Assembly: GCA_944388695.1 (NCBI GenBank)
Contig: CALXJT010000001.1
Span: 4,570-68,569 of the forward strand
Reading direction: 5' to 3'
Source: an uncultured Clostridia bacterium
GTDB lineage: Bacteria; Bacillota; Clostridia; TANB77; CAG-508
Length of the DNA stretch: 64,000 nt
Shown: one piece after another, positions 1 to 64,000 of the stretch
Position numbering within the stretch: the stretch's first letter is position 1
How the letters are laid out: each line of letters begins with the position of its first letter
Made by a program: the position numbers and the translations under genes
The notes under the pieces: generated by a model
Seen by the model: the letters and a program-made list of their open reading frames with translations, nothing else
What the model was told of the DNA's origin: nothing
The model's database searches: none

Positions 1-690
1 ATTGCATCTGATGGTATATTGCCAATTGTTAAGAGTTCTGACCATGGAATGGATTTTTATATTCTTAAAAAGGATAATGTTGGACTTCGGATGGCAGTAA
101 GAATGAAAAATCAGTTATTTAGTGATGATGTAACTATTGCATTTTTTGAAAATAGGTATTCTATTCCTTATGATTCTAATCCGTATGAAAAACAAAATGT
201 AACTGAAAGAATCTTTGTCGATGAAATTACAGAATCTTTAGCAGAACTGGATAAAGCAATGGGAGAAGAAATGGATATGAAAGATTTAGAAACAATCCTT
301 TTCGGAGAGAGAATTGTTAAGAAACCAGTTGAGTTACCTAAAGCTTCGGCTTCAGATAAAGAATCGGTAAATAAGTCGGCAGAAAAACTTAATGATGAGT
401 CAGTAGGTATGCCAAGGTACAAATCATTTGGACAACCAGGTGACAAACCAGCAGGTATGCCAAAGACCAAATCATTTGGAGAACCAGATAGCAGACCAGT
501 GGGTATGCCGAAGTTTAAATCATTTGATGAACAACATAGCAAACCACATGATGTGCTAGAGCAGCAATCAATTGATGATTTTACCAAAGCCCCAAATAAG
601 ATAGTATTAAACCAAACTACAAGTTCAGTAAAAAATGGAGAAGTAGTAAAAAAATCTTCACATGAAGATAAAAATAACAGTTCGAAATAG
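1..690 (+). CDS. Hypothetical protein, probably 5'-partial at the window edge. C-terminal region has three tandem 16-aa GMP(R/K)xKSFG(Q/E)P repeats. First gene of the vWA/kinase operon.
   Basis: Open frame from nt 1 with no in-window stop. The track ORF 19..690 starts at TTG. Stop TAG is at 688-690. The 48-nt periodic repeat VGMPRYKSFGQPGDKPA/GMPKTKSFGEPDSRPV/GMPKFKSFDEQHSKP is visible in the translation. Confidence 0.5.
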   Translation: MASDGILPIVKSSDHGMDFYILKKDNVGLRMAVRMKNQLFSDDVTIAFFENRYSIPYDSNPYEKQNVTERIFVDEITESLAELDKAMGEEMDMKDLETILFGERIVKKPVELPKASASDKESVNKSAEKLNDESVGMPRYKSFGQPGDKPAGMPKTKSFGEPDSRPVGMPKFKSFDEQHSKPHDVLEQQSIDDFTKAPNKIVLNQTTSSVKNGEVVKKSSHEDKNNSSK

Positions 691-707
691 TGTGGGAGGT
701 AAATAAT

Positions 708-1487
708 ATGAAGAGAATTTTTGATATTTTTAAGTTTGATAAAAATCCTGATGATTCTTCAAAAGATGATAAACCTTCTACAAAAAGAACTAGAAGTGTT
801 AAGGAAGATAAGCCGAATCCGGCCATATCTACAGATTTAACTGAATCAAGTTTTACTGAACCAAATTTTACTGAACCAAGTTTTGATGAATTAAATAAGG
901 ATGATGCTATGAAGAATAAAAAATCATATTGGGGAGGAGATAGGACTCGTCCGAGTTATATATTTCCAAGGGTTACAAAGAAAAAACTCACAATTGTTTT
1001 GCTTGAGAACACAAAAAAATCTATAGAGGCAAAAGGTATTATATTAAAAATTATTCACAGGCTTGTATCAACAGACCTTATCTGTGTTATTACCTATGGT
1101 GATAATGTTAAGGTAAACAAGGTAGAAAAAGTGAGTACATTTAGTGATAAAAAATTACTAGATGAGAATAATGTAACTGAAAATGCTTGTCTGTATGATG
1201 CATTAAAAATCCTAAAAAAAGTAGTTATTATTGCAGATAAGAAAGAGCTAGATGAGGATTTTGGTATTGATAAGTATAAGATTGACTCTATTGATGTAAT
1301 AGGTATAGGGTCTGGCTTGGATGTGGGTTCTAAAGTGAAGGTGGAAGAAGCAATAGAGTGCTTTGAAGATGTTCTTTCAAAAAAAGATGTCGATACAAAA
1401 TATTTTTGCTTTTCAGAGGATACTTTTAAAGAAGTGGCTTCATTAGGTTTTCGTTCAATAGGGGCATTTCCAAGTAAAAAGGTATAG
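708..1487 (+). CDS. vWA-like domain protein with degenerate MIDAS.
   Basis: ATG at 708 is preceded by GGGAGG 8 nt upstream; the track ORF starts at 690. Alternating hydrophobic beta-strand / helix pattern (LTIVLLENTKKS..., LICVITYGDNVKV, IDVIGIGSGLDVG) resembles vWA, but the DxSxS metal site is replaced by ENTKKS. Confidence 0.45.
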   Translation: MKRIFDIFKFDKNPDDSSKDDKPSTKRTRSVKEDKPNPAISTDLTESSFTEPNFTEPSFDELNKDDAMKNKKSYWGGDRTRPSYIFPRVTKKKLTIVLLENTKKSIEAKGIILKIIHRLVSTDLICVITYGDNVKVNKVEKVSTFSDKKLLDENNVTENACLYDALKILKKVVIIADKKELDEDFGIDKYKIDSIDVIGIGSGLDVGSKVKVEEAIECFEDVLSKKDVDTKYFCFSEDTFKEVASLGFRSIGAFPSKKV

Positions 1488-1494
1488 GATTGGA

Positions 1495-3021
1495 GTGATA
1501 AGATTGACCTTGATAGAGAGATTAATTAATTTCTTGAAAAAAATTTGCTTTTTTTCTTATTTTAATAATGCTTCGGAAACTGAAGAAAACGAAGAAAATA
1601 TTGATGGAAAAGAAGCAGAAGGGGCAGATGTAGAGAGTTTAGAAAAAGCAGTAGAAGATTTTAATAATACTGTTATAGAGAATAAGATTAAAGTATTTAA
1701 AATGACCTTGACTAGACTCTATATGTTAGACCAAAAAATTACCGTTTTCAAGGAAAGTTTTCCAGATTCATATCTATTTTTTGAAGGTCAAATCAAAGAG
1801 TTAGAAAAAAGTTATAAGGACAGTTTGATAGCTGCTAAACAGGATTTAACTTTTGAGATTGATCCTGAAAAAGATGGAGAAAAGCTTGCCAAGATTTTAA
1901 TACTTGAAAATGATGTGGAAGCTTTTATTGAAAAAGAAGTAAAATTCGATATTATTGTCAAAAAACTTCAACGATTAATTGTAAAACTAAATATTTTATA
2001 TAATGTTTCAGTAACACACATAAAGTCAAATGAGAGAGAAAAAGCAATAACTCAAACTATGCGGGCAATTTGCGTAGGAGACAGAATTATTCAAGATTTT
2101 AAATCTTGTGAATATTTACTGAAAGATATACAGCTTAAAGATGAAATCGTTGGATTGGTATCATATTTAAGTTATCAAATTTTTAAGCTTTTGCTTAGGA
2201 ATTCTGATATAACTCCAATTGAAGCTCTGAAAAAGATAGTATTTTTGACTGAATTTGATGGTCTTGAATATAATGCTTTATTCAAAGCATTTCTGGAGGA
2301 TGAATTAAAGGAACTTTCTAACCTAACCCAGCAGATTCAAAATGAAGAATGTCGGAATATTTTGAAGAATGAATATAGAGAATTTTATATTCAGCTTACA
2401 TGTTCTAAAGATGGTAACCAGATTTTAATTAATACTGAATTCTGGGCTAATATCTTCGATTTTGAATCAAAGTTATTCAGTTTACTAAAGGAGAGTAGTA
2501 TCGAGAAAGACAAGATTAAAATTAAGCTTATTTCTAGAATGAATATTCACGTAACTGAAAAAGATGTTCTAGTTTCGCCAAAAACTAATACGTATTTGAC
2601 TTTAATAAGTATTTTTTCTAAAACTCAAGATCAAAGAATTACATTGGTTTTAAAACTTCTCAAAAATATTTCTGACGATGTAACTTATAAGGAAATTTAT
2701 TTTCTGCTTTTGTTATTTGATGTTTTAGATATTGTTAAAGGAGTTCCCAATGAATTGATTGATGATTTAAAAAAATATTTAGAGAAGTATCCATATAGTA
2801 GTAGTGCTTTGGAACGAAAAAAAGAACAGGTTTTATACTCTTCAAATAGTGAATATATTTATGTTTTTACTTTAGAGGAGTATGAAGAAAAGTTGGTTGA
2901 AGAGCTGGATTATCTTAAAATTGATTTCAAAAATGTCGATAATAAGATATTTATGAATGAAATTTATTTCAGCGGATTAACTGCAGTAATGAAGAGTTTA
3001 AAAACAGTAACAGCTATTTAG
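1495..3021 (+). CDS. Hypothetical, largely alpha-helical / coiled-coil protein of the vWA/kinase operon.
   Basis: 508-aa ORF 8 nt after the previous stop, with no recognisable catalytic motif. The start is uncertain: GTG at 1495 or TTG at 1501 after GGAG. Confidence 0.5.
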   Translation: MIRLTLIERLINFLKKICFFSYFNNASETEENEENIDGKEAEGADVESLEKAVEDFNNTVIENKIKVFKMTLTRLYMLDQKITVFKESFPDSYLFFEGQIKELEKSYKDSLIAAKQDLTFEIDPEKDGEKLAKILILENDVEAFIEKEVKFDIIVKKLQRLIVKLNILYNVSVTHIKSNEREKAITQTMRAICVGDRIIQDFKSCEYLLKDIQLKDEIVGLVSYLSYQIFKLLLRNSDITPIEALKKIVFLTEFDGLEYNALFKAFLEDELKELSNLTQQIQNEECRNILKNEYREFYIQLTCSKDGNQILINTEFWANIFDFESKLFSLLKESSIEKDKIKIKLISRMNIHVTEKDVLVSPKTNTYLTLISIFSKTQDQRITLVLKLLKNISDDVTYKEIYFLLLLFDVLDIVKGVPNELIDDLKKYLEKYPYSSSALERKKEQVLYSSNSEYIYVFTLEEYEEKLVEELDYLKIDFKNVDNKIFMNEIYFSGLTAVMKSLKTVTAI

Positions 3022-3040
3022 TTAAATGGAGGAAAAAATT

Positions 3041-3775
3041 ATGTCAAAAGAATTTGATTTTCTGTCACTTGCAAATGAGTATGATTTTTCGTCAGATAGT
3101 ATTAATGTGTTTTTGATGGTATTGGATAGTTCTGGATCGATGGAAGATGATACTTTTAATGTTCGGAAAGGACTTGAAGCTTACAAAAAAGATTTTGAGA
3201 ATTTTCATGAGGCAAATTCGATTGTTGTATCTGCATCAAGTTTTGATTCACATTATTATCCAAAACCATTTGTAAAGGTGAGAAAGATGTCAACTAGTTA
3301 TTCTACTGGAGGAAGAACAGCATTGTGTTATTCCATTGTGCAAGGTGCTGAACAACTCAAAACTTATATCGAAGAGGTATCTAGGAGAACAGGCGTTATT
3401 CCAAGAGCTACGTTTATCCTTTTCTCTGATGGTGAGCCTTGTGATGATCCTGTAGAACCAAGCAAAGCTAAAGAGGCAATTGAGGAATTGAATTATGCAG
3501 GAATTACGACTGTATTTATAGCATTTGGAGCAGCAATTTCTTCAGAATTTGGTAAGATTATGGGATTTCAGTCTACAAGGGATGTAAATGACCGTAATTC
3601 ATTAGTTGACTTCATGGTAGAAGAACTCTCAAAATCTTGTAAAGAGCAGTCACAAAGCATGAAAGCTCTCGGAGCAGATTTCTTTAGCCATGCAACTGAT
3701 AAAGAAAGTTCAGCAAATTACTCGAATACTACAAAACAGGCTCTTGAAGATGATGATTGGATTGATGAAATTTAA
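3041..3775 (+). CDS. von Willebrand factor A (vWA) domain protein, TerY-like, with canonical MIDAS.
   Basis: ATG at 3041 follows GGAGG; the track ORF starts at 3026. MIDAS motif FLMVLDSSGSMEDD, followed by typical vWA strands (RATFILFSDGEP, TTVFIAFGAA). Confidence 0.75.
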   Translation: MSKEFDFLSLANEYDFSSDSINVFLMVLDSSGSMEDDTFNVRKGLEAYKKDFENFHEANSIVVSASSFDSHYYPKPFVKVRKMSTSYSTGGRTALCYSIVQGAEQLKTYIEEVSRRTGVIPRATFILFSDGEPCDDPVEPSKAKEAIEELNYAGITTVFIAFGAAISSEFGKIMGFQSTRDVNDRNSLVDFMVEELSKSCKEQSQSMKALGADFFSHATDKESSANYSNTTKQALEDDDWIDEI

Positions 3776-3859
3776 TTGATTCATATTCAAGATTGTAACT
3801 AGAAATTTAACACCCTGGGGAACTGATAGTTCCCCAGGATATGGAAGAGGTATAATTAT

Positions 3860-6800
3860 ATGCTTAATAAATTATATTCATCACTTTATTATTATTGGGT
3901 AAAAAAACATTATAAATTAATGTTTTCTCACGATGGAGAAGAAATATATTATGCCAATAAAAAACTAGTTGTTATACAGGAAAACAGAATACTTGGAGAA
4001 AAAATTTATGATATTGTTTCTTCTTTAAGTGATTCTAATACAGTGCTAGAAATTAAAAACATGTCTTTTAGTTTTGTTAATTATTTAGCTGTGGATGGGG
4101 TTATTACTTGTTTTTCTATATCCGTTCCAGATGAGTTTGATGTGCAAGAATTTGCGATAATGGAAAAACTAGAAAAAGTAATTCTCTTTGTCAGCGAAAT
4201 GAATAAACACGGTTATTTTTTAGATGAATCAAAGTTTGAGTTTAAACAGAGTTATTCTATTTCAGAAATTCTTTCATTTCTTACTACTGATTCTAAAGCT
4301 GAAAGTAAGACACTTGGAATCTTGATTAGATATTGTCATTATTATTTATCTGGAAAAAATGATTTTGAAGAATTTTATTTTGAGCTTGACAGTCAAAGAT
4401 ATTTTGACATGCATGAAATGCCATATTCTATTGAGATTATACAGATGTGTTATAAATATTATTCGACAGGTGAAGTTCCAGAAGATATATATGAGGTTCT
4501 TACTTATAATTCAGGCAAACTTTATAAGTACGATTTATGTGTCAAGGATGCAGAATGTAAGAATTGGAATCCAGATGAAGAAAATGATGAATATGCGATT
4601 TATGGTAACATAAAGATATTCAAGAAGATGCCAGAGAATTTTAAAAAATTTATACTTTCTGATTATTATGATGGGAGTATATGTTTTCTATGTGATGATA
4701 CAGATAATTTAAGAGTTATTAATCTTGATGGTGAGGTTATTGGATATGAAACAAGTTTTGACTCTAGTCGTATGCCCATTTTAGATGTAGAAATCTTTCA
4801 CCAAAAAATGATATTTAAGTTTATAGAAAAACTGATATCTTTTGTATTAAGAACAAAGAAAATGAGAGATTTTGATAACAATTTATCTAAAGTGGAACTC
4901 GATAAAATTATTACTGTTTCAGGATTTCTTTATGATTTCAAGTTTAAATCTTTTGACAAGTTATTCTATTTCTTTGGAATGAGTGAAGATGAAATTTTAA
5001 ATCAGCTTGCAGAAATTTTTTGTAGAATGTATAAAAAATTTATTAATAAGCTCTATGGAAAAGTAAATGATAGAAATGAATTACTAGAAAAGCGTGAGAT
5101 TAGATATTTGAGTCCAATGCTTGCGAATGAGCTTGTAAAGTTCTATTTTGAGGAGGATACAAATTTTAAGCGAGTATTTGATGAATTGCAATTATTCAAT
5201 TCTAGTTATAGAGAATTTGATTATACTGCTTTATTGTTTTATGATGGGCGATTTGCATACAATCCATTTACAATTCCATTTCATTTTTACTATGAAGTAG
5301 AACAAAAATATGGAATAAAACTTGAAGCTCATATGAAGAAAGAGTTGCCAGATGGACGAAATATTGTGATGTTTTCTCATCCTAAATCAATCAAAGACTT
5401 TAAGAATAAGCATGTGCATATATGTGAAATGATAAATAGATTAATAGGAAATATTGAGAGTGAACATCTGAAGTTTGTAGAGGTTTCTGAAATTATCTAT
5501 TCCGAGGAATATGATGATAGTGGAGTTTATAGTTTTATAGGTTATATAACAACTCCTGTTAAAGGTGAGATACTGACTTTAGAGGACCAATTAATACTTA
5601 ACAATAAAGAGTTAATGTATGTGTTTGGATACTATTATGCTAATTTCTCTGAATATATTTTTCCTGAAGAGTATGTTCGGATGGATAGTGATTTTGTATT
5701 CTACATTGATGTGTTAGCTGATGATTTTGAATTGAAGCGCACTTATTGTTCTTCTAAAAGAGAATTATTGAAGAAAGAAATTAATATCCTTTTAGATAAT
5801 GAATATAATTCAAATGCGTTTGTTGGGCTAAATTTGGATTTATTTTCACTTCATAATTACTTTAAAGATAGTATCGGATTTCCAGGTATGTCTCTTTCAG
5901 AATACTTTATTGAACTTGCAGATTCTCTCAATCATTATTGCCTGAAACATGGTATTTACTATGCTGGTAAAGCTTGTCATATCTGTTCAGAAACAGTATA
6001 TTATTTGGCTCGTAAATCCATAAAGAAGGATATTTTAATCTTTGAGGATGATATTGCTAGACATTATGAAATAAGTCCTGACTATAACCTTAAATTTTAT
6101 AAACCAGAATCAGTTAATATGATTGATATGGAAGAAAGAGTGGATAAACTAATAAAAATAAGTTTAAGTCCTAATTATGACTTATTTGAATATGGACAGG
6201 ATTGTTTTATACCAGTAAAGAAAGCATATGATAACGATGAGAAGTTTGTTGGCTACTTATATAAACATGTGAGCTTTGCTGATGAATCAGATGACTTGTG
6301 TGTTGACTTAAAAGACCTAGAGAAAATGAAAAATTTACCTAGGTTAAAAGCTTTAATTAGACTCTTGAAACAAATTAAATCATTACTAGAAAAAGATATC
6401 TTTTTTGCTCAAAATCCTTATGGCACAGTTTTTTTAAATAGAAGTTGTAAAAAACAAGTACAAATATTAAATATTGAATTTATTGATACAGAAGGGAATA
6501 AATCTGATGTTATAAATTGGACTTGTGCATATGTATTTGATGTTATAAAATCAGATAAAACTCTTATGTTAGATAGTAAATTTAAACAACTTCTAGATGA
6601 TATTCAGGAGGATTCTGAAGGTGATATGAGTAATATTGATTCAATTCTTTTGAAGACACTTGAAGAAAAGGCTGAAAGGATGACAAAATACTGTGCTACA
6701 CATCAGTTATATTATGATAAAGAATATCTATTCTGTCCCAAATGTTCAGAAGAGGTTGATGTAAAAAATTTGAAGATTATGGAGATAAGCAAAAAAGACA

Positions 6801-8554
6801 TTACTTCTCGTAAAAAAATTGGTGACGGTGGTGAAGCTGATATTTATGAATATGGGAATGGTGATGTGGCAAAGGTATTTAAAGAAAACGGTAATATTAA
6901 TTACAGTTTGAAGAGCATGATTATAGCTCGGATTATGAAGAAAGCTGAAACATTAAAAAATACTGGTAATTCTGCTCAATATCAGTACATTATTCCAAAA
7001 GTAATCTTGGTAGATAATAATCAAATGTATGGTTATGTGATGAAAAGAGTCGGTGGATTTCCTTTATCTGTTTTAAAAGATAAGCAGTTTGTAAAAGAAC
7101 AGGGCTTTTCTAAAAGAGATGTTTTTGATATACTCATAACAGTAGGAAAAGGCATCGAAGGATTGCATAAGGAGAATATTTTTATTGGCGATTTAAATGG
7201 TAGAAATATCCTTTTTAACAAATCAAAAACAGTTTACTTTTTAGATTTTGATGGAATGGGAGTAGATGAGTTTTCGCCAGAATTTTGTACAGATACTTAT
7301 ATTGACCCAGTTTCTAAAAAGAAGAGTATGATTACAGAGAAAGATGATTGGTATTCATTTGCGGTTCAAGCTTTCTATTATTTGACATATACACATCCTT
7401 TTAATGGGATTTATATGGAAGATGGGAGAGCATTGGAGATTCCGGAAAAAATGGAAAAAAGAATTTCTCTTCTTGGTAATCATGGAATTGATATTCCTAA
7501 AATTGCGGAACCATGGGATTGGATGAGTGAGGAACTTAAAAATACCTTTTATTCTATTTTTGAAAAAGAACTTAGGGTTAGTATTGTTCCATATCTTATT
7601 AATCAATATAATTGTATATATAAAGGTGAAGGAGATGCTCAAGTATCTGATGAAAAATGGGTCAGAATTAATCCAAAGTTTATAACATTGAGTTTTAATC
7701 CTTTTAGTGTTGAAGATGAAACATATGCTATAAACTCAAACGTTGCACTTTGTATAGAGAAAAAGTATGCTATTGTTTTAACAAGTAATCACCAATATAT
7801 CCTTAAAGATTCATGCTTTTTTAATGAACCAGAATCAATTCAGGATGTAGTAATTACAGAAGATGAAAATTTTGCTTTTGTAATTTATTGGAGAATTTTG
7901 TTTATAATTGACTTGAAAAAAGATCATTGTATTCAATTTATACTTTTAAAAGGTACTAATAATGCAATTGTGAATGGAAATTCTATATTTTATGTAGATA
8001 TCCATAAAAACAAGCCTATTATCTCTCAAGTTTCTGTGAACAGTGGAGGTGAATTAGAAGAAAATCGGTTTAAATATACTGATAAATCACTGGCTCCGAA
8101 ATACTTTGGTGTAGCATTTAGTAGAAAATTTGTTATAGTTCAGCCATCTTCTAAGTATAAAGATGTTATATATTGTAACAGTGAGAAATTCTGCGATATT
8201 GATTGTAAGCATAGTAATACTAAATACAATGTTATTTACGATGATTTTAGTAAAACATGGCTTGTAATTAATGAAGAAGGATATGTTGTTATAATTAAAC
8301 AAGATGGCACCTTTGACAAGTTTAAGCTAAATGATGAAATCGAAGTATTAGTAAAGAATATTCGGTATGTAAAAGGAAATATTTATATCCCAAATGATGG
8401 ATGTTTGTGGATAATAAGTGTAAAAGACCAGTTTAAATGTAAGAAGATGGAATGTCATAAATTTATGACTTCCGCTTCTAGGATTTGTAAGGTGGACCGA
8501 AATGGTTTTACTGTAGTAACAGATGGAAAACTCTATGTTATTCGTAGAGGATAA
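3860..8554 (+). CDS. Giant 1,564-aa multidomain protein with two CxxC...CxxC Zn-ribbon-like motifs, a eukaryotic-type Ser/Thr protein kinase-like domain and a beta-rich C-terminal domain.
   Basis: RBS GGAAGAGG lies before ATG 3860. Kinase signatures are seen directly: KKIGDGGEADIYEY (G-loop), VAKVFK (beta3 Lys), HKENIFIGDLNGRNILF (catalytic loop with D...N), LDFDGMG (DFG-like), KDDWYSFAVQAFYY (subdomain IX DxWSxG-like). Cys pairs CLKHG...CHIC and CATHQ...CPKC. Confidence 0.7.
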   Translation: MLNKLYSSLYYYWVKKHYKLMFSHDGEEIYYANKKLVVIQENRILGEKIYDIVSSLSDSNTVLEIKNMSFSFVNYLAVDGVITCFSISVPDEFDVQEFAIMEKLEKVILFVSEMNKHGYFLDESKFEFKQSYSISEILSFLTTDSKAESKTLGILIRYCHYYLSGKNDFEEFYFELDSQRYFDMHEMPYSIEIIQMCYKYYSTGEVPEDIYEVLTYNSGKLYKYDLCVKDAECKNWNPDEENDEYAIYGNIKIFKKMPENFKKFILSDYYDGSICFLCDDTDNLRVINLDGEVIGYETSFDSSRMPILDVEIFHQKMIFKFIEKLISFVLRTKKMRDFDNNLSKVELDKIITVSGFLYDFKFKSFDKLFYFFGMSEDEILNQLAEIFCRMYKKFINKLYGKVNDRNELLEKREIRYLSPMLANELVKFYFEEDTNFKRVFDELQLFNSSYREFDYTALLFYDGRFAYNPFTIPFHFYYEVEQKYGIKLEAHMKKELPDGRNIVMFSHPKSIKDFKNKHVHICEMINRLIGNIESEHLKFVEVSEIIYSEEYDDSGVYSFIGYITTPVKGEILTLEDQLILNNKELMYVFGYYYANFSEYIFPEEYVRMDSDFVFYIDVLADDFELKRTYCSSKRELLKKEINILLDNEYNSNAFVGLNLDLFSLHNYFKDSIGFPGMSLSEYFIELADSLNHYCLKHGIYYAGKACHICSETVYYLARKSIKKDILIFEDDIARHYEISPDYNLKFYKPESVNMIDMEERVDKLIKISLSPNYDLFEYGQDCFIPVKKAYDNDEKFVGYLYKHVSFADESDDLCVDLKDLEKMKNLPRLKALIRLLKQIKSLLEKDIFFAQNPYGTVFLNRSCKKQVQILNIEFIDTEGNKSDVINWTCAYVFDVIKSDKTLMLDSKFKQLLDDIQEDSEGDMSNIDSILLKTLEEKAERMTKYCATHQLYYDKEYLFCPKCSEEVDVKNLKIMEISKKDITSRKKIGDGGEADIYEYGNGDVAKVFKENGNINYSLKSMIIARIMKKAETLKNTGNSAQYQYIIPKVILVDNNQMYGYVMKRVGGFPLSVLKDKQFVKEQGFSKRDVFDILITVGKGIEGLHKENIFIGDLNGRNILFNKSKTVYFLDFDGMGVDEFSPEFCTDTYIDPVSKKKSMITEKDDWYSFAVQAFYYLTYTHPFNGIYMEDGRALEIPEKMEKRISLLGNHGIDIPKIAEPWDWMSEELKNTFYSIFEKELRVSIVPYLINQYNCIYKGEGDAQVSDEKWVRINPKFITLSFNPFSVEDETYAINSNVALCIEKKYAIVLTSNHQYILKDSCFFNEPESIQDVVITEDENFAFVIYWRILFIIDLKKDHCIQFILLKGTNNAIVNGNSIFYVDIHKNKPIISQVSVNSGGELEENRFKYTDKSLAPKYFGVAFSRKFVIVQPSSKYKDVIYCNSEKFCDIDCKHSNTKYNVIYDDFSKTWLVINEEGYVVIIKQDGTFDKFKLNDEIEVLVKNIRYVKGNIYIPNDGCLWIISVKDQFKCKKMECHKFMTSASRICKVDRNGFTVVTDGKLYVIRRG

Positions 8555-8562
8555 AGATTATA

Positions 8563-8610
8563 GAGAATGCTCAAGAATATTAATATCTTCTTGAGCATTC
8601 TCTTAATTTT
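8563..8610 (+). terminator. Rho-independent terminator of the vWA/kinase operon.
   Basis: Perfect inverted repeat GAGAATGCTCAAGAA (8563-8577) / TTCTTGAGCATTCTC (8588-8602) followed by TTAATTTTTAAT. Confidence 0.8.
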
Positions 8611-9070
8611 TAATATATTTGGGAAATAATATATTATTGATTAACTATGTTAATGGATGGAAAATGAATGGTATTATAAAAAAATTTAATAAAAAAATAA
8701 AAAAAATACTTGACCGACAGTTACTACCGACTATTATAATTATAATGTTAAATATAAAATGCAGTGCTAATTGTAGTACAAGCAATTAGCACAAACATCC
8801 CCTTTTAACTAGAAAGGAATTATTCTATAATACATTTTATAGAATAATTCCTCTTAAAAAATAAGGAAGGTAAATTATGAAAAAGAAAATTGTTTTATTT
8901 ATTGTTTTAATATTAATAAGATTAATGCAAGCATAGTAGGTATAAGTTAAATATCTATTATGTTTTTTTATTAAAAATGCAAATATTGTAAATTATGTTA
9001 ATATGTGATATAATATTACTTGTAACAAATAATTTTTATTTTTTAAGGCAATGCCTAGAAGGAGGATTTT

Positions 9071-10777
9071 ATGAAACAAAAAACAAAAGGTGTAGGACCT
9101 CGGATTGTAGCAATAATTTTAACGATTATTATAGCTCTTTTTTTAAATTGGCTACATTTACCACCATGGAACATTCGGTCAGTAAGTTTTTGGTGGTACT
9201 GGGTATTTGTATGTGTTGTTGCTCCAATGACTTTTTCAATTGTAGATACTATTGCAGGTTATGGTGCTACTACAATTATTACTAAAATTTTGAGAATTAT
9301 AGCTATTGCTATGGTAATAATTATAGTTATTCTAACTTTTGCATCATCAAAAATCTTTAATGCTGCTAGATATTCTAATCTAATTGATGTAGAAGAGGGT
9401 AATTTCCAAGAAGATATTCAGAGTATTTCAACGGTTGAAGAAGCCAAAAATTTTCCGCTTCTTGATGTTGAAACTGCACAAAAATTAGGAAATAGATCAT
9501 TGAGCCAAATAAAGAAGGTTTCTCAATTTGAAGTTAATGATGAATATAATCTTATTAGCTATAATGGAAAACAATATAGATTATCTCCATTAGAATATTC
9601 TTCTTTTGTTAAGGCTATGAATAATGAGAGTATACCTGGTTATGTGCTTGTTGATTCTGAAACTCAAGAAAGTCAATTAGTAGATTTAGAGAATGAAATC
9701 AAATATGCACCTAGTGATATTTTTTCACAAGACTTAAATAGACATTTGAGAAGTAAATATCCTAGTTATATATTTGACAAATTTCAATTTGATATTGATG
9801 ATTCAGGAGAACCTTATTATATTGCACCAGTATTAAAACCTACAATCGGACTCTTTGGAGGTCAAAAAGTAGAATCTTTTGTTATAGTAAATGCCAATTC
9901 AGGCGAATGTGAAGAATATTTACCTGAAGATTTACCAGAATGGGTAGACCATGCATATTCGTTAGATTATTTAATGAATTTAGCAGAAAATTATTACCAG
10001 TATAAAGATGGCTTTTTTAATTCTTTATTTTCAAAAACTAATGTCAAGAAGCTTTCATATAGTTATGAAGGTGAAAATGTAAATGAAGATGACCAAGAAG
10101 ATGAAAATAAATTTGTTGGTTATAATTCAATCTTAACAGAAGATGGTGTACAGTTTTTTACTTGTGTAGTTTCGGCTAGTAATGATGAATCAGCGCTAGG
10201 TTTTATTTTAGCAAACTCTAGAACTGGAAAAATAACTTATTATGAATGTGCAGGTGCTGAAGAAAGTACGGCTCAATTACAAGCAGAAAGCTTATACCAG
10301 AATTATGGTTATAAGTCTAGTTATCCATTAATGGTAAATGTTGATGGAGTGCCAACATATATCATATCATTGAAAGATAAGTCTAAAATAAATAAGGCTT
10401 ATGTTATGATTAATGTTGAAAATTACACTATATCAGCTTCTGGAGAAACATTGGAAGATGCTCTTATTGAATATAGAGAGAAGGTTTTTGGTGAAGAAGC
10501 GTTAACTCCAGATGATTTGACATCAGAAACACCAGAAGAAATAGAAGCTGAAATCTTTACTACTACTGGAACTATAACACAATTGTATCAGGCTACACAA
10601 GATGGTACGACTCAATTCTTCTTTATTTTAGATGGTGATGAAAATCTATATATTTCGCCAATTACTAATAATAGTAGGCAGGTGCAAATGTCAGTTGGAA
10701 GTAATGTTTCAATTGAATATTATAATTCACCTAATGAAGAATTAGTAGGTATTGTTTCAAAAATCAAAATCAATTAA
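9071..10777 (+). CDS. Hypothetical membrane protein with N-terminal TM helices and a large extracytoplasmic domain.
   Basis: RBS GGAGG before ATG 9071. Hydrophobic N-terminus (IVAIILTIIIALF..., WWYWVFVCVVAP, IAIAMVIIIVILTF), then a 450-aa soluble region with no motif I recognise. Confidence 0.6.
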   Translation: MKQKTKGVGPRIVAIILTIIIALFLNWLHLPPWNIRSVSFWWYWVFVCVVAPMTFSIVDTIAGYGATTIITKILRIIAIAMVIIIVILTFASSKIFNAARYSNLIDVEEGNFQEDIQSISTVEEAKNFPLLDVETAQKLGNRSLSQIKKVSQFEVNDEYNLISYNGKQYRLSPLEYSSFVKAMNNESIPGYVLVDSETQESQLVDLENEIKYAPSDIFSQDLNRHLRSKYPSYIFDKFQFDIDDSGEPYYIAPVLKPTIGLFGGQKVESFVIVNANSGECEEYLPEDLPEWVDHAYSLDYLMNLAENYYQYKDGFFNSLFSKTNVKKLSYSYEGENVNEDDQEDENKFVGYNSILTEDGVQFFTCVVSASNDESALGFILANSRTGKITYYECAGAEESTAQLQAESLYQNYGYKSSYPLMVNVDGVPTYIISLKDKSKINKAYVMINVENYTISASGETLEDALIEYREKVFGEEALTPDDLTSETPEEIEAEIFTTTGTITQLYQATQDGTTQFFFILDGDENLYISPITNNSRQVQMSVGSNVSIEYYNSPNEELVGIVSKIKIN

Positions 10778-10940
10778 AGCAAAAGCTCTGTGGTATTTTC
10801 CACAGAGCTTCTGCTTTATAATATTTTTTATATTAAATAATGTATGAATTGAATAAATATGTTATAATAGATTCAGAAGTTAAATAACTATGTAAAAATC
10901 ATACAAAAATTAATTAATGTTTTTGAAAGGAAGAATGATT

Positions 10941-11300
10941 ATGAGCTTGTTAGGAAATATTTTATGGTTTATCTTTGGAGGTTTTTTTAGTGGACTTTCT
11001 TGGATATTATCTGGAGTGATTTGGTGTATAACTATTGTTGGAATACCTTATGGAAAACAATGTTTTAAGTTTGCATCAATGTCATTTGCTCCATTTGGAA
11101 AAGAGATTGAATATGGTGGTGGAGTTCCATCATTACTCGCAAATGTGATATGGATTATCTTTTTTGGTATTCCAATGGCTTTGGAGAATTTGCTTTTTGC
11201 CTGTTTATGGTGCATAACTATAGTAGGAATACCATTTGGATTACAATTTTTCAAAATTGCTAAATTATCTTTAGCTCCATTTGGAGCAAGGATTGTTTGA
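10941..11300 (+). CDS. YccF-like inner membrane protein (DUF307), internally duplicated.
   Basis: Two repeated halves GNILWFIFGG...CITIVGIPYG...FAPFGKEI and ANVIWIIFFG...CITIVGIPFG...LAPFGARI. RBS AAAGGAAG is 7 nt before ATG 10941; the track ORF starts at 10917. Confidence 0.7.
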   Translation: MSLLGNILWFIFGGFFSGLSWILSGVIWCITIVGIPYGKQCFKFASMSFAPFGKEIEYGGGVPSLLANVIWIIFFGIPMALENLLFACLWCITIVGIPFGLQFFKIAKLSLAPFGARIV

Positions 11301-11418
11301 AACAAGTTAAATGGCAATTATAAATAAGAACATTAATTTAAGATTTGTGTGATTTAGAGAGGGATACAGTTGAACTATTACCTTAAAAGTGGACAGTAAA
11401 AAGAAAGAGAGGCTCTCT

Positions 11419-11460
11419 GGAAAGTATTGTAGTTATTTCTGCAATACTTTCTCTTTTTAA
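11419..11460 (+). terminator. Intrinsic terminator after the yccF-like gene.
   Basis: GGAAAGTATTGTAG / CTGCAATACTTTC stem followed by TCTTTTT. Confidence 0.55.
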
Positions 11461-11743
11461 GAAGAGATATTTATTTTATGAGTGATTTTGAATAGAAATA
11501 TTGATTTAAAATATAAAATTTAAAGTTTAAAAAGTATTAAAAATTTTTATATAAATTGTAGATTATTTGTATTTTTTATAGTATTATTTTTGTGATGAGT
11601 TTTATTTTGAAGAAAGGAGAAAATATAATAAGATATTTAGATAAGTCTATTAATCAAAGTAATATTATAGAATTTAAAATTATAGGATATATAATGAAAT
11701 TGAAAAATAAAATTAAAATATAACATAAAAGGAGAAGTTTGAT

Positions 11744-12442
11744 ATGAAGCTAGTTGTAAGAAATTTAAAGAAAAGTTTTGAGAAAAAAGAAGTATTAAAA
11801 GATATTAATTTTGAATTTGAAAAAGGTAAAATATACGGATTATTAGGAAGAAATGGGGCAGGGAAGACCACATTTTTTAATTGCTTAAATGAAGATATAG
11901 ATATAAATGAGGGAGAATTTTATATTGAAGATAATAATAATAAAAGAAAGATGGAAGCAGAAGATATAGGATATGTTTTATCAACACCAAATGTTCCAGA
12001 GTTTTTAACAGCAAGAGAATTTCTAAAATTTTTTATAGACATCAACCAAAAAAGAATTAAAGATTTGAAAACAATAGATGAATATTTTGATTTTATGAAA
12101 ATTGAAGAAGAAGATAGAGATAGATTATTAAAAGATTATTCACATGGTATGAAAAATAAAATGCAAATGTTAGTTAATATTATCGCAAATCCTAATGTAT
12201 TGCTTTTAGATGAACCATTAACTTCATTTGATGTAGTAGTTTCAGAAGAAATGAAACAAATGTTACGAGAAATAAAACAAAATCATATTATTATATTTTC
12301 AACTCATATTATGGAATTAGCATTGGATTTATGTGATGAAATAGTTATCTTAAATAAAGGCGTTCTAGAAGAAGTTGATAAAAACAATTTGAATAATGAA
12401 CAATTCAAAAATAAAATAATAGAAGCATTAAAGGAGGAATAG
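11744..12442 (+). CDS. ABC transporter ATP-binding protein.
   Basis: Walker A GLLGRNGAGKTT; Walker B LLLDEPLTSFD; H-loop FSTHIM. Confidence 0.8.
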   Translation: MKLVVRNLKKSFEKKEVLKDINFEFEKGKIYGLLGRNGAGKTTFFNCLNEDIDINEGEFYIEDNNNKRKMEAEDIGYVLSTPNVPEFLTAREFLKFFIDINQKRIKDLKTIDEYFDFMKIEEEDRDRLLKDYSHGMKNKMQMLVNIIANPNVLLLDEPLTSFDVVVSEEMKQMLREIKQNHIIIFSTHIMELALDLCDEIVILNKGVLEEVDKNNLNNEQFKNKIIEALKEE

Positions 12443-12446
12443 AAAG

Positions 12447-14024
12447 ATGATAGAAACTTTTATAACTTCCTTTAAATTACAAAATACATATAGAACAAAT
12501 AGTATTATTTATTCTTTAAAACAATTACTATTAATAAAAAGAATATTGCCAAATAGCTTATATAAAAATAGAGGGTTAAAAATATTTGCAAATATCATTA
12601 GTATTTTGTTGGAAATAATTAATATTTTTATAGGAAAAATTATATATATTCTAGCAATGATATTTGTGCCATTATCTTGGTATAATAGTAATGTGTCAGA
12701 TACATTCATACATTTATTTATGTTTCTAACACTTGCAGGAGGAGTGTTAAATACATATATGTTAAATCCAACCAAAGATAAATATTATGCAATCATTCTA
12801 ATGAATATAGATGAAAGGAAATATGGACTTTCTAATTATTATTATCAATTGATAAAATTAATCATTGGATTTCTACCATTTACAATACTTTTTGGAATGA
12901 TAGCAGGTGTTCCATTATGGATTCAAATAGTATTACCGTTTTTTGTGGTAGCAATAAAATTAATCGTAATGAATTATTGCATATATCATTTTAAGAAAAC
13001 AAATAAAGCATCAAATGAAAATATACCAACTAAATTTGTTTGGGGATTTGTAGCGGTTTGTTTGTTACTTGCTTATGGTTTGCCAGCAATTAATATTACA
13101 ATAAATCAAACTATTTTATTATTAGTATTTATCATTTCCATCATACTTGGAATTTACAGTTTAGTAAAAATTCATAACTTCAAAGATTATAGAAAGATGT
13201 ATAAACAAATATTAACTGAATCAAATGTATACATGCAAGAAAGAAATGCTGGTACACAAGCATTGAAGGATACTAGTTTAAAACAAATAGAGTTAGATAA
13301 AACTTATACAAGTAATAAATCAGGATTTGCATATTTTCATGATCTATTTGTAAAAAGACATAGAAAAATTTTGACAACAGCTGTAAAAAAACAGTCAGTT
13401 GTAATATTAGTAATATTTATTGCTATGATTATTGGAATAAGTGTAAATGATAATTTTAAAAGTAAAACAAATGAAATATTGATGGTTTATTTACCATACT
13501 TTGTATTTATAATGTATTGCATAAATAGAAGTTCATCAGTTACACAGGCAATGTTTATGAATTGTGACCATAGTATGCTAACATATAGAATATATAGAAC
13601 ACCAAAAGTTATTTTGGGAATATTTAAAGAAAGATTAAAAACACTAATAACAATTAATTTATTACCTGCAACACTAATAGGTTTAGGTTTAGCATTATTA
13701 TTATATTTATCTGGAGGAACAGATAATTCGTTAAATTATTTAATATTATTTGTATCAATAATTTCAATGAGTATATTCTTTTCAGTTCATTATTTGGTAA
13801 TGTATTATTTATTACAACCTTATAATGTAAGTACAGAAATGAAAAGTAGTACATATAAAGTGGTTCAAGGTTTAACTTATATAGTATGTTGGTATATGAT
13901 ACAAATTAGATTACCAATATTTTCTTTTGGTATAGCAACAATAGTTTTCTGTATAGCATATTGCTTAATTTCATTATTTTTGGCATATAAATATGCACCA
14001 AAAACTTTTAAGTTAAGAGTATAG
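12447..14024 (+). CDS. Polytopic membrane protein, putative ABC-2-type permease partner.
   Basis: 525 aa with more than 10 hydrophobic segments, starting 4 nt after the ABC ATPase stop. Confidence 0.6.
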   Translation: MIETFITSFKLQNTYRTNSIIYSLKQLLLIKRILPNSLYKNRGLKIFANIISILLEIINIFIGKIIYILAMIFVPLSWYNSNVSDTFIHLFMFLTLAGGVLNTYMLNPTKDKYYAIILMNIDERKYGLSNYYYQLIKLIIGFLPFTILFGMIAGVPLWIQIVLPFFVVAIKLIVMNYCIYHFKKTNKASNENIPTKFVWGFVAVCLLLAYGLPAINITINQTILLLVFIISIILGIYSLVKIHNFKDYRKMYKQILTESNVYMQERNAGTQALKDTSLKQIELDKTYTSNKSGFAYFHDLFVKRHRKILTTAVKKQSVVILVIFIAMIIGISVNDNFKSKTNEILMVYLPYFVFIMYCINRSSSVTQAMFMNCDHSMLTYRIYRTPKVILGIFKERLKTLITINLLPATLIGLGLALLLYLSGGTDNSLNYLILFVSIISMSIFFSVHYLVMYYLLQPYNVSTEMKSSTYKVVQGLTYIVCWYMIQIRLPIFSFGIATIVFCIAYCLISLFLAYKYAPKTFKLRV

Positions 14025-14137
14025 AAACTATTTGATAAGTGGATAGGCTTTATTGAAAGATTTGAGTTGAATTTGCAAAAATAATTATTCTTATTTATGA
14101 TATAAATTAGGAATAAGTAGTGGTTAAATTTTAAGGT

Positions 14138-14347
14138 TTGGAGGTAAATATGATTAAAGCAATCGTATATAAAAGTAGTACAGGGCATACAAAACAATAT
14201 GCTGAAATGTTAGGAGATTCTTTAAAAATTCCAGCTTATGATTTAAAAGAGGCAAGATTAAAATTGAAAAAGAATGATGAAATTGTATTTTTAGGGTGGG
14301 TATGTGCTACAAAAATACAGGGATTAAGTAAAATGAAAAATTTATAA
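14138..14347 (+). CDS. Flavodoxin-like N-terminal fragment (69 aa), probably a truncated remnant.
   Basis: MIKAIVYKSSTGHTKQYAEM resembles the flavodoxin phosphate-binding loop (T/SxTGxT), but the ORF ends after 69 aa. Downstream 14350-14890 holds further short unrelated ORF fragments. Confidence 0.35.
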   Translation: MEVNMIKAIVYKSSTGHTKQYAEMLGDSLKIPAYDLKEARLKLKKNDEIVFLGWVCATKIQGLSKMKNL

Positions 14348-14897
14348 TGTTGAAAGAACCATCTGTGATATCATTAGGGACAGAAATAAAATAGACTTGC
14401 AAGTTTTTAATACAGCACTAAACGAATACATGAAAAGAAAAGATAAAAATCTTATTCTATTATCAGAATATGCGAAGAATTTTAAAATAGAAAAAATATT
14501 AGCTCAATATATGGAGGTACTTGGATGAAAGGAAATGTAATGAGTTTAAAAGCAATAATCAATAATATTGCAAAAGAAATTAAATATGAAGATTTAATAG
14601 AGAGTTTGAAACAAGTTGGAGAAATATTGTAATTTATTGTTATAGAGTATTCACCAAAAGCAGATGATATGGCACAAAAAGTAGAAGAAAAGGCAAATGA
14701 AATGTTACAAGAAGGTTATGAGTTGATAACTATGTCAATTACTGGAACAGCAAAAGCTATTTTAGTATTTAAAAAAGTTTGAAGAAAGTTTTATATAAAT
14801 TACAAAACGAAAGATGGATAATTGAAATATACTGAACCAAAAAATTGGAATACTTAAAGTAAAGTTTTCTAAAGAATAAAGGAATAGGAGAAATTTT

Positions 14898-15995
14898 ATG
14901 GCAAATATATTTGATTATATACAATGGAGAGGAGATTTAAGCATATCAAAAGATGAATTTAATAAAATAGACAATCTAATTTTATCAAGATTCTCATATT
15001 TTCCATTTGATGAAATTATAAAAGAAAATGAGGTTGTGACAATTAGAGAATTAAGTGAAAGATTTAATAAAAAAGATAAAAGTAAAATGCCAATATTATG
15101 GGAAGATGATTTAAGTTTATTTCCTGTAATGGGAGCGTCTAAAAGATTTGGAGAGATGAAAGCAACTAGATATGTAAATAAAATAAATGTGGAACAAGAA
15201 AAACAATTTTCAGCTATAACTATCATAATGCCAGATGATACAATATATATATCATATAGAGGAACAGACGATACAGTAGTAGGATGGAAAGAAGATTTAA
15301 ATATGACATTTAAAATTCATATTCCATCACAAATAGATTCAGTAAAGTATTTAGAACAAATAGCAAAAGAGTATCCAAATAAAATAAGAGTTGGGGGACA
15401 TTCAAAAGGTGGAAATCTTGCAGTATATGCCACAACATTTGCAAATGAAAATATTAAAAGCAGAATAATTAATATTTATAATAATGATGGACCAGGTTTT
15501 AATGATGAAATAATTAAAACTAAAGAATATAAAGAGATGATAAAAAAAGTTGAAACATATATACCACAAGATTCTGTATTTGGAAGATTACTAAATTATG
15601 CAGATAAATATACAGTAGTAAAAAGCATACAAAAGGGTATTATGCAACATGATTTATATAGTTGGCAATTATTAGGTAAAGAATTTGTGTCTCTAAAAGA
15701 GGTTACTGATGGAAGCAAGTTTATAGATAAATCTATTAAATATTGGCTTGAACAGATAGATATGAATACAAGAGAGCAGGTAATAGATATTATATTTCAA
15801 GTTATAAATACAACAAAAGTAGATACACTATCAGAACTAAAAAATCATTGGTTTTCAAATGCCAAAATAATTTTAAACTCTTATAAACAGGTTGATAGTG
15901 AAAATAAAAAAATGGTTATGGAAACATTATCGGCTTTATTTAAAATAGTAAAGGATAATTTTTTGGAAGAACATCTTACTTTTAAGAGTTACTAG
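14898..15995 (+). CDS. Mbeg1-like (DUF2974) alpha/beta-hydrolase, lipase-like protein.
   Basis: GxSxG nucleophile elbow VGGHSKGGNLAVYA. N-terminal DYIQWRGDLSISKDEFNKIDNLILSRFSY is typical of this family. Confidence 0.65.
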   Translation: MANIFDYIQWRGDLSISKDEFNKIDNLILSRFSYFPFDEIIKENEVVTIRELSERFNKKDKSKMPILWEDDLSLFPVMGASKRFGEMKATRYVNKINVEQEKQFSAITIIMPDDTIYISYRGTDDTVVGWKEDLNMTFKIHIPSQIDSVKYLEQIAKEYPNKIRVGGHSKGGNLAVYATTFANENIKSRIINIYNNDGPGFNDEIIKTKEYKEMIKKVETYIPQDSVFGRLLNYADKYTVVKSIQKGIMQHDLYSWQLLGKEFVSLKEVTDGSKFIDKSIKYWLEQIDMNTREQVIDIIFQVINTTKVDTLSELKNHWFSNAKIILNSYKQVDSENKKMVMETLSALFKIVKDNFLEEHLTFKSY

Positions 15996-16180
15996 AAATA
16001 GTAACTCTAATTTCTTTTGTGAAAAATTCATTTACAAATCTTTCTTCAAAAAAGTTTTTGAAGAAGTTTTTTGTTTTTTAGAAACATTTATCGTTATAAA
16101 AAATAATATTTTTACTTATCTTACAAAAATGTAATTTTAAAATTTAAAAAATATGATATAATTAACCTGGAGGTCATATA

Positions 16181-16852
16181 ATGCAAAAAATTTTAATAGT
16201 TGAAGATGATAAAAAAATAAGAAAAGAGTTAGAAACTTTTTTAAATAAGAATGGATTTATAGCAAAAAGTTTAGAAAATTTCAATAATACAATACAAGAT
16301 ATATTAAAAGAAAATGCAGATTTAGTATTATTAGATATTAATTTACCATATAATGATGGAGAATTTGTGTGTAAAGAAGTACGAAAAACATCTGATGTAC
16401 CAATTATAATGGTAACCAGTAGAGATAATGAAATAGACGAATTAATGAGTTTATATGGTGGAGCAGACCAGTATGTAACAAAACCATATAATATACAAAT
16501 TTTACTTGCTAAAATAAATGGACTATTAAGAAGAAATAAAATCTCTGGAACGAATTTTGAAAAAATTGATTGTAATGGATTTGTTCTAAATATTGCAGAA
16601 AGAGTTATAGAAGGAAATAATAAAAAAATAGAATTAACTAAAAATGAGTATAACATTTTATATTATTTAAGTATAAACAAAGGGAAAGTAGTGTCAAGAG
16701 ATGAGATAATGGATTACTTATGGGAAAGCGAAGAATTTATTGATGATAATACATTAAGTGTAAATATTAAGAGGTTAAGGACAAAACTTGAAGAAATTGG
16801 ATTTGCTGATAAAATTGAAACTAGGAGAGGACAAGGGTATTTATTGAAATGA
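16181..16852 (+). CDS. OmpR-family response regulator, BceR-like.
   Basis: Receiver domain (ILIVEDD, LDINLP, phospho-acceptor D) followed by a winged-helix output domain (LTKNEYNILYYL...RGQGYLL). Overlaps the downstream kinase gene by 4 nt. Confidence 0.85.
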   Translation: MQKILIVEDDKKIRKELETFLNKNGFIAKSLENFNNTIQDILKENADLVLLDINLPYNDGEFVCKEVRKTSDVPIIMVTSRDNEIDELMSLYGGADQYVTKPYNIQILLAKINGLLRRNKISGTNFEKIDCNGFVLNIAERVIEGNNKKIELTKNEYNILYYLSINKGKVVSRDEIMDYLWESEEFIDDNTLSVNIKRLRTKLEEIGFADKIETRRGQGYLLK

Positions 16853-17868
16853 AATTTAGAGATTTTATAAAAGAAAAATTGATATTAATTTTAGGAATTA
16901 TACTAGCATTAATTAGTGTAGAAATATTATTACTTGTTTACAATATTAGTATATTAATAAGAATATATGTTTTTATTATAGTGATTTTTATGATGGTTTT
17001 AGCAATTTTAATTGAGTATAAAAGGAAAAAGGATTTTTATAATCAATTAATGAAGAATATGGATGATCTAAAAGAAAAATATTTAATTTCAGAAATAATA
17101 AAAACACCGAATTTTATTGAAGGAAAGATTTTAAAAGAGATTTTACAAGATACTGGTAAATCTATGCTAGAAAATGTGAATTATTATAAAAATATACAAG
17201 AAGATTATAAAGAATATATAGAATTATGGATTCATGAAGTAAAAATACCTATTGCAGCTAGTAAGTTAATTATTGAGAATAATAAAAACGAGGTAACTAA
17301 AAGTATTGATGAAGAATTAGATAAAGTAGAAAATTATACAGAACAAGCTTTATATTATGCTAGAAGTAATGCAGTAGAAAAGGATTATATTATAAATAAA
17401 GCAAATCTGAAAGAAATTGTAAATAATGCCATATTAAAGAATAAGACAACTTTACGAAATAAGAAAGTAACATTAGAACTTAAAGATTTAAAGCCAGAAG
17501 AAGTTTATACAGATAGTAAGTGGGCAATATTTATAATAAATCAAATCATACAAAATGCAATAAAATACTCTAAAAATGACGATAGAAAAATAGAGATTTT
17601 ATCAAAAGAAAAAAATGATAAGGTTATTTTATACATAAAAGATAATGGAATAGGAATAAAAAAAGGAGAAATTACAAGAGTATTTGAAAGAGGGTTTACA
17701 GGCGAAAATGGAAGAATTATAGGTCAAAAATCAACAGGTATAGGATTATATTTATGTAAGAAATTATGTGATAAATTAGGATTAGGAATAGAATTAAATT
17801 CTGAAAAAGATAAGGGAACTGAAGTAAGAATAATTTTTCCAAAAAGTAGTTATATAAATTTAAAATAG
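16849..17868 (+). CDS. Sensor histidine kinase, BceS-like intramembrane-sensing type.
   Basis: Two N-terminal TM helices with minimal loop, H-box ELWIHEVKIPIAAS, and ATPase N/G boxes (IINQIIQNAIKYS, DNGIGI, GIGLYLCKKL). Confidence 0.8.
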   Translation: MKFRDFIKEKLILILGIILALISVEILLLVYNISILIRIYVFIIVIFMMVLAILIEYKRKKDFYNQLMKNMDDLKEKYLISEIIKTPNFIEGKILKEILQDTGKSMLENVNYYKNIQEDYKEYIELWIHEVKIPIAASKLIIENNKNEVTKSIDEELDKVENYTEQALYYARSNAVEKDYIINKANLKEIVNNAILKNKTTLRNKKVTLELKDLKPEEVYTDSKWAIFIINQIIQNAIKYSKNDDRKIEILSKEKNDKVILYIKDNGIGIKKGEITRVFERGFTGENGRIIGQKSTGIGLYLCKKLCDKLGLGIELNSEKDKGTEVRIIFPKSSYINLK

Positions 17869-17892
17869 CTCTGAAATATGGGCTATTTTTTA
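17862..17892 (+). terminator. Weak intrinsic terminator after the histidine kinase gene.
   Basis: AAAATAGC / GCTATTTT stem with a 12-nt loop followed by a T-run. Confidence 0.35.
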
Positions 17893-17989
17893 TCTTACAG
17901 AAATGTAAGTCAAATGTAAGATAAAAAAATGGCAAGTGAGTATTGGATGCTTTATAATATAGTTAGAATACAGGAAAGGAGATTTTATA

Positions 17990-18757
17990 ATGAGTAATGT
18001 ATTAGAGGTGAAAAACATTGAAAAATACTATGGAAATAAATCAAATTTAACAAAGGCAATTGATAGTATTAGTTTTAATGTTGAAGAAGGAGAATTTGTA
18101 GGTATAATGGGAGCATCTGGTTCGGGAAAGACAACTTTATTAAATTGTATTTCAACAATAGATAGGGTAACAGCAGGAAAAATTCTTATAAATAATCAAG
18201 ATATAACAAAGTTAAAAGGAAATAATCTAAATAAATTTAGGAGAGAAGAATTAGGGTTTATATTTCAAGATTTTAACTTACTTGATACATTAACTGCTTA
18301 TGAAAATATTGCATTAGCATTAACAATTCAAAAAGTAAATTCTCATGAAATAGATAAAAAGGTGAAGGAGATAGCAGAAAAACTTAATATTTCTGATATA
18401 TTAAATAAATATCCATATCAAATATCAGGAGGACAGAAGCAAAGGGTAGCATCTGCAAGAGCTATTATTACAAATCCTAAAATGGTATTGGCAGATGAGC
18501 CAACTGGAGCATTAGATAGTAAATCAGCTAGACAATTATTAGAATCATTTGAGCATTTAAATAAAAATCTTGGAGCAACAATTTTGATGGTTACACATGA
18601 TGCTTTTACAGCAAGTTATGCTGAAAGAATTATATTTATAAAAGATGGTAAGATATTCAATGAACTTATAAAAGGCGAAGATACAAGAAAACAATTCTTT
18701 GAAAAGATTATAGAAGTTCAAACACTTCTTGGAGGTGATTTGAACGATGTTATTTAA
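17990..18757 (+). CDS. ABC transporter ATP-binding protein, BceA/MacB-type.
   Basis: Walker A GIMGASGSGKTT; signature ISGGQKQRV; Walker B VLADEPTGALD. Confidence 0.85.
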   Translation: MSNVLEVKNIEKYYGNKSNLTKAIDSISFNVEEGEFVGIMGASGSGKTTLLNCISTIDRVTAGKILINNQDITKLKGNNLNKFRREELGFIFQDFNLLDTLTAYENIALALTIQKVNSHEIDKKVKEIAEKLNISDILNKYPYQISGGQKQRVASARAIITNPKMVLADEPTGALDSKSARQLLESFEHLNKNLGATILMVTHDAFTASYAERIIFIKDGKIFNELIKGEDTRKQFFEKIIEVQTLLGGDLNDVI

Positions 18758-20846
18758 GTTATCAATAAGGAATATGAAAAAGAGTTTTAAAGATTATGCG
18801 ATATATTTTTTAACATTAGTATTAGGTGTGGCAATCTTTTATATGTTTAACTCTTTAGATACTCAACAAGCTATGCTTGAAGTATCAGAATCAACGAGAG
18901 AAATGATACAATTAATGGTACAAATGATTGGAATGATTTCGGTTTTTATTGCAATTGTGCTTGGATTTTTAATTGTATATGCAAATAACTTTTTAATAAA
19001 TAGAAGAAAAAGAGAATTTGGTATATATATGACATTAGGTATGGGAAGAAGGCAAATATCTAGTATCATATTAATAGAAACAATATTAGTAGGTATTTTA
19101 TCTTTAGTTGTAGGTATTTTTATGGGTGTATTTGCATCACAGTTTATGTCTGTATTAGTTGCCAAATTATTCGAAGCGGATATGAGTGAATTTACTTTTG
19201 TATTTTCAAAAGATGCTTGTATAAAAACTTGTATATATTTTACAGTAATGTATCTAGCAGTTATTATATTTAATACATTAACAATTTCAAGATATAAACT
19301 AATTAATCTATTAACAGCTGTAAGAAAAAATGAAAAAGTAAAAATGAAGAATCCTATAATTTCAATATTTATATTTTTAGCATCAAGTATATTATTAGGA
19401 TATGCATACTATTTAGTGACAGGTGGAGTACATGAATTACGAACGGGTGATAAGTTGTTAAAACCAATTTTGATGGGAATAGTAGGCACAGTGGGAATAT
19501 TCTGGTCTTTATCAGGGTTTATATTAAGAATTATACAAACTAGAAAAAATATTTACTTAAAAGGAACAAATATGTTTGTATTAAGACAACTTAATAATAA
19601 AATTAATACAAATATTGCAAGTATGAGTATAATTTGTTTGATGTTATTTATGACGATTAGTGCATTATCTAGTAGCTTATCAATACAGTCAGCATTAGAT
19701 TCTCAATTAGAAGAATTTACACCAGTAGATGTAAATTTATATAAACCAGCATATCTACCAGAAAGCTATGTAAATTCATATACTAAAGAAACAATTTATT
19801 ATACTGAAGAACATAAAGAAGATTCGAGAAAGCCAGTAAGTTACACGCTTGAAACAAATGGTTATGATATGAATAATTTGAAGGATATTGTAGAAATTTC
19901 TATCTATGCAATACCAGAATGGACTTTGGCATATAGTTTAGGAGATTATTATGAACCTACAAAAAGTCAGTATCCAATGCTTGCTTATGAAATGTCAGAA
20001 TCTATAATAAGAGTATCAGACTATAATAAGATTGCAAAACTTTATGGTGAAGAACAATATACATTAAATGATGATGAATACATTGTACTTTGTAATTACG
20101 AACAAATGTCAGATATAAGAAATCAAACACTAGAAACAGCAAATTCAAATATAGAGATAAATGGAAAAACATATCATTCAAAATATAATGGATGTAAAGA
20201 TGGTTTTGTATTTATGGCAACAACTGAAATAAATGCAGGAATTATATTAGTACCTGATAATTTTGAATTAAAAGATGAATGGATGGAACAATACCTTCTA
20301 GTAGCAAATTATAATGCAGAAACAGAAGAAGGTAAACAAGAAATAGAAAATATACTAATTGGTAGTAGTGATACAGAATTTTTTGAAAACATTAAAGAAA
20401 AGGGCATAAATCTTGATGGGATTTCTAAAATTAGTATAACAGAATCTAGTAAGGGATTAACTACAATTATTATATTTATTGCGATTTATTTAGGTGTTGT
20501 ATTTTTAATTGCAAGTTCAGCAATTTTAGCATTAAAACAACTTACAGAAAGTTCTGATAATAAGCAAAGGTATGCAATATTAAGGAAAATTGGTTGCGAT
20601 GAAAAAATGATAAACCAAGCTTTGTTTAGACAAATATTAATATTCTTTATGATGCCTTTACTATTGGCTATGATACATTCTATATTTGGTATTAAATTTA
20701 TATTGTCAATGTTAGAAGTATTAGCATCTCCAGATGAATTATTACCTTCAATTATAGTAACAGCAGTAATTATTGGAGTAGTTTATGGAGTATATTTCCT
20801 AGCAACATACTTTGGAAGTAAGAACATAATTAAAGAAGAGGAATAA
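18747..20846 (+). CDS. FtsX-family ABC permease, BceB-like with 10 TM helices and a large extracellular loop.
   Basis: 699 aa overlapping the ATPase gene. Hydrophobic blocks flank a 220-aa loop, consistent with BceB-type architecture. Confidence 0.8.
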   Translation: MLFKLSIRNMKKSFKDYAIYFLTLVLGVAIFYMFNSLDTQQAMLEVSESTREMIQLMVQMIGMISVFIAIVLGFLIVYANNFLINRRKREFGIYMTLGMGRRQISSIILIETILVGILSLVVGIFMGVFASQFMSVLVAKLFEADMSEFTFVFSKDACIKTCIYFTVMYLAVIIFNTLTISRYKLINLLTAVRKNEKVKMKNPIISIFIFLASSILLGYAYYLVTGGVHELRTGDKLLKPILMGIVGTVGIFWSLSGFILRIIQTRKNIYLKGTNMFVLRQLNNKINTNIASMSIICLMLFMTISALSSSLSIQSALDSQLEEFTPVDVNLYKPAYLPESYVNSYTKETIYYTEEHKEDSRKPVSYTLETNGYDMNNLKDIVEISIYAIPEWTLAYSLGDYYEPTKSQYPMLAYEMSESIIRVSDYNKIAKLYGEEQYTLNDDEYIVLCNYEQMSDIRNQTLETANSNIEINGKTYHSKYNGCKDGFVFMATTEINAGIILVPDNFELKDEWMEQYLLVANYNAETEEGKQEIENILIGSSDTEFFENIKEKGINLDGISKISITESSKGLTTIIIFIAIYLGVVFLIASSAILALKQLTESSDNKQRYAILRKIGCDEKMINQALFRQILIFFMMPLLLAMIHSIFGIKFILSMLEVLASPDELLPSIIVTAVIIGVVYGVYFLATYFGSKNIIKEEE

Positions 20847-20914
20847 GATATATGTCTAAAATTATAGATTTTACTGGAAACATAAAAATGATAGTGGAAT
20901 AGGAGGAGTTTTAA

Positions 20915-21268
20915 ATGGAAAATTTTAAAGAAAAATTACCGATAATTATTGCAGTAATTATTATGATTGTTTTAGTAGTTGGAGCATATTACTTTTTAGT
21001 AGTACATAAAGACCAATATTACACTCAAATAGATAATACTAAAATAGAAGAAGTATCTAGTACAGATGATATGAGGTATCAATATACATTAACTGCATAT
21101 AACAAAAAGGGAAAAGAAAAAGAAGTTCAATTTAAAACTAGTAGGGAATTAAGAGAAGGAGCTTATTTAGAATTAGATGTAATGCAATTGAGAGGAGTTA
21201 TAAATTGGAGAGAAGTACAAATGGATGAATTACCAGATGATGTTAAAACAGTAATGAATATCGAATAA
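20915..21268 (+). CDS. YxeA-family (DUF1093) small secreted or membrane-anchored protein.
   Basis: N-terminal TM segment, YYTQIDNTK...YQYTLTAYNKKGKEKEVQF...GAYLELD pattern of the YxeA family, and the typical position after a Bce-type transporter. Confidence 0.65.
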   Translation: MENFKEKLPIIIAVIIMIVLVVGAYYFLVVHKDQYYTQIDNTKIEEVSSTDDMRYQYTLTAYNKKGKEKEVQFKTSRELREGAYLELDVMQLRGVINWREVQMDELPDDVKTVMNIE

Positions 21269-21550
21269 TTGTGAAGATAGAAATGTAAAAAGAGATTAAC
21301 TGCAGATTGTGACAGTTAGCATGAAAATATCCCCTTATGTTAAAAATACTCTATATAATTATATAGAGTATTTTTTGTATAAAAAATTTTTTGAGTTATT
21401 TCCACTATAAAAAAATTTGGTTTTATGATATTCTTTTGTAAAGAAGTTTGGATTTTATTATAGTAAAGGATTTGAATTTTATTGATAATAAAAGTTGTTT
21501 ATGATATTATTATGTAATAAAAAAAGATTTAATAAAGATGGGGGAGTTTA

Positions 21551-21745
21551 ATGGATAGATTAGCGAGATTTGAAAAGGCTCTTGAAGATATTCTTAATGA
21601 ATATGACAAGTTAGGAAAAGAATTAGAAGAGTTAAGAAATGAAGGAAAATCAAAAGCAACGAAGTTTAGAGAATTATTAGGAAAGAAATTAGTTTATAGT
21701 ATGATAATTACAATATTTAAAAGATATGATTTGATAGAAAAATAA
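21551..21745 (+). CDS. Small hypothetical protein (64 aa).
   Basis: RBS GGGGGAG before ATG. Charged helical peptide with no motif. Confidence 0.3.
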   Translation: MDRLARFEKALEDILNEYDKLGKELEELRNEGKSKATKFRELLGKKLVYSMIITIFKRYDLIEK

Positions 21746-22010
21746 TGATATATATCTATTTCTTGAAATAAAAATATTATTTTTTAGGAGGATGATGAAG
21801 CCTTTATAAAAAATGTGGCAACGAAAACAATACATTTAAAAAAGCTTAATTAACTATTATTTAATTTATTTTATAAATTGTTATGCTAAAAAATGAGGAA
21901 GGGCAAAATTACTATAAATATTGCATTTGGAATAACAATTGAATGTACTATTACAAATTGATTATTAAATTATTAATCTAATAGAATATATAAAATGGGG
22001 GGGATTAATT

Positions 22011-23099
22011 ATGAAGAAAAAGATAATAATTTTAATATGTATAATTTTAATTATAGGAATTATAGCAAGTATAGCTATATATACATATTTAAGATATTCT
22101 GATAATAATGATATTGATACTGATAATTATAAAAATACAGAAGAACTATCAACAGTATTAACATTGGAAGATAAAATTCAAGATGATACAATATGGTGTG
22201 GTACATTTCAACTTTTATGGAATGATTTGAAAAATGATTTAGCCAAACAAGATATAGTCTTTTCGCCTCAATTAGAAGTTGTTGAAAATTTAAATAAAGA
22301 AACTTTTACTGTAGATGATTTATCAGAAAAATATTATTATAAAAAAATAGGAACACCTTCAATAGAATTAAAACAAGAAATTGAAAATGCAATAAAAGAT
22401 AAATTTAATGAAACAAGTGATATTTTAGATGATTTTGATTGGAATACAAAAAATCCTAAAGATTATTTCTTATATGTAATGTTAAAAAAAGAATTTCAAT
22501 TTGAAAAAGAATTTGAAGAATTGGATAATGGAAAATTTGGTAGCTATGATAATGTAAGTTTTTTCGGAATAAAAAGTGACAGTGAAGCGGAAGAATTAAG
22601 AAATCAAGTTGAAGTATTATATTATAATTCTAAAAATGATTTTGCAATAAAGTTAATAACCAAACAAGAAGATGAGGTAATACTTTGTAAAAATCCTAAA
22701 GGAAATACTTTTAATGAAATATTTAATAATATAAAAGAAAATGAAAGTAATTATGACGGATATAAAAACTTGATTGAAGGAGAATTGTTAAAAGTACCAA
22801 ATATAAAAATTAAAGAAAAAAATGAGTTTCCAGAGCTTTATAATAAATCTTTTTATTTTTCAAATGGTGATTCATATAGAATAGAAAAAGCAATACAGAC
22901 AATTCAATTTGAATTAGATAGAGTCGGAGGAAAGGTAAAGAGTGAATCAGGGATGATGGTTAGAAAGAATGCAATAATAGCTACTGATGAAATTAGAGAA
23001 TTTGCATTAGATGACGAATTTGCCATATTTTTAATAGAAAATGGAAAAGAAAATCCATATTTTGCTGGAAAGATAAGTGATATTACTAAATTTCAATAA
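22011..23099 (+). CDS. Hypothetical membrane-anchored or secreted protein.
   Basis: RBS GGGGGG before ATG. N-terminal hydrophobic anchor IIILICIILIIGIIASIAIY, then a 330-aa hydrophilic domain with no motif I recognise. Confidence 0.55.
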   Translation: MKKKIIILICIILIIGIIASIAIYTYLRYSDNNDIDTDNYKNTEELSTVLTLEDKIQDDTIWCGTFQLLWNDLKNDLAKQDIVFSPQLEVVENLNKETFTVDDLSEKYYYKKIGTPSIELKQEIENAIKDKFNETSDILDDFDWNTKNPKDYFLYVMLKKEFQFEKEFEELDNGKFGSYDNVSFFGIKSDSEAEELRNQVEVLYYNSKNDFAIKLITKQEDEVILCKNPKGNTFNEIFNNIKENESNYDGYKNLIEGELLKVPNIKIKEKNEFPELYNKSFYFSNGDSYRIEKAIQTIQFELDRVGGKVKSESGMMVRKNAIIATDEIREFALDDEFAIFLIENGKENPYFAGKISDITKFQ

Positions 23100-23338
23100 G
23101 AAACCTTATATTTTTAAGATATATTTAGAATTGAATATGCGGAATTTACAAGATTAAACTCAATGGGATTTGCAAGAAAATATATATGTAGCCATTTTTT
23201 TTAAAATAATTAGATATAAGAAAATTAGATATAAATATAAGAATTTAGATATAAATATGAAAAATTTAGATATAGTATTTGAAATATGTAGAGTTTTATG
23301 ATAAAATATCTCTATAAAAAATAGGAGGTTTCAATTAT

Positions 23339-23641
23339 ATGAAAGAAAAACCAGTAAAAGAACAGGAATGCAAAGAAACAAATTCCCAGAATGTGAAGGA
23401 AACATCTCTTCATGTTTATGAGCGGAAAGTTACAGTGATTCTGAAGAGTAAGAAGAAAGAAGATTTAAAATCAATTTTACAAGAATTATTAAGTATTTCT
23501 TGTGATAATGATGCAGATTTTCAAGAGTACTCTTTAAAGAATCCGGCGGAAGGCACTAATACAACTATAGTTTTAATTACTGGATATGAAGTAGAAAAGC
23601 TTCAGGATATCTATCTTAAAGTTGTAAACTTGAAGTTTTAA
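23339..23641 (+). CDS. Hypothetical 100-aa protein.
   Basis: RBS AGGAGG before ATG 23339. Preceded by a four-copy TTAGATATA direct-repeat array. Confidence 0.45.
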   Translation: MKEKPVKEQECKETNSQNVKETSLHVYERKVTVILKSKKKEDLKSILQELLSISCDNDADFQEYSLKNPAEGTNTTIVLITGYEVEKLQDIYLKVVNLKF

Positions 23642-23662
23642 TTTCAAAATTGAAACAAATCT

Positions 23663-23692
23663 AGGGGATGTATATCCCCTTAAAATTTTTTA
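23663..23692 (+). terminator. Intrinsic terminator.
   Basis: AGGGGAT-GTAT-ATCCCCT hairpin followed by TAAAATTTTTT. Confidence 0.7.
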
Positions 23693-23720
23693 ATTGTATC
23701 ATGAAAAGGAGTGTGATATT

Positions 23721-24849
23721 ATGATAGAATTAGAAGAAAATACTAGATTATTAAACGAGATGAACTATAATATAAAAGAATTAGGTGAGTCTCTTTGACA
23801 TAGATAATATTCAAAAAAAATTGAAAGAATTGGAAGAAGAAACTTCAAAACAAGAATTTTGGGAAAATGATGATAATGAACACAGAACAGAAGTTCTTTC
23901 GGAAATAAAGAAGATTAAAGGAAAGTGTACGGCTTTTCAAAAAGTTAAAAGTGAAATAAATAATTTATTAGAATTAACGGAATTAGTGAAATTAGAAGAA
24001 GATGAAGAGGTAGCAAGAGATATTATTAAAAACACTAAATCTCTAGAAAAAGAAGTAGAAAAACTAGAATTACAATCATTACTTTCTGGAAAATATGATT
24101 CTAATAATGCCATTATAACAATACATCCAGGTGCTGGTGGTACTGAATCACAAGATTGGGCGGAAATGTTATATCGTATGTATACTAGATGGGCAACAAA
24201 AAATAGTTATGAAGTAAAAGAACTTGACTATTTAGAAGGTGAGGAAGCAGGTTTAAAAAGCGTAACTTTTGAAGTTGTGAGAGAAAATGCATATGGATAC
24301 CTAAAATCCGAAATGGGTGTTCATAGATTAGTTAGGATTTCACCTTTTGATAGTGGGGGAAGGAGGCATACATCTTTTGCTTCTGTAGAAGTTCTACCAG
24401 AGATTACAGATGATGTGGAAATAAATATAAACCCAGATGATTTAAGAATAGACACATATAGAGCATCAGGTGCAGGAGGGCAACACATAAACAAAACATC
24501 CTCTGCAGTAAGAATAACACATATTCCAACAAATATTGTAGTTGCATGTCAATCAGAACGTTCTCAAATTCAAAATCGTGAAACTGCAATGAGAATGTTA
24601 AAATCACGATTACTAAATTTAAAAGAGCAGGAACAAAAAGAAAAAATAGAAGATTTAAAAGGAGAACAAAAAGACATTGCTTGGGGCAGTCAAATTCGTT
24701 CATATGTTTTTTGTCCATATACAATGGTTAAGGACCATAGAACTAATCATGAAGTAGGAAATGTTCAAGCAGTTATGGATGGAGACATAGATGAATTTAT
24801 AGATAGTTATTTGAAGAAATTTAGTAAATTAAATGGTAAAGGTGAATAA
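23721..24849 (+). CDS. prfB: Peptide chain release factor 2, with programmed +1 ribosomal frameshift.
   Basis: Frame 0 ATG 23721 ...GAG TCT CTT TGA C; the in-frame TGA is at 23796-23798. The +1 frame continues DIDNIQKK... to 24849. An SD-like AGGTGAG lies upstream of CTT TGA C. GGQ motif RASGAGGQHINKTSSAVR. Confidence 0.9.
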
Positions 24850-24986
24850 ATAATTGTATCTATTTTTCTCCTTATATATGATACATAAAAGTTCAAGGAA
24901 CGTCTTAAAAAAGTATTTCATACTATATATAGAGTCATCTTTAATTAAAAATGATTTTTTATATTATAAGCAAAGAAGGAGAAAAA

Positions 24987-25950
24987 ATGGATACAATTGT
25001 TTTAAAATTTGGTGGAAGTTCAGTTGCTGATAATGAAAAATTGAAAATTGTAGCCAATAAAATTATTCCTTTATATGATAAAGGACATAGAATTGTTGTA
25101 ATCTTATCTGCTCAAGGAAAAACCACAGATAAATTAATATCTGAAGCAAAAGAATTAACAAATGATGTAGAAAATAGAGAAATGGATGTATTACTTAGTG
25201 CAGGCGAACAGATGTCTACAGCAAAATTAAGTATATTGCTTAATAGTTTAGGATATAAAGCTATTTCTTTAACACGGTTGGCAAGCAGGAATTATTACTA
25301 ATAACACAAATCAGAATGCAACAATTGAAACCATTGATACCAAAAGAATTAATCAAGAATTAGAACAAGGTAAAATTGTTATTATTGCTGGATTTCAAGG
25401 AATAAATGAAAATCTTGATATTACCACATTTGGAAGAGGAGGTTCAGACACTTCAGCAGTAGCAGTTGCAGCAGCATTAAATGCAAAAAACTGTTATATA
25501 TTTTCTGACGTTGACGGAGTCTATACCGCAGACCCAAATAAAATAGAAGGTGCGAAAAAATTATCTGCATTATCTTATGAAGAAATGCAAGAAATATCAA
25601 ATGAAGGAGCAAAGGTATTACATCATCGTTCTGTTGAAATTGGAGAAAAATTTAAAATACCAATCATAACAAAATCAACTTTTAACAACAAAGCAGGAAC
25701 TGTAATTTCAGATATAATAGAAGAAAACACCATAAAAAGTGTAGTAAAAAAAGACATTTCTAGAATCTCTATAGTAGGAAACGGAATTATCAGAAACACT
25801 AAATTGATAAGTGAAATATTAAAAATTATAGAATATGAACATCTAGAATTATTAGAATTTCAAGTAACACCTAGTAAGGTTGTTATTTTACTAAAAAATA
25901 TTGTTGATGATAATATTTTAAATAAAATTCATGAAAAAGTAATTAATTAA
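24987..25950 (+). pseudogene. Aspartate kinase interrupted by a +1 frameshift near nt 25275. Either a pseudogene or a sequence error.
   Basis: N-terminal MDTIVLKFGGSSVADNEKL...ISLT is in one frame. Continuation GWQAGIITNNT...GFQGINENLDITTFGRGGSDTSAVAVAAALNA...ACT-like C-terminus is in the +1 frame. One extra C at about 25275 splits the LTGWQAGI motif. Confidence 0.7.
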
Positions 25951-25957
25951 AACTTTG

Positions 25958-26193
25958 GCGAACATTAGGGAACATTAGGGACACTCTTTTTTGTTCGGAT
26001 TTCCGAACATCAAAGAGGTCCTTTTTTATGCTTCACGAACATTGGGGACACTCATTTTTGTTCGGATTTGAATAGGATATTGGATAAACATGAGGGTTCT
26101 TTTTTGACTTAAATTTTCTCAAATTGGTCGAAATGCTTGAATTGTTTGTATTTGAATATTTGACGAATGTTTGGGGAATTCTTTTTTGAATAT
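25958..26193. repeat. Array of degenerate units GAACATT(A/G)GGGACACTC(T/A)TTTTTGTTCGGATTT(CCGAAC).
   Basis: Copies at 25971-26003, 26037-26069, 26090-26110 (partial) and 26163-26193. Internal hairpin TGTTCGGATTTCCGAACA. Confidence 0.6.
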
Positions 26194-26649
26194 CATAAAG
26201 CTTTTTATTTAGATTTTTGAGAAATATTGAGTATTAGGAGAAGGATATCAAATACAGTCCTTTTATTTAAATTCTATAGAAATATTATAATTTGAAAAAT
26301 TAAGAAAAATCTTTTCTCTTTTTTGAATTTTAAATCTTAAATTTCTTATTCAAATACTGAATCAATTTTAAAAAAAAATTTTTGTTCTAAAATAGACAAC
26401 CTTCGAATATATATAAATTAGTAAATATCTAAAAATACAAAATATATATTTAATAGATTAATTAGAGATATTGAAAACAAAAGAATTAATATGGTTTTCA
26501 CAAAAGATTTATCTCGTTTAGGTAGAAATTATATATTTAATAATATTTATTCACAAAATAGTTATCTTTAATTAATGAGAAAAAATTAATAAGAAAAAAA
26601 TGGCAAATGCAATCATTTAAATTAATTTATATGTATAGGAGGAGTTTTT

Positions 26650-26949
26650 ATGACTATAGATGAAAGAAAAAACACAAATACAAGTATTATACAAAATTTA
26701 ATATTAGAGAATAGGAATAAGTTAAGTATTTCTGGGGTAAATGATGTATTAAGTTTTGATGATCAAATTGTAATTGTAGATACAGAGTTAGGGTTATTAA
26801 CTGTAAAAGGAGAAAATTTAAGAATAAATAAATTAAGTATAGATACTTCTGAAGTCATAGTTGAAGGCGAAATATCTTCTTTATCTTATAGTGACAAAGA
26901 GCATGAACACGCAAAAAATGGAGGCTTTATTAGTAAAATTTTTAAATAG
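26650..26949 (+). CDS. yabP: Sporulation protein YabP.
   Basis: LILENRNKLSISGVNDVLSFDDQIVIVDTELGLLTVKGENLRINKL is a typical YabP sequence. RBS AGGAGG. Confidence 0.8.
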   Translation: MTIDERKNTNTSIIQNLILENRNKLSISGVNDVLSFDDQIVIVDTELGLLTVKGENLRINKLSIDTSEVIVEGEISSLSYSDKEHEHAKNGGFISKIFK

Positions 26950-26964
26950 AGAGGAACTTTTAAT

Positions 26965-27462
26965 ATGGTAACCAATCAAGCTTTATTATTTCTTATTTTT
27001 ATAATAAATGGAATAATAATAGGTTTAATCTTTGATTTTTTTAGAATTTTAAGAAAAAGCTTTAAAACTTATGATGGTATTACATATTTAGAAGATTTTT
27101 TATTTTGGATTATAACAGGTTTTATACTATTGTATTCCATATTTACCTTCAACAATGGAGAAATTCGCTTATATATGTTTTTAGCAGTAATAATAGGTGG
27201 AATTATATATATGATATTATTTAGTAATATTATAATAAAAACAAATGTAAAAATTATAAATATATTAAAAAGCTTAGTAAAAAAGATATTTTCCATATTG
27301 ATTTTTCCATTTAAGCAGATTTTAAAATTAGTAAAAAAAATAGATTTATTTAAAAATTTCAAATTACACTTAAAAAAATTATCAATTACTAATTTTCAAC
27401 AAATTTTTCGAAAAAATTCTGGAAAAAAGAAGGATTTTTCAGACAAAAGTAGAAATATATAA
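26965..27462 (+). CDS. yabQ: Spore cortex biosynthesis membrane protein YabQ.
   Basis: Small multi-TM protein immediately after yabP in the conserved order. Confidence 0.7.
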   Translation: MVTNQALLFLIFIINGIIIGLIFDFFRILRKSFKTYDGITYLEDFLFWIITGFILLYSIFTFNNGEIRLYMFLAVIIGGIIYMILFSNIIIKTNVKIINILKSLVKKIFSILIFPFKQILKLVKKIDLFKNFKLHLKKLSITNFQQIFRKNSGKKKDFSDKSRNI

Positions 27463-27494
27463 TTATAAATAAGTCAAATTGATATTTTAAGTTA

Positions 27495-27785
27495 TTGGAG
27501 AGATTACAGATGAAAAACAAGAAAAAACTAATTAGAAATATTATTGCTTTTTTAGCATTAATATATGTTATATATACTTTATTTAATCAGCAAAAAGTTC
27601 TAAATCAATATGCACAAAATAGTGAAGATTTAAATAGTCAAATTGAAGCAGAAAAAGAATATAAAGAAGAATTGGCTAAAAAGCAGTCAGATATAAATTC
27701 AGATGAATTCATAGAAAATACAGCAAGAGATAAATTAGATATGTATTTACCTAATGAAAAGGTATATATGGATACAGGTATGTAA
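27495..27785 (+). CDS. divIC: Septum formation initiator, DivIC/FtsB family.
   Basis: N-terminal TM (IIAFLALIYVIYTLF) followed by a coiled coil (LNSQIEAEKEYKEELAKK). Follows yabPQ as in Bacillus. Confidence 0.6.
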   Translation: MERLQMKNKKKLIRNIIAFLALIYVIYTLFNQQKVLNQYAQNSEDLNSQIEAEKEYKEELAKKQSDINSDEFIENTARDKLDMYLPNEKVYMDTGM

Positions 27786-28418
27786 AGCTTGTTTGTATGA
27801 TTTGAAGAAATTAGAGGAATTTATAAAAATTCCTTTATTTTTGCTATTTTGTTTAGATAATTTTATGAGTTATCAATTTTGATTGTGAATTTATTTTTTT
27901 CACTGTATAATTAAAATAAAAAAGGACCTGCGTTAAATTAATAATATAATTCTGTTATAATTAATTTTATGTCGAAATATAATATTTATATAGATATTTA
28001 TTTTTTCTTCAAATAATGTAATTAATCAGATTTTTTTTATTCAAGTAGATTTTTTATTGTTATTATAAAATATAAGATGAATTGAAAATATTATCAAGGA
28101 TAGATGGTAAAATATATAATATTTTACTGTTTTAATAGAGCTTTGTAGTAACAATAAATTTAATATAATTGATAATTAACTTATTCCAGAGGTGAAATTT
28201 ATTGTAAACTTAAAAAATTTATTGTAAAATAGTTACTTTTTTAGATAAATATGTTATAATATATCTATAAATTTGTTTAATCAATTTTTAGGTTTTATAT
28301 ATATTTAAGAGTTTGTTGATTTTTTAGTACATAGTTTTTTATACAATGACTTATTTCTTAATCAAATTCCAAACAAGGAAATACAAATAAAATATATATT
28401 AAATAGTAGGAGGTATTT

Positions 28419-29882
28419 ATGTCTGATTTAAATGATATGACACTTTTAGAATTAAAATCAATGGCAAAAAATTATAATATAAAAAATGTTTCAAAATTAA
28501 AAAAAGATGAGTTAATAGATATTTTATCACAAATATCTAAAAGTGAAGCAGAAATTTTAAAAAATGAAAATAGTGAAAGTCAAGATTATATTAATAATCA
28601 AGAAATTTCTCAAAATTTAGGAACTAATAATGCAGAATACAAAACTAATAATTATGATATTGTAAATTATTCAAAAGGTGAAAATGATTTAGATGAAGTT
28701 AGATCACAAACTCATTATGATGAGAATGGAGAACCAGTAGTAGAATATAAATTAACAAACGAAGGTGACGAAATAGTAGAAGGAATATTAGATATTTTAC
28801 CAGATGGTTATGGATTTTTAAGAGGTGAAAATTTCTTGTCTACACCAAAAGATGTATATGTTTCTGTTGTTCAAATAAGAAGATTTAGACTAGAAACTGG
28901 AGATATGGTAAAAGGAATCTCACGTTATCGTGAAGGAGAAAAATTCCCATCTTTAATATTTGTTGGAGAAGTAAATAATGAGCATCCAGAAAAAGCAATG
29001 AAAAGAAAAAGTTTTGATGAACTTATACCTATATTTCCAAATGAAAAATTAAAATTAGAAACTGTACCAAATGAATATGCAATGAGAATAATAGATTTAA
29101 TCTCACCTATTGGAAAAGGTCAAAGAGGAATGATTGTAGCACAACCAAAGGTAGGTAAAACAACATTATTAAAAAAAGTTGCTAATAGTATAGTAACAAA
29201 TAATCCAGATGTTGAATTGATAGTATTATTAATAGATGAGCGACCAGAAGAAGTAACAGATATGAAAAGGTCAATAAAAGGACAGGTAATACATTCGACA
29301 TTTGATGAATTACCAGAGCACCATGTAAAAGTTGCAGAGATGGTATTAGAACATGCAAAAAGATTAGTAGAACATGGTAGAGATGTTGTTATATTATTAG
29401 ATAGTATCACAAGACTTACACGTGCATATAACCTTGTAATTCCATCTTCAGGAAGAACATTATCAGGAGGTATAGACCCTGCGGCATTACATAAACCTAA
29501 AAAATTCTTTGGAGCAGCTAGAAATATAGAGTTTGGAGGAAGTTTAACAATACTTGCAACAGCTTTAGTTGATACTGGAAGTAGAATGGATGATGTAATA
29601 TTTGAGGAATTTAAAGGTACAGGTAATATGGAAGTACATCTTGATAGAAAATTATCAGAAAGAAGAATATTCCCAGCGATTGACATCAATAAATCTGGAA
29701 CTAGAAGAGAAGATTTATTATTAACTCCAAAAGAAAAAGAAACAGTCTTTGCTTTAAGAAAAGCTATGAATAGCATGCCTGTATCTGATGTTACAGAGCA
29801 AGTTATTTCTTTGATGACTCAAACAAAAAATAATGACGAATTTATAGATAAAATAGATTCATTTATTGAAAAATTTAAGTAA
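28419..29882 (+). CDS. rho: Transcription termination factor Rho with an N-terminal insertion.
   Basis: N-terminal [30 protein letters not shown]; Walker [20 protein letters not shown]- and Q-loops. About 70-aa hydrophilic insertion after the N-terminal helix bundle. Confidence 0.9.
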
Positions 29883-29900
29883 TATTATAAAATTTATTAA

Positions 29901-29945
29901 AAATATTCTATATTTATTTCAATTAAATATAGAATATTTTTAATT
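29901..29945 (+). terminator. Intrinsic terminator after rho.
   Basis: 16-bp perfect inverted repeat AAATATTCTATATTTA / TAAATATAGAATATTT followed by a T-run. Confidence 0.7.
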
Positions 29946-29993
29946 ATTATGATAAAGTATTATTATAAATAATTTGTAAAGGAGTTAGTGAAA

Positions 29994-30428
29994 ATGGGAA
30001 AATATAAATTTTTTATTGCTGGAAGAACAAGAAATAAAGAAAATATTTTGAAAATATGTGATATTTTTGAGGAGTTAAACATTCCTCATTATTGTTTCTT
30101 AAAAAATGAAGATTCTCATAAGGAAGCAGGTTTAGATATTAATGATAATCATCTTGCAGATACTTTTGAATCATTAGGTTTAGAAAATCCTAGTGTTAGA
30201 ACAATATTTGAACATGATTTAAAAGGTGAAAAAGATTCAGAAAATTTCTTATTGGTGCTTCCTGCAGGAAAATCAGCACATATAGAAGCAGGAATTGCAT
30301 ATGGTTTAGGAAAAAAATGCTATGCCATTGGTGAATATGATGTAACAGATTCGTTATATCTTATATTTGATAAAATTTTTAAAGATGAAAAGGAATTAAA
30401 AGAATTTCTTGAAAATGAAGGTCTTTAA
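29994..30428 (+). CDS. Nucleoside 2-deoxyribosyltransferase-like (Rossmann/SLOG-type) protein.
   Basis: FIAGRTRNKE...LVLPAGKSAHIEAGIAYGLGKKCYAIGE matches the fold's conserved glycine-rich and catalytic-Glu region. GGAG is 9 nt before ATG 29994. Confidence 0.45.
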   Translation: MGKYKFFIAGRTRNKENILKICDIFEELNIPHYCFLKNEDSHKEAGLDINDNHLADTFESLGLENPSVRTIFEHDLKGEKDSENFLLVLPAGKSAHIEAGIAYGLGKKCYAIGEYDVTDSLYLIFDKIFKDEKELKEFLENEGL

Positions 30429-30492
30429 TTTTAAAAATTAAATTGGTGAAAACTGTGGAAGTAAATTATAATTTATAAAAGGAGGTCCTATA

Positions 30493-31014
30493 ATGGTAAT
30501 TTTGATAGCTGGAACATCACATACTGGAAAAACGCTTTTAGCACAGAATTTGTTAGAAAAATATAAATATCCATATCTATCAATTGATCATTTAAAAATG
30601 GGACTTATCAGAAGTAAAAATACTAATTTAAATGTAGAAGATGATGAAAAACTTACAGAATATTTATGGAAAATAATAAAAGAAATAATAAAAACTAATA
30701 TAGAAAATAAGCAAAATATAATAATAGAAGGATGTTACATACCTTATGAATGGAAAAAAGATTTTGATAAGGAATATTTAAAAGAAATACAATATATTTG
30801 TTTAATAATGACAGAAGATTATATAAGAAAGAATTATGATGATATTATAAAGTATGAAAATATTATTGAATTTAGAAAGATAAAAGAAGATTTTGATATA
30901 GAAGAGCTAGTAAAAGAAAATAATTATAATCTAAAGATGTGTAAAAAATATAAAAATAAATATATTTTAATTGAAGATAAGTATGATATTAATTTGGAGA
31001 ATGTTTTTTGTTAA
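30493..31014 (+). CDS. P-loop NTPase, putative small-molecule kinase.
   Basis: N-terminal Walker A ILIAGTSHTGKTLLA; RBS AAAGGAGG. Confidence 0.55.
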   Translation: MVILIAGTSHTGKTLLAQNLLEKYKYPYLSIDHLKMGLIRSKNTNLNVEDDEKLTEYLWKIIKEIIKTNIENKQNIIIEGCYIPYEWKKDFDKEYLKEIQYICLIMTEDYIRKNYDDIIKYENIIEFRKIKEDFDIEELVKENNYNLKMCKKYKNKYILIEDKYDINLENVFC

Positions 31015-31106
31015 GTTATAAATAAAAATATTAGCAATAATAAAAAATTAAATTCATATATCTTTTCATCATATGATAATAATAATTTGTAGAAGGAGAT
31101 GAAGAA

Positions 31107-31430
31107 ATGGATATTGATAACAGAAAATACAATGTAGTAACATTATGTGGCTCAATTAAATTTAAAGATAAATTTGAAGAGGTTCAAGAAAAACTTACTT
31201 TAGAAGGGAATATCGTTCTTATACCTAATTTTTTTAATAATATAAAGAAAGAAGATATAACTTCAGAAACTAAAAGAATGTTAGATAAAATGCATAGACA
31301 AAAAATAGATATGTCTGATGAAATTTATGTAATTAATTTTGGAGGATATATTGGAGAAAGTACAAAAGCAGAGATTGAATATGCAAAGACAAATGGAAAA
31401 AAGATTTTTTATTTAGAAAATATAAAATAA
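31107..31430 (+). CDS. Hypothetical 107-aa protein, possibly a Rossmann-like nucleoside-transferase-fold protein.
   Basis: RBS GAAGGAG. VVTLCGSIKF...GNIVLIPNF...IYVINFGGYIGESTKAEIEYAKTNGKKIFYL pattern. Confidence 0.35.
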   Translation: MDIDNRKYNVVTLCGSIKFKDKFEEVQEKLTLEGNIVLIPNFFNNIKKEDITSETKRMLDKMHRQKIDMSDEIYVINFGGYIGESTKAEIEYAKTNGKKIFYLENIK

Positions 31431-31465
31431 TTAATTTAAATATTTAATGACATGTAGCAGTATCT

Positions 31466-31628
31466 ATGATTGGAATAATAACATTTATTTTATCTTTAAT
31501 AGGTGTAAAAATTGGAAATCGCTTTGGAGATAAATTTCAAAATAAAGCAGAACTTATGGGCGGAATTATATTGATTATTATAGGTTTGAAAATATTATTG
31601 GAGCATTTGGGAATTCTAACATTTTAGT
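31466..31628 (+). pseudogene. C-terminal remnant of manganese efflux pump MntP (DUF204).
   Basis: Translation [51 protein letters not shown] matches only the last about 55 aa of MntP. There is no upstream coding continuation. Confidence 0.5.
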
Positions 31629-31708
31629 TTTATTATAGAGGAGAAACTAAAATGATGGAGGAAAACAATGAAAAAAATTTTTAAATACTTTTATAAGGGG
31701 GAATATGT

Positions 31709-31966
31709 ATGAAAAATAGAGAAGTAAAACCATTTACAATGTGGAGACATTTCAAAGGAGCTATGTCATTTGTAATTACAGTAGCTCAACATAGTGAAAC
31801 AGGAGAAAAATTAGTAGTTTATCGTTGTATGGACAATAATGAAAAAACAAATCATAAAGATGGTATATATGCAAGACCATTGGATATGTTCTTATCTGAA
31901 GTAGATCATGAAAAATATCCAAATGCAACACAAAAATATCGTTTTGAAGAAATTATAGATGAGTAA
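31709..31966 (+). CDS. DUF1653 family protein.
   Basis: WRHFKGAMSFVITVAQHSETGEKLVVYRCM is the characteristic DUF1653 core. RBS AAGGGGG. Confidence 0.6.
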   Translation: MKNREVKPFTMWRHFKGAMSFVITVAQHSETGEKLVVYRCMDNNEKTNHKDGIYARPLDMFLSEVDHEKYPNATQKYRFEEIIDE

Positions 31967-32039
31967 AATAAATTAATATAAAATAATTTTAATGTGATTT
32001 AACTGTTATTTATTAAAAGCACAGATTGGAGAATAATAG

Positions 32040-32618
32040 ATGAAAATTTTAATAACTAGGCATGGTCAAACTGACTGGAATGTTCTTGGGAAAATTCAAG
32101 GGCAAACTGATATAGAATTAAATGATAATGGGAGACAACAAGCAAAAGAAACAGGCGAATTAATTAAAAATGAAAATATTGATATAATAATTACATCTCC
32201 ATTAAAAAGAGCAAAAGAAACTGCAAAAATTATAAATGAAAATTTTAATGTTACTATCATAGAAGATAATAGGCTAATGGAAAGAAACTTTGGTAAGAGT
32301 GAAGGATTAACAAAAGATGATAGAAGAAAGTTAAAAGAGATTAATCCAGAAGTAAATGATGTTTGGAACTATAATAAAAATATAGACTTTAACGGGATGG
32401 AAACCATGCAAGACTTTTGCAATAGAATATATAAATTTCTTGATGAGATAATCAATAAATATAGATATAAAAATATACTTATAGTCACACATGGAGGAGT
32501 ATCTGTACCCATAAAATGCTATTTTATGAAGTATCCTTTGGAAAATCTTTGTGATAGAGATGCTGTAAAAGGATTAAAAAATTGTGAAATTACAAAATTT
32601 GAGATAGACTGTAATTAA
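32040..32618 (+). CDS. Histidine phosphatase (phosphoglycerate mutase family) protein.
   Basis: RHGQTDWN catalytic motif; IIITSPLKRAKETA. Confidence 0.8.
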   Translation: MKILITRHGQTDWNVLGKIQGQTDIELNDNGRQQAKETGELIKNENIDIIITSPLKRAKETAKIINENFNVTIIEDNRLMERNFGKSEGLTKDDRRKLKEINPEVNDVWNYNKNIDFNGMETMQDFCNRIYKFLDEIINKYRYKNILIVTHGGVSVPIKCYFMKYPLENLCDRDAVKGLKNCEITKFEIDCN

Positions 32619-32670
32619 GGAGTCAGATGCTAATAATTAAAAATAGAAATTTGTAGAGGAGATATTTAGT

Positions 32671-33101
32671 ATGGATGCAAAACAGCTTCATCCAAATAAA
32701 AATTTGAAAATCATAACTTAAGTGCAATTACAACATATCCATTTACAGTAATAATGCAAGAAAAAAACGAAGTTAATAAGAAACATTTATCCGAATTGCC
32801 TAATAAGGGTGATACTATAGTTGGAAATGATGTATGGATAGGTCAAAATGTAACTATAATGCCAGGAGTTCATATTGGTGATGGAGCCGTTATCGGAGCA
32901 AATTCAGTTGTTGCAAAAAATGTATCTCCATATACTATTGTTGCAGGAAATCCTATTAAAGAAATTAGAAAAAGATTTTCAGAAGATGAGATTAATATTT
33001 TACTAAAAATTAAATGGTGGTGGGATTGGGATATTGATAAGATAATTAATAATTTAGATATTATTTTAGGAAAAGATGTAAACAAATTAAAAGATTTATG
33101 A
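32671..33101 (+). pseudogene. Truncated Vat-type xenobiotic (streptogramin A) O-acetyltransferase: a 16-aa N-terminal peptide and the C-terminal hexapeptide-repeat half are retained, the middle is deleted.
   Basis: MDAKQLHPNKNLKIIT then stop. The C-terminal ORF (32754-33101) reads LPNKGDTIVGNDVWIGQNVTIMPGVHIGDGAVIGANSVVAKNVSPYTIVAGNPIKEIRKRFSEDEINILLKIKWW, which matches the Vat C-terminus. Confidence 0.55.
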
Positions 33102-33200
33102 TTAAAGACTATAATGTATTAAAATTAATTTGAAACAGATTGGGAAAATGTTATAAATTAAAATGGAATTTAAATAGTAAGTTATAGAGGAGTGTATTAA

Positions 33201-33785
33201 ATGAAAATAGGAATAGATATAGACGGAGTTGTAATTGATAGTGAAACAACATTTAGGACTTTTGAAGAAATATATGATATAGACGTTTTGAAGCAAAATA
33301 ATTTAGTTGATAGAACAGAGCCAAAATTTCAATCAAGATATAATTGGAATGCCGAGCAACAAAAAAATTTTTGTAAAAGATATTTTTTACAAGTATCTAG
33401 AGAAAGTAACCTTATGTCTGGATTTATAGCAATTTATAATAGATTGAAAAAACAAGGTCATGAATTTGTCGTTATAACCGCTAGAGGACTTATGCCAGAT
33501 GGGAGCTTTATGAAAGAAATGGAAGATGATGCTAAAAGAGTTTTGAACGAGAATGGCATATTATTTGATAAATATTATTGGGGGCAAAAAGATAAATTAG
33601 AAGTTTGCCTAAAAGAAAATATCGGTATTATGATTGATGATGATTGGAGAATAATAAAAAAATTATCAGATAATAGTATTAAAACTTTATACTTTAGAGA
33701 TACAAATTTAAAAAAACTAGAGGAAACAGAGTATATTAGTGAAGTAAATAATTGGGGAGATATTTATAGGAAAATTAATTCATAA
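33201..33785 (+). CDS. HAD-superfamily 5'(3')-deoxyribonucleotidase-like hydrolase.
   Basis: Motif I IGIDIDGVV, motif II VVITAR, motif IV IMIDDD. Confidence 0.55.
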   Translation: MKIGIDIDGVVIDSETTFRTFEEIYDIDVLKQNNLVDRTEPKFQSRYNWNAEQQKNFCKRYFLQVSRESNLMSGFIAIYNRLKKQGHEFVVITARGLMPDGSFMKEMEDDAKRVLNENGILFDKYYWGQKDKLEVCLKENIGIMIDDDWRIIKKLSDNSIKTLYFRDTNLKKLEETEYISEVNNWGDIYRKINS

Positions 33786-34053
33786 CTTATCAAGCTGAAG
33801 TATAAGGCTTTAAAGGATTTAGATAAAATAATTTAAAATTTTATATATTTTTTTTTAATATAAGGTTACAATAATGAAAAAATTCAACCATAAAGAATCG
33901 AATTAACAGAGATGAATCAGTTATATCTAGATATATTCTTTAACAGATAAATATGATAATTTAGATATTTTATATTATGAAAAATTAGACTTAACAAGAT
34001 TATTAGAAGATTTATCTAGCGATAAAAAAGCTTGTAAAGGAGAAATACAAAAA

Positions 34054-34353
34054 ATGAAAAAAGTATCAACAATATTTAAAGAAAAACCTGAAAAATGGGG
34101 ATTTAGAGGTGACCTCTATTTTTGGGATTATTTAGAAAAGATATTTGATAATTATGAATTACCATTTAATTATGATGAACTAGAAAAAATTATTAAAAAA
34201 GAACATTTAAAATTGACTGGAGTTGAACTTACTAAAGAAAGCATTGGTAAATCTGAAAAATTTGAATATGGTGGTATGACTTCTGGTGGTATATGCGGTG
34301 AATTTTGGATAACCGAAGCATTGCCTTTATTGAAAGAAAGATTAAATAATTAA
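34054..34353 (+). CDS. Hypothetical 99-aa protein.
   Basis: RBS AAAGGAG. No motif. Confidence 0.4.
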   Translation: MKKVSTIFKEKPEKWGFRGDLYFWDYLEKIFDNYELPFNYDELEKIIKKEHLKLTGVELTKESIGKSEKFEYGGMTSGGICGEFWITEALPLLKERLNN

Positions 34354-34369
34354 TTAAAAATAGTAGAAT

Positions 34370-34425
34370 ATTTTTCTCTTATCTCTATTTGCACAAAACT
34401 TTGATAATCGGAACCTTTTCGAATT
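34370..34425. repeat. Copy 1 (short) of the ...ATTAGTAGAAT...TTCTC(C/T)TAT...TTGCACAAAACTTTGATAATCGGAACC repeat.
   Basis: Sequence is shared with 35549-35680 and 38874-39010. Confidence 0.6.
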
Positions 34426-34580
34426 GGAATATAATATAAATCTTAATTTGTTTTTTTAATTTTATTGACTTTTATTTGATACTATTATATAATACGAACA
34501 ACAGTTCTTTATAATAAGAATTATACTACTAAAAAAATAAATACGTTAAGAACTAAATTTTATATAAAGGATGTGTTCTT

Positions 34581-35525
34581 ATGAATGAAAAAAAGAATGA
34601 AATTATTTTATTTGAAAATCAAGGAGTAAAGTTAGAAGTAAATTTAAAAGAAGATACTGTGTGGCTAACTCAAGCACAAATGGGAATATTATTTGATGTC
34701 AAGCAATCTACTTTGAGTGAGCATATTAATAATATATTTAAAGAAGGCGAATTAGAAGAAAAAACTTCTATCGGAATTTCCGATAAAAGTTCTGGAGGAC
34801 GAAAATCAAAGCTTTATAATTTAGATGTAATAATATCTGTTGGCTATAGAGTTAAATCAAAGAATGGTGTGATTTTTAGACAATGGGCAAACAAGGTTTT
34901 AAAAGATTATATGCTAAAAGGATATGCTGTTAATCAAAGAAGATTAGAATATTTAGAAAAAACAGTAAAATTAATTGATATTGCTAATAGAATTGATGAA
35001 AGATTAGAAGGTTCTGATGCGAAGGAAATATTAAAAGTAATTGGCGAATATTCAAAAGCTCTAGATTTATTAGATGATTATGATCATAAAACATTAAAGA
35101 AAATAGAAGGGAATATTGATGAAAGAAAAATAAAGTACGAAGATTGCATAAATATTATAAATAAATTAAGATTTAATGAAGAAAGTTCTCTATTTGCACT
35201 AGAAAGAGATAAAGGTTTAGAATCAATAATAGGTAATATATATCAAAGTTTTGATGGACAAGATATATACAAAAGTATAGAAGAAAAAGGAGCAAATTTC
35301 TTATATTTAATAGTTAAAAATCATGTTTTTACTGATGGAAACAAAAGAATTGCAGCTACTTTATTTATATATTTTTTAAATTTTTACGAAATTTTATATA
35401 AAAATGAAAGGCAAGTTATTGACAATAATACACTCGCAGCACTAACATTACTTATTGCTGAATCAAATCCAAAGGAAAAAGATGTAATTATTGATTTAGT
35501 AATGAATTTTTTGAATAATGATTAA
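34581..35525 (+). CDS. RhuM-family protein fused to a C-terminal Doc/Fic-like domain.
   Basis: N-terminal RhuM region (FENQGVKLEV...WLTQAQMGILFDV...VGYRVKSKNGVIFRQWANKVLKDY). C-terminal HVFTDGNKRIAATLF (HxFxDGNKR Doc motif). Confidence 0.7.
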   Translation: MNEKKNEIILFENQGVKLEVNLKEDTVWLTQAQMGILFDVKQSTLSEHINNIFKEGELEEKTSIGISDKSSGGRKSKLYNLDVIISVGYRVKSKNGVIFRQWANKVLKDYMLKGYAVNQRRLEYLEKTVKLIDIANRIDERLEGSDAKEILKVIGEYSKALDLLDDYDHKTLKKIEGNIDERKIKYEDCINIINKLRFNEESSLFALERDKGLESIIGNIYQSFDGQDIYKSIEEKGANFLYLIVKNHVFTDGNKRIAATLFIYFLNFYEILYKNERQVIDNNTLAALTLLIAESNPKEKDVIIDLVMNFLNND

Positions 35526-35548
35526 GATGTATAGATAAAACTTTAATA

Positions 35549-35680
35549 ATAAAGATATATAAATGAATATTAGTATGCATATAACAGCTAAAATTCTTAA
35601 ATTAGCAGAAGTAGAGACTTATGGATATTTTGTATTATTCTCCTATACCTAATTTCACAAAACTTTGATAATCGGAACCT
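35549..35680. repeat. Copy 2 (full, about 130 bp) of the cassette-flanking repeat.
   Basis: ATAAAGATATATAAATGAATATTAGTAT is identical over 28 nt to 38874-38901, followed by a diverged tail ending TTCACAAAACTTTGATAATCGGAACC. Confidence 0.65.
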
Positions 35681-35878
35681 TATATATATAAATATATAAA
35701 AAACGTGAATGTTTATCTGAAAAGCGGTATAAAAAACGTGAAATGTGATTAACTTATGAAATAATGGCGAGCTAAAAATTATACATATTTTAAAAACATG
35801 TATAATTTTTTTGGTTTTTTATACATATTTATTGAAAATGTATAAAAAATGTGATATTTTATATATGGAGGTAAAAGT

Positions 35879-36940
35879 ATGAAATTAGAAATGTTACCAT
35901 ATAAAAATGTTAATTTAAAAACAAATAAAATTTTAGAACAATTAACTTTATCATCAAGAGCATTAGCAGAATTAAAAGGGTATTCAAATACAATTCCGAA
36001 TATGCATATTTTAATAAATGCTGTAACTATTAATGAGGCAAAAGATAGTAGTGCTATTGAAAATATCGTTACAACTCATGATGACATTTATAAAGTACTA
36101 ACAGAAAGTGGCTACAAAGAAGAAAATGCAAAGGAAGTTGTAGATTATAGAAATGCTATTTGGCTTGGATATGAACAAATTAAAAAAGATGGTTATATAA
36201 ATACAAATACTATTGTTAAAATTCAAGGAACTATTGAACATAATAATGCAGGAATTAGAAAATTACCAGGCACAGAATTAAAAAATTCAATTACTGGAGA
36301 AACAATATATACTCCACCTCAAAGTGAACAGGAAATAATAGCTTATTTAATAAATTTAGAAAACTTTATAAATAATAATAAAGATGGCATAGATCCATTA
36401 ATAAAAGTTTGTTTAGTACATTACCAATTTGAAAGTATTCACCCTTTTTATGATGGAAATGGAAGAACAGGAAGAATATTAAATATTCTATATCTTGTAT
36501 TAAATAATCTAATTGATAGCCCAATTTTATACTTGAGTAAATATATAAATAAGACGAAACAAGAATATTATAAATTATTTAATGAAGTTAGAGACAATAA
36601 TAATTTTGAAGATTGGATTTTATATATTTTAAAAGGTATTGAAATTACATCTAAAGAAACGATAACATTAATTGAAAAGATTCAAAATGAAATGAAAAAT
36701 TACAAAGAAGAATTTAGAAGTAAACTACCTAAAATATACTCAAAAGAGCTATTAGAAAGTTTATTTTATGAAGTTTATACAAAAATATCATATATAGAGA
36801 AAGCATGTAATGTTACTAGACTTACTGCATCTTCATATTTAAATCAGTTGGAAGAAGTAGGACTTTTGGAATCTGAAAAAATTGGAAGAGAAAGATTGTA
36901 TAAGAATACTAGATTAATAAAACTTTTATCTGAAAATTAG
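35879..36940 (+). CDS. Fic family protein (class II, with N-terminal inhibitory motif).
   Basis: Fic motif HPFYDGNGRTGR. N-terminal SxxxEN inhibitory motif (KDSSAIENI). C-terminal wHTH-like region. RBS GGAGG. Confidence 0.85.
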   Translation: MKLEMLPYKNVNLKTNKILEQLTLSSRALAELKGYSNTIPNMHILINAVTINEAKDSSAIENIVTTHDDIYKVLTESGYKEENAKEVVDYRNAIWLGYEQIKKDGYINTNTIVKIQGTIEHNNAGIRKLPGTELKNSITGETIYTPPQSEQEIIAYLINLENFINNNKDGIDPLIKVCLVHYQFESIHPFYDGNGRTGRILNILYLVLNNLIDSPILYLSKYINKTKQEYYKLFNEVRDNNNFEDWILYILKGIEITSKETITLIEKIQNEMKNYKEEFRSKLPKIYSKELLESLFYEVYTKISYIEKACNVTRLTASSYLNQLEEVGLLESEKIGRERLYKNTRLIKLLSEN

Positions 36941-36990
36941 TATGAATTTTTTAATAATAAAATAGTAAGTTACAAAGGAGTGAGTCTTAT

Positions 36991-37401
36991 ATGTTTAGTA
37001 AACCAGAAGCAGGTTGGGTAGATATTAATATTGGAAACTATGAAATAAGTGCTTCTTATTTAACAGATATTCCTATGGATTTTTTAAATTCCCTTATTAA
37101 TAGTTTAGAGAATAATTTACCTTTTTCGGTTTTTATTGATGAAGAAGGAATAGAAAATATATTATGTGCTTATTATCATGGTGTATTCATTATTACAATG
37201 GATGGTAGCAATGTAGAGTATAAAAAAATAGATATGGATTTTAATACATTTAGAATAGAAGTTGTTAAAGATATAGAAATATACTTCAACGAATGGATTA
37301 ATTGGAAGATAAACGATAATCCCCCAATATTAAAAAGTAGAGAAATAGAATTACGAAACAAATTATCCATCGCAAAAGAAAAGTTGAAAAAACATATTTA
37401 A
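36991..37401 (+). CDS. Hypothetical 136-aa protein.
   Basis: RBS AAAGGAG before ATG. No motif. Confidence 0.4.
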   Translation: MFSKPEAGWVDINIGNYEISASYLTDIPMDFLNSLINSLENNLPFSVFIDEEGIENILCAYYHGVFIITMDGSNVEYKKIDMDFNTFRIEVVKDIEIYFNEWINWKINDNPPILKSREIELRNKLSIAKEKLKKHI

Positions 37402-37627
37402 AATGAAATAACACATTTAATAAATTTTAAAAGTAAAAACTTTTTTAAATAAAAAAATAAATTATAATTTTAAAATTTTATAAATAATTTGTTGTCTGTA
37501 AAATAAGGCAAAATAGTAAGTCGAAGGAGAAAAAATATGAAAGAATTTGTGATTGATGGAAATAATTTTGATGATTTGGAAGGATTTTATTGTGAAATTG
37601 ATAAGTTATTAACAAAGAATTTATCAT

Positions 37628-37876
37628 TTGAAAGGAGAAAATAAAATTATGGAAAAAAGAAAAATTATCTCTATAATATTAGGAATAGTAATTATTATAA
37701 TAGCAATAATAATGCCTTTTCAGTTAAAACGAATATGCTATGAACATTCAATACATCAAGACTGGAGTTTGGGTGCTTGGAATGCAGTACAAATTTCAGC
37801 AACATTATATAGTATTGTAATATGTATTTTAACTTTGATTTTAGTATTTTTAAATGTATTAAAAAAATCAAAATAA
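37628..37876 (+). CDS. Small two-TM membrane protein.
   Basis: RBS AAAGGAG. ISIILGIVIIIIAIIMPF and ATLYSIVICILTLILVFL hydrophobic segments. Confidence 0.4.
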   Translation: MKGENKIMEKRKIISIILGIVIIIIAIIMPFQLKRICYEHSIHQDWSLGAWNAVQISATLYSIVICILTLILVFLNVLKKSK

Positions 37877-38873
37877 TTTTAACAACAACTTACAATTTAT
37901 ACGGAGAATATTAAAATAATAATATTCTCTATTTTTTATCAAAGCAAAAGCAAGAAGGAGGGAAGAGGAGGAGTACTTAATTTTCTAAAACAATAAAATA
38001 ATTATAAATAAAATTCACAATAATAAGATAATATTAATTAAAAATAAGCAGAACTATAAAACAATTAAAAAAATATTCTAAAGGAATAAATAATATAAAA
38101 TCAAATTAAAATAGTAAATTAAAAACAAATTAATAAAAAAACAAAAATTATTATAATAAATTAAATTTAAAAATTTTGTGCAATGTTTAAATTGTTAAAT
38201 TTTTATAACAAATATAAAAATTTAATAAACGAACATTTTAATTTAATAAGTTGATTATAAGTTAATCTGAATTGAAATTAATATATATTATAATATAATA
38301 AAATTAAATATTATAAAATAAATTTAATAATAAAAAATCATTTATAAAAGTTAATTTATATACTAATATAAATATATAATTAATTAAGCTTTAAAATCGT
38401 TTTTAAAGCATTTTAATTATAAACTTAACAAGTTATGTGTCCAGACTATATAAAATATTACAACTGATATATGTATAATATGTAAAAATACTTAAAAATG
38501 GCTAAAGATTAATACTTTCAAAAAACGCCTAAAAATTGCTAAAAAGGCGATGCACGAGAATCGATTTTAAGCCGTTTTTATTTTTTAGGCATATAGTTTG
38601 TTGTCTACAAAATACGGCAAATATAGCGAAATAGGCATTTGGGAGATTTTTGAAAAATTTTAATATTATAAAGTAACAGATTATATAATGAAATAAAATT
38701 TTATAGATATAAATTAAAATAATAAATAAAAAATAAAAAATAAATTAGATAGTTATATAAGCAAAATAAAAAAATGTCTTAAAATTGATTTTAATGAGCT
38801 ATAAGAATATTAATATAACAATAACACAAAAGATTTATGATAATAACAAATATAATATGAATATAATAAGAAA

Positions 38874-39010
38874 ATAAAGATATATAAATGAATATTAGTA
38901 TATATAGAACAACTACAAGCCTTGAATTAGTAGAATTATAGCTATATAGCTAATATATATTTTTCTCCTATCTTTCATTGCACAAAACTTTGATTTTGTG
39001 CAATGTTATT
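38874..39010. repeat. Copy 3 of the cassette-flanking repeat, ending in a perfect 12-bp hairpin CATTGCACAAAA-CTTTGAT-TTTTGTGCAATG.
   Basis: Shares 28 identical nt plus a diverged tail with copy 2. In copies 1 and 2 the hairpin is disrupted. Confidence 0.65.
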
Positions 39011-39290
39011 TCTCGGTTTATTCATGTTTTCCCTCTTCTTTATAAGCATTCAATATGGTTATTTTTTGTTCATTAAATAATTTAACAAAATCTTTATTTG
39101 TTGTATATTCATCTAAAATTTGTTCATATGTAATAATTATTAAAATATTTTTGGATTTTTCTCTTCCTTGCAGATTAATTAGAAAAAAGTGTAAAAAGGA
39201 AAAAAAGAAAGAGAGATACTACTTATATAGCGTCCCTCTTTCCTTCTAATTGGAAATACTTTTTAGAATTACTTTTTAGAATTTAGTTTT

Positions 39291-39782
39291 TCAAATTAAA
39301 TTTTTTACAGGACACCTGTAATGAGCATATCCTCGTGTATAAGCCAGCTTTATCCCTAATGTATTCATTACTTTTTTTGAAGAATAATTAATTATTGAAA
39401 TGCAAAATTCTAAACATCTATATTTCTGCGAAAAATTCTTGGCAATGTGTTTCGCATATTCAATAATTGCATTTTCACAATACCTTCTTCCACGGTAATC
39501 TTTTCCGATAAAATAAGAAATTTCTATAGTCTTCTTTTTTTCCTTCTTCTCTCCTACAATTGCGCCAACAAATTGATTTTTACAATTTAATATTTTAAAA
39601 GCAATGTAATCTTCTGAGGTTGTAAAAAGATCTATTATATCATTGGCTTCTGACTTGTTCCGGCAATATGCTAATTTGAAAAACTTTCCTACTTCTACTT
39701 CATTAGCAAGTTTCAGATACTCAACAGTATCTTCTTTAATGAATGGTACTAATGTTACATTTGTATCAATTGTTTCATTCAC
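39291..39782 (-). CDS. GNAT family N-acetyltransferase.
   Basis: Acetyl-CoA binding region FVGAIVGEKK...GKDYRGRRYCENAIIEYAKHI (R/QxxGxG/A-like). Confidence 0.6.
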   Translation of the reverse strand: MNETIDTNVTLVPFIKEDTVEYLKLANEVEVGKFFKLAYCRNKSEANDIIDLFTTSEDYIAFKILNCKNQFVGAIVGEKKEKKKTIEISYFIGKDYRGRRYCENAIIEYAKHIAKNFSQKYRCLEFCISIINYSSKKVMNTLGIKLAYTRGYAHYRCPVKNLI

Positions 39783-39921
39783 TCTTATTTACCTCCAATT
39801 ATGTTAATAATTATATTATACATCTATTTTTCTCATTATTCAAGTATTAATGTATTCTAAAGATAATTGTAAGTTTAAATAGCATTCTTCCTCCTTAATA
39901 TTTATATAAATAAAATTTTTT

Positions 39922-42564
39922 TTAATTTGATTCGGTATTTTCAACTATATTTGTATTTGAATTTACATTACTATTATTTTGATTTGTATTTGAAGATGTA
40001 TTATCATTTGTGTTCGTATTTGTATTCGAATTTGTATTAGTGTTTGTATTGGTATTGCTATTATTACTTGATGAGTTACCTGATGATGAATTTGAATTAT
40101 TATTTGTATTATTTGTTTCATTTGTATTATTTGTGTTATTACTGATATTGTTACTATTGTTTATATTGTTTGAAGTATTTGAATTAGTGTTTTGATTTGC
40201 AGTATTTGACATATTGGTTTCATTTCTAGAATTTGTTTCTATATTATTATTTGTAGTATTTAACTCCATTTCATCTTCATCAGTATTTATATTATTATTT
40301 ATTGTTGAACTTGAGCTATCATTACTATATGTATTTGTACTATTTTTAATTTTACTTCCTTTGTGTGTAGTGCAAGTTTTTGGAACAGTACCTTTGATAA
40401 AGTATTCTTCATATGTGTTTGAACATCCAGTTGTTGCTTTTAATCCTGTATCTTTACATATTTTTGCTGTTACTATTTTATTTGGTTTTACAAATTTTTT
40501 ATTTTCTAAATTTGTATGAACAGATTTCATTACATTTGCCCATATTAATCCTGCAGGATTTTGTTTGTTAAAATAAATTGTTTCATTTTGATCATATCCA
40601 AACCATGTAGCAGCTGTATAATATGGTGTGAATCCACATAGCCATCTGTCATAATTTTCGTCTGTTGTTCCTGTTTTAGCAGCCACATCCATTCCTGATA
40701 TATTACAGTATGTTGCTGTTCCATTGCTACCTAAAACTGGTTGAGTTAATAATTCTTGTATAATATATGCCGTTTCTTCTGAAAATACTCTTTTGCTTTT
40801 AGGATTTGCTTTTAAAATTGTTTTTCCTGATTTATTTACTATTTCTGTATAGAATGTTGGCTCAATGTATACTCCGTTATTTGCTATTGTTGCATATCCA
40901 GCTGCCATTTCTAATGGACTTACTCCTTTATCTAATCCTCCAAGTGCTAAAGATAAATTGTTGTCTTTCCCTGTTAATGTTGAAATTCCCATTTTTTCTA
41001 GATATTTTATGGATGTTTTCGGTGTTAGTTCTTCCATTATTTCTACAAAAGGTATGTTTTGTGATGATTCTACAGCTCTTCTTACAGTAATTTCTCCAAG
41101 GTATCCATCGTAATTTTCTGGAGAATAGTTATCTTCAAAAGTTTTTTGTGTATCATCAAATATACTTGCAGCTGTTATTTGTTTTTTGTTAATCGCTGGA
41201 GCTAGTACTGCTAATGGCTTCATTGATGAACCTGTTTGCCTTGTTGATTGAATTGCTCTATTAAATCCTCTTGCATCTTCTTTTTCTCCTAATCCTCCAA
41301 CACAACTTACTACTCTTCCTGTTGATTGGTCTATTATGACCATTGCAGCTTGTGATGTAGTACTTCCATCTTGAGATTTTATTTGATATCTTGTTTTTTC
41401 CATTTCGGCTTCTGTTTTTTCTTGTATGCTTGAAATTTGCGTACTATGTATTGTTAGTCCAGAATGATATAAGTAATTTGTTGCAAATGTTTTTGTTATA
41501 TTTTTTTCTTCTGATATATCTTCGATTATTTCGTTTATTAGAGCATCTGTGTGATATGAGTATATTCCATCAGAACTTGAAACTTCACCTTTTTTAAATT
41601 TTAATCCGTTTTCTACTTCTGATATTGCACTTTCATATTCTTCTTGAGAAATATATTCTAATTCTAGCATTTTTGATAATACTGTTTTTGTTCTTTTTTC
41701 TATTTTTTCTGAATTATCATCTTCTAAAAATGGATTATATGAATTTGGCGAATTGTTTATTCCAGCTAAAAATGCACATTCTGCTAAACTTAAGTTTCCG
41801 ACATCTTTTGAAAAATAATATTCAGAACCTGCTTGAACTCCATATATGTTTGGACCTACATATATTACATTTAAGTACATTTCTAAAATTTCATCTTTTG
41901 AAAAGAATAGCTCTAATTCATATGCTTTAACCCATTCTTTTACTTTTCTGAAAATTGAGTCTGTATTATCTCCAGTAAGATTTTTTACTAATTGTTGTGT
42001 AATTGTACTTCCTCCATATGAAGAAGATCCAAAGTGAATGACATATGAAAATATTGCTGATGCTGTTCTTTTGATGTCTACACCATGATGTGAATAATAT
42101 CTTTCGTCTTCTATTCCAACATAGGCATTTTTTAAATTTTTTGGCATTTCTGAAAGTGATACTTTTTCTTTTTTTCTTTCGCTACCTATTTGAGCTATTG
42201 TATTTCCTTCTTGGTCTAGGACTACAGAGTATTCATTTGTGAACATGTCTTCCATAATATTTTTCCATTGATATGATTTTACTCCAAATAGGATTCCTAA
42301 AATTAGTATTACTAATATTATTATACCTATTAATATTTTTTTGACTTTTCTACTTATTTTAATTTTATGATTTTTTTGATTATTATTTTCAGAACTTCTT
42401 TTCGAATTTTTTAACCCTGAAATTTTATCTTTTAAAGTTGCTTTTTGATTATTCTGACTCTTTTCCTCTTCCCTACTCTCTTCTAAATTATTAATATTGT
42501 ATATTCTTGTTTTTTCAAATTCTTCTTTTTTATTCTGTTTAAATCTTTTTCCTTCTGTTCTCAT
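39922..42564 (-). CDS. Class A penicillin-binding protein (PBP1A-type transglycosylase/transpeptidase) with a 150-aa Asn/Ser/Thr-rich C-terminal tail.
   Basis: GT51 motifs (EDERYYSHHGVD, GGSTITQQLVKN, RKVKEW). Transpeptidase SxxK (STGSSMKP), SxN and KTGT. RBS GAAGGG is 8 nt before the ATG at 42564; the track ORF extends to 42585. Confidence 0.85.
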   Translation of the reverse strand: MRTEGKRFKQNKKEEFEKTRIYNINNLEESREEEKSQNNQKATLKDKISGLKNSKRSSENNNQKNHKIKISRKVKKILIGIIILVILILGILFGVKSYQWKNIMEDMFTNEYSVVLDQEGNTIAQIGSERKKEKVSLSEMPKNLKNAYVGIEDERYYSHHGVDIKRTASAIFSYVIHFGSSSYGGSTITQQLVKNLTGDNTDSIFRKVKEWVKAYELELFFSKDEILEMYLNVIYVGPNIYGVQAGSEYYFSKDVGNLSLAECAFLAGINNSPNSYNPFLEDDNSEKIEKRTKTVLSKMLELEYISQEEYESAISEVENGLKFKKGEVSSSDGIYSYHTDALINEIIEDISEEKNITKTFATNYLYHSGLTIHSTQISSIQEKTEAEMEKTRYQIKSQDGSTTSQAAMVIIDQSTGRVVSCVGGLGEKEDARGFNRAIQSTRQTGSSMKPLAVLAPAINKKQITAASIFDDTQKTFEDNYSPENYDGYLGEITVRRAVESSQNIPFVEIMEELTPKTSIKYLEKMGISTLTGKDNNLSLALGGLDKGVSPLEMAAGYATIANNGVYIEPTFYTEIVNKSGKTILKANPKSKRVFSEETAYIIQELLTQPVLGSNGTATYCNISGMDVAAKTGTTDENYDRWLCGFTPYYTAATWFGYDQNETIYFNKQNPAGLIWANVMKSVHTNLENKKFVKPNKIVTAKICKDTGLKATTGCSNTYEEYFIKGTVPKTCTTHKGSKIKNSTNTYSNDSSSSTINNNINTDEDEMELNTTNNNIETNSRNETNMSNTANQNTNSNTSNNINNSNNISNNTNNTNETNNTNNNSNSSSGNSSSNNSNTNTNTNTNSNTNTNTNDNTSSNTNQNNSNVNSNTNIVENTESN

Positions 42565-42734
42565 ATATTTTATCCCTTCTTTCATGCTATATATACTATA
42601 TATTAAATTATATTATTTATATATATGAAATGTTTTGTGTTTTTTAATGCCTATATTATATCACAATTAATTGACTTTTCCTATTTTCTTTTTTATATTT
42701 TTGATATATAATTATTTAGATGGGAGTGATAAAT

Positions 42735-43718
42735 ATGATAAATAGAGAAAATAATCCTGATTATTTAAATTCTTTTTTAGACTATAGTACGACTATTCTT
42801 AATAAATCACCAAATAGTATAAAAGAGTATAATTATGATATTTCAATGTTTTTAAAATATATAAAAATACATTATAATTTGACATCTGAAACGGATTTTT
42901 CTAAAATTACAATTAATGATATTCCTCTAGATGTAATAAAAAAGATAACATTAGATGATATACATGCCTTTTTAAGTTATTTAGCAATAGAATTAAAAAG
43001 TAAATCTACTACAAGAGCTAGAAAAGTTTCTACAATAAGAATATTTTTTAAATATTTAACATCAAAAGCTCACTTATTAGAAAAAAATCCAGCACAAGAT
43101 TTAGAGACTCCAAAACTTGATAGACGCCTTCCTAAATATCTTAATCTTGAAGAAAGTAAGAGATTACTTTCAGTTGCAGCAAGTGAGGATAATAGAAATA
43201 AAGAAAGAGATACTGCTATTTTAAAATTATTTTTAAATTGTGGCATGAGACTTTCAGAACTTGTTGGTATTGACATTAGAGATATTGATTTTAGTGAATG
43301 TAAATTAACTGTCATAGGAAAAGGAAATAAAGAGCGTACTTTATATCTTAATAAATCTTGTATAGATGCTATTAAAGATTATTTGGCTGTTCGACCTAGC
43401 CAAGGAGTGAAAGTTGATAAACTTCATTCTGATAGAGCTTTATTTTTGAGCGAAAGACGTGAAAGAATAAGTAAGAGAACTGTTCAGCATATAGTAGAGA
43501 AAGAATTACGAGCTGCTGGGTTAGATACTTCTAAATTTTCAACTCATAAGTTAAGACATACAGCTGCAACACTTATGTATCAATATGGAAATGTTGATAT
43601 TAGAGCTTTACAAGTATTGCTTGGGCATGAGAGTATATCAACAACAGAAATTTATACACATGTTAATAATGAACAAGTAAGAGATGCTATTGAAAAGAAT
43701 CCGTTAAAAGATTTTTAA
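42735..43718 (+). CDS. Tyrosine recombinase, XerC/XerD family.
   Basis: Catalytic R...HxxR...Y residues (GMRLSELVGI, HKLRHTAATLMY, LLGHESISTTEIYTHV). GGGAG before ATG 42735. Confidence 0.8.
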   Translation: MINRENNPDYLNSFLDYSTTILNKSPNSIKEYNYDISMFLKYIKIHYNLTSETDFSKITINDIPLDVIKKITLDDIHAFLSYLAIELKSKSTTRARKVSTIRIFFKYLTSKAHLLEKNPAQDLETPKLDRRLPKYLNLEESKRLLSVAASEDNRNKERDTAILKLFLNCGMRLSELVGIDIRDIDFSECKLTVIGKGNKERTLYLNKSCIDAIKDYLAVRPSQGVKVDKLHSDRALFLSERRERISKRTVQHIVEKELRAAGLDTSKFSTHKLRHTAATLMYQYGNVDIRALQVLLGHESISTTEIYTHVNNEQVRDAIEKNPLKDF

Positions 43719-43982
43719 GTTTTAATAAGAAATTAAAAATAAAGAATGAGAAAATAAAGAAAAGTAATAATGTAGATTATAGTATATCTAGTATTTTTAT
43801 ATTTAGTACTTTAATATCTAATACTTTACTATTTATTTTAATATTTGTTTTAATATTTGCTATTTATTTGATATACTTATTTATTATTATTACTTTTCCT
43901 TTTATTATTTCTTTTGTAATTTTATTTAATAACTTATATACTTTTATAAATATATATTATTTAATAATTTTGATTTTTTAAT

Positions 43983-45008
43983 CTAATTTTGACTCTCGCC
44001 TCTTATTTCTTCTTCTACTTCGCTACTATTCTTATTATTTTTATCATGAACTTTCATATAATATGGTTGTATGTCTAAAAAACTATCCATATATACAATA
44101 TTTCCTTGAGTATCTTTTACTTTTAAGTTTGGAAATGTTTTTATCATTTTTTTATCTCCCCAGAATTTATATATGAAATCTGATAATTTTTCATTTCCAT
44201 ATATTTTATTATATTGTTCGACAACAGCTTCTTTGTTATTTACATCTATATCATTCTTTACAATCATTCTAACCAAGAAATATTCAATTGCAAAACCTGT
44301 TGCTATACAATCTAATAGAAGTAGGACTGTTACTGTTATTATAAATGCTTTTAGTGAACGATAAGTTTTAAATTTGTTTTTTACCCAGTTTATTAATCTG
44401 TCTACTTTTGGGTTTAGTGATGCTATTAAATATATTCCTAAAAATCCCCAGAATACTGAAAAATACACACAGATTCTTCCATTTATATTAAGAGGCATTC
44501 CTGAATAGTCCCACCATTTTACACCAAGAATCATCTCTCCAAATAGGCTGACTAGATATTCTGTTATTGAACCTATAATGAATCCACCTATAAATAGTGC
44601 GTTATATTTCTTTTGATATTTGTGTAAAAATAGTATCATAATAACAGCACCTAGACCATATATCCCACAGAAAGGTCCATATAGGAAGCTTTGCCTACTT
44701 TCCCATACTCCTTTTGTTATTATTCCATAGATTGTTTCTATTATATAACCTGCTACACTATATATTATAAAGTATGCTAGTATTCTCCATATACTTATTC
44801 CTATTATAGTAAATGATTTTTTTCTACTTTTATTTGTCTCAACTTTATCATTGTTCTCATTTTCTGAACTAGCTATATCATTATTATTATCTTTGTTTTT
44901 ATAATCTTTTTTATTGATATTTTCGTTCTTGTTAGATTCTATACTATTTTTATTTTCGTTTGCATTTTCTTTAATATCTAAATTTTCTTTTTTCATTTTA
45001 TACCTCAT
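43983..45008 (-). CDS. DUF1113 (putative ABC-transporter type IV-like) membrane protein with a low-complexity N-terminal extension.
   Basis: Core AGYIIETIYG...LYGPFCGIYGLGAVIM...WWDYSGMPLNINGRICVYFSVFWG is paralogous to 48468-49022. Confidence 0.65.
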   Translation of the reverse strand: MRYKMKKENLDIKENANENKNSIESNKNENINKKDYKNKDNNNDIASSENENNDKVETNKSRKKSFTIIGISIWRILAYFIIYSVAGYIIETIYGIITKGVWESRQSFLYGPFCGIYGLGAVIMILFLHKYQKKYNALFIGGFIIGSITEYLVSLFGEMILGVKWWDYSGMPLNINGRICVYFSVFWGFLGIYLIASLNPKVDRLINWVKNKFKTYRSLKAFIITVTVLLLLDCIATGFAIEYFLVRMIVKNDIDVNNKEAVVEQYNKIYGNEKLSDFIYKFWGDKKMIKTFPNLKVKDTQGNIVYMDSFLDIQPYYMKVHDKNNKNSSEVEEEIRGESQN

Positions 45009-46808
45009 CTAAATTTTATTTGTTTTGATATCCTTTAATATATTTTCTAATTCTGTGATTTTTTGATTATAAAAATCTGCAGTAATTTCATATGTTTTGA
45101 TGTTTTCTAAATCTACATCTACCATTTTTAGAAGTTCGGTAGATTTTTTAGTACATCCTTGACTTAACATTTTTATATATTTATCTACGAAGCCTTCTTC
45201 TTTATTTAGAATTTTTGTTGCTATACATATTGCTGCTGAAATTCCCGTAGCATATTTATATACATAAAAATCTGAATAAAAATGTGGTATTCTTGCCCAT
45301 TCGTATTGAATTTCTTTATCTATTGTTATGTCATTTCCAAAGTATTTTACATTTAAATCATAATATATATTATTTAGGTTTTCAGCTGATAGCATTTCAC
45401 CTTTTTCTATTTTTTCATGTATTATTTTTTCAAATTCTGCAAACATTGACTGACGATAGAATGTCGCACGAATCATTTCTAGTAGTTCATATATTAATTC
45501 TGCTTTTTTTAGTTTATTTGATTCATTCTCTATTTGATAAACACTTAATAAAATTTCATTTACAGTTGATGCTACTTCCGCTACTAGTATCGTATAGTCT
45601 GAATTTATTATATTTTGGTTCTTATTTGAATAATAAGAATGAATGCTATGTCCTAATTCATGTGCGATTGTACTTACATCTCTTTTACTATTGTTAAAAC
45701 TCATTAATACAAATGGATGAACACCATATACTCCAGAACTATATGCTCCACCTCTTTTATTTGGTCTTTCATATACATCTATCCATCTATTATTAAATGC
45801 TGTGTTTAATATATCTATATATTCATCACCTAGTACTTTTAATGCATCTAAAACTTCTTTTTTTGCTTCTTCAAAATTTATTTCATCTTTTTCCGCTTCA
45901 AATGGATTAACATATAAATCATACATATGATAATTGTCTTTCTTTAGTAAATCTTTTTTTAGTGATATAAATTTATGATTGATATTTAATGTTTTTTCTA
46001 CTCCTGCCATTAAACTGTTATATACCGCTATTGTTGAATCATCATTTTTTACTGCTCGTTCTAATGATGATTGATAATTTTTTAACTTTGAAATTATAGA
46101 TGTCTTTTTTACATTTGCTAAATACATTTCTGTTATTGTGTTTATATATTCTTTATATTTATTATACATTAAATCAAATGCTTGTTTTCTTACTTTTTCG
46201 TCTTGACTTTTTAGATATCTTGTATATGTTGCATCTGTTAATTGAACTTCTTTGCCTTCCTCATCAATTAATGTTCCGAATTTGAATTCAGCATTTGTTA
46301 GTATATCAAATATATTTTCTGGTGCAGAGAATATCTCTGAAAAATTTGCTAGTAATTCTTCTTTTTCTTGACTTAATATATGAGCTTTCTTTTCTAATAT
46401 ATATTTTATGTCACATGAATATCTATCAAATTTATTGTCACTTAAATATTCTTCAATCTTTTTTTCGTCTGCATATATAATTTCAGGCATCATAAATGAT
46501 GTTGATGTATTAAATATCGTTGATAATGATTCTACTTCTTTGAATTTTTTTATTCCTTCTTGGTTTGCCATGTCTAAATGATATATAAACATTCCATATG
46601 AATATATTTTTTCAAAATTTTCTAGTGCTTTTTCATAATGTTGATAGCAATTGTATAAATTATCTTTTGTGTCACATAGTATTCCCTTAAATTTTTCTAT
46701 TTCTTTTAGTTCTTCTTTTAATTCTGCGATTTTATTATAAAATTCTTCATCATTTTTGAAGATATCAGTTAAATTCCAGGTGTATTTTTCTTCTATAGTT
46801 TTATTCAT
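45009..46808 (-). CDS. pepF: Oligoendopeptidase F (M3B metallopeptidase).
   Basis: HEXXH zinc motif IAHELGHSIHSYYS and M3B-like length and layout. Confidence 0.85.
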   Translation of the reverse strand: MNKTIEEKYTWNLTDIFKNDEEFYNKIAELKEELKEIEKFKGILCDTKDNLYNCYQHYEKALENFEKIYSYGMFIYHLDMANQEGIKKFKEVESLSTIFNTSTSFMMPEIIYADEKKIEEYLSDNKFDRYSCDIKYILEKKAHILSQEKEELLANFSEIFSAPENIFDILTNAEFKFGTLIDEEGKEVQLTDATYTRYLKSQDEKVRKQAFDLMYNKYKEYINTITEMYLANVKKTSIISKLKNYQSSLERAVKNDDSTIAVYNSLMAGVEKTLNINHKFISLKKDLLKKDNYHMYDLYVNPFEAEKDEINFEEAKKEVLDALKVLGDEYIDILNTAFNNRWIDVYERPNKRGGAYSSGVYGVHPFVLMSFNNSKRDVSTIAHELGHSIHSYYSNKNQNIINSDYTILVAEVASTVNEILLSVYQIENESNKLKKAELIYELLEMIRATFYRQSMFAEFEKIIHEKIEKGEMLSAENLNNIYYDLNVKYFGNDITIDKEIQYEWARIPHFYSDFYVYKYATGISAAICIATKILNKEEGFVDKYIKMLSQGCTKKSTELLKMVDVDLENIKTYEITADFYNQKITELENILKDIKTNKI

Positions 46809-46941
46809 TTTTCCCTCCTTATAATCTTATGTTTTCCAAAAAGACTTTATATACTCTTGCTTGGCATTGTATCATAATTAAATATTTTATACAAGTAATT
46901 TTTTTAACTTACTTTTATGATGTTAATTTTTTATAGATTAA

Positions 46942-47250
46942 TTATTTGTATATAGGAATTTTCAATTCAGTTCCTTCTGATATTATATTAGTATCTAAAT
47001 TATTTATCTTTTTTAATTCGAAAACAACTTTTCTTATATCTTCATTACTATAGTAATTATTATTGTTAATTTCATTTTCTGCTATAGACCATAAAGTATC
47101 TCCCTTCGATGTAAATATTGTTTTATAACTAACTTTTACATTAGAATATGAATTGTTTGAAAAAATACATATTACAATTAATAATGTAAAAATAATTATT
47201 ATAAGTGTTTTTTTATTAATATTTTTTAATGATTTTTGTTTTTTCTTCAT
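46942..47250 (-). CDS. Small LysM-domain membrane protein (YneA-like architecture).
   Basis: N-terminal TM (LIIIIFTLLIVICIF) followed by a LysM domain (YKTIFTSKGDTLWSIAEN...LKIP). Confidence 0.65.
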   Translation of the reverse strand: MKKKQKSLKNINKKTLIIIIFTLLIVICIFSNNSYSNVKVSYKTIFTSKGDTLWSIAENEINNNNYYSNEDIRKVVFELKKINNLDTNIISEGTELKIPIYK

Positions 47251-47529
47251 AACATGTCCCTCCTAATCGATATATATTTAAATGATATTTGCATTATAAC
47301 CGAACATTTATTCTTTGTCAATACGTTTTACAAAAATATGTTTGTTTTTTGTTTGGTTAGTTTAATCTACTTATTAATGTGTTTTCAGGACTTAATATTA
47401 ATGATTAAGAAAAAATATTAATTACATCAATATCTTTCGATTTGTTAAGATAATTTTTTAGTTTTATAATACTTTTTTCGACATTTTTCATATAATAATA
47501 TATAAACGCTTTTAGAAAGGAGAAATTTT

Positions 47530-48108
47530 ATGGATTTTTCTGGAATAAAAATTGGTTTTGTTTTAACAGGATCTTTTTGTACATTTAAAAAAGTATTACC
47601 GAAAATGAAAGAATTGGTTTCTTTAGATGCAGACATATTACCTATTATGTCTGATAATGCATATAAACTTGATACGAAATTTGGAAAAGCAATAGATTTT
47701 ATAGATGAGATTGAAGAGATAACATCTAAAAAGATTATACATTCAATACAAGATGCTGAACCTATTGGACCTAAAAGATTGACTGATATAATGATTATTG
47801 CACCTTGCTCTGGAAATACAATGGCAAAGTTGGCATGTGATATTATAGATACACCTGCTATGATGGCTGCAAAATCTCATTTAAGAAATGGCTTACCTCT
47901 AGTTATTGCACCTTCTACTAATAATGGTTTAAGTGGGAATGCTGAAAATATTGGAAAGTTATTAAATAGGAGAAATTATTATTTTGTACCTTTTAGACAG
48001 GATAATCCTATTACTAAACCTCGCTCTATTGTTTTCGATTCAGAATATATAATTCCTACAATAGAATTAGCTTTGCAAAATAAACAAATAAGCCCTATAC
48101 TTTTATAG
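47530..48108 (+). CDS. Dipicolinate synthase subunit B-like flavoprotein (SpoVFB/DpaB family).
   Basis: IGFVLTGSFCTF...MIIAPCSGNTMAKLACDIIDTPAMMAAKSHLRNGLPLVIAPSTNNG matches the DpaB / flavoprotein decarboxylase-like family. Confidence 0.6.
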   Translation: MDFSGIKIGFVLTGSFCTFKKVLPKMKELVSLDADILPIMSDNAYKLDTKFGKAIDFIDEIEEITSKKIIHSIQDAEPIGPKRLTDIMIIAPCSGNTMAKLACDIIDTPAMMAAKSHLRNGLPLVIAPSTNNGLSGNAENIGKLLNRRNYYFVPFRQDNPITKPRSIVFDSEYIIPTIELALQNKQISPILL

Positions 48109-48235
48109 GACTTATTTGAACGCATTTTTATCGGTCTATTTTATTTGAATATATTTCATCCATAACATTATCTGGGTAATATTTATCAAAGAATAGCTCT
48201 ATATTGTCAGATGCTACAATATCATTTCTTCTTCT

Positions 48236-48330
48236 TTCTTCTATTATATATATTAACTTTTATATAGTTAACTTCTATATATTAACCTTTATATATTAAC
48301 CTTTACACATTAACCTTTATACATTAATAT
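48236..48330. repeat. Tandem degenerate 13-14-bp repeats TATAT(T/A)AACCTTTA.
   Basis: Reads ...TATATTAACCTTTATATATTAACCTTTACACATTAACCTTTATACATTAATATTTTTG... Confidence 0.6.
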
Positions 48331-48467
48331 TTTTGCATTAAATTTTATTCTCATTATATGTTTACTTCTATGCATTAACTTTTTCTTATTATATTATTTA
48401 TTATTACTCATTAACTTTTTCGCATTATACATAAATTACGAGATTAGTTAATATGTATTTTAAATGT

Positions 48468-49022
48468 CTAATTATAATATTTAATACTAGAAAATACAGT
48501 ATCTACAATAATAACTATTAACAAAATTGTAATTATTATTGCTTGCGCTCTATTTGCGGATTTTGAATTTATTTTTTGAATTAAGTCTTGAATAAATGGG
48601 TGTAATTTTTCTAGTAAAAATAATCCTATTATTCCCCAAAAAATTGAATATACTAAACTAACTCTTCCTTGAATATTCAAGAAATCATTAGAATAATCCC
48701 ACCATCTTAATCCAAATAGCATTTCTAGTACAAATGAAACTATGTATTCAAAAACTGTAAAAGCTATTGTAGCTATTAAAAATTTAGTAAATGGCTTTTT
48801 ATATATTTTTTGTGTAGACATTATTAATAATACTGCTCCAAACCCATAGATAGGACAAATAGGCCCATATAAAAAACCTCTTTTTACGAAATAGCCATTT
48901 ATTATAATAGCATAAATGGTTTCTATCACCCATCCTAAAAATGAATATATAAAAAAATAGGAGATATAGTCTATTATTTTATCTTTTGTAGTCTTTTTTA
49001 GAACCATTCCTGTTTCTTCCAT
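48468..49022 (-). CDS. DUF1113 membrane protein, paralog of 43983-45008.
   Basis: LGWVIETIYA...LYGPICPIYGFGAVLL...RWWDYSNDFLNIQGRVSLVYSIFWG. Confidence 0.65.
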   Translation of the reverse strand: MEETGMVLKKTTKDKIIDYISYFFIYSFLGWVIETIYAIIINGYFVKRGFLYGPICPIYGFGAVLLIMSTQKIYKKPFTKFLIATIAFTVFEYIVSFVLEMLFGLRWWDYSNDFLNIQGRVSLVYSIFWGIIGLFLLEKLHPFIQDLIQKINSKSANRAQAIIITILLIVIIVDTVFSSIKYYN

Positions 49023-49081
49023 TTTTTACAAACCCTTTCATTTTTGATTATTGATAATTATTTTTTAATTTTTCTTTATTA

Positions 49082-49813
49082 TTACATCATATCATCTTTA
49101 ATACTTTTTATAGTATCTTCTGTTAATTTACTTTTATCAAATTTATTAAATATAAATACAAATATTCCTACGATAATAAATGTTATTAAATAAATTAATA
49201 TGCTCTTTTTCCAGTCTCCACTTGCTAGATTTGCACCAGCTAATGTTGATGAAATTACTGAAGGCAATCTTGCAAATGTTGATATTAGTATAAATCTTAA
49301 TGGATTTATTGGTAATAATCCTGCTATATATACAAGTAAATCTTTTGGCGTTCCTGGTATTGCAAATAAAATAATCATAATTGATTCTATTTTTTTAGAA
49401 TTTTTGAATAACTTACTATTTACTATTTTCTTTACTTTTGCCTCATCACAAAAATCATATACAAATTTTCTTCCTAGTTTTCTTACTGCAAATACTACTA
49501 TTGATGAAATTATAAATGAAGATATTGTAATAAATATTGTCCCCCATATTCCTCCATAGCACATTCCTGCTAATATCTCTATAGGCTCACCTGGTAATAT
49601 AAATAGAAAGATTTGAGCAAATTGTAATCCAAATAACATCAGTAATCCTAAAAAACCAGAGTTATTAACACGTTCTTTAAATTTTAATTGTCCCGCTTCT
49701 GTAGATAGATTTTTCATTACTGGTATTAAATAAATTGTTACCCCTATTAATATAAATATTACTATAATCATAAGAATAATTTTAAATATTTTTATTTTTG
49801 TTTTTCTACTCAT
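49082..49813 (-). CDS. TVP38/TMEM64 (DedA-related) family membrane protein.
   Basis: FILPGEPIEILAGMCYG motif and multi-TM profile. Confidence 0.65.
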   Translation of the reverse strand: MSRKTKIKIFKIILMIIVIFILIGVTIYLIPVMKNLSTEAGQLKFKERVNNSGFLGLLMLFGLQFAQIFLFILPGEPIEILAGMCYGGIWGTIFITISSFIISSIVVFAVRKLGRKFVYDFCDEAKVKKIVNSKLFKNSKKIESIMIILFAIPGTPKDLLVYIAGLLPINPLRFILISTFARLPSVISSTLAGANLASGDWKKSILIYLITFIIVGIFVFIFNKFDKSKLTEDTIKSIKDDMM

Positions 49814-49996
49814 ACTGTTCCTTTCTATAGTATACAGAAATAATCATAACAATATTATAGCATATTATTTTACTTTTGTGTATATTTTTGTAAAATTTTC
49901 TGTAAACCTTTTGTAAATAATTTCTAATTCTTTATTTTTTTATTTTATCAGTATTTTATTAATGCTTTTTTTATAAAAAATTAAAATTTTATTAAT

Positions 49997-50165
49997 TTAT
50001 GTTTCTATATATTTTACAACTTTACACGGATTACCATAAGCAATGGCATTATCAGGAATATCTTTTGTTACTACACTTCCTGCACCAATTACTGTATTAT
50101 TTCCTATTTTTACTCCTGGTAATATTGTAACATGTCCTCCTATCCATAATTTTCTTCTATCATTT
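49997..50165 (-). pseudogene. C-terminal fragment of a hexapeptide-repeat (maltose/galactoside O-acetyltransferase-like) gene.
   Basis: Minus-strand translation [53 protein letters not shown] then stop. No N-terminal half is present. Confidence 0.5.
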
Positions 50166-50230
50166 CACTCTAAACTAAAGATTCAGCATTATTATTAAGC
50201 AATTTATTCTTTACTAAATATTTTACTTTC

Positions 50231-50683
50231 TCATTCTGATTTCCATCTCATAATATATTCTTTTTGGTTAGTATTTTCATCTATTTGTATTTTTATATTT
50301 CTAAAACCTAAATGATTGAAAAATAAAATTGCTTGAGTATTTTTTTCATATACAGATAAATGTAATTCTTTTTTATTTTTCATTATATAATGTATCAAGC
50401 TTTTACCTATTCCATTATTTCTCTCTTGTAATTTTATATATATTGCTTTTACTTCATTTCCATCAATACTGACAAAACCTAATATTTCATTTTGATTTTC
50501 TGAATTTTTGATTTTTTCATCTAGATATACATAAGTTTTATATTTGTTTAATAGTTTTTCTTTAAAACTATTAAATTCAAGTAGCCATTTATTATAATCG
50601 ATAAAATATTGATATTTTAAATTTCCCTTCATCCAGATTGTCATTACACTATTGATGTCTTCATTAGTTATTTTTCTAATCAT
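50231..50683 (-). CDS. GNAT family N-acetyltransferase.
   Basis: LGFVSIDGNEVKAIYIKLQERNNGIGKSLI (Q/RxxGxG motif A). Confidence 0.65.
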   Translation of the reverse strand: MIRKITNEDINSVMTIWMKGNLKYQYFIDYNKWLLEFNSFKEKLLNKYKTYVYLDEKIKNSENQNEILGFVSIDGNEVKAIYIKLQERNNGIGKSLIHYIMKNKKELHLSVYEKNTQAILFFNHLGFRNIKIQIDENTNQKEYIMRWKSE

Positions 50684-50760
50684 AGGTATTCTCCTTTTTT
50701 ATTTTTTCCTTTTTTACAAGTATTATTCAATTTTGGAATATTTTACTATTATAATTTTAA

Positions 50761-50860
50761 AGGACAGAACCTAGAACTTTTGATAACGGACTCATTTTTT
50801 CGAAAAATAGTTTTCGGAAAAATGAGTCCGTTCCCAAAATCCCGATTCCGTCCTCAAGCT
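50761..50860. repeat. Member of the GGAC(A)CTC-TTTTTT-TTCGGA extragenic repeat family with a long imperfect palindrome.
   Basis: ACGGACTCATTTTT (50786-50799) pairs with AAAAATGAGTCCGT (50818-50831). Inner TTTTCGAAAA/TTTTCGGAAAA. Confidence 0.5.
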
Positions 50861-50916
50861 CCTGTCTTTAAAACTTTTTAAGTTTTTCATATTGTATGTT
50901 CATTATTCTTTTTTAT

Positions 50917-53268
50917 CTAATAATATCCATATATTTTATTTTGATGTTTCTTATAAACCTTTCTTTTAATATGTATAAATATGTAGCTTATTATTGCAAG
51001 TACTATAAATGTTATAATTGTTGTTTGGCTTATTGCTGATAATTCTAAAAGTCTATGGAATAAATATGCTGCTACATAGAATCCTACTGCTGTAGTGATA
51101 AATAAGAATGCATGTACTTTTGTAAATGGTATGCACGCTTCTTGCACAGCTAATATGCTTACATAACCTATTAATAGATACATTAATGTTGTTAATTCAG
51201 AACCTTCTATTCCAATTATAGGACCTACAAATGTTAGTACAATTATATTAAACATTATTACTATTGCAAATGGTAATGCATTTGTAAGGGCCGTTCGCAA
51301 AAATGTTCCTCTAATTGGTTTTTGATTTTTTTCAAATGATATAAAGAATGATGTATATGCTTCAATTACTAAATCTATAAGTGTTATTTGTATTGGAATA
51401 AATGGGAATTGTGTATTCATTGCAATACAGAATAATGATAATAGTACTGAATATATTGTTTTTATGAAGAATATTCTAGCAACATTTGTGATATTGTTTA
51501 CTACTCTTCTTCCTTCCATTAATACATCTTTTAATATGCTAAAGTCTGGGTTTAATAATACTATTTGAGATACTTGTTTTGCACTTTCTGTTGCATCTGG
51601 TAATGTTATACTACAATCTGCTTGTCTTAATGCTATTACATCATTTACTCCGTCACCAGTCATTGCAACTTTATGATTTTTAGCTTGTAGAGCTTTTACT
51701 ATTATACTCTTTTGATGTGGTAATACACGTGCAAATATGCTATATTTATCTACTAAATCTACAATTTCAGCATCTGTTTTAATTGTTGATAAATCTATAT
51801 ATGAGTCATAGTCTTCAAGTCCTGCTTTTTTTGCTATATTTGATACTGTTAAAGGATTGTCTCCTGATATTATCTTTACATCTACGCCTTGTTCTTTAAA
51901 ATATCCTAGCATCTCTTTTGCATTTTTACGAAGTGGATCTTCTAATGTAATTGATGCTATTATTTCTAATTCTGGTAAATCTTCATTATCTAATTTATTT
52001 TTAGTATAAGCTACACTTATAATTCTTTTTCCATTCTTTTGAGACTCAATTATCATTTCTGGTAAATCTTGATTGCTTTTTGCAAATAATTTTTCAGGTG
52101 CTCCAACTATTATTGATCCATATTCTTCAAATGTGATTGCACTCCATTTTCTTTCAGATGAAAATGGTACTTCATCTACTTTTTTATATTCTATGTCTCC
52201 TTTAAAATGTTTCTTTAACGCTTTAAATGTTGCATTATTATCACCCATTCCATTTACAAAAGCTGTCATCATCTCATTAAATGGTTTTGGTAGAGCATTA
52301 CTATCATATACTTCTACTTCTGATACTTTCATTTTTCCTCTAGTTATTGTACCAGTTTTGTCTAAACAGATTGTATCAATATGTGCTAATGATTCAATAC
52401 TATATAATTCTTGTACTAATACACGTTTTTTTGCTAATTTTATTACACCAGATTCTAATGCTATTGTTATTAAAAGCACTAATCCTTTTGGAAGCATTCC
52501 AAGTAGTGCTGCTGCTGTTGCAACAACTGATTGTTCTACACTTACTTCTCTAAATACATAACTTTGTATAAATAATACTATACCTACAGGAATTATTACA
52601 AAACTTGTAAAGTTTGTTACCTTTTTCATTGAATTTATTAATTCTGAATTGACTTTTTTGTGTTTTTGTGTAGCACTTACTATTTGATTTGCGAAGTTAT
52701 CTTCACCTACTTTTTCAACTTTTGCATAACATTTACCACTTACTACATAACTTCCTGAAAGTAATTTATCTTCTTTACTTTTAAATATTACATCAGATTC
52801 TCCTGTTAATAATGATTCATTTACTTCAACTTCTCCTTGTAATATATATGAATCAGAAGGAATCTGGTCACCTTGTGAAAGTAATATAACATCTCCTAAT
52901 ACTATTTTATCTACATCTATTTTTTTCTCTTCGCCATCTCTTATAACTGTCGCTTTAGAAGCTGTCAAAATAGATAACTTTTTAACTAAATTTCTACTAT
53001 GAATTTCTTGAATTATTCCTATAAGTACATTTACTACTATTATCGCAAAAAAGAACATATTTGTATATGCTTTAACACAGAAAAGTGCTATAGCGATAAT
53101 TAAATTATATAAGTTAAATAATGTTACTACATTATCAAATATTATTTGCCCAGTTGTTTTTAATTGACTTTTTCCAGTTACATTTACATTGCCACTTTGT
53201 ATTTGCTCTTCTACTTGTTCTGATGTTAATCCTTTTAATTTTTCTTCATCCATGAATTTTTGGGACAC
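50917..53268 (-). CDS. P-type cation-transporting ATPase (E1-E2, P2-like).
   Basis: CLDKTGTITRG phosphorylation motif, TGDGVNDVIALRQAD hinge and TGES-like actuator region (LTGESD). GTG start at 53268, with an alternative ATG at 53253. Confidence 0.85.
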   Translation of the reverse strand: MSQKFMDEEKLKGLTSEQVEEQIQSGNVNVTGKSQLKTTGQIIFDNVVTLFNLYNLIIAIALFCVKAYTNMFFFAIIVVNVLIGIIQEIHSRNLVKKLSILTASKATVIRDGEEKKIDVDKIVLGDVILLSQGDQIPSDSYILQGEVEVNESLLTGESDVIFKSKEDKLLSGSYVVSGKCYAKVEKVGEDNFANQIVSATQKHKKVNSELINSMKKVTNFTSFVIIPVGIVLFIQSYVFREVSVEQSVVATAAALLGMLPKGLVLLITIALESGVIKLAKKRVLVQELYSIESLAHIDTICLDKTGTITRGKMKVSEVEVYDSNALPKPFNEMMTAFVNGMGDNNATFKALKKHFKGDIEYKKVDEVPFSSERKWSAITFEEYGSIIVGAPEKLFAKSNQDLPEMIIESQKNGKRIISVAYTKNKLDNEDLPELEIIASITLEDPLRKNAKEMLGYFKEQGVDVKIISGDNPLTVSNIAKKAGLEDYDSYIDLSTIKTDAEIVDLVDKYSIFARVLPHQKSIIVKALQAKNHKVAMTGDGVNDVIALRQADCSITLPDATESAKQVSQIVLLNPDFSILKDVLMEGRRVVNNITNVARIFFIKTIYSVLLSLFCIAMNTQFPFIPIQITLIDLVIEAYTSFFISFEKNQKPIRGTFLRTALTNALPFAIVIMFNIIVLTFVGPIIGIEGSELTTLMYLLIGYVSILAVQEACIPFTKVHAFLFITTAVGFYVAAYLFHRLLELSAISQTTIITFIVLAIISYIFIHIKRKVYKKHQNKIYGYY

Positions 53269-53400
53269 TCCTTTCTACGGTAGAACTTTGTCAATTTTCT
53301 TTCGAATTTTGAATCCAAATTTAAAATTTGAGTTTTGATTCCGGATTTTGCTTCCGAATTTTTGGGACACTCTTTTTTGTTCTAAAAATTCTTTTTTTAC
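53256..53400. repeat. Two further copies of the TTTTTGGGACACTC(C/T)TTT... repeat unit at the 5' end of the ATPase gene.
   Basis: 53256-53285 and 53361-53395, with TTCGAATTTTGAATCC / TTCCGGATTTTGCTTCCGAA between them. Confidence 0.55.
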
Positions 53401-53450
53401 CAAAAAAGCTTTAAAGTTTAGTTTATTTATAACTCATTATTTGGATTTTA

Positions 53451-54104
53451 TTAATATTCATATTTTTCTTTTGATTCTATTATTTCTTCTCTGTTAGATC
53501 GATTTTCTTTGATTTTTTTAATCAAAGCTTCTGTATTTGCAATTTCTGTTTCGTTTTTTCTGTTAAATGCTCTTGCAAGTTTAATTTCAAGCCATTTCAT
53601 TTCATATTTTTCTGGATTTACCTGCTCTAACTTTTTTAAATCTCGTAAAAGTTGAAATACTATATCTACCCATCCTTCATCGTTTTCTTCCCTACTTAAA
53701 TTTATTATTTTTAAAAAATCATTTTCTTTACTTCCAGAGACAAAAACACCTGCTGCTAAAAATTTCAAGTTTCCATTTTTAATCCATAATGTTAGTTTAT
53801 CATCTATTTTTGTTTTTACTATCAAATTTTCTTCTTCATCTTTATATGTATATTTTTCAGGGTCATTATTTACTATTATAAATCTATAATATTGCTTATA
53901 ATATTCTGATGCTATTGAATGTATCCTTTGTTTTTGTTCTTCATTTGATGAACTATATAGTTTTTCTAATCTACCATATACATCATGCATTTCATTTGTT
54001 GATTGATATAAAATATAATCTAAAACATTACTTTCATCATCAGTTCCATTTAATCCTGAATAGAAAAAAGTTTTATAATACCTTGACTTATCATTAACTA
54101 TCAT
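53451..54104 (-). CDS. Hypothetical 217-aa protein.
   Basis: Uninterrupted ORF with typical codon usage and no motif. Confidence 0.45.
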   Translation of the reverse strand: MIVNDKSRYYKTFFYSGLNGTDDESNVLDYILYQSTNEMHDVYGRLEKLYSSSNEEQKQRIHSIASEYYKQYYRFIIVNNDPEKYTYKDEEENLIVKTKIDDKLTLWIKNGNLKFLAAGVFVSGSKENDFLKIINLSREENDEGWVDIVFQLLRDLKKLEQVNPEKYEMKWLEIKLARAFNRKNETEIANTEALIKKIKENRSNREEIIESKEKYEY

Positions 54105-54245
54105 TTTCTCTTTCCCCTTTTATATGCATATGTGTTTTTTTAATTTACTTATGTGTTTCAATTTTATAGTAATTGTTTTTTATATTTACATTTTTTTATT
54201 TACTGTGAAGTATTTTGTCGAATTATGTAATTGGCATAATATTGC

Positions 54246-55217
54246 TTATTTTAGCCACTCTGGATTTTCTAAATACCAGTCTATAGTTTTTACAATTCCA
54301 TCTTCGAATTTTGTTTTTGGGAACCATCCTAATTCATTTTTTATTTTTGTAGGGTCTATTGCATATCTATAGTCATGTCCTTTTCTATCTTCTACAAATT
54401 CTATTAGGTCTTCTGATTTTCCTAGTCTTTTTAATATTAGTTTTACTATATCTATATTTCTCTTTTCATTATGACCACCTATATTATATCTTTCTCCAGA
54501 TACTCCATTGTGGAATACTAAATCTATTGCTTCACAATGATCTTCTACATATAACCAGTCTCTTATATTTTTTCCTGTTCCATATACAGGTAGTTTTTCA
54601 TCATTTAATGCTAGTTTTATCATATGTGGAATTAATTTTTCATTGTGTTGGTATGGTCCATAGTTATTAGAACAATTTGTTACATTTATATTCATTTTAT
54701 ATGTTTCTTTATATGCAAATGCTATTAAGTCTGAACTTGCTTTAGAAGCGGAATATGGGCTACTTGGTTTTATTGGTGAGGTTTCTGTAAAATATCCATC
54801 TTCTTTTAAAGAACCATATACTTCATCTGTAGATACATGAACGAATTTGTTTTCACTTCCTTCTCCCCATGTTCTTTTTGCAGCTTCTAATAATGTGTGT
54901 GTTCCCATTACATTTGTTTGTGTAAATACAAATGGATTTTTAATACTATTGTCTACATGTGATTCTGCAGCAAAATGTATTACTCCATTAATATTATATT
55001 TTTTGAATAAATCTAGAACAAAGTCAAAATCACAGATATCTCCTTTTACAAATGTAATTTTATCCATTACTTTTTTTAGATTATCCATATTTCCTGCATA
55101 TGTTAATTTGTCTAATACTATTACTTTATAATCAGGATGTTTTTGAACAAAATATTCTGCAAAATTTGCTCCTATAAATCCTGCTGCTCCTGTTACTAAT
55201 ACATTATTTTCTTTCAT
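54246..55217 (-). CDS. rfbB: dTDP-glucose 4,6-dehydratase.
   Basis: N-terminal VTGAAGFIGANF Rossmann motif, YSASKASSD catalytic YxxxK, and length and layout of RmlB. Confidence 0.85.
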   Translation of the reverse strand: MKENNVLVTGAAGFIGANFAEYFVQKHPDYKVIVLDKLTYAGNMDNLKKVMDKITFVKGDICDFDFVLDLFKKYNINGVIHFAAESHVDNSIKNPFVFTQTNVMGTHTLLEAAKRTWGEGSENKFVHVSTDEVYGSLKEDGYFTETSPIKPSSPYSASKASSDLIAFAYKETYKMNINVTNCSNNYGPYQHNEKLIPHMIKLALNDEKLPVYGTGKNIRDWLYVEDHCEAIDLVFHNGVSGERYNIGGHNEKRNIDIVKLILKRLGKSEDLIEFVEDRKGHDYRYAIDPTKIKNELGWFPKTKFEDGIVKTIDWYLENPEWLK

Positions 55218-55372
55218 TTTTTTCTATCCTTTCTTTTCTATATTTATTTTAAACTAGTTAAGATTAAATACAGTATTTAATCTTAACTGTTTATTTTATA
55301 ATTTTTTATTTTATTAATTTTTATTTTTAATTTAGATCTTTTTGTAAAATTTAATGAACTTTTTGAATTATT

Positions 55373-55957
55373 TTATTTTTCCAAATTTTTAAATAAATCT
55401 GTTTCTTTTAATTCTGCAAGGCTAGGCCATTTTGAATCTTTTTCTGATGTTAATAAATCTGATATTTTCATATCACCTAAAGGCCAATCTATATTAACAT
55501 CTTTATCATTCCATGCAAGACCTCCTTCAGCATTTGGGTTATATATATCATCACATTTATATGTAAATTCTGCTGAATCTGATAATACTAAAAATCCATG
55601 TGCAAATCCTCTAGGTATCATAAACATTTTTTTATTTTCTTCTGAAAGAATTACTCCTTCCCATTTTCCATATGTTTTACTTCCTGGTCTTAAATCTACT
55701 GCAACGTCAAATACTTCTCCTTTTAAACATCTTACTAGTTTAGCTTGTGAATTTTCTTTTTGAAAATGTAATCCTCTTAAAACACCTTTTTTTGATTTTG
55801 ATTGATTATCTTGTATAAAATTATAGTTCAATCCTATTTCTTCGAATTCTGCTTTACTATATGTCTCCATAAAATATCCTCTGTTATCTCCAAAAACTGT
55901 TGGCTCAATTACATATACACCTTCTATTGAAGTTTCTATTTTTTTAAATTTTCCCAT
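55373..55957 (-). CDS. rfbC: dTDP-4-dehydrorhamnose 3,5-epimerase.
   Basis: GDNRGYFMETY...RGLHFQ...PRGFAHGF cupin motifs of RmlC. Confidence 0.85.
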   Translation of the reverse strand: MGKFKKIETSIEGVYVIEPTVFGDNRGYFMETYSKAEFEEIGLNYNFIQDNQSKSKKGVLRGLHFQKENSQAKLVRCLKGEVFDVAVDLRPGSKTYGKWEGVILSEENKKMFMIPRGFAHGFLVLSDSAEFTYKCDDIYNPNAEGGLAWNDKDVNIDWPLGDMKISDLLTSEKDSKWPSLAELKETDLFKNLEK

Positions 55958-56113
55958 TTTTACTTTTATATGATTATTTATTTTATAATCATATTCTCCT
56001 TTCTTTAAAATTTATAAATTTTTAGAATTATGTATTTTTTATTTTCAAATTCATTTAATGGACTTTTGACTATATATCTAAAAATTTGCTTTATGAATTT
56101 TTATAATTACATA

Positions 56114-57013
56114 TTATTCATTTCCAAATTTATTTTCAGCTAAATCTTTTAGATATACTCCATAATCTGTTTTCATGTATTTTTGTGCTAATTCAAGTAA
56201 TTGTTCTTTATTAATCCATCCTTTTTTGAAAGCGATTTCTTCTGGGCAACATACTTGCATTCCTTGACGTTTTTCTATAGTTTGGACAAAACTTGCAGTT
56301 TCTAGTAATGCATCATGTGTTCCTGTATCAAACCATGTCATACCTCTTCCTAATTTTTCTACACATAATTTTCCTTTTTTCATATATTCGTCATTTACAC
56401 TTGTTATTTCTAATTCTCCTCTTTCAGATGGCTTAACATTTTTTGCAATTTCTATTACATCGTTTGTATAGAAATATAAACCTGGAACTGCATAATTTGA
56501 TTTTGGATTTTCTGGCTTTTCTTCTATTGAAATAGCTTTTCCTTCTTCATTTATTTCCACAACTCCATAAGCTCTTGGGTCTTTTACATAATATCCAAAT
56601 ATTGTTGACTCGTCTTCTCTTCTATTTGCTCTTCTTAATATTTCTGGTAGATGTGAACCATAGAACATATTATCTCCTAATATCATTACTACATTATCTT
56701 GTCCTATAAAATCTTCACCAATTATAAATGCTTCAGCAAGTCCATTGGGCTTTTCTTGCACTTTATATTCAAAATGCATTCCCCATTGAGAACCATCTCC
56801 AAGTAGGGCTTCAAATGTTACAACATCTCTTGGAGTTGATATTATTAGTACTTCTTTTACTTCTGCTTCCATTAATACTGATAATGGGTAATATATCATT
56901 GGTTTGTCATATACTGGCATTATTTGTTTTGAAATTGCAAGTGTTAGTGGATATAGTCTTGTAGCACTACCTCCTGCTAATATAATTCCTTTTCTGTTTT
57001 TCATATTGCTCAT
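56114..57013 (-). CDS. rfbA: Glucose-1-phosphate thymidylyltransferase.
   Basis: KGIILAGGSATRLYPLT signature of RmlA. Confidence 0.9.
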   Translation of the reverse strand: MSNMKNRKGIILAGGSATRLYPLTLAISKQIMPVYDKPMIYYPLSVLMEAEVKEVLIISTPRDVVTFEALLGDGSQWGMHFEYKVQEKPNGLAEAFIIGEDFIGQDNVVMILGDNMFYGSHLPEILRRANRREDESTIFGYYVKDPRAYGVVEINEEGKAISIEEKPENPKSNYAVPGLYFYTNDVIEIAKNVKPSERGELEITSVNDEYMKKGKLCVEKLGRGMTWFDTGTHDALLETASFVQTIEKRQGMQVCCPEEIAFKKGWINKEQLLELAQKYMKTDYGVYLKDLAENKFGNE

Positions 57014-57174
57014 TCCTTATTTATATATTTAGGTTTTATGGCAAAACCTATAAACCTATTTATTTCTAGATGAATCTCTAGATAAATAAACTTATTTAAT
57101 TTTATGTGATAAAACTATCAATTTTAAATAATAAATAAATTCTATTTTTAATTTTTTTATTATCATAAAACTCT

Positions 57175-58017
57175 TTAAAGTTCATTTTTTAAGTATCTTG
57201 CTAATCCATCTTCCCATGATGGTATATTTATGTTTTCATTTAATAATTTTTCTTTGCTTAATTGAGAGTTTTTTGGTCTTTTTGCAGGTCTTACAAATTC
57301 TTCTGATGTTACTGGGGTTATTTTACAATCAATTTTTGCTAATTCATAAATCTTTTTAGTAAATTCATACCATGTTGTAAATCCTTGATTTGTTGAATGA
57401 TATATTCCATAAGGAATCTTTTTATTTATTGCTTCTGCTATTATGTTTGCTAAATCTTCTGCATATGTTGGGCTTCCGTGTTGATCTGCTACAACACTTA
57501 CTTCTTCTCTTTCTTTTCCTAGTTTCAACATTGTTCTTACAAAATTATTTCCATCTCCATATAGCCATGCTGTTCTGAAAATGTAATATTTGTCAGTATC
57601 TTTTTGTACTTGCTCTTCTCCATGTAGTTTTGTTATTCCATATACAGTAACAGGCCCAACTTCATCTGTTTCCTTATATGATTTCTGAACATCTAGTTCG
57701 CCGTCAAATACATAATCTGTGCTTACATGAACTAGTGTTGCATCAACTAGATTTGCTGCATATGCTAAATTTCCTGGTCCATCTGCATTTACTTTTTCAG
57801 CTAAATCATAATTTTCTTCTGCTTTGTCTACTGCTGTATATGCTGCGCAGTTTATAATGTAGTCTGGATTTAGCTCTTTTACTGCTGATACCACTGCTTC
57901 TTTGTTTGTTATGTCTAATTCTGCAGCATCTGTGCATATTAGCTCATTTCCTGATTTTAATTTACTTATTACTGATTTTGCGAGCATTCCATTTGCTCCT
58001 GTTATTAATATTTTCAT
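57175..58017 (-). CDS. rfbD: dTDP-4-dehydrorhamnose reductase.
   Basis: MKILITGANGMLA Rossmann start and YGITKLHGE YxxxK. Confidence 0.8.
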   Translation of the reverse strand: MKILITGANGMLAKSVISKLKSGNELICTDAAELDITNKEAVVSAVKELNPDYIINCAAYTAVDKAEENYDLAEKVNADGPGNLAYAANLVDATLVHVSTDYVFDGELDVQKSYKETDEVGPVTVYGITKLHGEEQVQKDTDKYYIFRTAWLYGDGNNFVRTMLKLGKEREEVSVVADQHGSPTYAEDLANIIAEAINKKIPYGIYHSTNQGFTTWYEFTKKIYELAKIDCKITPVTSEEFVRPAKRPKNSQLSKEKLLNENINIPSWEDGLARYLKNEL

Positions 58018-58424
58018 ACTTATTACCTCTTTTTCTTTTTTTTTATGCTTTTTTAAACATAGTTTTTAATTTGAAAAAGTCTTTTCAAATTTTCACGAGA
58101 CTATCATATCATTATTTGTAAAAAAGTACAAGGGTTTTAGTATTTATTTTAGGAATTTAGGGCTTTAAAAATTACATACTAGATATATGCTGAATTTTTT
58201 TAATTATGTCTATATTTTATCTAATTTTATAATACTACTTATTAAGAGGATTTTTTAAATTGGTTTAGATTATCTAAAAATAATATCTATCAATTTAAAA
58301 AACCTGAAACCAAAGTTAATACATACTTTGCTTCCAGGGCTTTTATTGTTTGTTACTAATTAATATACATTTATATATGAAATGCTAATATAAAAATTTA
58401 ATTAAGTATTTTTATAGGTTTTAT

Positions 58425-59381
58425 TTATGAATTTTTCTTTGAAATTTCTTCTTTTTCAGTTTCTCTAATTATGTAGATAGGTCTATTTTTAACTTCTAAA
58501 TATGTTTTTGACAAATACTGACCTATAATTCCTAGACAGAATAGTTGAATACCACTTACAAAGAAAATTATACATACCATTGAAGGCCATCCTGATGTAG
58601 GATCTCCAAAAATCAAAGTTCTTATTATTATTACTATTATCATTAAGAAAGCGATTATGCAAAATAGTATCCCTACTACAGATGATATTATTAATGGAGT
58701 TGTTGAAAAAGCGGTAATTCCTTCGACAGCATATCTTAATAATTTCCAAAATGACCATTTAGTTTCTCCTGCTACTCTTTCTACATTTTCATATTCTATC
58801 CATTTTGTTTTAAAACCTACAAAACTAAATAATCCTTTAGAATATCTATTATATTCCTTCATGTTTATAATTGCATTCACCATTTGTCTTGTCATTAATC
58901 TATAATCTCTTGCTCCATCAACCATTTCGATATCTGACATTTTATTTATTATTTTATAAAACATTCTTGCAAAAAAACTTCTTATTGGTGGTTCTCCTTT
59001 TCGAGTTACTCTTCTTGTTCCTACACAATCATATCCTTCATTTTTTATTGTGTTATACATTTGTCTTAATAGTGCTGGTGGGTCTTGTAAATCAGCATCC
59101 ATTAGTGTTACATAATCTCCTGTTGATGCTTCTAATCCAGCGTACATTGCCGCTTCTTTTCCAAAATTTCGAGAAAATGATATATATCTTACTTTATTAT
59201 CTTTTTTTCTTAATTCTTTCATTTCTTGTAAAGTTTTATCTTTTGAACCATCATCTACAAATATGTATTCAAAATCCATATCTTCAAAATCTTGTTTTCT
59301 TACTCTTTCCATTTCTTCATAAAATAGTGGTAATGCTTCTTCTTCATTATAACATGATACAATTACTGATATTTTTTCCAT
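58425..59381 (-). CDS. GT2-family polyprenyl-phosphate glycosyltransferase (GtrB / DPM1-like).
   Basis: ISVIVSCYNEEE...FVDDGSKD...DADLQD motifs and two C-terminal TM helices. Confidence 0.8.
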   Translation of the reverse strand: MEKISVIVSCYNEEEALPLFYEEMERVRKQDFEDMDFEYIFVDDGSKDKTLQEMKELRKKDNKVRYISFSRNFGKEAAMYAGLEASTGDYVTLMDADLQDPPALLRQMYNTIKNEGYDCVGTRRVTRKGEPPIRSFFARMFYKIINKMSDIEMVDGARDYRLMTRQMVNAIINMKEYNRYSKGLFSFVGFKTKWIEYENVERVAGETKWSFWKLLRYAVEGITAFSTTPLIISSVVGILFCIIAFLMIIVIIIRTLIFGDPTSGWPSMVCIIFFVSGIQLFCLGIIGQYLSKTYLEVKNRPIYIIRETEKEEISKKNS

Positions 59382-59495
59382 ACTTAATACATTTCCTTGT
59401 ATAATATATTTAGGTTTTTCATAAAGGTTTTGCCTATAAACCTATTAAATCTTCTATTGGTTTTCTATTGGTTCATTCTAAAATATTTTTCCTCT

Positions 59496-59921
59496 TTAAT
59501 CATCTGTGTTTACTTTCTTTTTAAATACAAAAATTTTACTAAATACATAATTACAAATTATTATCACAATTTGAGAAAATATTTTTATAATTTTATCATT
59601 AAAATGTAATATTGTAACTCCTAGCCACATAATTATCATATCCATAATAAGTGTAGTTAGCCTTGCAAGTGTGAATTTACTAGCTTCTTTAAGTTTGTTT
59701 TTTTCTTGACTTTCAAATACGTATTTTCTATTTGTGAAGTATGCAAATACTACACCTGCAGCCCATGAAATAATATTAGCAATTTGAAGTTGTATTCCAT
59801 TTTCTGGATCTAAAAATGTAAAAACAGAAATATAGTATACAAGTAGCGATACTACTGTTGTTAAGACTCCAATTATTAAATAGTTTATTATTTCTTTGTA
59901 TTTTAAATATAGTTCTTTCAT
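59496..59921 (-). CDS. GtrA-family small membrane protein.
   Basis: 141 aa with 4 TM segments, directly downstream of the GT2 gene as in gtrAB-type loci. Confidence 0.65.
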   Translation of the reverse strand: MKELYLKYKEIINYLIIGVLTTVVSLLVYYISVFTFLDPENGIQLQIANIISWAAGVVFAYFTNRKYVFESQEKNKLKEASKFTLARLTTLIMDMIIMWLGVTILHFNDKIIKIFSQIVIIICNYVFSKIFVFKKKVNTDD

Positions 59922-59961
59922 TTTCCCTCACCCATTATTATATTTATGATTTACTTATAGA

Positions 59962-62190
59962 TTAAAATTTTTTATAACATATATTTAAATCAACTTTTCC
60001 TGATATTCCATTTATTCTTCCTTCACTACTATATTGCCAAATCGCATATTCTCTATCATATCCTGGTCCTAATGAAATATCTCTATATCTTGCAATCCAT
60101 GTATCAAATTCTGATAATTCTGACATATTTAATTTGTTATTTGCCCAATTTAAGTTTGTGTAAATTATTGGTGTGTAACCATAGTTTTGAATTGTTTGAC
60201 AGAATAATTCTGCTAAATATGTACGTGTTTCATTATCAAGATTTATTGTTCTTGGAATATCTCCTGGAGCTACTTTTGCAGCTTCAATATCTAGTGCTAC
60301 CGGATATTCTATATTGTATGCTCTTATTCTTTCGTAAACCCAATTTGCTTCTTCTATTGCTTCTTCTGGTGTTATTGCTTGTGTTACAAAATAAATTCCT
60401 ACTGGTATTCCTACTCTTTGAGCTTCTTCTATATTTCTTCTAAATTGAGAATCTTCTCTAAAGTTTCCTGCTTGTCCATATCCTCTGTATCCTATTCTTA
60501 TATATGCAAAGTCTATTCCAGAACTTTTTACGCCGTTCCAATCTATATTTCCATTAAATTGGCTTACATCTATACCTCTATATTCTCTTTTATATTTTGG
60601 TACTAAACGTATTCTTATTGCTTCTATTCTTCTGCTCTGACCAATAGTTCCTGCTGTTTCTCCATCAATATACCAATTTGACCAACCAATATTTTGCATA
60701 TGTACTTGGTATTCAACTGTATATTCATCCAAATTCTCTAATTTTATTTGAATTGCCTCTAATCTTAAGCTTTTCCCCTCTGTTCCTGCTACTTCTCCAT
60801 TTTCTTTCCAATTTTGCCATCCTGTACCTTGTATATGTGCTTTATATAATACTTTTGCATTTGAAGGTGCTCCAATTAAGTTAATTTTTAGTGCTTCTAG
60901 TCTTAATGACCTTCCTTCTGTTCCTGTTACTTCTCCATCATAAGAATCTTTTTGCCAGTCTAGACTTTGAAGATGTGCATTATATTCTATATGAAGTTTT
61001 CTATCAATATTTATTGTTAATATATATTCTCTTATATGATTGCCTTTTTCATCAGCTATAAACAGGTGAATATCTTTTTTACCATCTTTAAATTTCGATG
61101 CATCTATTGTAAATTCAAACCCTGGTTTTGGATTTTCATCTATTGTCCCATATCCTCTTATTTCATCTATTACATCTTGTCTTGCACTATAGCTTACGTC
61201 AATATTCTCTATCTTTTTATTGTCTATATATGCCTCAATTTTTGTATTGTAAACATTTGACATCTTCCATCCAGATATTGTTATTTTTTCAGGGCTATAT
61301 ACTGTAGAATTAAATTCTGGAGAATCTACATGTATTAGTCCTACTTTTTCTTTTGGTACTATCTTTATTTCTATAGCCTCTACTCTTAATTTTTGTCCTT
61401 CTGTTCCTGCTATTTCTCCATCTTGCTTCCATTCTTGCCATCCTAGATTTTGTATATGTACTCTATATTTGATAGAATAATCATTACTTTCTTTTAATTT
61501 TATTTTTATTGCCTCTAATCTTAAACTTTGTCCTTCAGTTCCTGCTACTTCCCCATTCTGCTTCCATTCTTGCCATCCTAAATTTTGTATATGTGCTTGA
61601 TATTCTATATTAAGATTTTTTAAATTTTCACCTAACTCAATTGTTATTGCTTCTAATCTTAAGCTTTTTCCAGTTGTCCCTGATGTTTTTCCATCATATC
61701 TTGTTTCTTGCCACCCATCTCCTTGAATATGTGCTTTATATGAGATAAGATTATTTGTATTACTTTTTTCTACTTTTTGATTTGTTTTATTTGTATTATT
61801 TTTATCGTTATCTTTTATTTCTTGGTTTTCTTCTACGTCATTATCTTCTAATATTTCATTAGTTGTAGAATTGTTATTGCTTGAATTGGTAGTTTTATTG
61901 GATTCATCTGTGTTTATATTGTTGATGTTATTTGAGTCTGTAATTTGATTTGAATCAATTTGATTTTCTTTTTCGTCTGTTTTATTTTCTGAACTATTAT
62001 TGACAGTATTTGATTCTTTATTTTCTTCTTTTTCTTCTGTTGACGTTTCCTCTGTTAGATTACCTGTTGTCACATTTTCTTTTTTGTTTTCATTAATGTT
62101 ATTGGTTGCATATATTACTGTATTAAAAACATTTATAAATAAAATTGATATTAATAAAATAGGTACTATTCTTGATTTTATTTTTTTCAT
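59962..62190 (-). CDS. Secreted cell-wall hydrolase with signal peptide, low-complexity linker, six ChW (clostridial hydrophobic W) repeats and a C-terminal GH25 muramidase domain.
   Basis: Repeats Y(K/Q/R)(A/V)H(I/L/M)Q..GWQ (six copies). GH25 start GIDVSQFNGNIDWNGVKSSGIDFAYIRIGYRGY. N-terminal IVPILLISILFINVF signal. Confidence 0.8.
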   Translation of the reverse strand: MKKIKSRIVPILLISILFINVFNTVIYATNNINENKKENVTTGNLTEETSTEEKEENKESNTVNNSSENKTDEKENQIDSNQITDSNNINNINTDESNKTTNSSNNNSTTNEILEDNDVEENQEIKDNDKNNTNKTNQKVEKSNTNNLISYKAHIQGDGWQETRYDGKTSGTTGKSLRLEAITIELGENLKNLNIEYQAHIQNLGWQEWKQNGEVAGTEGQSLRLEAIKIKLKESNDYSIKYRVHIQNLGWQEWKQDGEIAGTEGQKLRVEAIEIKIVPKEKVGLIHVDSPEFNSTVYSPEKITISGWKMSNVYNTKIEAYIDNKKIENIDVSYSARQDVIDEIRGYGTIDENPKPGFEFTIDASKFKDGKKDIHLFIADEKGNHIREYILTINIDRKLHIEYNAHLQSLDWQKDSYDGEVTGTEGRSLRLEALKINLIGAPSNAKVLYKAHIQGTGWQNWKENGEVAGTEGKSLRLEAIQIKLENLDEYTVEYQVHMQNIGWSNWYIDGETAGTIGQSRRIEAIRIRLVPKYKREYRGIDVSQFNGNIDWNGVKSSGIDFAYIRIGYRGYGQAGNFREDSQFRRNIEEAQRVGIPVGIYFVTQAITPEEAIEEANWVYERIRAYNIEYPVALDIEAAKVAPGDIPRTINLDNETRTYLAELFCQTIQNYGYTPIIYTNLNWANNKLNMSELSEFDTWIARYRDISLGPGYDREYAIWQYSSEGRINGISGKVDLNICYKKF

Positions 62191-63440
62191 TTATTTTCCC
62201 CCTCAATTTTTTCACTAATACTTCTTTTTTTTTCTTTCTTTAATTCATATATAAAGAAAATTGTTAGTATAATAAATAAAGCAAGCATTGTAATCATATT
62301 TGAACCAACTGCTCCAAACATACCATATTTACTTACAAATATGTTTGAGATAATTAATGCTAATATTGATGTTACAACATAAGCAATGGTTGTTAGTTTT
62401 TGTTTTCTTATTGTACTTAATGCATATAACATTACTGTTGAAGATGCATAAAAGAATCCAGATACAACAAGTAATAACATTTCTATTTTATATGGTGATA
62501 AGTCTATTCCATATATAAATGATAATACAGGAACTCCTAATAAGAAACATCCTAATTCTATTCCTAGAGTTGCTATTCCTAAAATTAGTACAATTTTAAA
62601 TATTGATTTTATGAAATTACCATAATCTTTTTTATTCCATAATTCTCCAAAGACTTTTAAAAATGGTTTTATTACAAATGCACTTACTAAATTTATAACA
62701 AATGTTGGCATATATATTACATTGAAATATGTTTGCATTGTATAATCACCAAAATTATCTATTGCATATTTTGTTGCATTTATAATATATAAACTAAGCA
62801 TTGTTGAAATTGCAAGTGGAAAGCAGTCTTTTAATATTTGGATTATATGTTCTTTATTAAATTCCCTTTGTACTTTTTGCATTTTTGATAATATTCTTTT
62901 GTCCCATAATAAGAATATTATCAAATTTGTAAGTACTAAAAATACACTTGAAAGTATTACATTTTTTGTTAATAAATCTACTATAAAGAAGACTAGTAAT
63001 GCTGAAAGTACTCTTATTGTCATTGACTTTCCACCTAAATCTAATCTTCCTTCTAACTGGAATTCTCCTTGATATGTTTCACTTAAATTATCTATTACTT
63101 TAAATAAAATTAATGCTACACATATCCATAACTTTTCTGCGGTATAACCAGTAGCTATTATAAAAATTAATCCTATAATTACCATTAAAGTTACTACTAC
63201 TACTCTTGATAATAGATAATCAGCAAATTTATATTTTCTGTTTGTATCTGTTACCTGATATATTCTAATCCCAAAGTCACCTATTGCATTTAAAATAGTA
63301 GCGGTTGCAAAACTGATTGAAAACATTCCAGCAATTTCTGTTCCATTTAATCGTGTACAAAACATTAATAAAACTGCACTTAATAATGATTCTACTAAAC
63401 TTCCTAATGTATTCCATATTAATTCGGATTTTTTTATCAT
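62187..63440 (-). CDS. Polysaccharide/oligosaccharide flippase (Wzx-like, MOP superfamily).
   Basis: 417 aa with about 12 TM helices, overlapping the neighbouring genes within a glycosylation cluster. Confidence 0.65.
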   Translation of the reverse strand: MIKKSELIWNTLGSLVESLLSAVLLMFCTRLNGTEIAGMFSISFATATILNAIGDFGIRIYQVTDTNRKYKFADYLLSRVVVVTLMVIIGLIFIIATGYTAEKLWICVALILFKVIDNLSETYQGEFQLEGRLDLGGKSMTIRVLSALLVFFIVDLLTKNVILSSVFLVLTNLIIFLLWDKRILSKMQKVQREFNKEHIIQILKDCFPLAISTMLSLYIINATKYAIDNFGDYTMQTYFNVIYMPTFVINLVSAFVIKPFLKVFGELWNKKDYGNFIKSIFKIVLILGIATLGIELGCFLLGVPVLSFIYGIDLSPYKIEMLLLVVSGFFYASSTVMLYALSTIRKQKLTTIAYVVTSILALIISNIFVSKYGMFGAVGSNMITMLALFIILTIFFIYELKKEKKRSISEKIEGENK

Positions 63441-64000
63441 CTTTTTCTCCTTTTAAATTCTATTGTTTCTGCTATATGTTTTGCAGTACTATCCCAGGAA
63501 AACTTTTTAACTACTTCTTCCTTAATATTTTTTCCCAATTTTATAGTTTCTTCTGGATTTTTTACTAGTTTTTCTATTTTTTCTTTAATTTCAGGCTCTT
63601 CAAATCCACAAATATATCCTATATTATCATTAGAAATTATTTCTGTTGTTCCACCCATTGGTGTTGCTACAACAGCACATTCCATCATTCCTGCTTCTAA
63701 TATTGATGTTGGTAATCCCTCTGAAAAAGATGATGGATTTACAAATATATTTGTTTTTCCTAAAAGTTTTAATACTTCATCATGTGATATTTTTCCTAAT
63801 ATAATTATATTTTCTTCATTGTTGTTTTCAGCTGTTATTTTTTCTAGAATAGGTCCTGAACCTGCCAAATTTAATTCTAAATTATTATATATTTTTTTCA
63901 AGTCTTTAAATATATTTATAAGTTTTAAAACTCCTTTTTCCTCTATCATTCTGCCAATATATGTAATTACAATTTTGTCTTTTTCTTTTTTTATGTATTG
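63437..64000 (-). CDS. GT1-family glycosyltransferase, 5'-partial (N-terminus lies beyond the window end).
   Basis: C-terminal GT1 motifs EGLPTSILEAGMMECAVVATPMGG. The frame stays open upstream to nt 64000, reading ...IGRMIEEKG. Confidence 0.7.
   Translation of the reverse strand, partial: QYIKKEKDKIVITYIGRMIEEKGVLKLINIFKDLKKIYNNLELNLAGSGPILEKITAENNNEENIIILGKISHDEVLKLLGKTNIFVNPSSFSEGLPTSILEAGMMECAVVATPMGGTTEIISNDNIGYICGFEEPEIKEKIEKLVKNPEETIKLGKNIKEEVVKKFSWDSTAKHIAETIEFKRRKR

Follow-up and report, generated by a model that had tools for sequence, protein, structure and literature searches.

The five genes at the start of the analysed DNA (a stretch of 64,000 nucleotides from an uncultured Clostridia bacterium, hereafter the window) form a real and conserved operon. 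It encodes a PP2C phosphatase, a vWA paralogue without MIDAS, an all-helical protein of ~500 aa, a vWA protein with MIDAS and a Ser/Thr kinase of 1,564 aa, and TelA adjoins it. Judged by its sequences, the locus appears to be an uncharacterised, enlarged version of the described TerY-P switch, which combines vWA, phosphatase and kinase. It probably operates as a TerY-P-type cytoplasmic switch based on reversible phosphorylation, with two family-specific genes added and with genomic coupling to TelA. The features of the locus are as follows:

1-690, + strand: gene 1, 3' part; last ~50 residues of the PP2C domain and a lineage-specific low-complexity tail
401-546, + strand: 48-nt tandem repeat in the phosphatase tail, 3 copies (TRF: period 48, 3.0 copies, 79-80% matches)
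708-1487, + strand: gene 2, 259 aa; variable disordered N-terminus, then a vWA-fold paralogue of gene 4 without MIDAS
1495-3021, + strand: gene 3, 508 aa; all-alpha, long helical bundles
3041-3775, + strand: gene 4, 244 aa; stand-alone vWA with intact MIDAS and a Ser-rich acidic C-terminal tail (Pfam VWA, 5.3e-6)
3813-3839, + strand: GC-rich intercistronic hairpin between genes 4 and 5, no U-run after it
3860-4573, + strand: gene 5, aa 1-238; alpha/beta domain (aa 1-120) and helical domain (aa 134-235)
4574-5893, + strand: gene 5, aa 239-678; two probable kinase-like modules (239-470, 471-678; hhalign, AF2)
5894-6679, + strand: gene 5, aa 679-940; Zn ribbon 1 (C694, H697, C706, C709) and pseudokinase
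6680-7624, + strand: gene 5, aa 941-1255; Zn ribbon 2 (C945, H948, C959, C962) and Hanks-type Ser/Thr kinase
7625-8554, + strand: gene 5, aa 1256-1564 and stop codon; beta-strand-rich C-terminal domain
8556-8608, + strand: intrinsic terminator of the operon (dG -25.8 kcal/mol, z -6.5, 0/200 shuffles as stable), then UAAUUUUUAAU

The plus-strand reading frames end at 690, 1487, 3021, 3775 and 8554, and the starts at 708, 1495, 3041 and 3860 are identical in independent gene calls on identical contigs, which confirms the coordinates and gaps given in the original prediction. The strong terminator placed there after gene 5 was also recovered, as a hairpin of at least 16 bp followed by a U-rich run; a simple terminator scan made no call at this site because the loop is longer than 8 nt. 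Relatives and an identical contig reveal that the operon has a near-consensus sigma-A promoter of its own directly after the TelA terminator, and this succession of terminator and promoter was found in 19/19 TelA-PP2C spacers. Sharing one promoter and one terminator in a conserved order, the five genes constitute one operon, as had been proposed. Hairpins of 8-16 bp with differing sequences occupy the same place between genes 4 and 5 in 21 of 24 loci. No membrane segments were found in the five proteins of the operon or in TelA.

Gene 1 had been described as a repeat protein in an operon without any PP2C phosphatase. Its reading frame is already open at base 1, and the gene starts 528 nt before the window; the window encodes just the C-terminal 229 of its 405 residues, including the PP2C-end motifs IASDG and DDVTIAF. 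The full-length protein (405 aa, L002:3480-4697, identical contig) matches PF13672 PP2C_2 with an E-value of 3.7e-6 (27.1 bits, gathering cut-off 24), its metal-binding residues D19, D32, D118, D180 and D218/219 do not vary among 23 orthologues, and its PP2C domain is intact. The missing phosphatase was thus an artefact of the window edge, since the N-terminal half of gene 1 lies just beyond it on the left. The repeats are nevertheless real; their product reads (V/A)GMPK-KSFG-P and is lacking in most orthologues, and the long tail is restricted to close relatives.

The two vWA proteins were correctly recognised from the outset as a canonical and an inactivated copy. In gene 4 the MIDAS motif DSSGSM is intact, and all 23 orthologues share D29, S31, S33, T93 and D130. 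Its tail (…KSCKEQSQSMK…EDDDWIDEI) carries the invariant residues S199, Q203, S204, S216, S224 and W240, and this motif is retained even in the most distant loci. The protein falls below the PADLOC TerY model. Gene 2 gave no Pfam, PDB-profile or PADLOC matches; in profile comparison with gene 4 (hhalign), enlarged alignments raised the relationship from E 0.009 to 92.3% probability and E 5.4e-7, with 155 columns in register. The MIDAS residues have been replaced (L-E-N-T for D-x-S-x-S, Cys for Thr and G-I-G for S-D-G). Between them in the operon, gene 3 encodes the helical protein that had been anticipated, all-helical in its AF2 model (pLDDT 81.7), for which the fold search returned no informative match. 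Members of its family occur in this operon type only, and no examined locus had one outside the arrangement.

The giant kinase deserves particular attention. Both elements read from its sequence, Zn-ribbon-like Cys pairs and an ePK-like kinase embedded in a large multidomain protein, were borne out: aa 1001-1228 match Pfam Pkinase (2.1e-9), PDB sequence matches include RSK2 (2e-6) and S. aureus Stk1 (5e-4), and both C-x2-H...C-x2-C ribbons are invariant in 38 sequences. The same holds for G990, E992, K1005 (of VAKVFK), D1111, N1116 and D1131, and the kinase at aa 941-1255 is predicted to be an active Hanks-type enzyme. The preceding unit of Zn ribbon and pseudokinase retains K745, has Asn852 and Asn871 at the positions of catalytic Asp residues, and is a duplicate of the ribbon-kinase unit. 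Further upstream, aa 239-470 align with 679-940 (hhalign, E 2.1e-4) and aa 471-678 with 941-1255 (E 5.9e-4); the order of strands and helices in the AF2 model is compatible with kinase N- and C-lobes, and these regions are probably two more degenerate, pseudokinase-like modules. The kinase fold is present in the model of aa 1-940 (pLDDT 83.1). No Pfam match was obtained for aa 1-238 (11 orthologues). The C-terminal domain is possibly a β-propeller; a PDB profile search returned BamB propellers alone, at non-significant E-values of 0.07-0.4.

Directly upstream of the phosphatase gene, beyond the window edge, lies a gene for TelA (PF05816, 1.6e-27). Wherever the upstream sequence was long enough in the loci of uncultured gut Clostridia, the order PP2C-gene 2-gene 3-gene 4-kinase is unchanged (22/22), the opposite of the scattering into different contexts that would have counted against the operon. 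TelA adjoins it in 18 of these and is absent in the other four, and also in L040. An exhaustive search for gene 3 led to the same architecture around each of the four most distant relatives examined, and L038, L039 and L041, the loci at the greatest distance, still have TelA next to the operon. Similarity ranks of the six proteins are correlated (rho 0.48-0.80); the genes of the operon stay together and diverge together. That they are merely neighbours with no joint function is very unlikely, close to negligible, given a strict order down to ~30% protein identity, short gaps or overlaps, one promoter and one terminator, and a gene 3 tied to this arrangement. TelA itself may be a neighbour of the operon and not its partner, because it is transcribed separately and is missing from some loci.

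The distribution of the operon, whose 27 genome loci all belong to animal-gut MAGs of uncultured Clostridia or Firmicutes, could also indicate a developmental regulator specific to one clade of gut-dwelling spore formers among the Clostridia, with a role for instance in germination, sporulation or the cell envelope; TelA would then be merely syntenic. Common neighbours such as YabP, YabQ, DivIC, YqfD, GerA and BofC, the strong, constitutive-looking sigma-A promoter and an apparently stable and vertical inheritance would fit this. However, the accompanying sporulation genes vary between loci instead of being conserved alongside the operon, and the persistence of TelA in the distant loci points to a functional link and not to chance synteny; we consider a developmental role improbable.

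The original prediction saw a defence-island-like organisation and leaned towards anti-phage function. In such an abortive-infection-type system, the tandem-kinase giant would sense a phage component, be released from control by PP2C and vWA, and mass-phosphorylate host or phage proteins, resembling TerY-P of Gao et al. 2020 or single-kinase defences. TerY-P-like triads are protective against T7-like phages (PMC7699616, PMC11090510); the position of the cluster varies among genomes, and L018 has a restriction-enzyme fragment where TelA would stand. The kinase domain of gene 5 matches PADLOC models PD-T4-6 (1e-10), MkoA (1e-7) and mad6 (1e-6), and weakly NCBIfam MAD6. But these matches concern the generic kinase domain only: PADLOC gave none for PP2C, the vWA proteins or gene 3, and no system-level match. 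No defence island was seen either, as every inspected locus is flanked by genes for housekeeping or sporulation, and gene 3 was not found in plasmid, phage or IMG/VR collections. The operon encodes no effector domain (nuclease, pore or NADase), and its co-diverging proteins look vertically inherited. Defence thus retains a minor share of the probability, and neither context nor PADLOC lends it support.

With the phosphatase in gene 1 and TelA just upstream, the locus no longer stands as a system without described counterpart. The resemblance of its vWA-kinase pair to TerY-P had been noted, and PP2C supplies the third defining gene. The TerY-P triad (TerY vWA, PP2C and STK) is a predicted metal-sensing phospho-switch (PMC11090510 and PMC4978471, both citing Anantharaman et al. 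2012). The triad of Anantharaman, Iyer & Aravind 2012, as these papers summarise it, likewise combines a stand-alone MIDAS vWA, PP2C and a Hanks kinase with Zn ribbon in one conserved neighbourhood, is likewise tied to the Ter/TelA stress response and is likewise a predicted phosphorylation switch. Set against the same accounts, the present operon adds two invariant genes (the MIDAS-less vWA paralogue and the 500-aa helical protein); its Zn ribbon precedes the kinase domain, whereas the ribbon of the described TerY-P kinases follows it (PMC11090510); and its kinase, of ~1,550 aa, ends in a beta-rich domain and contains a duplicated Zn-ribbon-pseudokinase unit along with what are probably two further pseudokinase modules. 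DNA-processing, McrBC, secretion and TerB/C/D genes are not found near the operon; no classical ter genes (TerB/C/D) occur in any flank listed. No orthology of gene 4 to TerY could be detected (the PADLOC model gave no match). The anti-phage TerY-P system (Gao et al. 2020; PADLOC/DefenseFinder) shares all three activities, enzymatic or binding, with the present operon, but none of its protein HMMs match here, its kinase has a C-terminal OB fold (PMC11090510), and our operon lies in a housekeeping context.

The best experimental model for a vWA phospho-switch is the Arn network of Sulfolobus acidocaldarius, where phosphorylation of the vWA protein by a kinase changes its oligomeric state, and a phosphatase interacts with the complex and regulates it (ArnB/ArnC/PP2A; PMC7472852). 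This network (ArnA/ArnB-ArnC/ArnD-PP2A) likewise unites vWA, Hanks kinase and phosphatase, but is archaeal, uses PP2A instead of PP2C, is not encoded in one operon with a giant kinase and relies on the FHA protein ArnA as reader, whereas no FHA domain was detected in our operon. The actinobacterial system accompanying GAP1-N2 GTPases (Kaur et al. 2020, PMC7159879) shares an active kinase fused to a Zn ribbon and a beta-rich domain, with PP2C and stand-alone vWA genes adjacent; the present operon differs in phylum, in lacking the GTPase, and in its extra pseudokinase modules and TelA neighbour. Deinococcus radiodurans DRA0331-0334 (bioRxiv 10.64898/2026.01.23.701218) is likewise a vWA-STPK-PP2C operon, with an FHA protein and a KI-FHA-PP2C fusion but without second vWA, helical protein or giant kinase. 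Tandem pseudokinase-kinase proteins (the JAK family and plant tandem kinase proteins) are eukaryotic and related to gene 5 in sequence by the kinase fold only, and each gene 5 unit is preceded by a Zn ribbon.

In the proposed TerY-P-type switch, the giant gene 5 protein would be sensor and writer in one. Its non-catalytic parts (the N-terminal domains, the two Zn ribbons, the beta-rich C-terminus and the pseudokinase modules, of which one is proven and two are probable) would keep the kinase inactive as long as no signal binds. Once switched on, the kinase would phosphorylate the vWA proteins, with the conserved acidic, Ser-rich tail of gene 4, the disordered gene 2 N-terminus or both as the most likely targets. 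Phosphorylation could then alter a MIDAS-metal-dependent assembly of the two vWA proteins with the gene 3 helical scaffold, which would communicate with TelA, and PP2C would reset the switch. The conserved hairpin before gene 5 probably holds the kinase sub-stoichiometric. As the trigger, stress of a chemical or cell-envelope kind seems more likely than phage infection, because of the stable chromosomal context and the biology of TelA, which in Listeria contributes to tolerance of envelope antibiotics and tellurite (PMC11765107).

Searches of the window proteins alone with Pfam, NCBIfam and PADLOC returned just VWA and Pkinase; the upstream genes were revealed by L002, an exact-match metagenomic contig that encodes identical proteins. 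Upstream of its supposed start, the frame of gene 1 stays open back to base 1, and leaves the window at the left edge. In its full-length product, PF13672 matches the N-terminal half (E 3.7e-6; 27.1 bits, gathering score 24), and the PP2C metal-binding residues NNQD19, D32-G-C-S, G-D118-G-Y, S/T-D180-G and D218-D-x-T are invariant in an alignment of 23 orthologues. PP2C_2 was also called at further loci (L006-L010 and L038-L042). The original prediction held that no PP2C phosphatase is present; this was an artefact of the window cut, as the domain lies in the N-terminal half of gene 1 and is seen on L002. The long repeat-bearing tail of the phosphatase is confined to close relatives in the 23-orthologue alignment. 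Its tandem repeat and that of gene 2 both fall within lineage-specific, variable low-complexity regions, and other long peptide repeats occupy the same place of gene 2 in the orthologues at L008, L014 and L030.

Features of the operon and its upstream flank (window positions unless L002 is named; ends from ORF calls)
L002:2117-3319, outside the window: TelA, full-length, next gene upstream (PF05816, E 1.6e-27, profile positions 1-331 of 332)
L002:3319-3480, just upstream of the window: TelA-PP2C spacer with terminator and promoter; equivalents in L006-L037
L002:3480-4697: full-length gene 1, PP2C, 405 aa
to 690, + strand: gene 1, cut by the window edge
401-546: 48-nt in-frame tandem repeat, three copies, in the phosphatase tail
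708-1487, + strand: gene 2, vWA paralogue
836-884: 15-nt in-frame tandem repeat, 3.3 copies, at the N-terminus of gene 2
1495-3021, + strand: gene 3, all-helical protein
3041-3775, + strand: gene 4, MIDAS vWA protein
about 3813-3839: GC-rich intercistronic hairpin between genes 4 and 5, at the same site in relatives
3860-8554, + strand: gene 5, giant kinase
8556-8608: operon terminator, a long perfect hairpin followed by a U-rich run (dG -25.8 kcal/mol, z -6.5 against shuffles)

The starts come from independent gene calls on contigs with identical proteins, with which the gene coordinates first proposed agree. In all 19 TelA-PP2C spacers (19/19), a strong hairpin with a U-run, the TelA terminator, is directly followed by a near-consensus sigma-A promoter (TTGACT, 17 nt, TGATATAAT in L002), so TelA forms a separate transcript. 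PP2C through kinase constitute one five-gene operon, as had been suggested, bounded by this promoter and by the terminator 3' of the kinase gene; a simple terminator scan overlooked the latter solely because its loop exceeds 8 nt. Since the promoter spacer 'TTACATAAAAT' is kept even across loci whose proteins are about 35% identical, it may serve as an operator. The hairpin that separates the kinase gene from gene 4 lacks a U-run and recurs in 21 of 24 loci with variable sequence; we infer that it is an mRNA-end/stability or attenuating element, which reduces the amount of kinase compared with the products of the four genes before it. Rfam matched no RNA element in the whole window.

The TerY-P triad, according to PMC11090510 and PMC4978471 (both citing Anantharaman et al. 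2012), unites a TerY-like vWA protein and a PP2C with a Ser/Thr kinase that carries a fused Zn ribbon. These papers predict it to work as a phosphorylation switch that senses metal, and associate it with Ter/TelA stress systems and with DNA-processing modules. All of this gene content is present here, namely a MIDAS vWA, a PP2C and a Hanks-type Ser/Thr kinase with invariant catalytic residues, in a conserved shared neighbourhood, and by gene content and neighbourhood the operon fits the triad. The initial view that the combination could not be matched to a described system fails once PP2C and TelA are recognised upstream: the locus is an enlarged variant, next to TelA, of the TerY-P vWA/PP2C/kinase switch and represents no new category of system. 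It differs from TerY-P in two extra invariant genes, and in how large and internally duplicated its kinase is; moreover, the Zn ribbon of the TerY-P kinase is placed at the C-terminus in PMC11090510, whereas the ribbons here precede the kinase folds, which we regard as a variant architecture. Related themes are an actinobacterial Zn-ribbon-kinase-β-rich protein, adjoining PP2C and vWA genes (PMC7159879), and the D. radiodurans operon vWA-STPK-FHA-PP2C.

The giant kinase matches Pfam Pkinase over aa 1001-1228 (2.1e-9). Across 38 sequences, residues K1005, D1111, N1116 and D1131 do not vary, and neither do two C-x2-H...C-x2-C Zn ribbons (C694...C709 and C945...C962), each of which lies N-terminal to a kinase fold. 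The Zn-ribbon and kinase unit is duplicated within the protein at aa 679-940 (hhalign 97.4%, E 9e-12); this copy retains the β3 lysine K745, has Asn at the catalytic and DFG aspartate positions and is a pseudokinase. A weak but consistent kinase similarity is seen in segments 239-470 and 471-678 (hhalign E 2e-4 and 6e-4), whose predicted strand/helix order is compatible with a kinase; both are probably further pseudokinase modules. Pfam found no match to aa 1-940 in 11 orthologues, and aa 1-238 carry no domain assignment. The last 309 residues are β-rich, with non-significant matches to BamB propellers and no others. Only 15 cluster representatives of this kinase, all of 1,540-1,667 aa, were found in a database of 5.8 billion proteins, and no membrane segments were detected in any of the six proteins (the five operon products and TelA).

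This architecture could be that of a bacterial 'tandem kinase' receptor, in which three Zn-ribbon-linked or degenerate pseudokinase modules and the propeller-like domain would serve as decoys or as sensing surfaces that gate one active kinase and, together with the new helical family of gene 3 and the two vWA proteins, form a new cytoplasmic surveillance complex, directed at stress or phage and limited to uncultured gut Clostridia. We consider this reading unlikely; if true, the mechanism would differ from that of the TerY-P systems described so far and would have converged with JAK and the plant tandem-kinase immune receptors.

The gene 4 product is a stand-alone vWA protein (Pfam VWA, 5.3e-6). 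Its MIDAS (D29-x-S31-x-S33, T93 and D130) is invariant in 23 orthologues and retained in distant loci, and its conserved C-terminal tail is Ser-rich and acidic, with a motif still present in the most distant loci. The PADLOC TerY model matched neither the window protein nor three orthologues and reached E 0.022 with one distant orthologue; NCBIfam gave no match to gene 4, and a profile search recovered orthologues only, all unnamed, with no outside relatives. For gene 2, neither Pfam on 22 orthologues nor a PDB profile search produced a match. A first hhalign comparison with gene 4 was weak (E 0.009); with enlarged alignments the two align in register over 155 columns (92% probability, E 5.4e-7), and the MIDAS residues are replaced by others in gene 2, which was thus rightly described from the outset as vWA-like with a destroyed MIDAS. 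An exhaustive profile search of 1.84 billion representatives with gene 3 yielded only 97 proteins. A kinship of gene 3 with TelA was considered and rejected (hhalign E 0.16).

When a single genome from each of 185,579 species was scanned, 27 loci emerged, every one of them in a MAG of uncultured Clostridia or Firmicutes; the isolate names suggest the guts of humans, mice, rabbits and ruminants as sources. Wherever enough upstream sequence is available (22/22 loci), the genes follow one fixed order, PP2C, gene 2, gene 3, gene 4, kinase, and in 18 of these loci TelA is the immediate upstream gene. The four most distant gene 3 relatives examined show a PP2C, proteins of ~300-390 and ~440-510 aa and, where the contig continues, a ~230-245-aa protein and a kinase of ~1,420-1,480 aa, with TelA upstream in three of the four. 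Dispersal of the genes among relatives would have spoken against a functional unit; the opposite is seen, both in the informative and in the distant loci. The TelA position is taken in L018 by a HaeIII restriction-endonuclease fragment after SecA (L018:5573-6022) and in L024 by a 653-aa protein with a weak DnaB_C match (L024:4109-6070). The similarity ranks of the six proteins are correlated across loci (Spearman 0.48-0.80); therefore, they diverge together. The closest kinases in the one-genome-per-species collection (L011 and L022) are just 53% identical, and raw metagenome assemblies contain 97%-identical proteins; the window's own species seems to be absent from that collection.

The flanks vary by locus and are of housekeeping or sporulation type (RF1, Rho, FtsH, YabP/YabQ, YqfD, YbeY, Era, RecO, GerA, LepA, MnmA, P-type ATPase), and the remainder of the window encodes Rho, PBP1, PepF, ABC transporters and a P-type ATPase. 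Other features of the window are as follows.

Features outside the conserved unit (window positions)
8815-8852: 16-bp perfect hairpin past the operon terminator (dG -22.6, z -4.5)
8877-8936: 19-codon ORF with RBS, 3' of this hairpin, for the hydrophobic peptide MKKKIVLFIVLILIRLMQA
9071-10777: 568-aa membrane protein without a Pfam family, 3' of the operon
10917-11300: YccF-family inner-membrane protein, 3' of the operon
14898-15995, + strand: Mbeg1-like protein, unrelated to the operon
59962-62190, - strand: GH25 muramidase with six ChW repeats, unrelated to the operon

The short peptide may be type-I-toxin-like or a leader peptide. Only in L001, a near-identical contig, does the 568-aa gene adjoin the operon; it is hence placed outside the conserved unit.

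An anti-phage role for the operon is the main rival to a function in stress. A TerY-P-like system confers protection from T7-like phages (PMC7699616), and the original prediction saw a defence-island-like organisation. The latter was not borne out, because the flanks are housekeeping or sporulation genes and gene 3 has no relatives in plasmid, phage or IMG/VR collections; on this absence a mobile-element association was rejected as well. The PADLOC models of the Gao-2020 TerY-P defence system match neither the PP2C, the vWA nor the kinase; the kinase hits other kinase models only, such as PD-T4-6 of the single-kinase Abi defences (1.1e-10), over aa 984-1183 of 1,564, the generic kinase core. 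Apart from such kinase-domain hits, no PADLOC defence model recognises the operon. In Listeria, TelA contributes to nisin, cell-wall antibiotic and tellurite tolerance and is LiaR-regulated (PMC11765107). As regards the Ter tellurite-resistance cluster (terZABCDEF), there are no TerB, TerC or TerD Pfam families among the listed flank genes or the scanned window genes, and TelA alone is present. Overall, the context favours a role in chemical or envelope stress.

As a mechanism, we propose that the pseudokinase and other non-catalytic domains of the giant protein keep its kinase inactive as long as no cytoplasmic signal is bound. Once released, the kinase would phosphorylate the vWA proteins, most plausibly at the Ser-rich tail of gene 4, and thereby alter a MIDAS-dependent complex in which both vWA proteins join the helical protein and which would act on or with TelA; PP2C would reset the switch. 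In the experimentally studied network of ArnB (vWA), ArnC (kinase) and PP2A, phosphorylation alters oligomeric state (PMC7472852). An FHA family, the reader of an Arn-type switch, was not found by Pfam in the five operon proteins or TelA.

Both TerY-P-type vWA/PP2C/kinase modules and TelA occur widely and have been linked to stress tolerance or phage resistance. The TerY-P phospho-switch model is itself a prediction in PMC11090510 and PMC4978471. The present locus is of interest mainly for its tandem pseudokinases and for gene 3 as an orphan family; two protein families that are not in current domain databases are added, one by gene 3 and one by the N-terminal modules of the kinase. The locus offers a likely phospho-acceptor tail on a vWA protein and an inactive vWA paralogue, and the regulatory parts of its kinase are internal duplicates of itself. 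It is a clean, self-contained case of five soluble, strictly co-inherited proteins, and therefore tractable for learning what a vWA phospho-switch senses and controls.

Follow-up and report, generated by a model that had tools for sequence, protein, structure and literature searches.

The question raised by this locus is what a protein of 1,564 residues bearing the motifs of a eukaryotic-type kinase is, and what the rest of so large a polypeptide might be for. It is encoded by a single ORF, judged to be real, at 3860..8554 (+) of the window (the whole 64,000-nucleotide stretch of uncultured Clostridia DNA analysed here). The protein is the kinase of a bacterial vWA-phosphatase-kinase signalling cassette of known kind; what sets it apart is a single apparently active kinase domain that comes after one clear dead kinase-like domain and probably two to three more, and ahead of a propeller. 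The proposed order of its parts (Table 1) is D1, D2, D3 (degenerate kinase fold), a CHCC Zn ribbon, the pseudokinase D4, a second CHCC Zn ribbon, the kinase D5 and the propeller D6. Taken jointly, this identity and architecture are held with high confidence.

Table 1. Features of the kinase gene and its operon (coordinates in the window)
Feature	Coordinates	Strand	Description
PP2C gene, 3' end	1..690	+	Start upstream of window; frame 1 open from base 1; homology to cluster C1 (22 loci)
C2	690..1487	+	265 aa; disordered Ser/Thr/Pro/Lys-rich N-terminus and conserved alpha/beta domain of ~170 aa; kept in 22 loci
C3	1495..3021	+	508-aa cassette-specific protein; kept in 22 loci
TerY-like vWA protein	3026..3775	+	Pfam VWA 27.1 bits (cut-off 23.8)
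Intercistronic GC-rich hairpin, vWA-kinase gap	3814..3838	+	-20.6 kcal/mol, z -4.7
D1 (aa 1-222)	3860..4525	+	Alpha/beta N-terminal domain
D2 (aa 223-450)	4526..5209	+	Probable degenerate kinase-fold domain (pseudokinase)
D3 (aa 451-676)	5210..5887	+	Probable second degenerate kinase-fold domain; shortened C-lobe, then disordered linker
Zn ribbon 1	5927..5995	+	C694-x2-H697-x8-C706-x2-C709; four ligands invariant 38/38; homologous to Zn ribbon 2
D4 (aa 713-940)	5996..6679	+	Predicted pseudokinase paralogue of D5
Zn ribbon 2	6680..6754	+	C945-x2-H948-x10-C959-x2-C962; ligands invariant 38/38
D5 (aa 966-1255)	6755..7624	+	Apparently active non-RD YegI/TerY-P-type Ser/Thr protein kinase domain
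D6 (aa about 1270-1564)	7667..8551	+	Seven-bladed WD40-like beta-propeller
Intrinsic-terminator-like hairpin, U-rich tail, operon end	8556..8608	+	-25.8 kcal/mol, z -7.1

The kinase strings of the original prediction are all present and in the order given there: IGDGGEADIY (residues 987-996), VAKVFK (1003-1008), IGDLNGRNILF (1109-1119), LDFDGMG (1128-1134) and DDWYSFAV (1162-1169). Residues 1001-1228 score 37.6 bits against Pfam Pkinase and, since this exceeds the curated cut-off (31.7), the run of motifs is more than a chance resemblance. The best PDB profile match of D5 is the RSK2 kinase (E 2e-8), in an alignment that spans the catalytic loop, DFG, the APE-like motif and subdomain IX. Among the 38 orthologue sequences that underlie the conservation counts for this protein, G990, G991, E992, K1005, D1111, N1113, N1116 and D1131 are kept without exception, position 1129 holds D in 36 and E in two, and ePK-specific features are also conserved: T1144 and D1149-P1150 (APE-like), D1163-W1164 (subdomain IX) and R1239 (subdomain XI). 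A catalytically competent core had been predicted, with conservation in orthologues named as the test of it; the invariance of the catalytic residues favours the kinase reading, and to judge from them D5 is apparently active.

The motifs of D5 are not orthodox. Its G-loop has GGE in place of GxGxxG, and only IGD is left of the HRD motif, which makes it a non-RD kinase; Asn stands where the catalytic-loop Lys would be, and the 38 sequences show no invariant alphaC Glu (E1030 is present in 24). AF2 is also unsure of the kinase C-lobe, which lies at pLDDT below 50 (residues 1132-1242) in a model of residues 681-1564 with pTM 0.43. These departures would suit a protein that is a non-catalytic scaffold throughout, with D5 also a pseudokinase that binds nucleotide and transfers no phosphate, and with the PP2C serving the substrates of other kinases. 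We consider this very improbable. Activity is known for kinases of Bud32 and RIO type that have similar G-loops and catalytic loops. The catalytic Asp and Asn, the beta3 Lys and both DFDG acidic residues do not vary among sequences otherwise only 55% identical in D5, and it is exactly these catalytic positions that have decayed in the paralogous D4. E. coli YegI shares the GGE, VGD and D.D variants, and it autophosphorylates (10.1101/819920).

Judged by sequence, residues 691-940 are a duplicate of the Zn-ribbon-plus-kinase unit that has lost its catalytic Asp. Alignment by hhalign of residues 677-940 (Zn ribbon 1 and D4) with 941-1255 (Zn ribbon 2 and D5) extends over ~200 columns, the Zn ribbon included, with probability 96.5% and E 8e-10. 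D4 keeps K745, has N852 in place of the catalytic Asp and E/D873 at the metal-binding position, and its G-loop glycines are gone. The Zn motifs had been read as CxxC-(14-17)-CxxC; they are in fact CxxH-x8/10-CxxC (CHCC type), and all eight ligands are invariant in the 38 sequences. Both had been said to precede the kinase; only the second abuts the active domain, and the first lies 250 residues upstream, ahead of the pseudokinase copy. The internal duplication had been overlooked, as had the N-terminal region's kinase-fold character and the operon partners TelA and PP2C.

The ~930 N-terminal residues were originally said to be without a recognizable motif. For library searches that holds (Pfam and the PDB sequence profile are both empty, and the N-terminal profile found no kinase by sequence, the PDB profile search included), but profile-profile comparison and structure prediction find kinase-fold content. 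By hhalign D3 scores 28.4 with D5 (shuffled 15.3 +/- 2.8) and 24.4 with D4 (13.2 +/- 2.2); the scores of D2 and D3 far exceed their shuffled and reversed controls, and those of the propeller, the negative control, do not. K252 of D2 aligns with the beta3 lysine, and D2 has no catalytic-loop motif; the linker that ends D3 has pLDDT <50 at residues 661-675. Residues 223-676 probably hold two degenerate kinase-like domains. D1 is confidently modelled (AF2 pLDDT about 80-93) as three strands, a long helix, three strands and a helical bundle; it scores 26.4 with D4 (shuffled 14.0 +/- 3.2) and gives no hhalign signal with D5, so that a kinase-like origin is possible, with marginal support. The N-terminal 690 residues might instead be unrelated alpha/beta domains, their kinase-like matches reflecting a generic strand-helix-strand arrangement; we think this improbable. 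Relatives of the N-terminal region were found only among proteins of the same architecture, and the genome matches are all from uncultured gut Clostridia; the N-terminal domains evolve fastest, at 27-34% mean pairwise identity against 55% for D5.

The kinase gene is the last and largest of six in a conserved operon, in the order TelA, PP2C phosphatase, vWA-like protein (C2), 500-aa helical protein (C3), MIDAS vWA protein and kinase; six-gene synteny is seen in 17-22 of 27 genome loci. The window edge cuts the operon within the PP2C gene, with TelA and most of the PP2C gene outside. Both were identified by Pfam in relatives' loci (full-length PP2C relatives match PP2C_2 at 28.9-33.7 bits; cut-off 24), and a contig encoding a helical protein 99% identical to the window's has a 389-aa PP2C with TelA ahead of it. 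The C-terminal tail of the window's PP2C has three GMPxxKSF repeats (nt 409-525). C2 finds nothing in Pfam, PADLOC, PHROG or PDB searches; its sole signal comes from hhalign, which matches it to the vWA protein weakly and with consistent topology (E 0.027), and it may be a vWA domain without its MIDAS site. C3 has 152 homologues, all of about 500 aa and without Pfam domains, and its N-terminal part has only coiled-coil-type matches (coiled-coil noise alone in the PDB profile search). In the vWA protein the MIDAS (DxSxS, T, D) is intact and conserved in a 20-sequence alignment; its C-terminal tail is Ser-rich, acidic and highly conserved in the 20 sequences (...KEQSQS.K.LG..FFS...YS.TT.Q.LEDD.WIDEI), and the family profile matches E. 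coli YegL at E 6e-7 (an E for a single-sequence database). Past the hairpin that separates this gene from the next come the ribosome-binding site, GGAAGAGG, and the ATG (3860); most related loci have a stem of similar size, differing in sequence, at the equivalent position.

A kinase beside vWA proteins was originally thought unusual. The vWA gene does lie directly upstream, but this adjacency is no oddity, because vWA, PP2C and Ser/Thr kinase with Zn ribbon make up the described TerY-P triad, of which it is a hallmark (Anantharaman, Iyer & Aravind 2012, as summarised in PMC11090510); only size and domain count are out of the ordinary. The cassette is an expanded triad of TerY-P type, a class that includes E. 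coli YegL-PphC-YegI.

The best explanation, which we favour with fair confidence, is that the protein serves as kinase subunit in an expanded cassette of TerY-P type that acts as a phospho-switch. The kinase protein has no predicted membrane helix and none of the six cassette proteins has a consistent hydrophobic helix (none in the L005 set, one borderline segment in the window's C2). The switch is likely cytoplasmic, with the propeller and pseudokinase array controlling the single active kinase, a mechanism that we infer. Pseudokinases have a regulatory role in pseudokinase-kinase tandems such as JAK JH2-JH1 and the plant tandem kinase proteins. By analogy, the propeller and dead kinase domains would form a ligand- or partner-binding scaffold and regulate D5 allosterically; D5 would phosphorylate its own Ser/Thr residues or those of operon partners, with the vWA protein's conserved Ser-rich tail as the most obvious candidate substrate; PP2C would reset the switch; and the MIDAS vWA protein and TelA would turn the state of phosphorylation into a response at the membrane or close to it. 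The hairpin ahead of the kinase gene probably holds the giant protein sub-stoichiometric. The roles of TelA, C2, C3, the substrate and the signal we infer from context alone, and the mechanistic chain as a whole is tentative.

TerY-P-like modules are reported to act against phage as systems of their own (Gao et al. 2020, as cited in PMC11090510), and the cassette could be a defence system of that kind, of the abortive-infection type, in which the dead kinases and propeller would be integrated decoys or sensors for phage proteins and firing of the kinase would lead to growth arrest or membrane damage via TelA and the vWA proteins. The best PADLOC matches of D5 are indeed defence kinases (PD-T4-6 at E 1e-10, MkoA, mad6), and the fast evolution of the N-terminal domains is what a conflict surface would be expected to show. 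The genomic setting speaks against it. The cassette is flanked by housekeeping genes (secA, prfB, RNase J, folD), at a locus common to several species, with no mobile-element or other recognised defence genes alongside. Its divergence tracks that of SecA: across six genomes with the secA flank, mean identity is 78% for SecA and 42-69% for the cassette proteins. The cassette is chromosomal and looks to have been passed down vertically within a clade of uncultured gut Clostridia of low GC content. PADLOC finds nothing for either the vWA or the PP2C proteins, PHROGs has none for the cassette except a weak one for TelA, matches in the phage and plasmid collections cover the kinase domain only (five records in all), and the cassette has no nuclease or other obvious effector. 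We think a defence role unlikely and prefer the phospho-switch.

As in the TerY-P triad, all three component types occur in one operon, with an intact MIDAS and a Zn-ribboned kinase, and the nearest relatives of D5 found outside the family are themselves kinases of vWA-PP2C triads (an ENA contig, a Photobacterium plasmid and E. coli YegI). The Clostridial kinase far exceeds in size the 328-648 aa of the triad kinases seen here and has extra dead kinase-fold domains and a C-terminal propeller; its two Zn ribbons precede kinase copies, whereas in TerY-P triads the ribbon follows the kinase; and its operon adds TelA, a second vWA-like gene and the 500-aa helical protein. YegL-PphC-YegI is the biochemically studied triad (10.1101/819920, 10.1101/303594), with the yegL-pphC-yegI operon and YegI autophosphorylation sites described, and YegI is a 648-aa integral membrane protein with a single kinase domain (10.1101/819920). 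The Clostridial kinase and YegI share the GGE G-loop, VAK, [IV]GD[LV]N..N, D.D and a C..H..CP.C Zn motif, which in YegI (C..H..CPWC) sits after the kinase domain. Unlike YegI, the Clostridial protein lacks a predicted TM helix; it also has five or six further domains, and identity is only 22% (BLASTP with D5, E 2e-6 for that single comparison). The antiphage system of Gao et al. 2020 has the same three enzyme classes and a kinase fused to an OB-fold; here a propeller replaces the OB-fold, the context is housekeeping rather than a defence island, and PADLOC is blank for the vWA and PP2C proteins. In the actinobacterial system of Kaur et al. 2020 (PMC7159879) an active kinase is likewise fused to a Zn ribbon plus a domain rich in beta-strands, with PP2C and stand-alone vWA genes alongside; that system is linked to GAP1-N2 GTPases, of which there is none here, and its description has neither a pseudokinase array nor TelA. 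The Clostridial protein has no specific homology to JAK JH2-JH1, the plant tandem kinase proteins or EssB/YukC, and it differs from them all in that a single bacterial polypeptide carries as many as four dead copies.

The giant kinase is encoded by a single uninterrupted open reading frame, the last gene of a six-gene operon, and all the kinase strings quoted in the original prediction are found in it, in the order given there. Its case as an enzyme rests on the fifth domain, D5. Pfam Pkinase (PF00069) scores 37.6 bits on residues 1001-1228 against a curated cut-off of 31.7, and a PDB profile search with the C-terminal 884 residues matches solved eukaryotic kinases, with the N-terminal kinase of RSK2 at the top (E 2e-8). 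The RSK2 alignment spans the catalytic loop, the DFG region, the APE-like motif and subdomain IX, and lines up the catalytic residues of D5 with the HRDLKPEN and DFG of RSK2. The original prediction had proposed that an active kinase be doubted if these residues were not conserved in orthologues. They are kept across an alignment of 38 non-identical sequences: G990, G991, E992, K1005, D1111, N1113, N1116 and D1131 are invariant in 38/38, and D1129 is retained in 36 and replaced by E in 2. That test therefore favours a functional kinase. Invariant in the same alignment are T1144, D1149-P1150 (APE-like), D1163-W1164 (subdomain IX) and R1239 (subdomain XI) of the substrate-binding lobe, over which AF2 confidence is low. 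The mean pairwise identity of D5, 55%, is the highest in the protein (27-39% in the other globular domains).

The motifs of D5 are not those of a textbook kinase. The canonical GxGxxG is absent, the G-loop being x-G-G-E-[SA]; the HRD triplet and the catalytic-loop Lys are also absent from D5, whose catalytic loop reads I-G-D-L-N-G-x-N, with Asn for Lys. HRD being reduced to IGD, D5 is a non-RD kinase. No invariant alphaC Glu is found among the 38 orthologues, the alphaC region having no invariant acidic residue (E1030 is present in 24/38) and an invariant K1018. In these two motifs, G-loop and catalytic loop, D5 is similar to the Bud32 and RIO kinases; the NCBIfam Bud32 model has a sub-threshold match in the kinase. 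Judged by its residues, D5 is apparently a competent Ser/Thr kinase domain. That the protein is fully non-catalytic is unlikely: the catalytic residues of D5 are invariant, unlike those of the decayed domain D4 that precedes it.

The relation between D4 and D5 emerges from splitting the family alignment into six segments that were compared profile against profile. Segment 677-940 (Zn ribbon 1 and D4) matches segment 941-1255 (Zn ribbon 2 and D5) with a probability of 96.5% and E 8e-10 over ~200 columns. K745, at the position of the beta3 Lys, and an acidic residue at 873 are retained in D4. Because it has lost the G-loop glycines and has N852 (N in 37 sequences, D in 1) at the position of the catalytic Asp, D1111 of D5, D4 is a pseudokinase paralogue. 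The original prediction had also placed two Zn motifs in the protein. Two do exist, but the pattern stated for them, CxxC-(14-17)-CxxC, does not hold: both are CHCC, C-x2-H-x8/10-C-x2-C, and all 8/8 ligands are invariant in the 38-sequence alignment.

The kinase-fold series appears to extend further toward the N-terminus, with diminishing resemblance. D2 has profile scores of 37.1 against D4 and 28.6 against D5, and D3 of 24.4 and 28.4, respectively; D1 scores 26.4 against D4 and gives no signal against D5. Column-shuffled controls score 13-15 +/- 2-3, reversed profiles 11-18 and the propeller, as negative control, 17-21. Kinase landmarks coincide in the D2 and D3 alignments: K252, for example, is paired with the beta3 lysine, and the hinge is matched by a GY motif. 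A PDB sequence-profile search with the N-terminal 700 residues found nothing. By these profiles D2 and D3 are pseudokinase-like, and the kinase kinship of D1 is marginal; an origin outside the kinases is possible for D1 and less likely for D2 and D3.

The C-terminal domain, D6, consists of seven blades of four strands each and is structurally similar to known propellers (WD40-like); WD40 sequence repeats were not detected, the Pfam scan of the giant kinase yielding no WD40 family. We are highly confident of the identity of the protein jointly with its architecture, which reads, in order: D1, D2 and D3 (pseudokinase-like), a Zn ribbon, the D4 pseudokinase, a Zn ribbon, the apparently active kinase D5 and the seven-bladed propeller (see Table). 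Homologues with the full architecture, which the original prediction had suggested looking for, exist as 15 full-length relatives of 34-97% identity in a word-indexed search of 5.8 billion proteins. The family is rare: when the GTDB species were scanned, each represented by a single genome, 27 loci came up, all of them in uncultured Clostridia from animal guts. The hosts inhabit rabbits, mice, sheep and other animals, and so the system marks an under-studied lineage. Searching 1.84 billion representative proteins with an N-terminal profile (700 residues) gave 89 matches, all of the same architecture (~1,300-1,690 aa) or fragments, with no differently built relative of the N-terminal region among them; the domain array is therefore confined to the giant kinase family.

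Table. Features of the kinase cassette and its surroundings (nt, position in the window; aa, residue of the giant kinase)
Feature	Position	Size or pattern	Remarks
C5, TelA		~410 aa	Pfam PF05816, 83-96 bits (relatives)
C1, PP2C phosphatase, 3' end	nt 1-690		PF13672, 28.9-33.7 bits vs cut-off 24 (full-length relatives)
PP2C C-terminal tail	nt 409-525	three tandem GMPxxKSF repeats	
C2		~260 aa	
C3		~500 aa	
C4		~240 aa	vWA protein
Intergenic hairpin	nt 3814-3838	11-bp, -20.6 kcal/mol, z -4.7	GC-rich
Giant kinase	nt 3860-8554 (+)	1,564 aa	
D1	aa 1-222		marginal kinase kinship
D2	aa 223-450		pseudokinase-like
D3	aa 451-676		pseudokinase-like
Zn ribbon 1	aa 694-709	C694-x2-H697-x8-C706-x2-C709	before D4
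D4	aa 713-940		pseudokinase
Zn ribbon 2	aa 945-962	C945-x2-H948-x10-C959-x2-C962	before D5
D5	aa 966-1255		apparently competent kinase
D6	aa ~1270-1564	seven blades	propeller
Terminator-like hairpin	nt 8556-8608	-25.8 kcal/mol	U-rich tail
Accessory genes	nt 9071-23700	~15 kb	
Bce-like module	nt 16181-20846		
prfB (release factor 2)	nt 23721-24849		short ORF from ATG 23721, then +1 frame to 24849
prfB frameshift site	nt 23793-23799	CTT TGA C	programmed +1
Two Fic/DOC-family genes	nt 34581-36940		adjoining
Strand-switch region	nt ~37900-39000	~1.1 kb	very AT-rich, non-coding

ORFs were called in all the loci and then clustered into cassette families, and the order of the genes directly upstream of the kinase proves to be fixed: C5 (TelA), C1 (PP2C), C2, C3, C4 (the vWA protein), kinase. 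Frame 1 is open from the first base of the window, so that the window starts inside the PP2C gene; a contig whose C3 protein is 99% identical to the window's has TelA (400 aa) and a 389-aa PP2C ahead of the same genes. The intergenic gaps in the cassette are 0, 7, 4 and 84 nt, the last separating the vWA stop from the kinase start. The vWA protein of the window scores 27.1 bits with Pfam VWA (cut-off 23.8); its MIDAS is complete, with DxSxS, T and D conserved in 20 sequences, and its C-terminal tail is Ser-rich, acidic and strikingly conserved. The hhalign match of C2 to vWA is weakly suggestive, so C2 is not called a vWA domain. C3 has no relation to TelA, C2 or vWA by hhalign, and when C2 and C3 were searched against the PDB as sequence profiles, there was no match beyond coiled-coil noise. 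The repeats in the PP2C tail of the window are not general: the tails of three relatives (loci L001, L002 and L012) are of low complexity and different, that of L012 clearly repetitive, and most relatives are tail-less. No consistent hydrophobic helix is found in any of the six cassette proteins: the set from locus L005 has none, and the C2 protein of the window has one borderline segment (score 1.7, threshold 1.6). A membrane-anchored receptor kinase like YegI of E. coli was rejected because no hydrophobic helix is predicted.

Two hairpins bracket the kinase gene. The one lying between the vWA stop and the kinase start is matched at the same intergenic position in most related loci (L001-L027) by stems of similar size and unlike sequence, and may be an intra-operon attenuator or an RNA-stability element. 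The other follows directly on the kinase stop and was overlooked by a consensus terminator scan because its loop exceeds 8 nt. Rfam and tRNA scans found nothing in the window.

The flanks of the cassette vary among loci and are housekeeping genes, secA upstream and prfB or RNase J downstream. In six genomes with a common secA flank the mean identity of SecA is 78% and that of the cassette proteins 42-69%. Flanks and identities together fit vertical inheritance rather than a mobile island. Searches of a phage/plasmid collection and of PHROGs lent no support to a phage or plasmid origin. The two plasmid matches are a Photobacterium VWA-PP2C-kinase operon and an unannotated record.

In several relatives prfB adjoins the kinase; in the window accessory genes lie between them, encoding a membrane protein, YccF, ABC transporters and a Mbeg1-like protein and including a Bce-like module (response regulator, histidine kinase, ABC ATPase and FtsX permease). 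The prfB gene itself has the classic frameshift site. Farther on are the Fic/DOC-family genes, one fused to a RhuM-like region and the other SoFic-like, and then the strand-switch region, where GC skew and gene orientation flip. The replication terminus probably lies here; a search for a dif site of the B. subtilis type, allowing 3 mismatches, came up empty.

An antiphage role of the cassette is plausible by analogy with the antiphage TerY-P systems described in PMC11090510, and PADLOC finds the kinase domain similar to the PD-T4-6, MkoA and mad6 kinases. Against it, the context of the cassette is housekeeping and syntenic, mobile or defence neighbours are absent from it, and phage or plasmid relatives are nearly absent. 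The vWA and PP2C proteins have no PADLOC match at E <= 1. Identity with the experimentally validated antiphage TerY-P variant was rejected on that account and for the propeller, which is not an OB-fold.

Pseudokinase domains beside an active kinase usually regulate it or offer a docking surface, as in JAK JH2-JH1 and the plant tandem kinases, and propellers and MIDAS vWA domains bind peptides or proteins. It is from such known roles of the component families that a scheme of input, gating and output can be drawn. Kinase and PP2C would form a reversible Ser/Thr switch. Input would be received by the propeller and the array of dead domains, which would act as the gate of D5. The target of phosphorylation by D5 would be either D5 itself or a partner from the operon, and the obvious candidate substrate is the Ser-rich tail conserved in the vWA protein. 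PP2C would reset the system, the vWA proteins and TelA would deliver its output near the membrane, and the intergenic hairpin may cut read-through, keeping the giant protein scarce. The whole chain is tentative, and we rather doubt that all of it will stand.

A considerably bolder conjecture, which we consider improbable, sees in the giant kinase the bacterial equivalent of tandem-kinase receptors for immunity or stress: three to four decayed kinase-fold domains and the propeller would serve as baits for a phage or host effector or an envelope-stress ligand, freeing the non-RD kinase to phosphorylate the vWA tail and elicit a TelA-dependent membrane response. If true, TerY-P systems would have a signalling logic not known in them before, and the five-fold kinase-domain array would be the first to be described in a bacterial polypeptide. 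TerY-P triads are widespread and sit in tellurite-resistance, CoCoNuT/McrBC and stand-alone antiphage loci; the Clostridial variant is an extreme of their architecture, with graded decayed copies before the live kinase and a propeller after it. Should the decayed domains regulate D5 or act as its baits, the cassette would provide a compact, cytoplasmic and genetically self-contained model of bacterial pseudokinase-kinase regulation and would link the poorly understood TelA to Ser/Thr phosphorylation. Should the rival explanations hold, it would still be a lineage-specific representative of an established class, now correctly annotated.

The original prediction thought it unusual for so large a kinase to be encoded beside vWA proteins. 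The adjacency itself is not unusual: a vWA protein beside the kinase is a known trait of the TerY-P triad, defined (PMC11090510, PMC4978471) as vWA, PP2C and a Ser/Thr kinase with a Zn ribbon, and yegL-pphC-yegI of E. coli is an operon of this type, whose YegI autophosphorylates (10.1101/819920). Kaur et al. (PMC7159879) likewise note kinases in which a Zn ribbon and a beta-rich domain are fused to the catalytic domain and which have PP2C and vWA genes as neighbours. The cassette has the components of the class, MIDAS vWA, PP2C and Zn-ribbon Ser/Thr kinase, in one operon. In the E. coli triad PphC reportedly reverses the phosphorylation of YegI, according to a companion preprint. In a single BLASTP comparison the giant kinase and YegI are 22% identical across 250 residues (E 2e-6), and YegI has the same GGE, non-HRD and Asn-for-Lys motif variants as D5. 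A word-indexed search of 5.8 billion proteins with the kinase domain returned mainly fragments of its own family and a sole outsider, P0232 (E 1.6e-8), whose gene precedes those for a vWA protein and a PP2C. These likenesses, together with the Photobacterium operon among the plasmid matches of the kinase domain, suggest that D5 groups with the kinases of other vWA-PP2C triads. P0232 belongs to a canonical kinase-vWA-PP2C triad in an ENA metagenome (locus L029, 569-2173); its unassigned N-terminal domain of ~230 aa illustrates the variability of accessory modules in triad kinases.

PADLOC, NCBIfam and PHROGs add to this only generic kinase-domain matches and a weak TelA match for the kinase and its neighbours, and of the ter operon terZABCDE the scanned genes include no TerB, TerC or TerD, only TelA (in relatives). 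Triad kinases are described with a C-terminal Zn ribbon (PMC11090510), whereas here one precedes D4 and one D5; in a tandem array, a ribbon that leads one kinase copy is indistinguishable from one that trails the copy before it. The kinase of the antiphage TerY-P system of Gao 2020 has an OB-fold where this one has a propeller. The class, TerY-P triad kinase, and the vWA adjacency are thus known. What is new is the five-fold kinase-fold array with one apparently live copy, the duplication of the CHCC Zn ribbon, the propeller that replaces the usual C-terminal module, and an operon in which TelA, a second vWA-like protein and a family-specific 500-aa protein are constant partners.

Follow-up and report, generated by a model that had tools for sequence, protein, structure and literature searches.

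The three repeat copies that bracket the RhuM-Doc and Fic genes of this uncultured Clostridia bacterium are, with a probability of about three in four, a dif site (copy 3) and the scars of two consecutive insertions of small circular cassettes devoid of a recombinase (copies 1 and 2). In the window, namely the whole stretch of 64 kb that was analysed, they delimit an IMEX-like, integron-resembling cassette array at dif, which is neither an integron nor a MITE, and in which the cassettes were apparently inserted one after another by borrowing the cell's own Xer recombinase. Direct observations bear on the anatomy of the sites, their position at the terminus, their conservation, the polarity of the arrays, the polymorphism among strains, the transfer of the cargo and the precise insertion of phages. 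They agree in part with a previous sequence-only reading, in which the repeats were taken as site-specific recombination junctions from serial insertion of toxin-like cassettes.

Anatomy of the repeats and the replication terminus

The three copies were found where that reading had placed them (table 1). The 28-mer ATAAAGATATATAAATGAATATTAGTAT occurs exactly twice, in copies 2 and 3, and the tail TTGCACAAAACTTTGAT three times at up to one mismatch (34389, 35653 and 38978, all on the + strand), with no match to either in 100 shuffles. Each of the two Fic-fold genes lies 3' of one copy (RhuM-Doc after copy 1, Fic after copy 2), and the AT-rich stretch has a GC content of 15.7% over 38001-39000. 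The 'hairpin' noted at the end of copy 3 is indeed a perfect 12-bp stem with a 6-nt loop (38976-39005 in a terminator scan), but its identity had been missed, the structure being an 11-6-11 site of the dif type, located at the replication terminus; similarly, the set of three copies stood, but it had been overlooked that only copy 3 contains the complete site.

Copies 2 and 3 are 80% identical across 122 aligned nt, and copy 1 has in common with them only the final approximately 49 nt. The homology of copies 1 and 2 to copy 3 ends exactly after CTTTGA, which is the spacer/right-arm boundary, and from there both read TAATCGGAACC where copy 3 reads TTTTGTGCAAT. To judge from this anatomy, copies 1 and 2 are hybrid junctions that kept the cognate left arm and the spacer and carry a non-cognate right arm. 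The sequence of copy 1 is the same in all the same-species strains sampled.

Table 1. Features of the cassette array and of the linked recombinase gene (window coordinates).
Feature	Position	Strand	Composition or support
Copy 1, hybrid junction	34369..34415	+	T-rich flank and box variant TCTCTTATCTCT
Copy 1 core	34388-34398; 34399-34404; 34405-34415	+	left arm TTTGCACAAAA; spacer CTTTGA; non-cognate right arm TAATCGGAACC
Cassette E1, 1264 bp	34405..35668	+	one gene, RhuM-Doc 34581-35525
E1 promoter-like site	34465-34493	+	TTGACT-17-TATAAT, promoter scan
E1 3' flank		+	28-mer, box, left arm and spacer
Copy 2, hybrid junction	35548..35679	+	28-mer 35549-35576, weak hairpin, box CTCCTATACCT
Copy 2 core	35652-35662; 35663-35668; 35669-35679	+	left arm ATTTCACAAAA; spacer; right arm TAATCGGAACC
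Cassette E2, 3325 bp, composite	35669..38993	+	SoFic and conserved AT-rich module
E2 head	35669-35773	+	2x AAAAAACGTGAA; common to AAA_14/NUDIX cassette of other strains
SoFic gene (E2)	35879-36940	+	SoFic match 4e-110
E2 136-aa ORF	36991-37401	+	
E2 82-aa ORF	37628-37876	+	
E2 AT-rich non-coding module	37884-38976	+	
Terminator-like hairpin	37904..37937	+	GAGAATATTA-AAATAA-TAATATTCTC, then TATTTTTT; left edge of AT-rich module
Isolated perfect arm	38174..38187	+	TTTTGTGCAAT and GTT, no partner arm
Near-invariant 136-nt non-coding block	38530..38665	+	
Copy 3 flank	38873..38976	+	28-mer 38874-38901, short hairpin TAGCTATATAGCTA, T-run, box CTCCTATCTTTC
Full 28-bp dif-like site (copy 3 end)	38977..39004	+	arms are perfect inverted repeats
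Full-site parts	38977-38987; 38988-38993; 38994-39004	+	left arm ATTGCACAAAA; spacer CTTTGA; right arm TTTTGTGCAAT
Xer-family tyrosine recombinase, candidate catalyst	42720..43718	+	Pfam Phage_integrase and SAM-like N domain

The end of copy 3 has the format of a dif site (approx. 28 bp, with two inverted 11-bp arms and a 6-8-bp spacer), and it is the one full site of the 64-kb window, besides one isolated arm; in relatives, the motif of the latter precedes the start codon of xer by 65-80 nt. The cumulative GC skew has its maximum at approximately 39 kb, with all genes on the + strand before and on the - strand after, and the full site coincides with the switch of both skew and gene strand. 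In the related species in which the palindrome was found, the skew flips from + to - at the full site in 15 of 15 loci, as well as in the window, so that the palindrome is read as the dif of the lineage, i.e. as the candidate chromosome dimer resolution site of these low-GC gut Clostridia. Within the 64-kb window no canonical Firmicutes dif was found, and the terminus site of the lineage is, by its sequence, unlike it; a canonical dif or a second Xer might, however, lie elsewhere in the genome. The left flank, including the box, is also conserved beside every full site, and no dif truly free of cassettes was found among the loci examined; the flank could, therefore, belong to dif itself.

Cassettes in the window and in related arrays

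The product of the single gene of E1 matches Pfam RhuM and Fic/Doc as well as PADLOC PDC-S23 (3e-117), and E1 DNA is 96% identical to that of locus L031, though the Xer protein there is only approximately 73% identical. The Fic module of E2 is 86-94% identical to those of L009, L017, L069 and L073, and the terminator-like hairpin at the edge of its AT-rich module is conserved in L021 and L059. The 136-nt block is invariably located 210-335 nt upstream of a site and keeps the same orientation, with no RNA structure, covariation or Rfam match detected. No recombinase gene or domain was found in E1 or E2, which occupy dif in the manner of IMEXs, with a dif at one end and a dif-like hybrid site at the other; the earlier proposal that 35.5-39.0 kb is an integrated element finds its boundaries in copies 2 and 3.

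From genomes and metagenomes, 30 distinct site-to-site cassettes of 0.65-8.3 kb were collected, 18 of which carry known or candidate anti-phage (defence-type) genes; the lineage was sampled from human, chicken, rabbit and ruminant material. The ORFs of the 20 metagenome cassettes among them cover 32.2 kb in the sense and 0.9 kb in the antisense direction, and it is invariably the full site that closes the array. The hybrid sites, of which there are dozens with at least 40 different right arms, lose homology to the full site exactly at the spacer/right-arm boundary. Flanks conserved for up to approximately 480 nt accompany full and hybrid sites alike, and strong terminator hairpins are seen in some cassette flanks. 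Metagenome cassettes totalling 90 kb contained no Xer-like gene, so that the lack of an own integrase, as in IMEXs, extends from E1 and E2 to these and to the L082 and L083 inserts (see below). Among 120 metagenome loci, no terminal-overlap contig indicative of an excised circular cassette was found, and the cassette-type site had no viral match.

The repeat proved to be widespread, rather than unique to this locus, and same-species strains differ at the locus, rather than being invariant, so that neither comparison refutes the sequence-only reading. Strains L104 and L106 carry an additional AAA_14 and NUDIX cassette between RhuM and Fic, bounded by two hybrid sites, the junction of which with the window is chimeric; presence/absence with a precise junction in the core is, thus, seen in part for the cassettes and in full for the phage class. 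E1 is present in every same-species strain sampled, and these strains yielded no clean empty/occupied pair for E1 or E2. Between species, E1 and Fic DNA is 86-96% identical with Xer and PBP1a only 62-79% identical, values that demonstrate horizontal transfer of the cassette cargo.

On the left of copy 1, at a distance of approximately 40 nt, a 1.7-kb segment (Hexapep/194-aa/99-aa, 32647-34350) was gained or lost with an overlap of 13 nt, and the E2 head is chimeric, which indicates a further contribution of homologous or illegitimate recombination to the array. That homologous recombination explains the array as a whole is unlikely. The repeats would then be copies of a dif-flank module, the cassettes being swapped by homologous recombination between flanks of 50-480 nt (e.g. 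upon DNA uptake) in a hotspot rather than behaving as mobile elements, as might be argued from the long conserved flanks at full and hybrid sites, from the position of both the indel and the chimeric head off the core, and from the missing circles among the 120 loci. However, the loss of homology at precisely the point where the spacer meets the right arm, seen in dozens of sites with at least 40 right arms between them, a full site that is always terminal, and phage insertions proving that the core is a site-specific crossover point speak against it.

The Xer-type recombinase

A cognate recombinase, the search for which had been suggested, has a nearby candidate in the Xer-type gene found 3.7 kb from the full site. 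Its start is called slightly later in other strains, giving a product of 327 aa. The catalytic R-K-HxxR-H-Y residues are conserved in the alignment to XerD (1a0p), as required of a tyrosine recombinase cognate to a dif site. The protein scores below all NCBIfam Xer equivalog cutoffs (XerC, XerD, XerS, XerA) and is, therefore, regarded as a family member rather than as a named orthologue; the best matches are XerC and XerD, XerH being distant (4e-18). The gene is syntenic in 80 species, with a site at most 10 kb away in at least 21; about three-quarters of the 80 recombinase-anchored loci have no site within 10 kb, some of these loci being ended by contig ends. The linkage and the absence of any other recombinase point to the host Xer as the catalyst of cassette integration. 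It would act alone, as a perfectly palindromic dif implies one recombinase instead of XerC and XerD.

The vicinity of a recombinase to an array of short cassettes of one to few genes, separated by repeats and in one orientation, recalls an integron, in which an integron integrase recombines folded attC-type sites of promoterless cassettes at attI, and chromosomal integrons can also carry defence genes. This reading, anticipated when the repeats were compared with attC, is very improbable, as it fails on the defining features of IntI-type integrase and attC: the protein scores 107 bits against the integron-integrase model TIGR02249, for which 265 bits are required, and 83 bits against NF011946, for which 435 are required, its closer relatives being XerC/XerD/XerA; the repeats run in direct orientation and lack the imperfect-palindrome symmetry of attC; at least E1 has its own promoter-like site; and the insertion point is a distal palindrome at the terminus instead of lying beside the integrase gene.

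Phages at the same core

Clean empty/occupied pairs of the same species, with identical flanks, were obtained for phages (L086 versus L082, and L087 versus L081). The insert of L082 and L081 is a 5.8-kb inovirus-like element encoding an HTH repressor and a Zot-like ATPase, which lies inside the 28-bp core with an arm polarity opposite to that of the cassettes; L083 contains a related element with a Phage_CRI replication protein. No integrase was found in these three inserts, which, at dif, are bounded on one side by a degenerate arm, the spacer and a perfect right arm, and on the other by the full site. The pairs demonstrate that phages insert precisely into the core also used by the cassettes. 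Among the IMG/VR contigs matching spacer and right arm, 13 of 14 have an attP of the phage type, as predicted, and in nine contigs, from phages of 30-43 kb, the attP is adjoined by a Xer-like integrase that shares 34-52% identity with the host Xer, which ties this recombinase clade to this arm sequence. Thus, two classes of elements use opposite arms, the cassettes conserving the left arm with the box, and the phages the right arm.

It might be proposed that such integrases of temperate phages, rather than the host Xer, move the cassettes in trans as satellite-like elements, by taking into account the nine contigs with the same spacer and right arm and locus L049, where such a Xer-like paralogue adjoins dif. 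This appears improbable: the phage attPs keep the right arm and the cassettes the left arm and box, the window and most of the loci that bear cassettes lack a phage integrase, and the host enzyme should recognize both classes because the arms are palindromic.

The phage junctions also bear on the least probable reading, of a palindrome that is a mere bidirectional terminator between convergent replichores with repeats that are MITE-like or chance duplications. The terminator scan does flag the palindrome, and the hairpins of some cassette flanks are in line with it, but the sequence itself, beyond the structure, is conserved across species, and phage integration junctions inside the palindrome and viral attPs carrying half of it contradict a terminator. 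The MITE alternative of the sequence-only reading fails as well, the copies having neither terminal inverted repeats nor target duplications and the sole inverted repeat being the dif core.

Proposed mechanism

With the host Xer as catalyst, a homodimer of the enzyme would presumably bind dif. The attachment site of the cassette would consist of the conserved flank, the CTCCTATCTCT box, a cognate left arm, the spacer and a non-cognate right arm, and recombination with dif in the spacer would place the cassette on the box side of dif. The upstream product would be a hybrid of chromosomal left arm, spacer and the weak arm of the cassette; downstream, the cassette left arm, the spacer and the chromosomal right arm would rebuild a full dif, available for the next insertion. 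Since the full dif would be rebuilt downstream of each insertion, E1 (RhuM-Doc) would have entered first and E2 (SoFic) second, the latter being remodelled afterwards by deletion and fusion. That the cassettes pass through circles is inferred, as is the sequence in which the strands are exchanged.

Relation to known systems

The closest systems are IMEXs such as CTX-phi, VGJ-phi and TLC-phi of Vibrio cholerae, the gonococcal genetic island and the Enterobacter IMI islands (PMC5357621, PMC6744903, PMC4246890). Shared features are the lack of an integrase, integration into the chromosomal dif at the terminus, an attP that mimics dif but has a good arm on one side and a poor one on the other, tandem arrays beside a regenerated dif, and filamentous phages among the users. 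Here, however, the hosts are uncultured Clostridia with an atypical, perfectly palindromic dif, the elements are mostly cassettes of 1-4 kb without replication or phage genes, and two classes use opposite arms, cassettes the left and phages the right.

The pdif modules of Acinetobacter are also small, bounded by Xer sites and devoid of a recombinase, with one or few accessory genes; they carry resistance and toxin-antitoxin genes, are shuffled between replicons, are mainly plasmid-borne and depend on XerC/XerD, with complete XerC/XerD sites in alternating orientation (PMC6449649, PMC12907356, PMC7399989). In contrast, the present array is chromosomal, at a true dif, with direct repeats of which the last alone is complete, the internal ones having a non-cognate right arm; an Acinetobacter-type dif module does not, therefore, describe it. 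With single-recombinase Xer systems (XerH/difH, XerS/difSL, XerA, and XerL with the dif mimic of LME-1; PMC5241119, PMC5357621, PMC9765430) it shares near-identical arms and a 6-bp spacer (difH), a recombinase gene linked to the site, and a dif revealed by a mobile element that mimics it (XerL/LME-1), although the candidate protein, known from its sequence, falls below the XerS and XerA cutoffs and is distant from XerH. Integron arrays (PMC4792948) likewise have short, co-oriented cassettes next to a tyrosine recombinase, but here IntI-type integrase and attC sites are lacking, and insertion is at dif.

Concluding remarks

A broader proposal, which we regard as tentative and somewhat less probable than not, is that a single Xer and a perfectly palindromic dif may form an integron-like gene-capture platform in this gut Clostridia lineage, which is widespread and uncultured and has small genomes. 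Recombinase-less cassettes, with a strong arm and box and a throw-away weak arm, would stack one-directionally on one side of dif and make up a pool of interchangeable single-gene anti-phage systems (SoFic, RhuM-Doc, AbiQ, PDC-S01), while inoviruses and phages with Xer-derived integrases would compete for the other arm, and the 136-nt block and the box would contribute accessory control of direction.

The locus provides a candidate dif/Xer system for a large group of uncultured gut Clostridia, and it suggests that Xer exploitation extends beyond Proteobacteria and filamentous phages and may, in addition, assemble small cassettes into ordered, integron-like arrays. Because known or candidate anti-phage genes are present in more than half of the cassettes, the dif-like site could serve as a sequence 'hook' to gather new single-gene defence systems from metagenomes. 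Finally, two classes of elements on opposite arms of a symmetric site offer a simple natural system in which to ask how the direction and reversibility of tyrosine recombination depend on the strength of the arms.

The palindromic site at the replication terminus

Among the three repeats around the Fic-type genes (copies 1-3, table), copies 2 and 3 agree at 80% over 122 aligned nt, and the 28-mer that the sequence-only reading had reported in both matches exactly twice, as compared with 0 matches in 100 shuffles. The shared 17-nt tail was likewise recovered in all three copies with at most one mismatch (0 matches in 100 shuffles), copy 1 retaining, as described, this part only (approximately the 49 last nt common with copies 2 and 3). 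Equally well founded were the placing of one copy before each Fic-type gene (copy 1 before RhuM-Doc, copy 2 before Fic) and the hairpin that ends copy 3, with its perfect 12-bp stem and 6-nt loop. Taken as double-stranded DNA, this palindrome has, to judge from its sequence, the layout of a dif/Xer site, that is, of a putative chromosome dimer resolution site. In copies 1 and 2, left arm and spacer are retained, and directly 3' of CTTTGA the sequence turns into TAATCGGAACC, so that with the right arm replaced they are hybrid rather than full sites. Every left arm adjoins a conserved CTCCTATCTCT box, itself preceded by a T-rich tract.

In the window, the palindrome coincides with the peak of the cumulative GC skew and with the change of gene strand from all plus to all minus, as is characteristic of a replication terminus. 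The 64-kb window contains neither a canonical Firmicutes dif nor a tRNA or tmRNA usable as an integration target, and Rfam gave no match for the whole window at the gathering threshold or for the 34.3-39.1 kb stretch at E ≤ 1. A plain transcription terminator was considered as a reading of the palindrome and rejected.

Positions of repeats, genes and non-coding features at the array (window coordinates unless a locus is named)
Feature	Position	Remarks
Copy 1	34370-34425	
Copy 2	35549-35680	
Copy 3	38874-39010	
28-mer	35549-35576; 38874-38901	copies 2 and 3
17-nt tail	34389; 35653; 38978	copies 1, 2 and 3
Cassette E1	34405-35668	RhuM-Doc gene at 34581-35525
Cassette E2	35669-38993	Fic (SoFic) gene at 35879-36940; AT-rich module
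Palindrome ending copy 3	38977-39004	ATTGCACAAAA-CTTTGA-TTTTGTGCAAT; 11-bp arms, identical and inverted; 6-bp spacer
Clean terminator	37904-37937	AT-rich module
Lone perfect arm + GTT	38174-38187	AT-rich module
Near-invariant 136-nt non-coding block	38530-38665	also L006, L015, L021, L059 and >25 other loci
PBP1a gene	39922-42585	minus strand
Host xer gene	42720-43718	plus strand
Lone arm near xer, related species	L078 ~9936; L057 ~8015	also L010, L015, L020, L037, L038

The host recombinase and related species

A candidate for the cognate recombinase, the search for which had been recommended, was found 3.7 kb from the palindrome: a tyrosine recombinase that has both Xer domains. Its R-K-HxxR-H-Y active site is complete in the alignment to XerD, and it scores under the curated cutoffs of XerC, XerD, XerA and XerS, XerH being a distant relative only. 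The open reading frame in the window encodes 332 aa, and gene callers elsewhere place the start later. Because the arms are palindromic, a homodimeric recombinase would be implied, for which XerH/difH, a single enzyme with near-identical arms, provides a precedent (PMC5241119). Within xer itself, at approximately 360 nt of the coding sequence, the conserved sequence GCACAAAAC/TTTAGA resembles left arm plus spacer (L001-L080, e.g. L005 10361 and L034 10358); it is probably a coding coincidence, though it recurs in many species.

With the recombinase as anchor, 80 loci were obtained from species representatives, all being uncultured gut Clostridia MAGs (chicken, human, rabbit, goat and sheep) and including one closed 1.57-Mb chromosome. 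In 15 of the 80 loci, a full palindrome lies no more than 10 kb from the recombinase, and at all 15 the GC skew turns from positive to negative. Hybrid sites are present in many loci; their flank, left arm and spacer are the same, but the right arm is family-specific and mostly begins with TAAT. Gene order is kept across the relatives, PBP1a and xer lying on one side and a Rho-containing block opposite. Site and cassettes run the opposite way in most species, as compared with the window and the related locus L059; thus, the replichore on which the array grows is the one towards which the box side is turned. For E. coli dif, the orientation that the site has at the terminus is not known to be critical to its function. 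The 3' end of the PBP1a gene (39948-40260) contains tandem 9- and 12-nt repeats in the coding region, which yield a low-complexity C-terminal tail of the penicillin-binding protein.

Insertion of phage-type elements at the core

In line with the serial insertion suspected at first, the locus varies among strains of the species, with different cassettes or elements at the site. Exact-protein lookup of the neighbouring GNAT gene gave seven same-species contexts: beyond the site, L084 carries the Fic cassette as in the window, L085-L087 other cassette flanks, and L081-L083 a 5.8-kb block with an HTH repressor and about ten small ORFs, including a Zot-like ATPase and, in L083, a Phage_CRI/phrog_702 replication protein. 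Two clean empty/occupied pairs (L086 versus L082 and L087 versus L081) define the junctions at base level. The empty L086 reads ...tatctttt ATTGCACAAAA CTTTGA TTTTGTGCAAT gttatttctcgg..., while the occupied L082 has on the left the same flank and the full site followed by gttgtgtataac... and the 5.8-kb element, the right end of which reads ...attactaaa AAAAAATGAAA CTTTGA TTTTGTGCAAT gttatttctcgg...; a different element is present in L083, with TTTTCGAAATA as left arm. Thus, an integrase-less, inovirus-like element inserts within the 28-bp core and is then bounded by a rebuilt full site on one side and, on the other, by a hybrid whose left arm is degenerate, the pattern that typifies Xer-exploiting elements. 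In L085, a DUF2726 gene (10654-11217) lies between the GNAT gene and dif, in approximately 0.9 kb of extra DNA away from the core.

Scanning IMG/VR for spacer, right arm and GTT yielded 14 contigs (L108-L121), in 13 of which the left arm is not conserved, as predicted for a phage-type attP (the element's own attachment site). The small contigs (4.9-10.8 kb) are without a recombinase. The phages of 30-43 kb, which are temperate, encode an Xer-like integrase (34-52% identity to the host Xer) adjoining the site (e.g. L115 8366-9316, L120 2498-3475), with an attP composed of a degenerate arm, CTTTGA and TTTTGTGCAAT; this proximity links the arm sequence with this clade of recombinases. Such a phage integrase is a rival of the host Xer as candidate catalyst. 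The cassette-type site has no match in the IMG/VR viral contigs. A 40.7-kb contig (L119/L121) has the site at both its start and its end.

Variation on the cassette side

The other flank was compared by anchoring on His_Phos_1 and RhuM-Doc. An additional cassette with AAA_14-DUF4143 and NUDIX genes lies between RhuM and Fic in L098, L104 and L106, with the hybrid site seen at both of its ends in L104 and L106, and in L089 the genes after Fic differ. Among the strains compared, none showed the empty site of E1 or of E2. The 32647-34350 region (Hexapep-transferase, 194-aa and 99-aa genes) is missing in L090, L091 and L102 and partly replaced in L092 and L095; this indel is not at the recombination core, because its junction lies approximately 40 nt left of copy 1 with a 13-nt overlap. 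The three genes may be older, decayed cassettes. The head of E2 (35669-35773) matches that of the AAA_14 cassette, and from approximately 35774 on E2 matches the Fic cassette, where the native weak arm (L009, L104) is TAATGGTCGGT. E2 is therefore a fusion, and events that are not site-specific also remodel the array, accounting for part of its variation.

Two different cassettes have a doubled motif, AAAAAACGTGAA, in their head (window 35690-35760; L104 6290-6360), which may be an operator or promoter element that they share. A second polymorphic spot lies at 30493-31430, approximately 8 kb from dif, where the 173-aa and 107-aa (DUF4406-like) pair of the window is swapped for a 177-aa (Mntp/CPT-like) and 91-93-aa pair in L098-L100, L104, L106 and L107.

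Flanks and the AT-rich module

RNAalifold on 29 cassette flanks gave no consensus structure. When flanks were folded singly, strong terminator hairpins were confined to one flank class (11 of 29 with z < -1.5, z down to -5), those of the window's class being weak, so that the idea of a terminator at each cassette end was downgraded.

The AT-rich stretch (1.1 kb) forms a non-coding module whose sequence is conserved in L021 and L059 (82-86% identity); there, too, it adjoins the full site. A lone arm like that within it (ATTGCACAAAA followed by TTTTTA or CTTTTT) recurs in several species upstream of xer, 65-80 nt from its start codon, and could therefore be a candidate (autoregulatory) operator or a relic site. 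The 136-nt block is found in >30 loci, each time in constant orientation upstream of a dif-type site (210-335 nt away), contains a recurring sub-motif (AATCGATTTTAAGCC / AATTGATTTTAAT) and is present in no phage insert. RNAalifold detected neither structure nor covariation in the block, so that the idea of a small RNA was dropped, and Rfam gave no match; by analogy with cer/psi, our guess is that it may be an accessory recombination sequence. Type III antitoxin-like repeats were also considered in the AT-rich stretch, and a tandem repeat search returned low-complexity AT repeats only.

The cassettes as a class and the proposed mechanism

Thirty distinct site-to-site cassettes (0.65-8.3 kb) were collected, 10 from the genome loci and strains and 20 by a metagenome scan for the hybrid site. 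The ORFs of the latter run in the sense direction over 32.2 kb versus 0.9 kb antisense, and the full site is the final one in all eight new arrays that have one. Apart from one 35-aa fragment, no Xer-like gene occurs in the 90 kb of metagenome cassettes; excised circles were not detected (0 terminal overlaps among 120 metagenome loci, and none in the short viral contigs). Cargo is of defence type in 18 of 30 cassettes: SoFic (4e-110), RhuM and RhuM-Doc (PDC-S05/S23, 3e-117), AAA_14-DUF4143 ATPases (PDC-S01, up to 7e-148), AbiQ (1e-45) and NUDIX (PDC-S07). The remainder includes an M29 peptidase, a CAAX protease, inositol monophosphatase, an acyltransferase, VanZ, a surface protein and unknowns. 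A 35-aa ORF at 37537, barstar-like by eye, was set aside without Pfam support.

The array fails the defining tests of both integrons and MITEs, so neither of these earlier proposals was retained. The closest known systems include the IMEXs, integrative mobile elements exploiting Xer (PMC5357621), the Acinetobacter dif modules (PMC6449649, PMC12907356) and XerL, found via a dif-mimicking element (PMC9765430); literature searches gave no description of such an arrangement in Clostridia. In the mechanism we propose, dif would consist of box, left arm, spacer and right arm, the cassette attP of flank, box, cognate left arm, spacer and weak arm, and the phage attP of weak arm, spacer, cognate right arm and GTT. 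Crossover in the spacer would then bring in cassettes on the box side, phages entering on the opposite one, with one full dif being rebuilt per insertion event, and the weak arm of the hybrid would disfavour re-excision. Cargo DNA is 86-96% identical across species in which Xer and PBP1a are at 62-79%, which indicates horizontal transfer.
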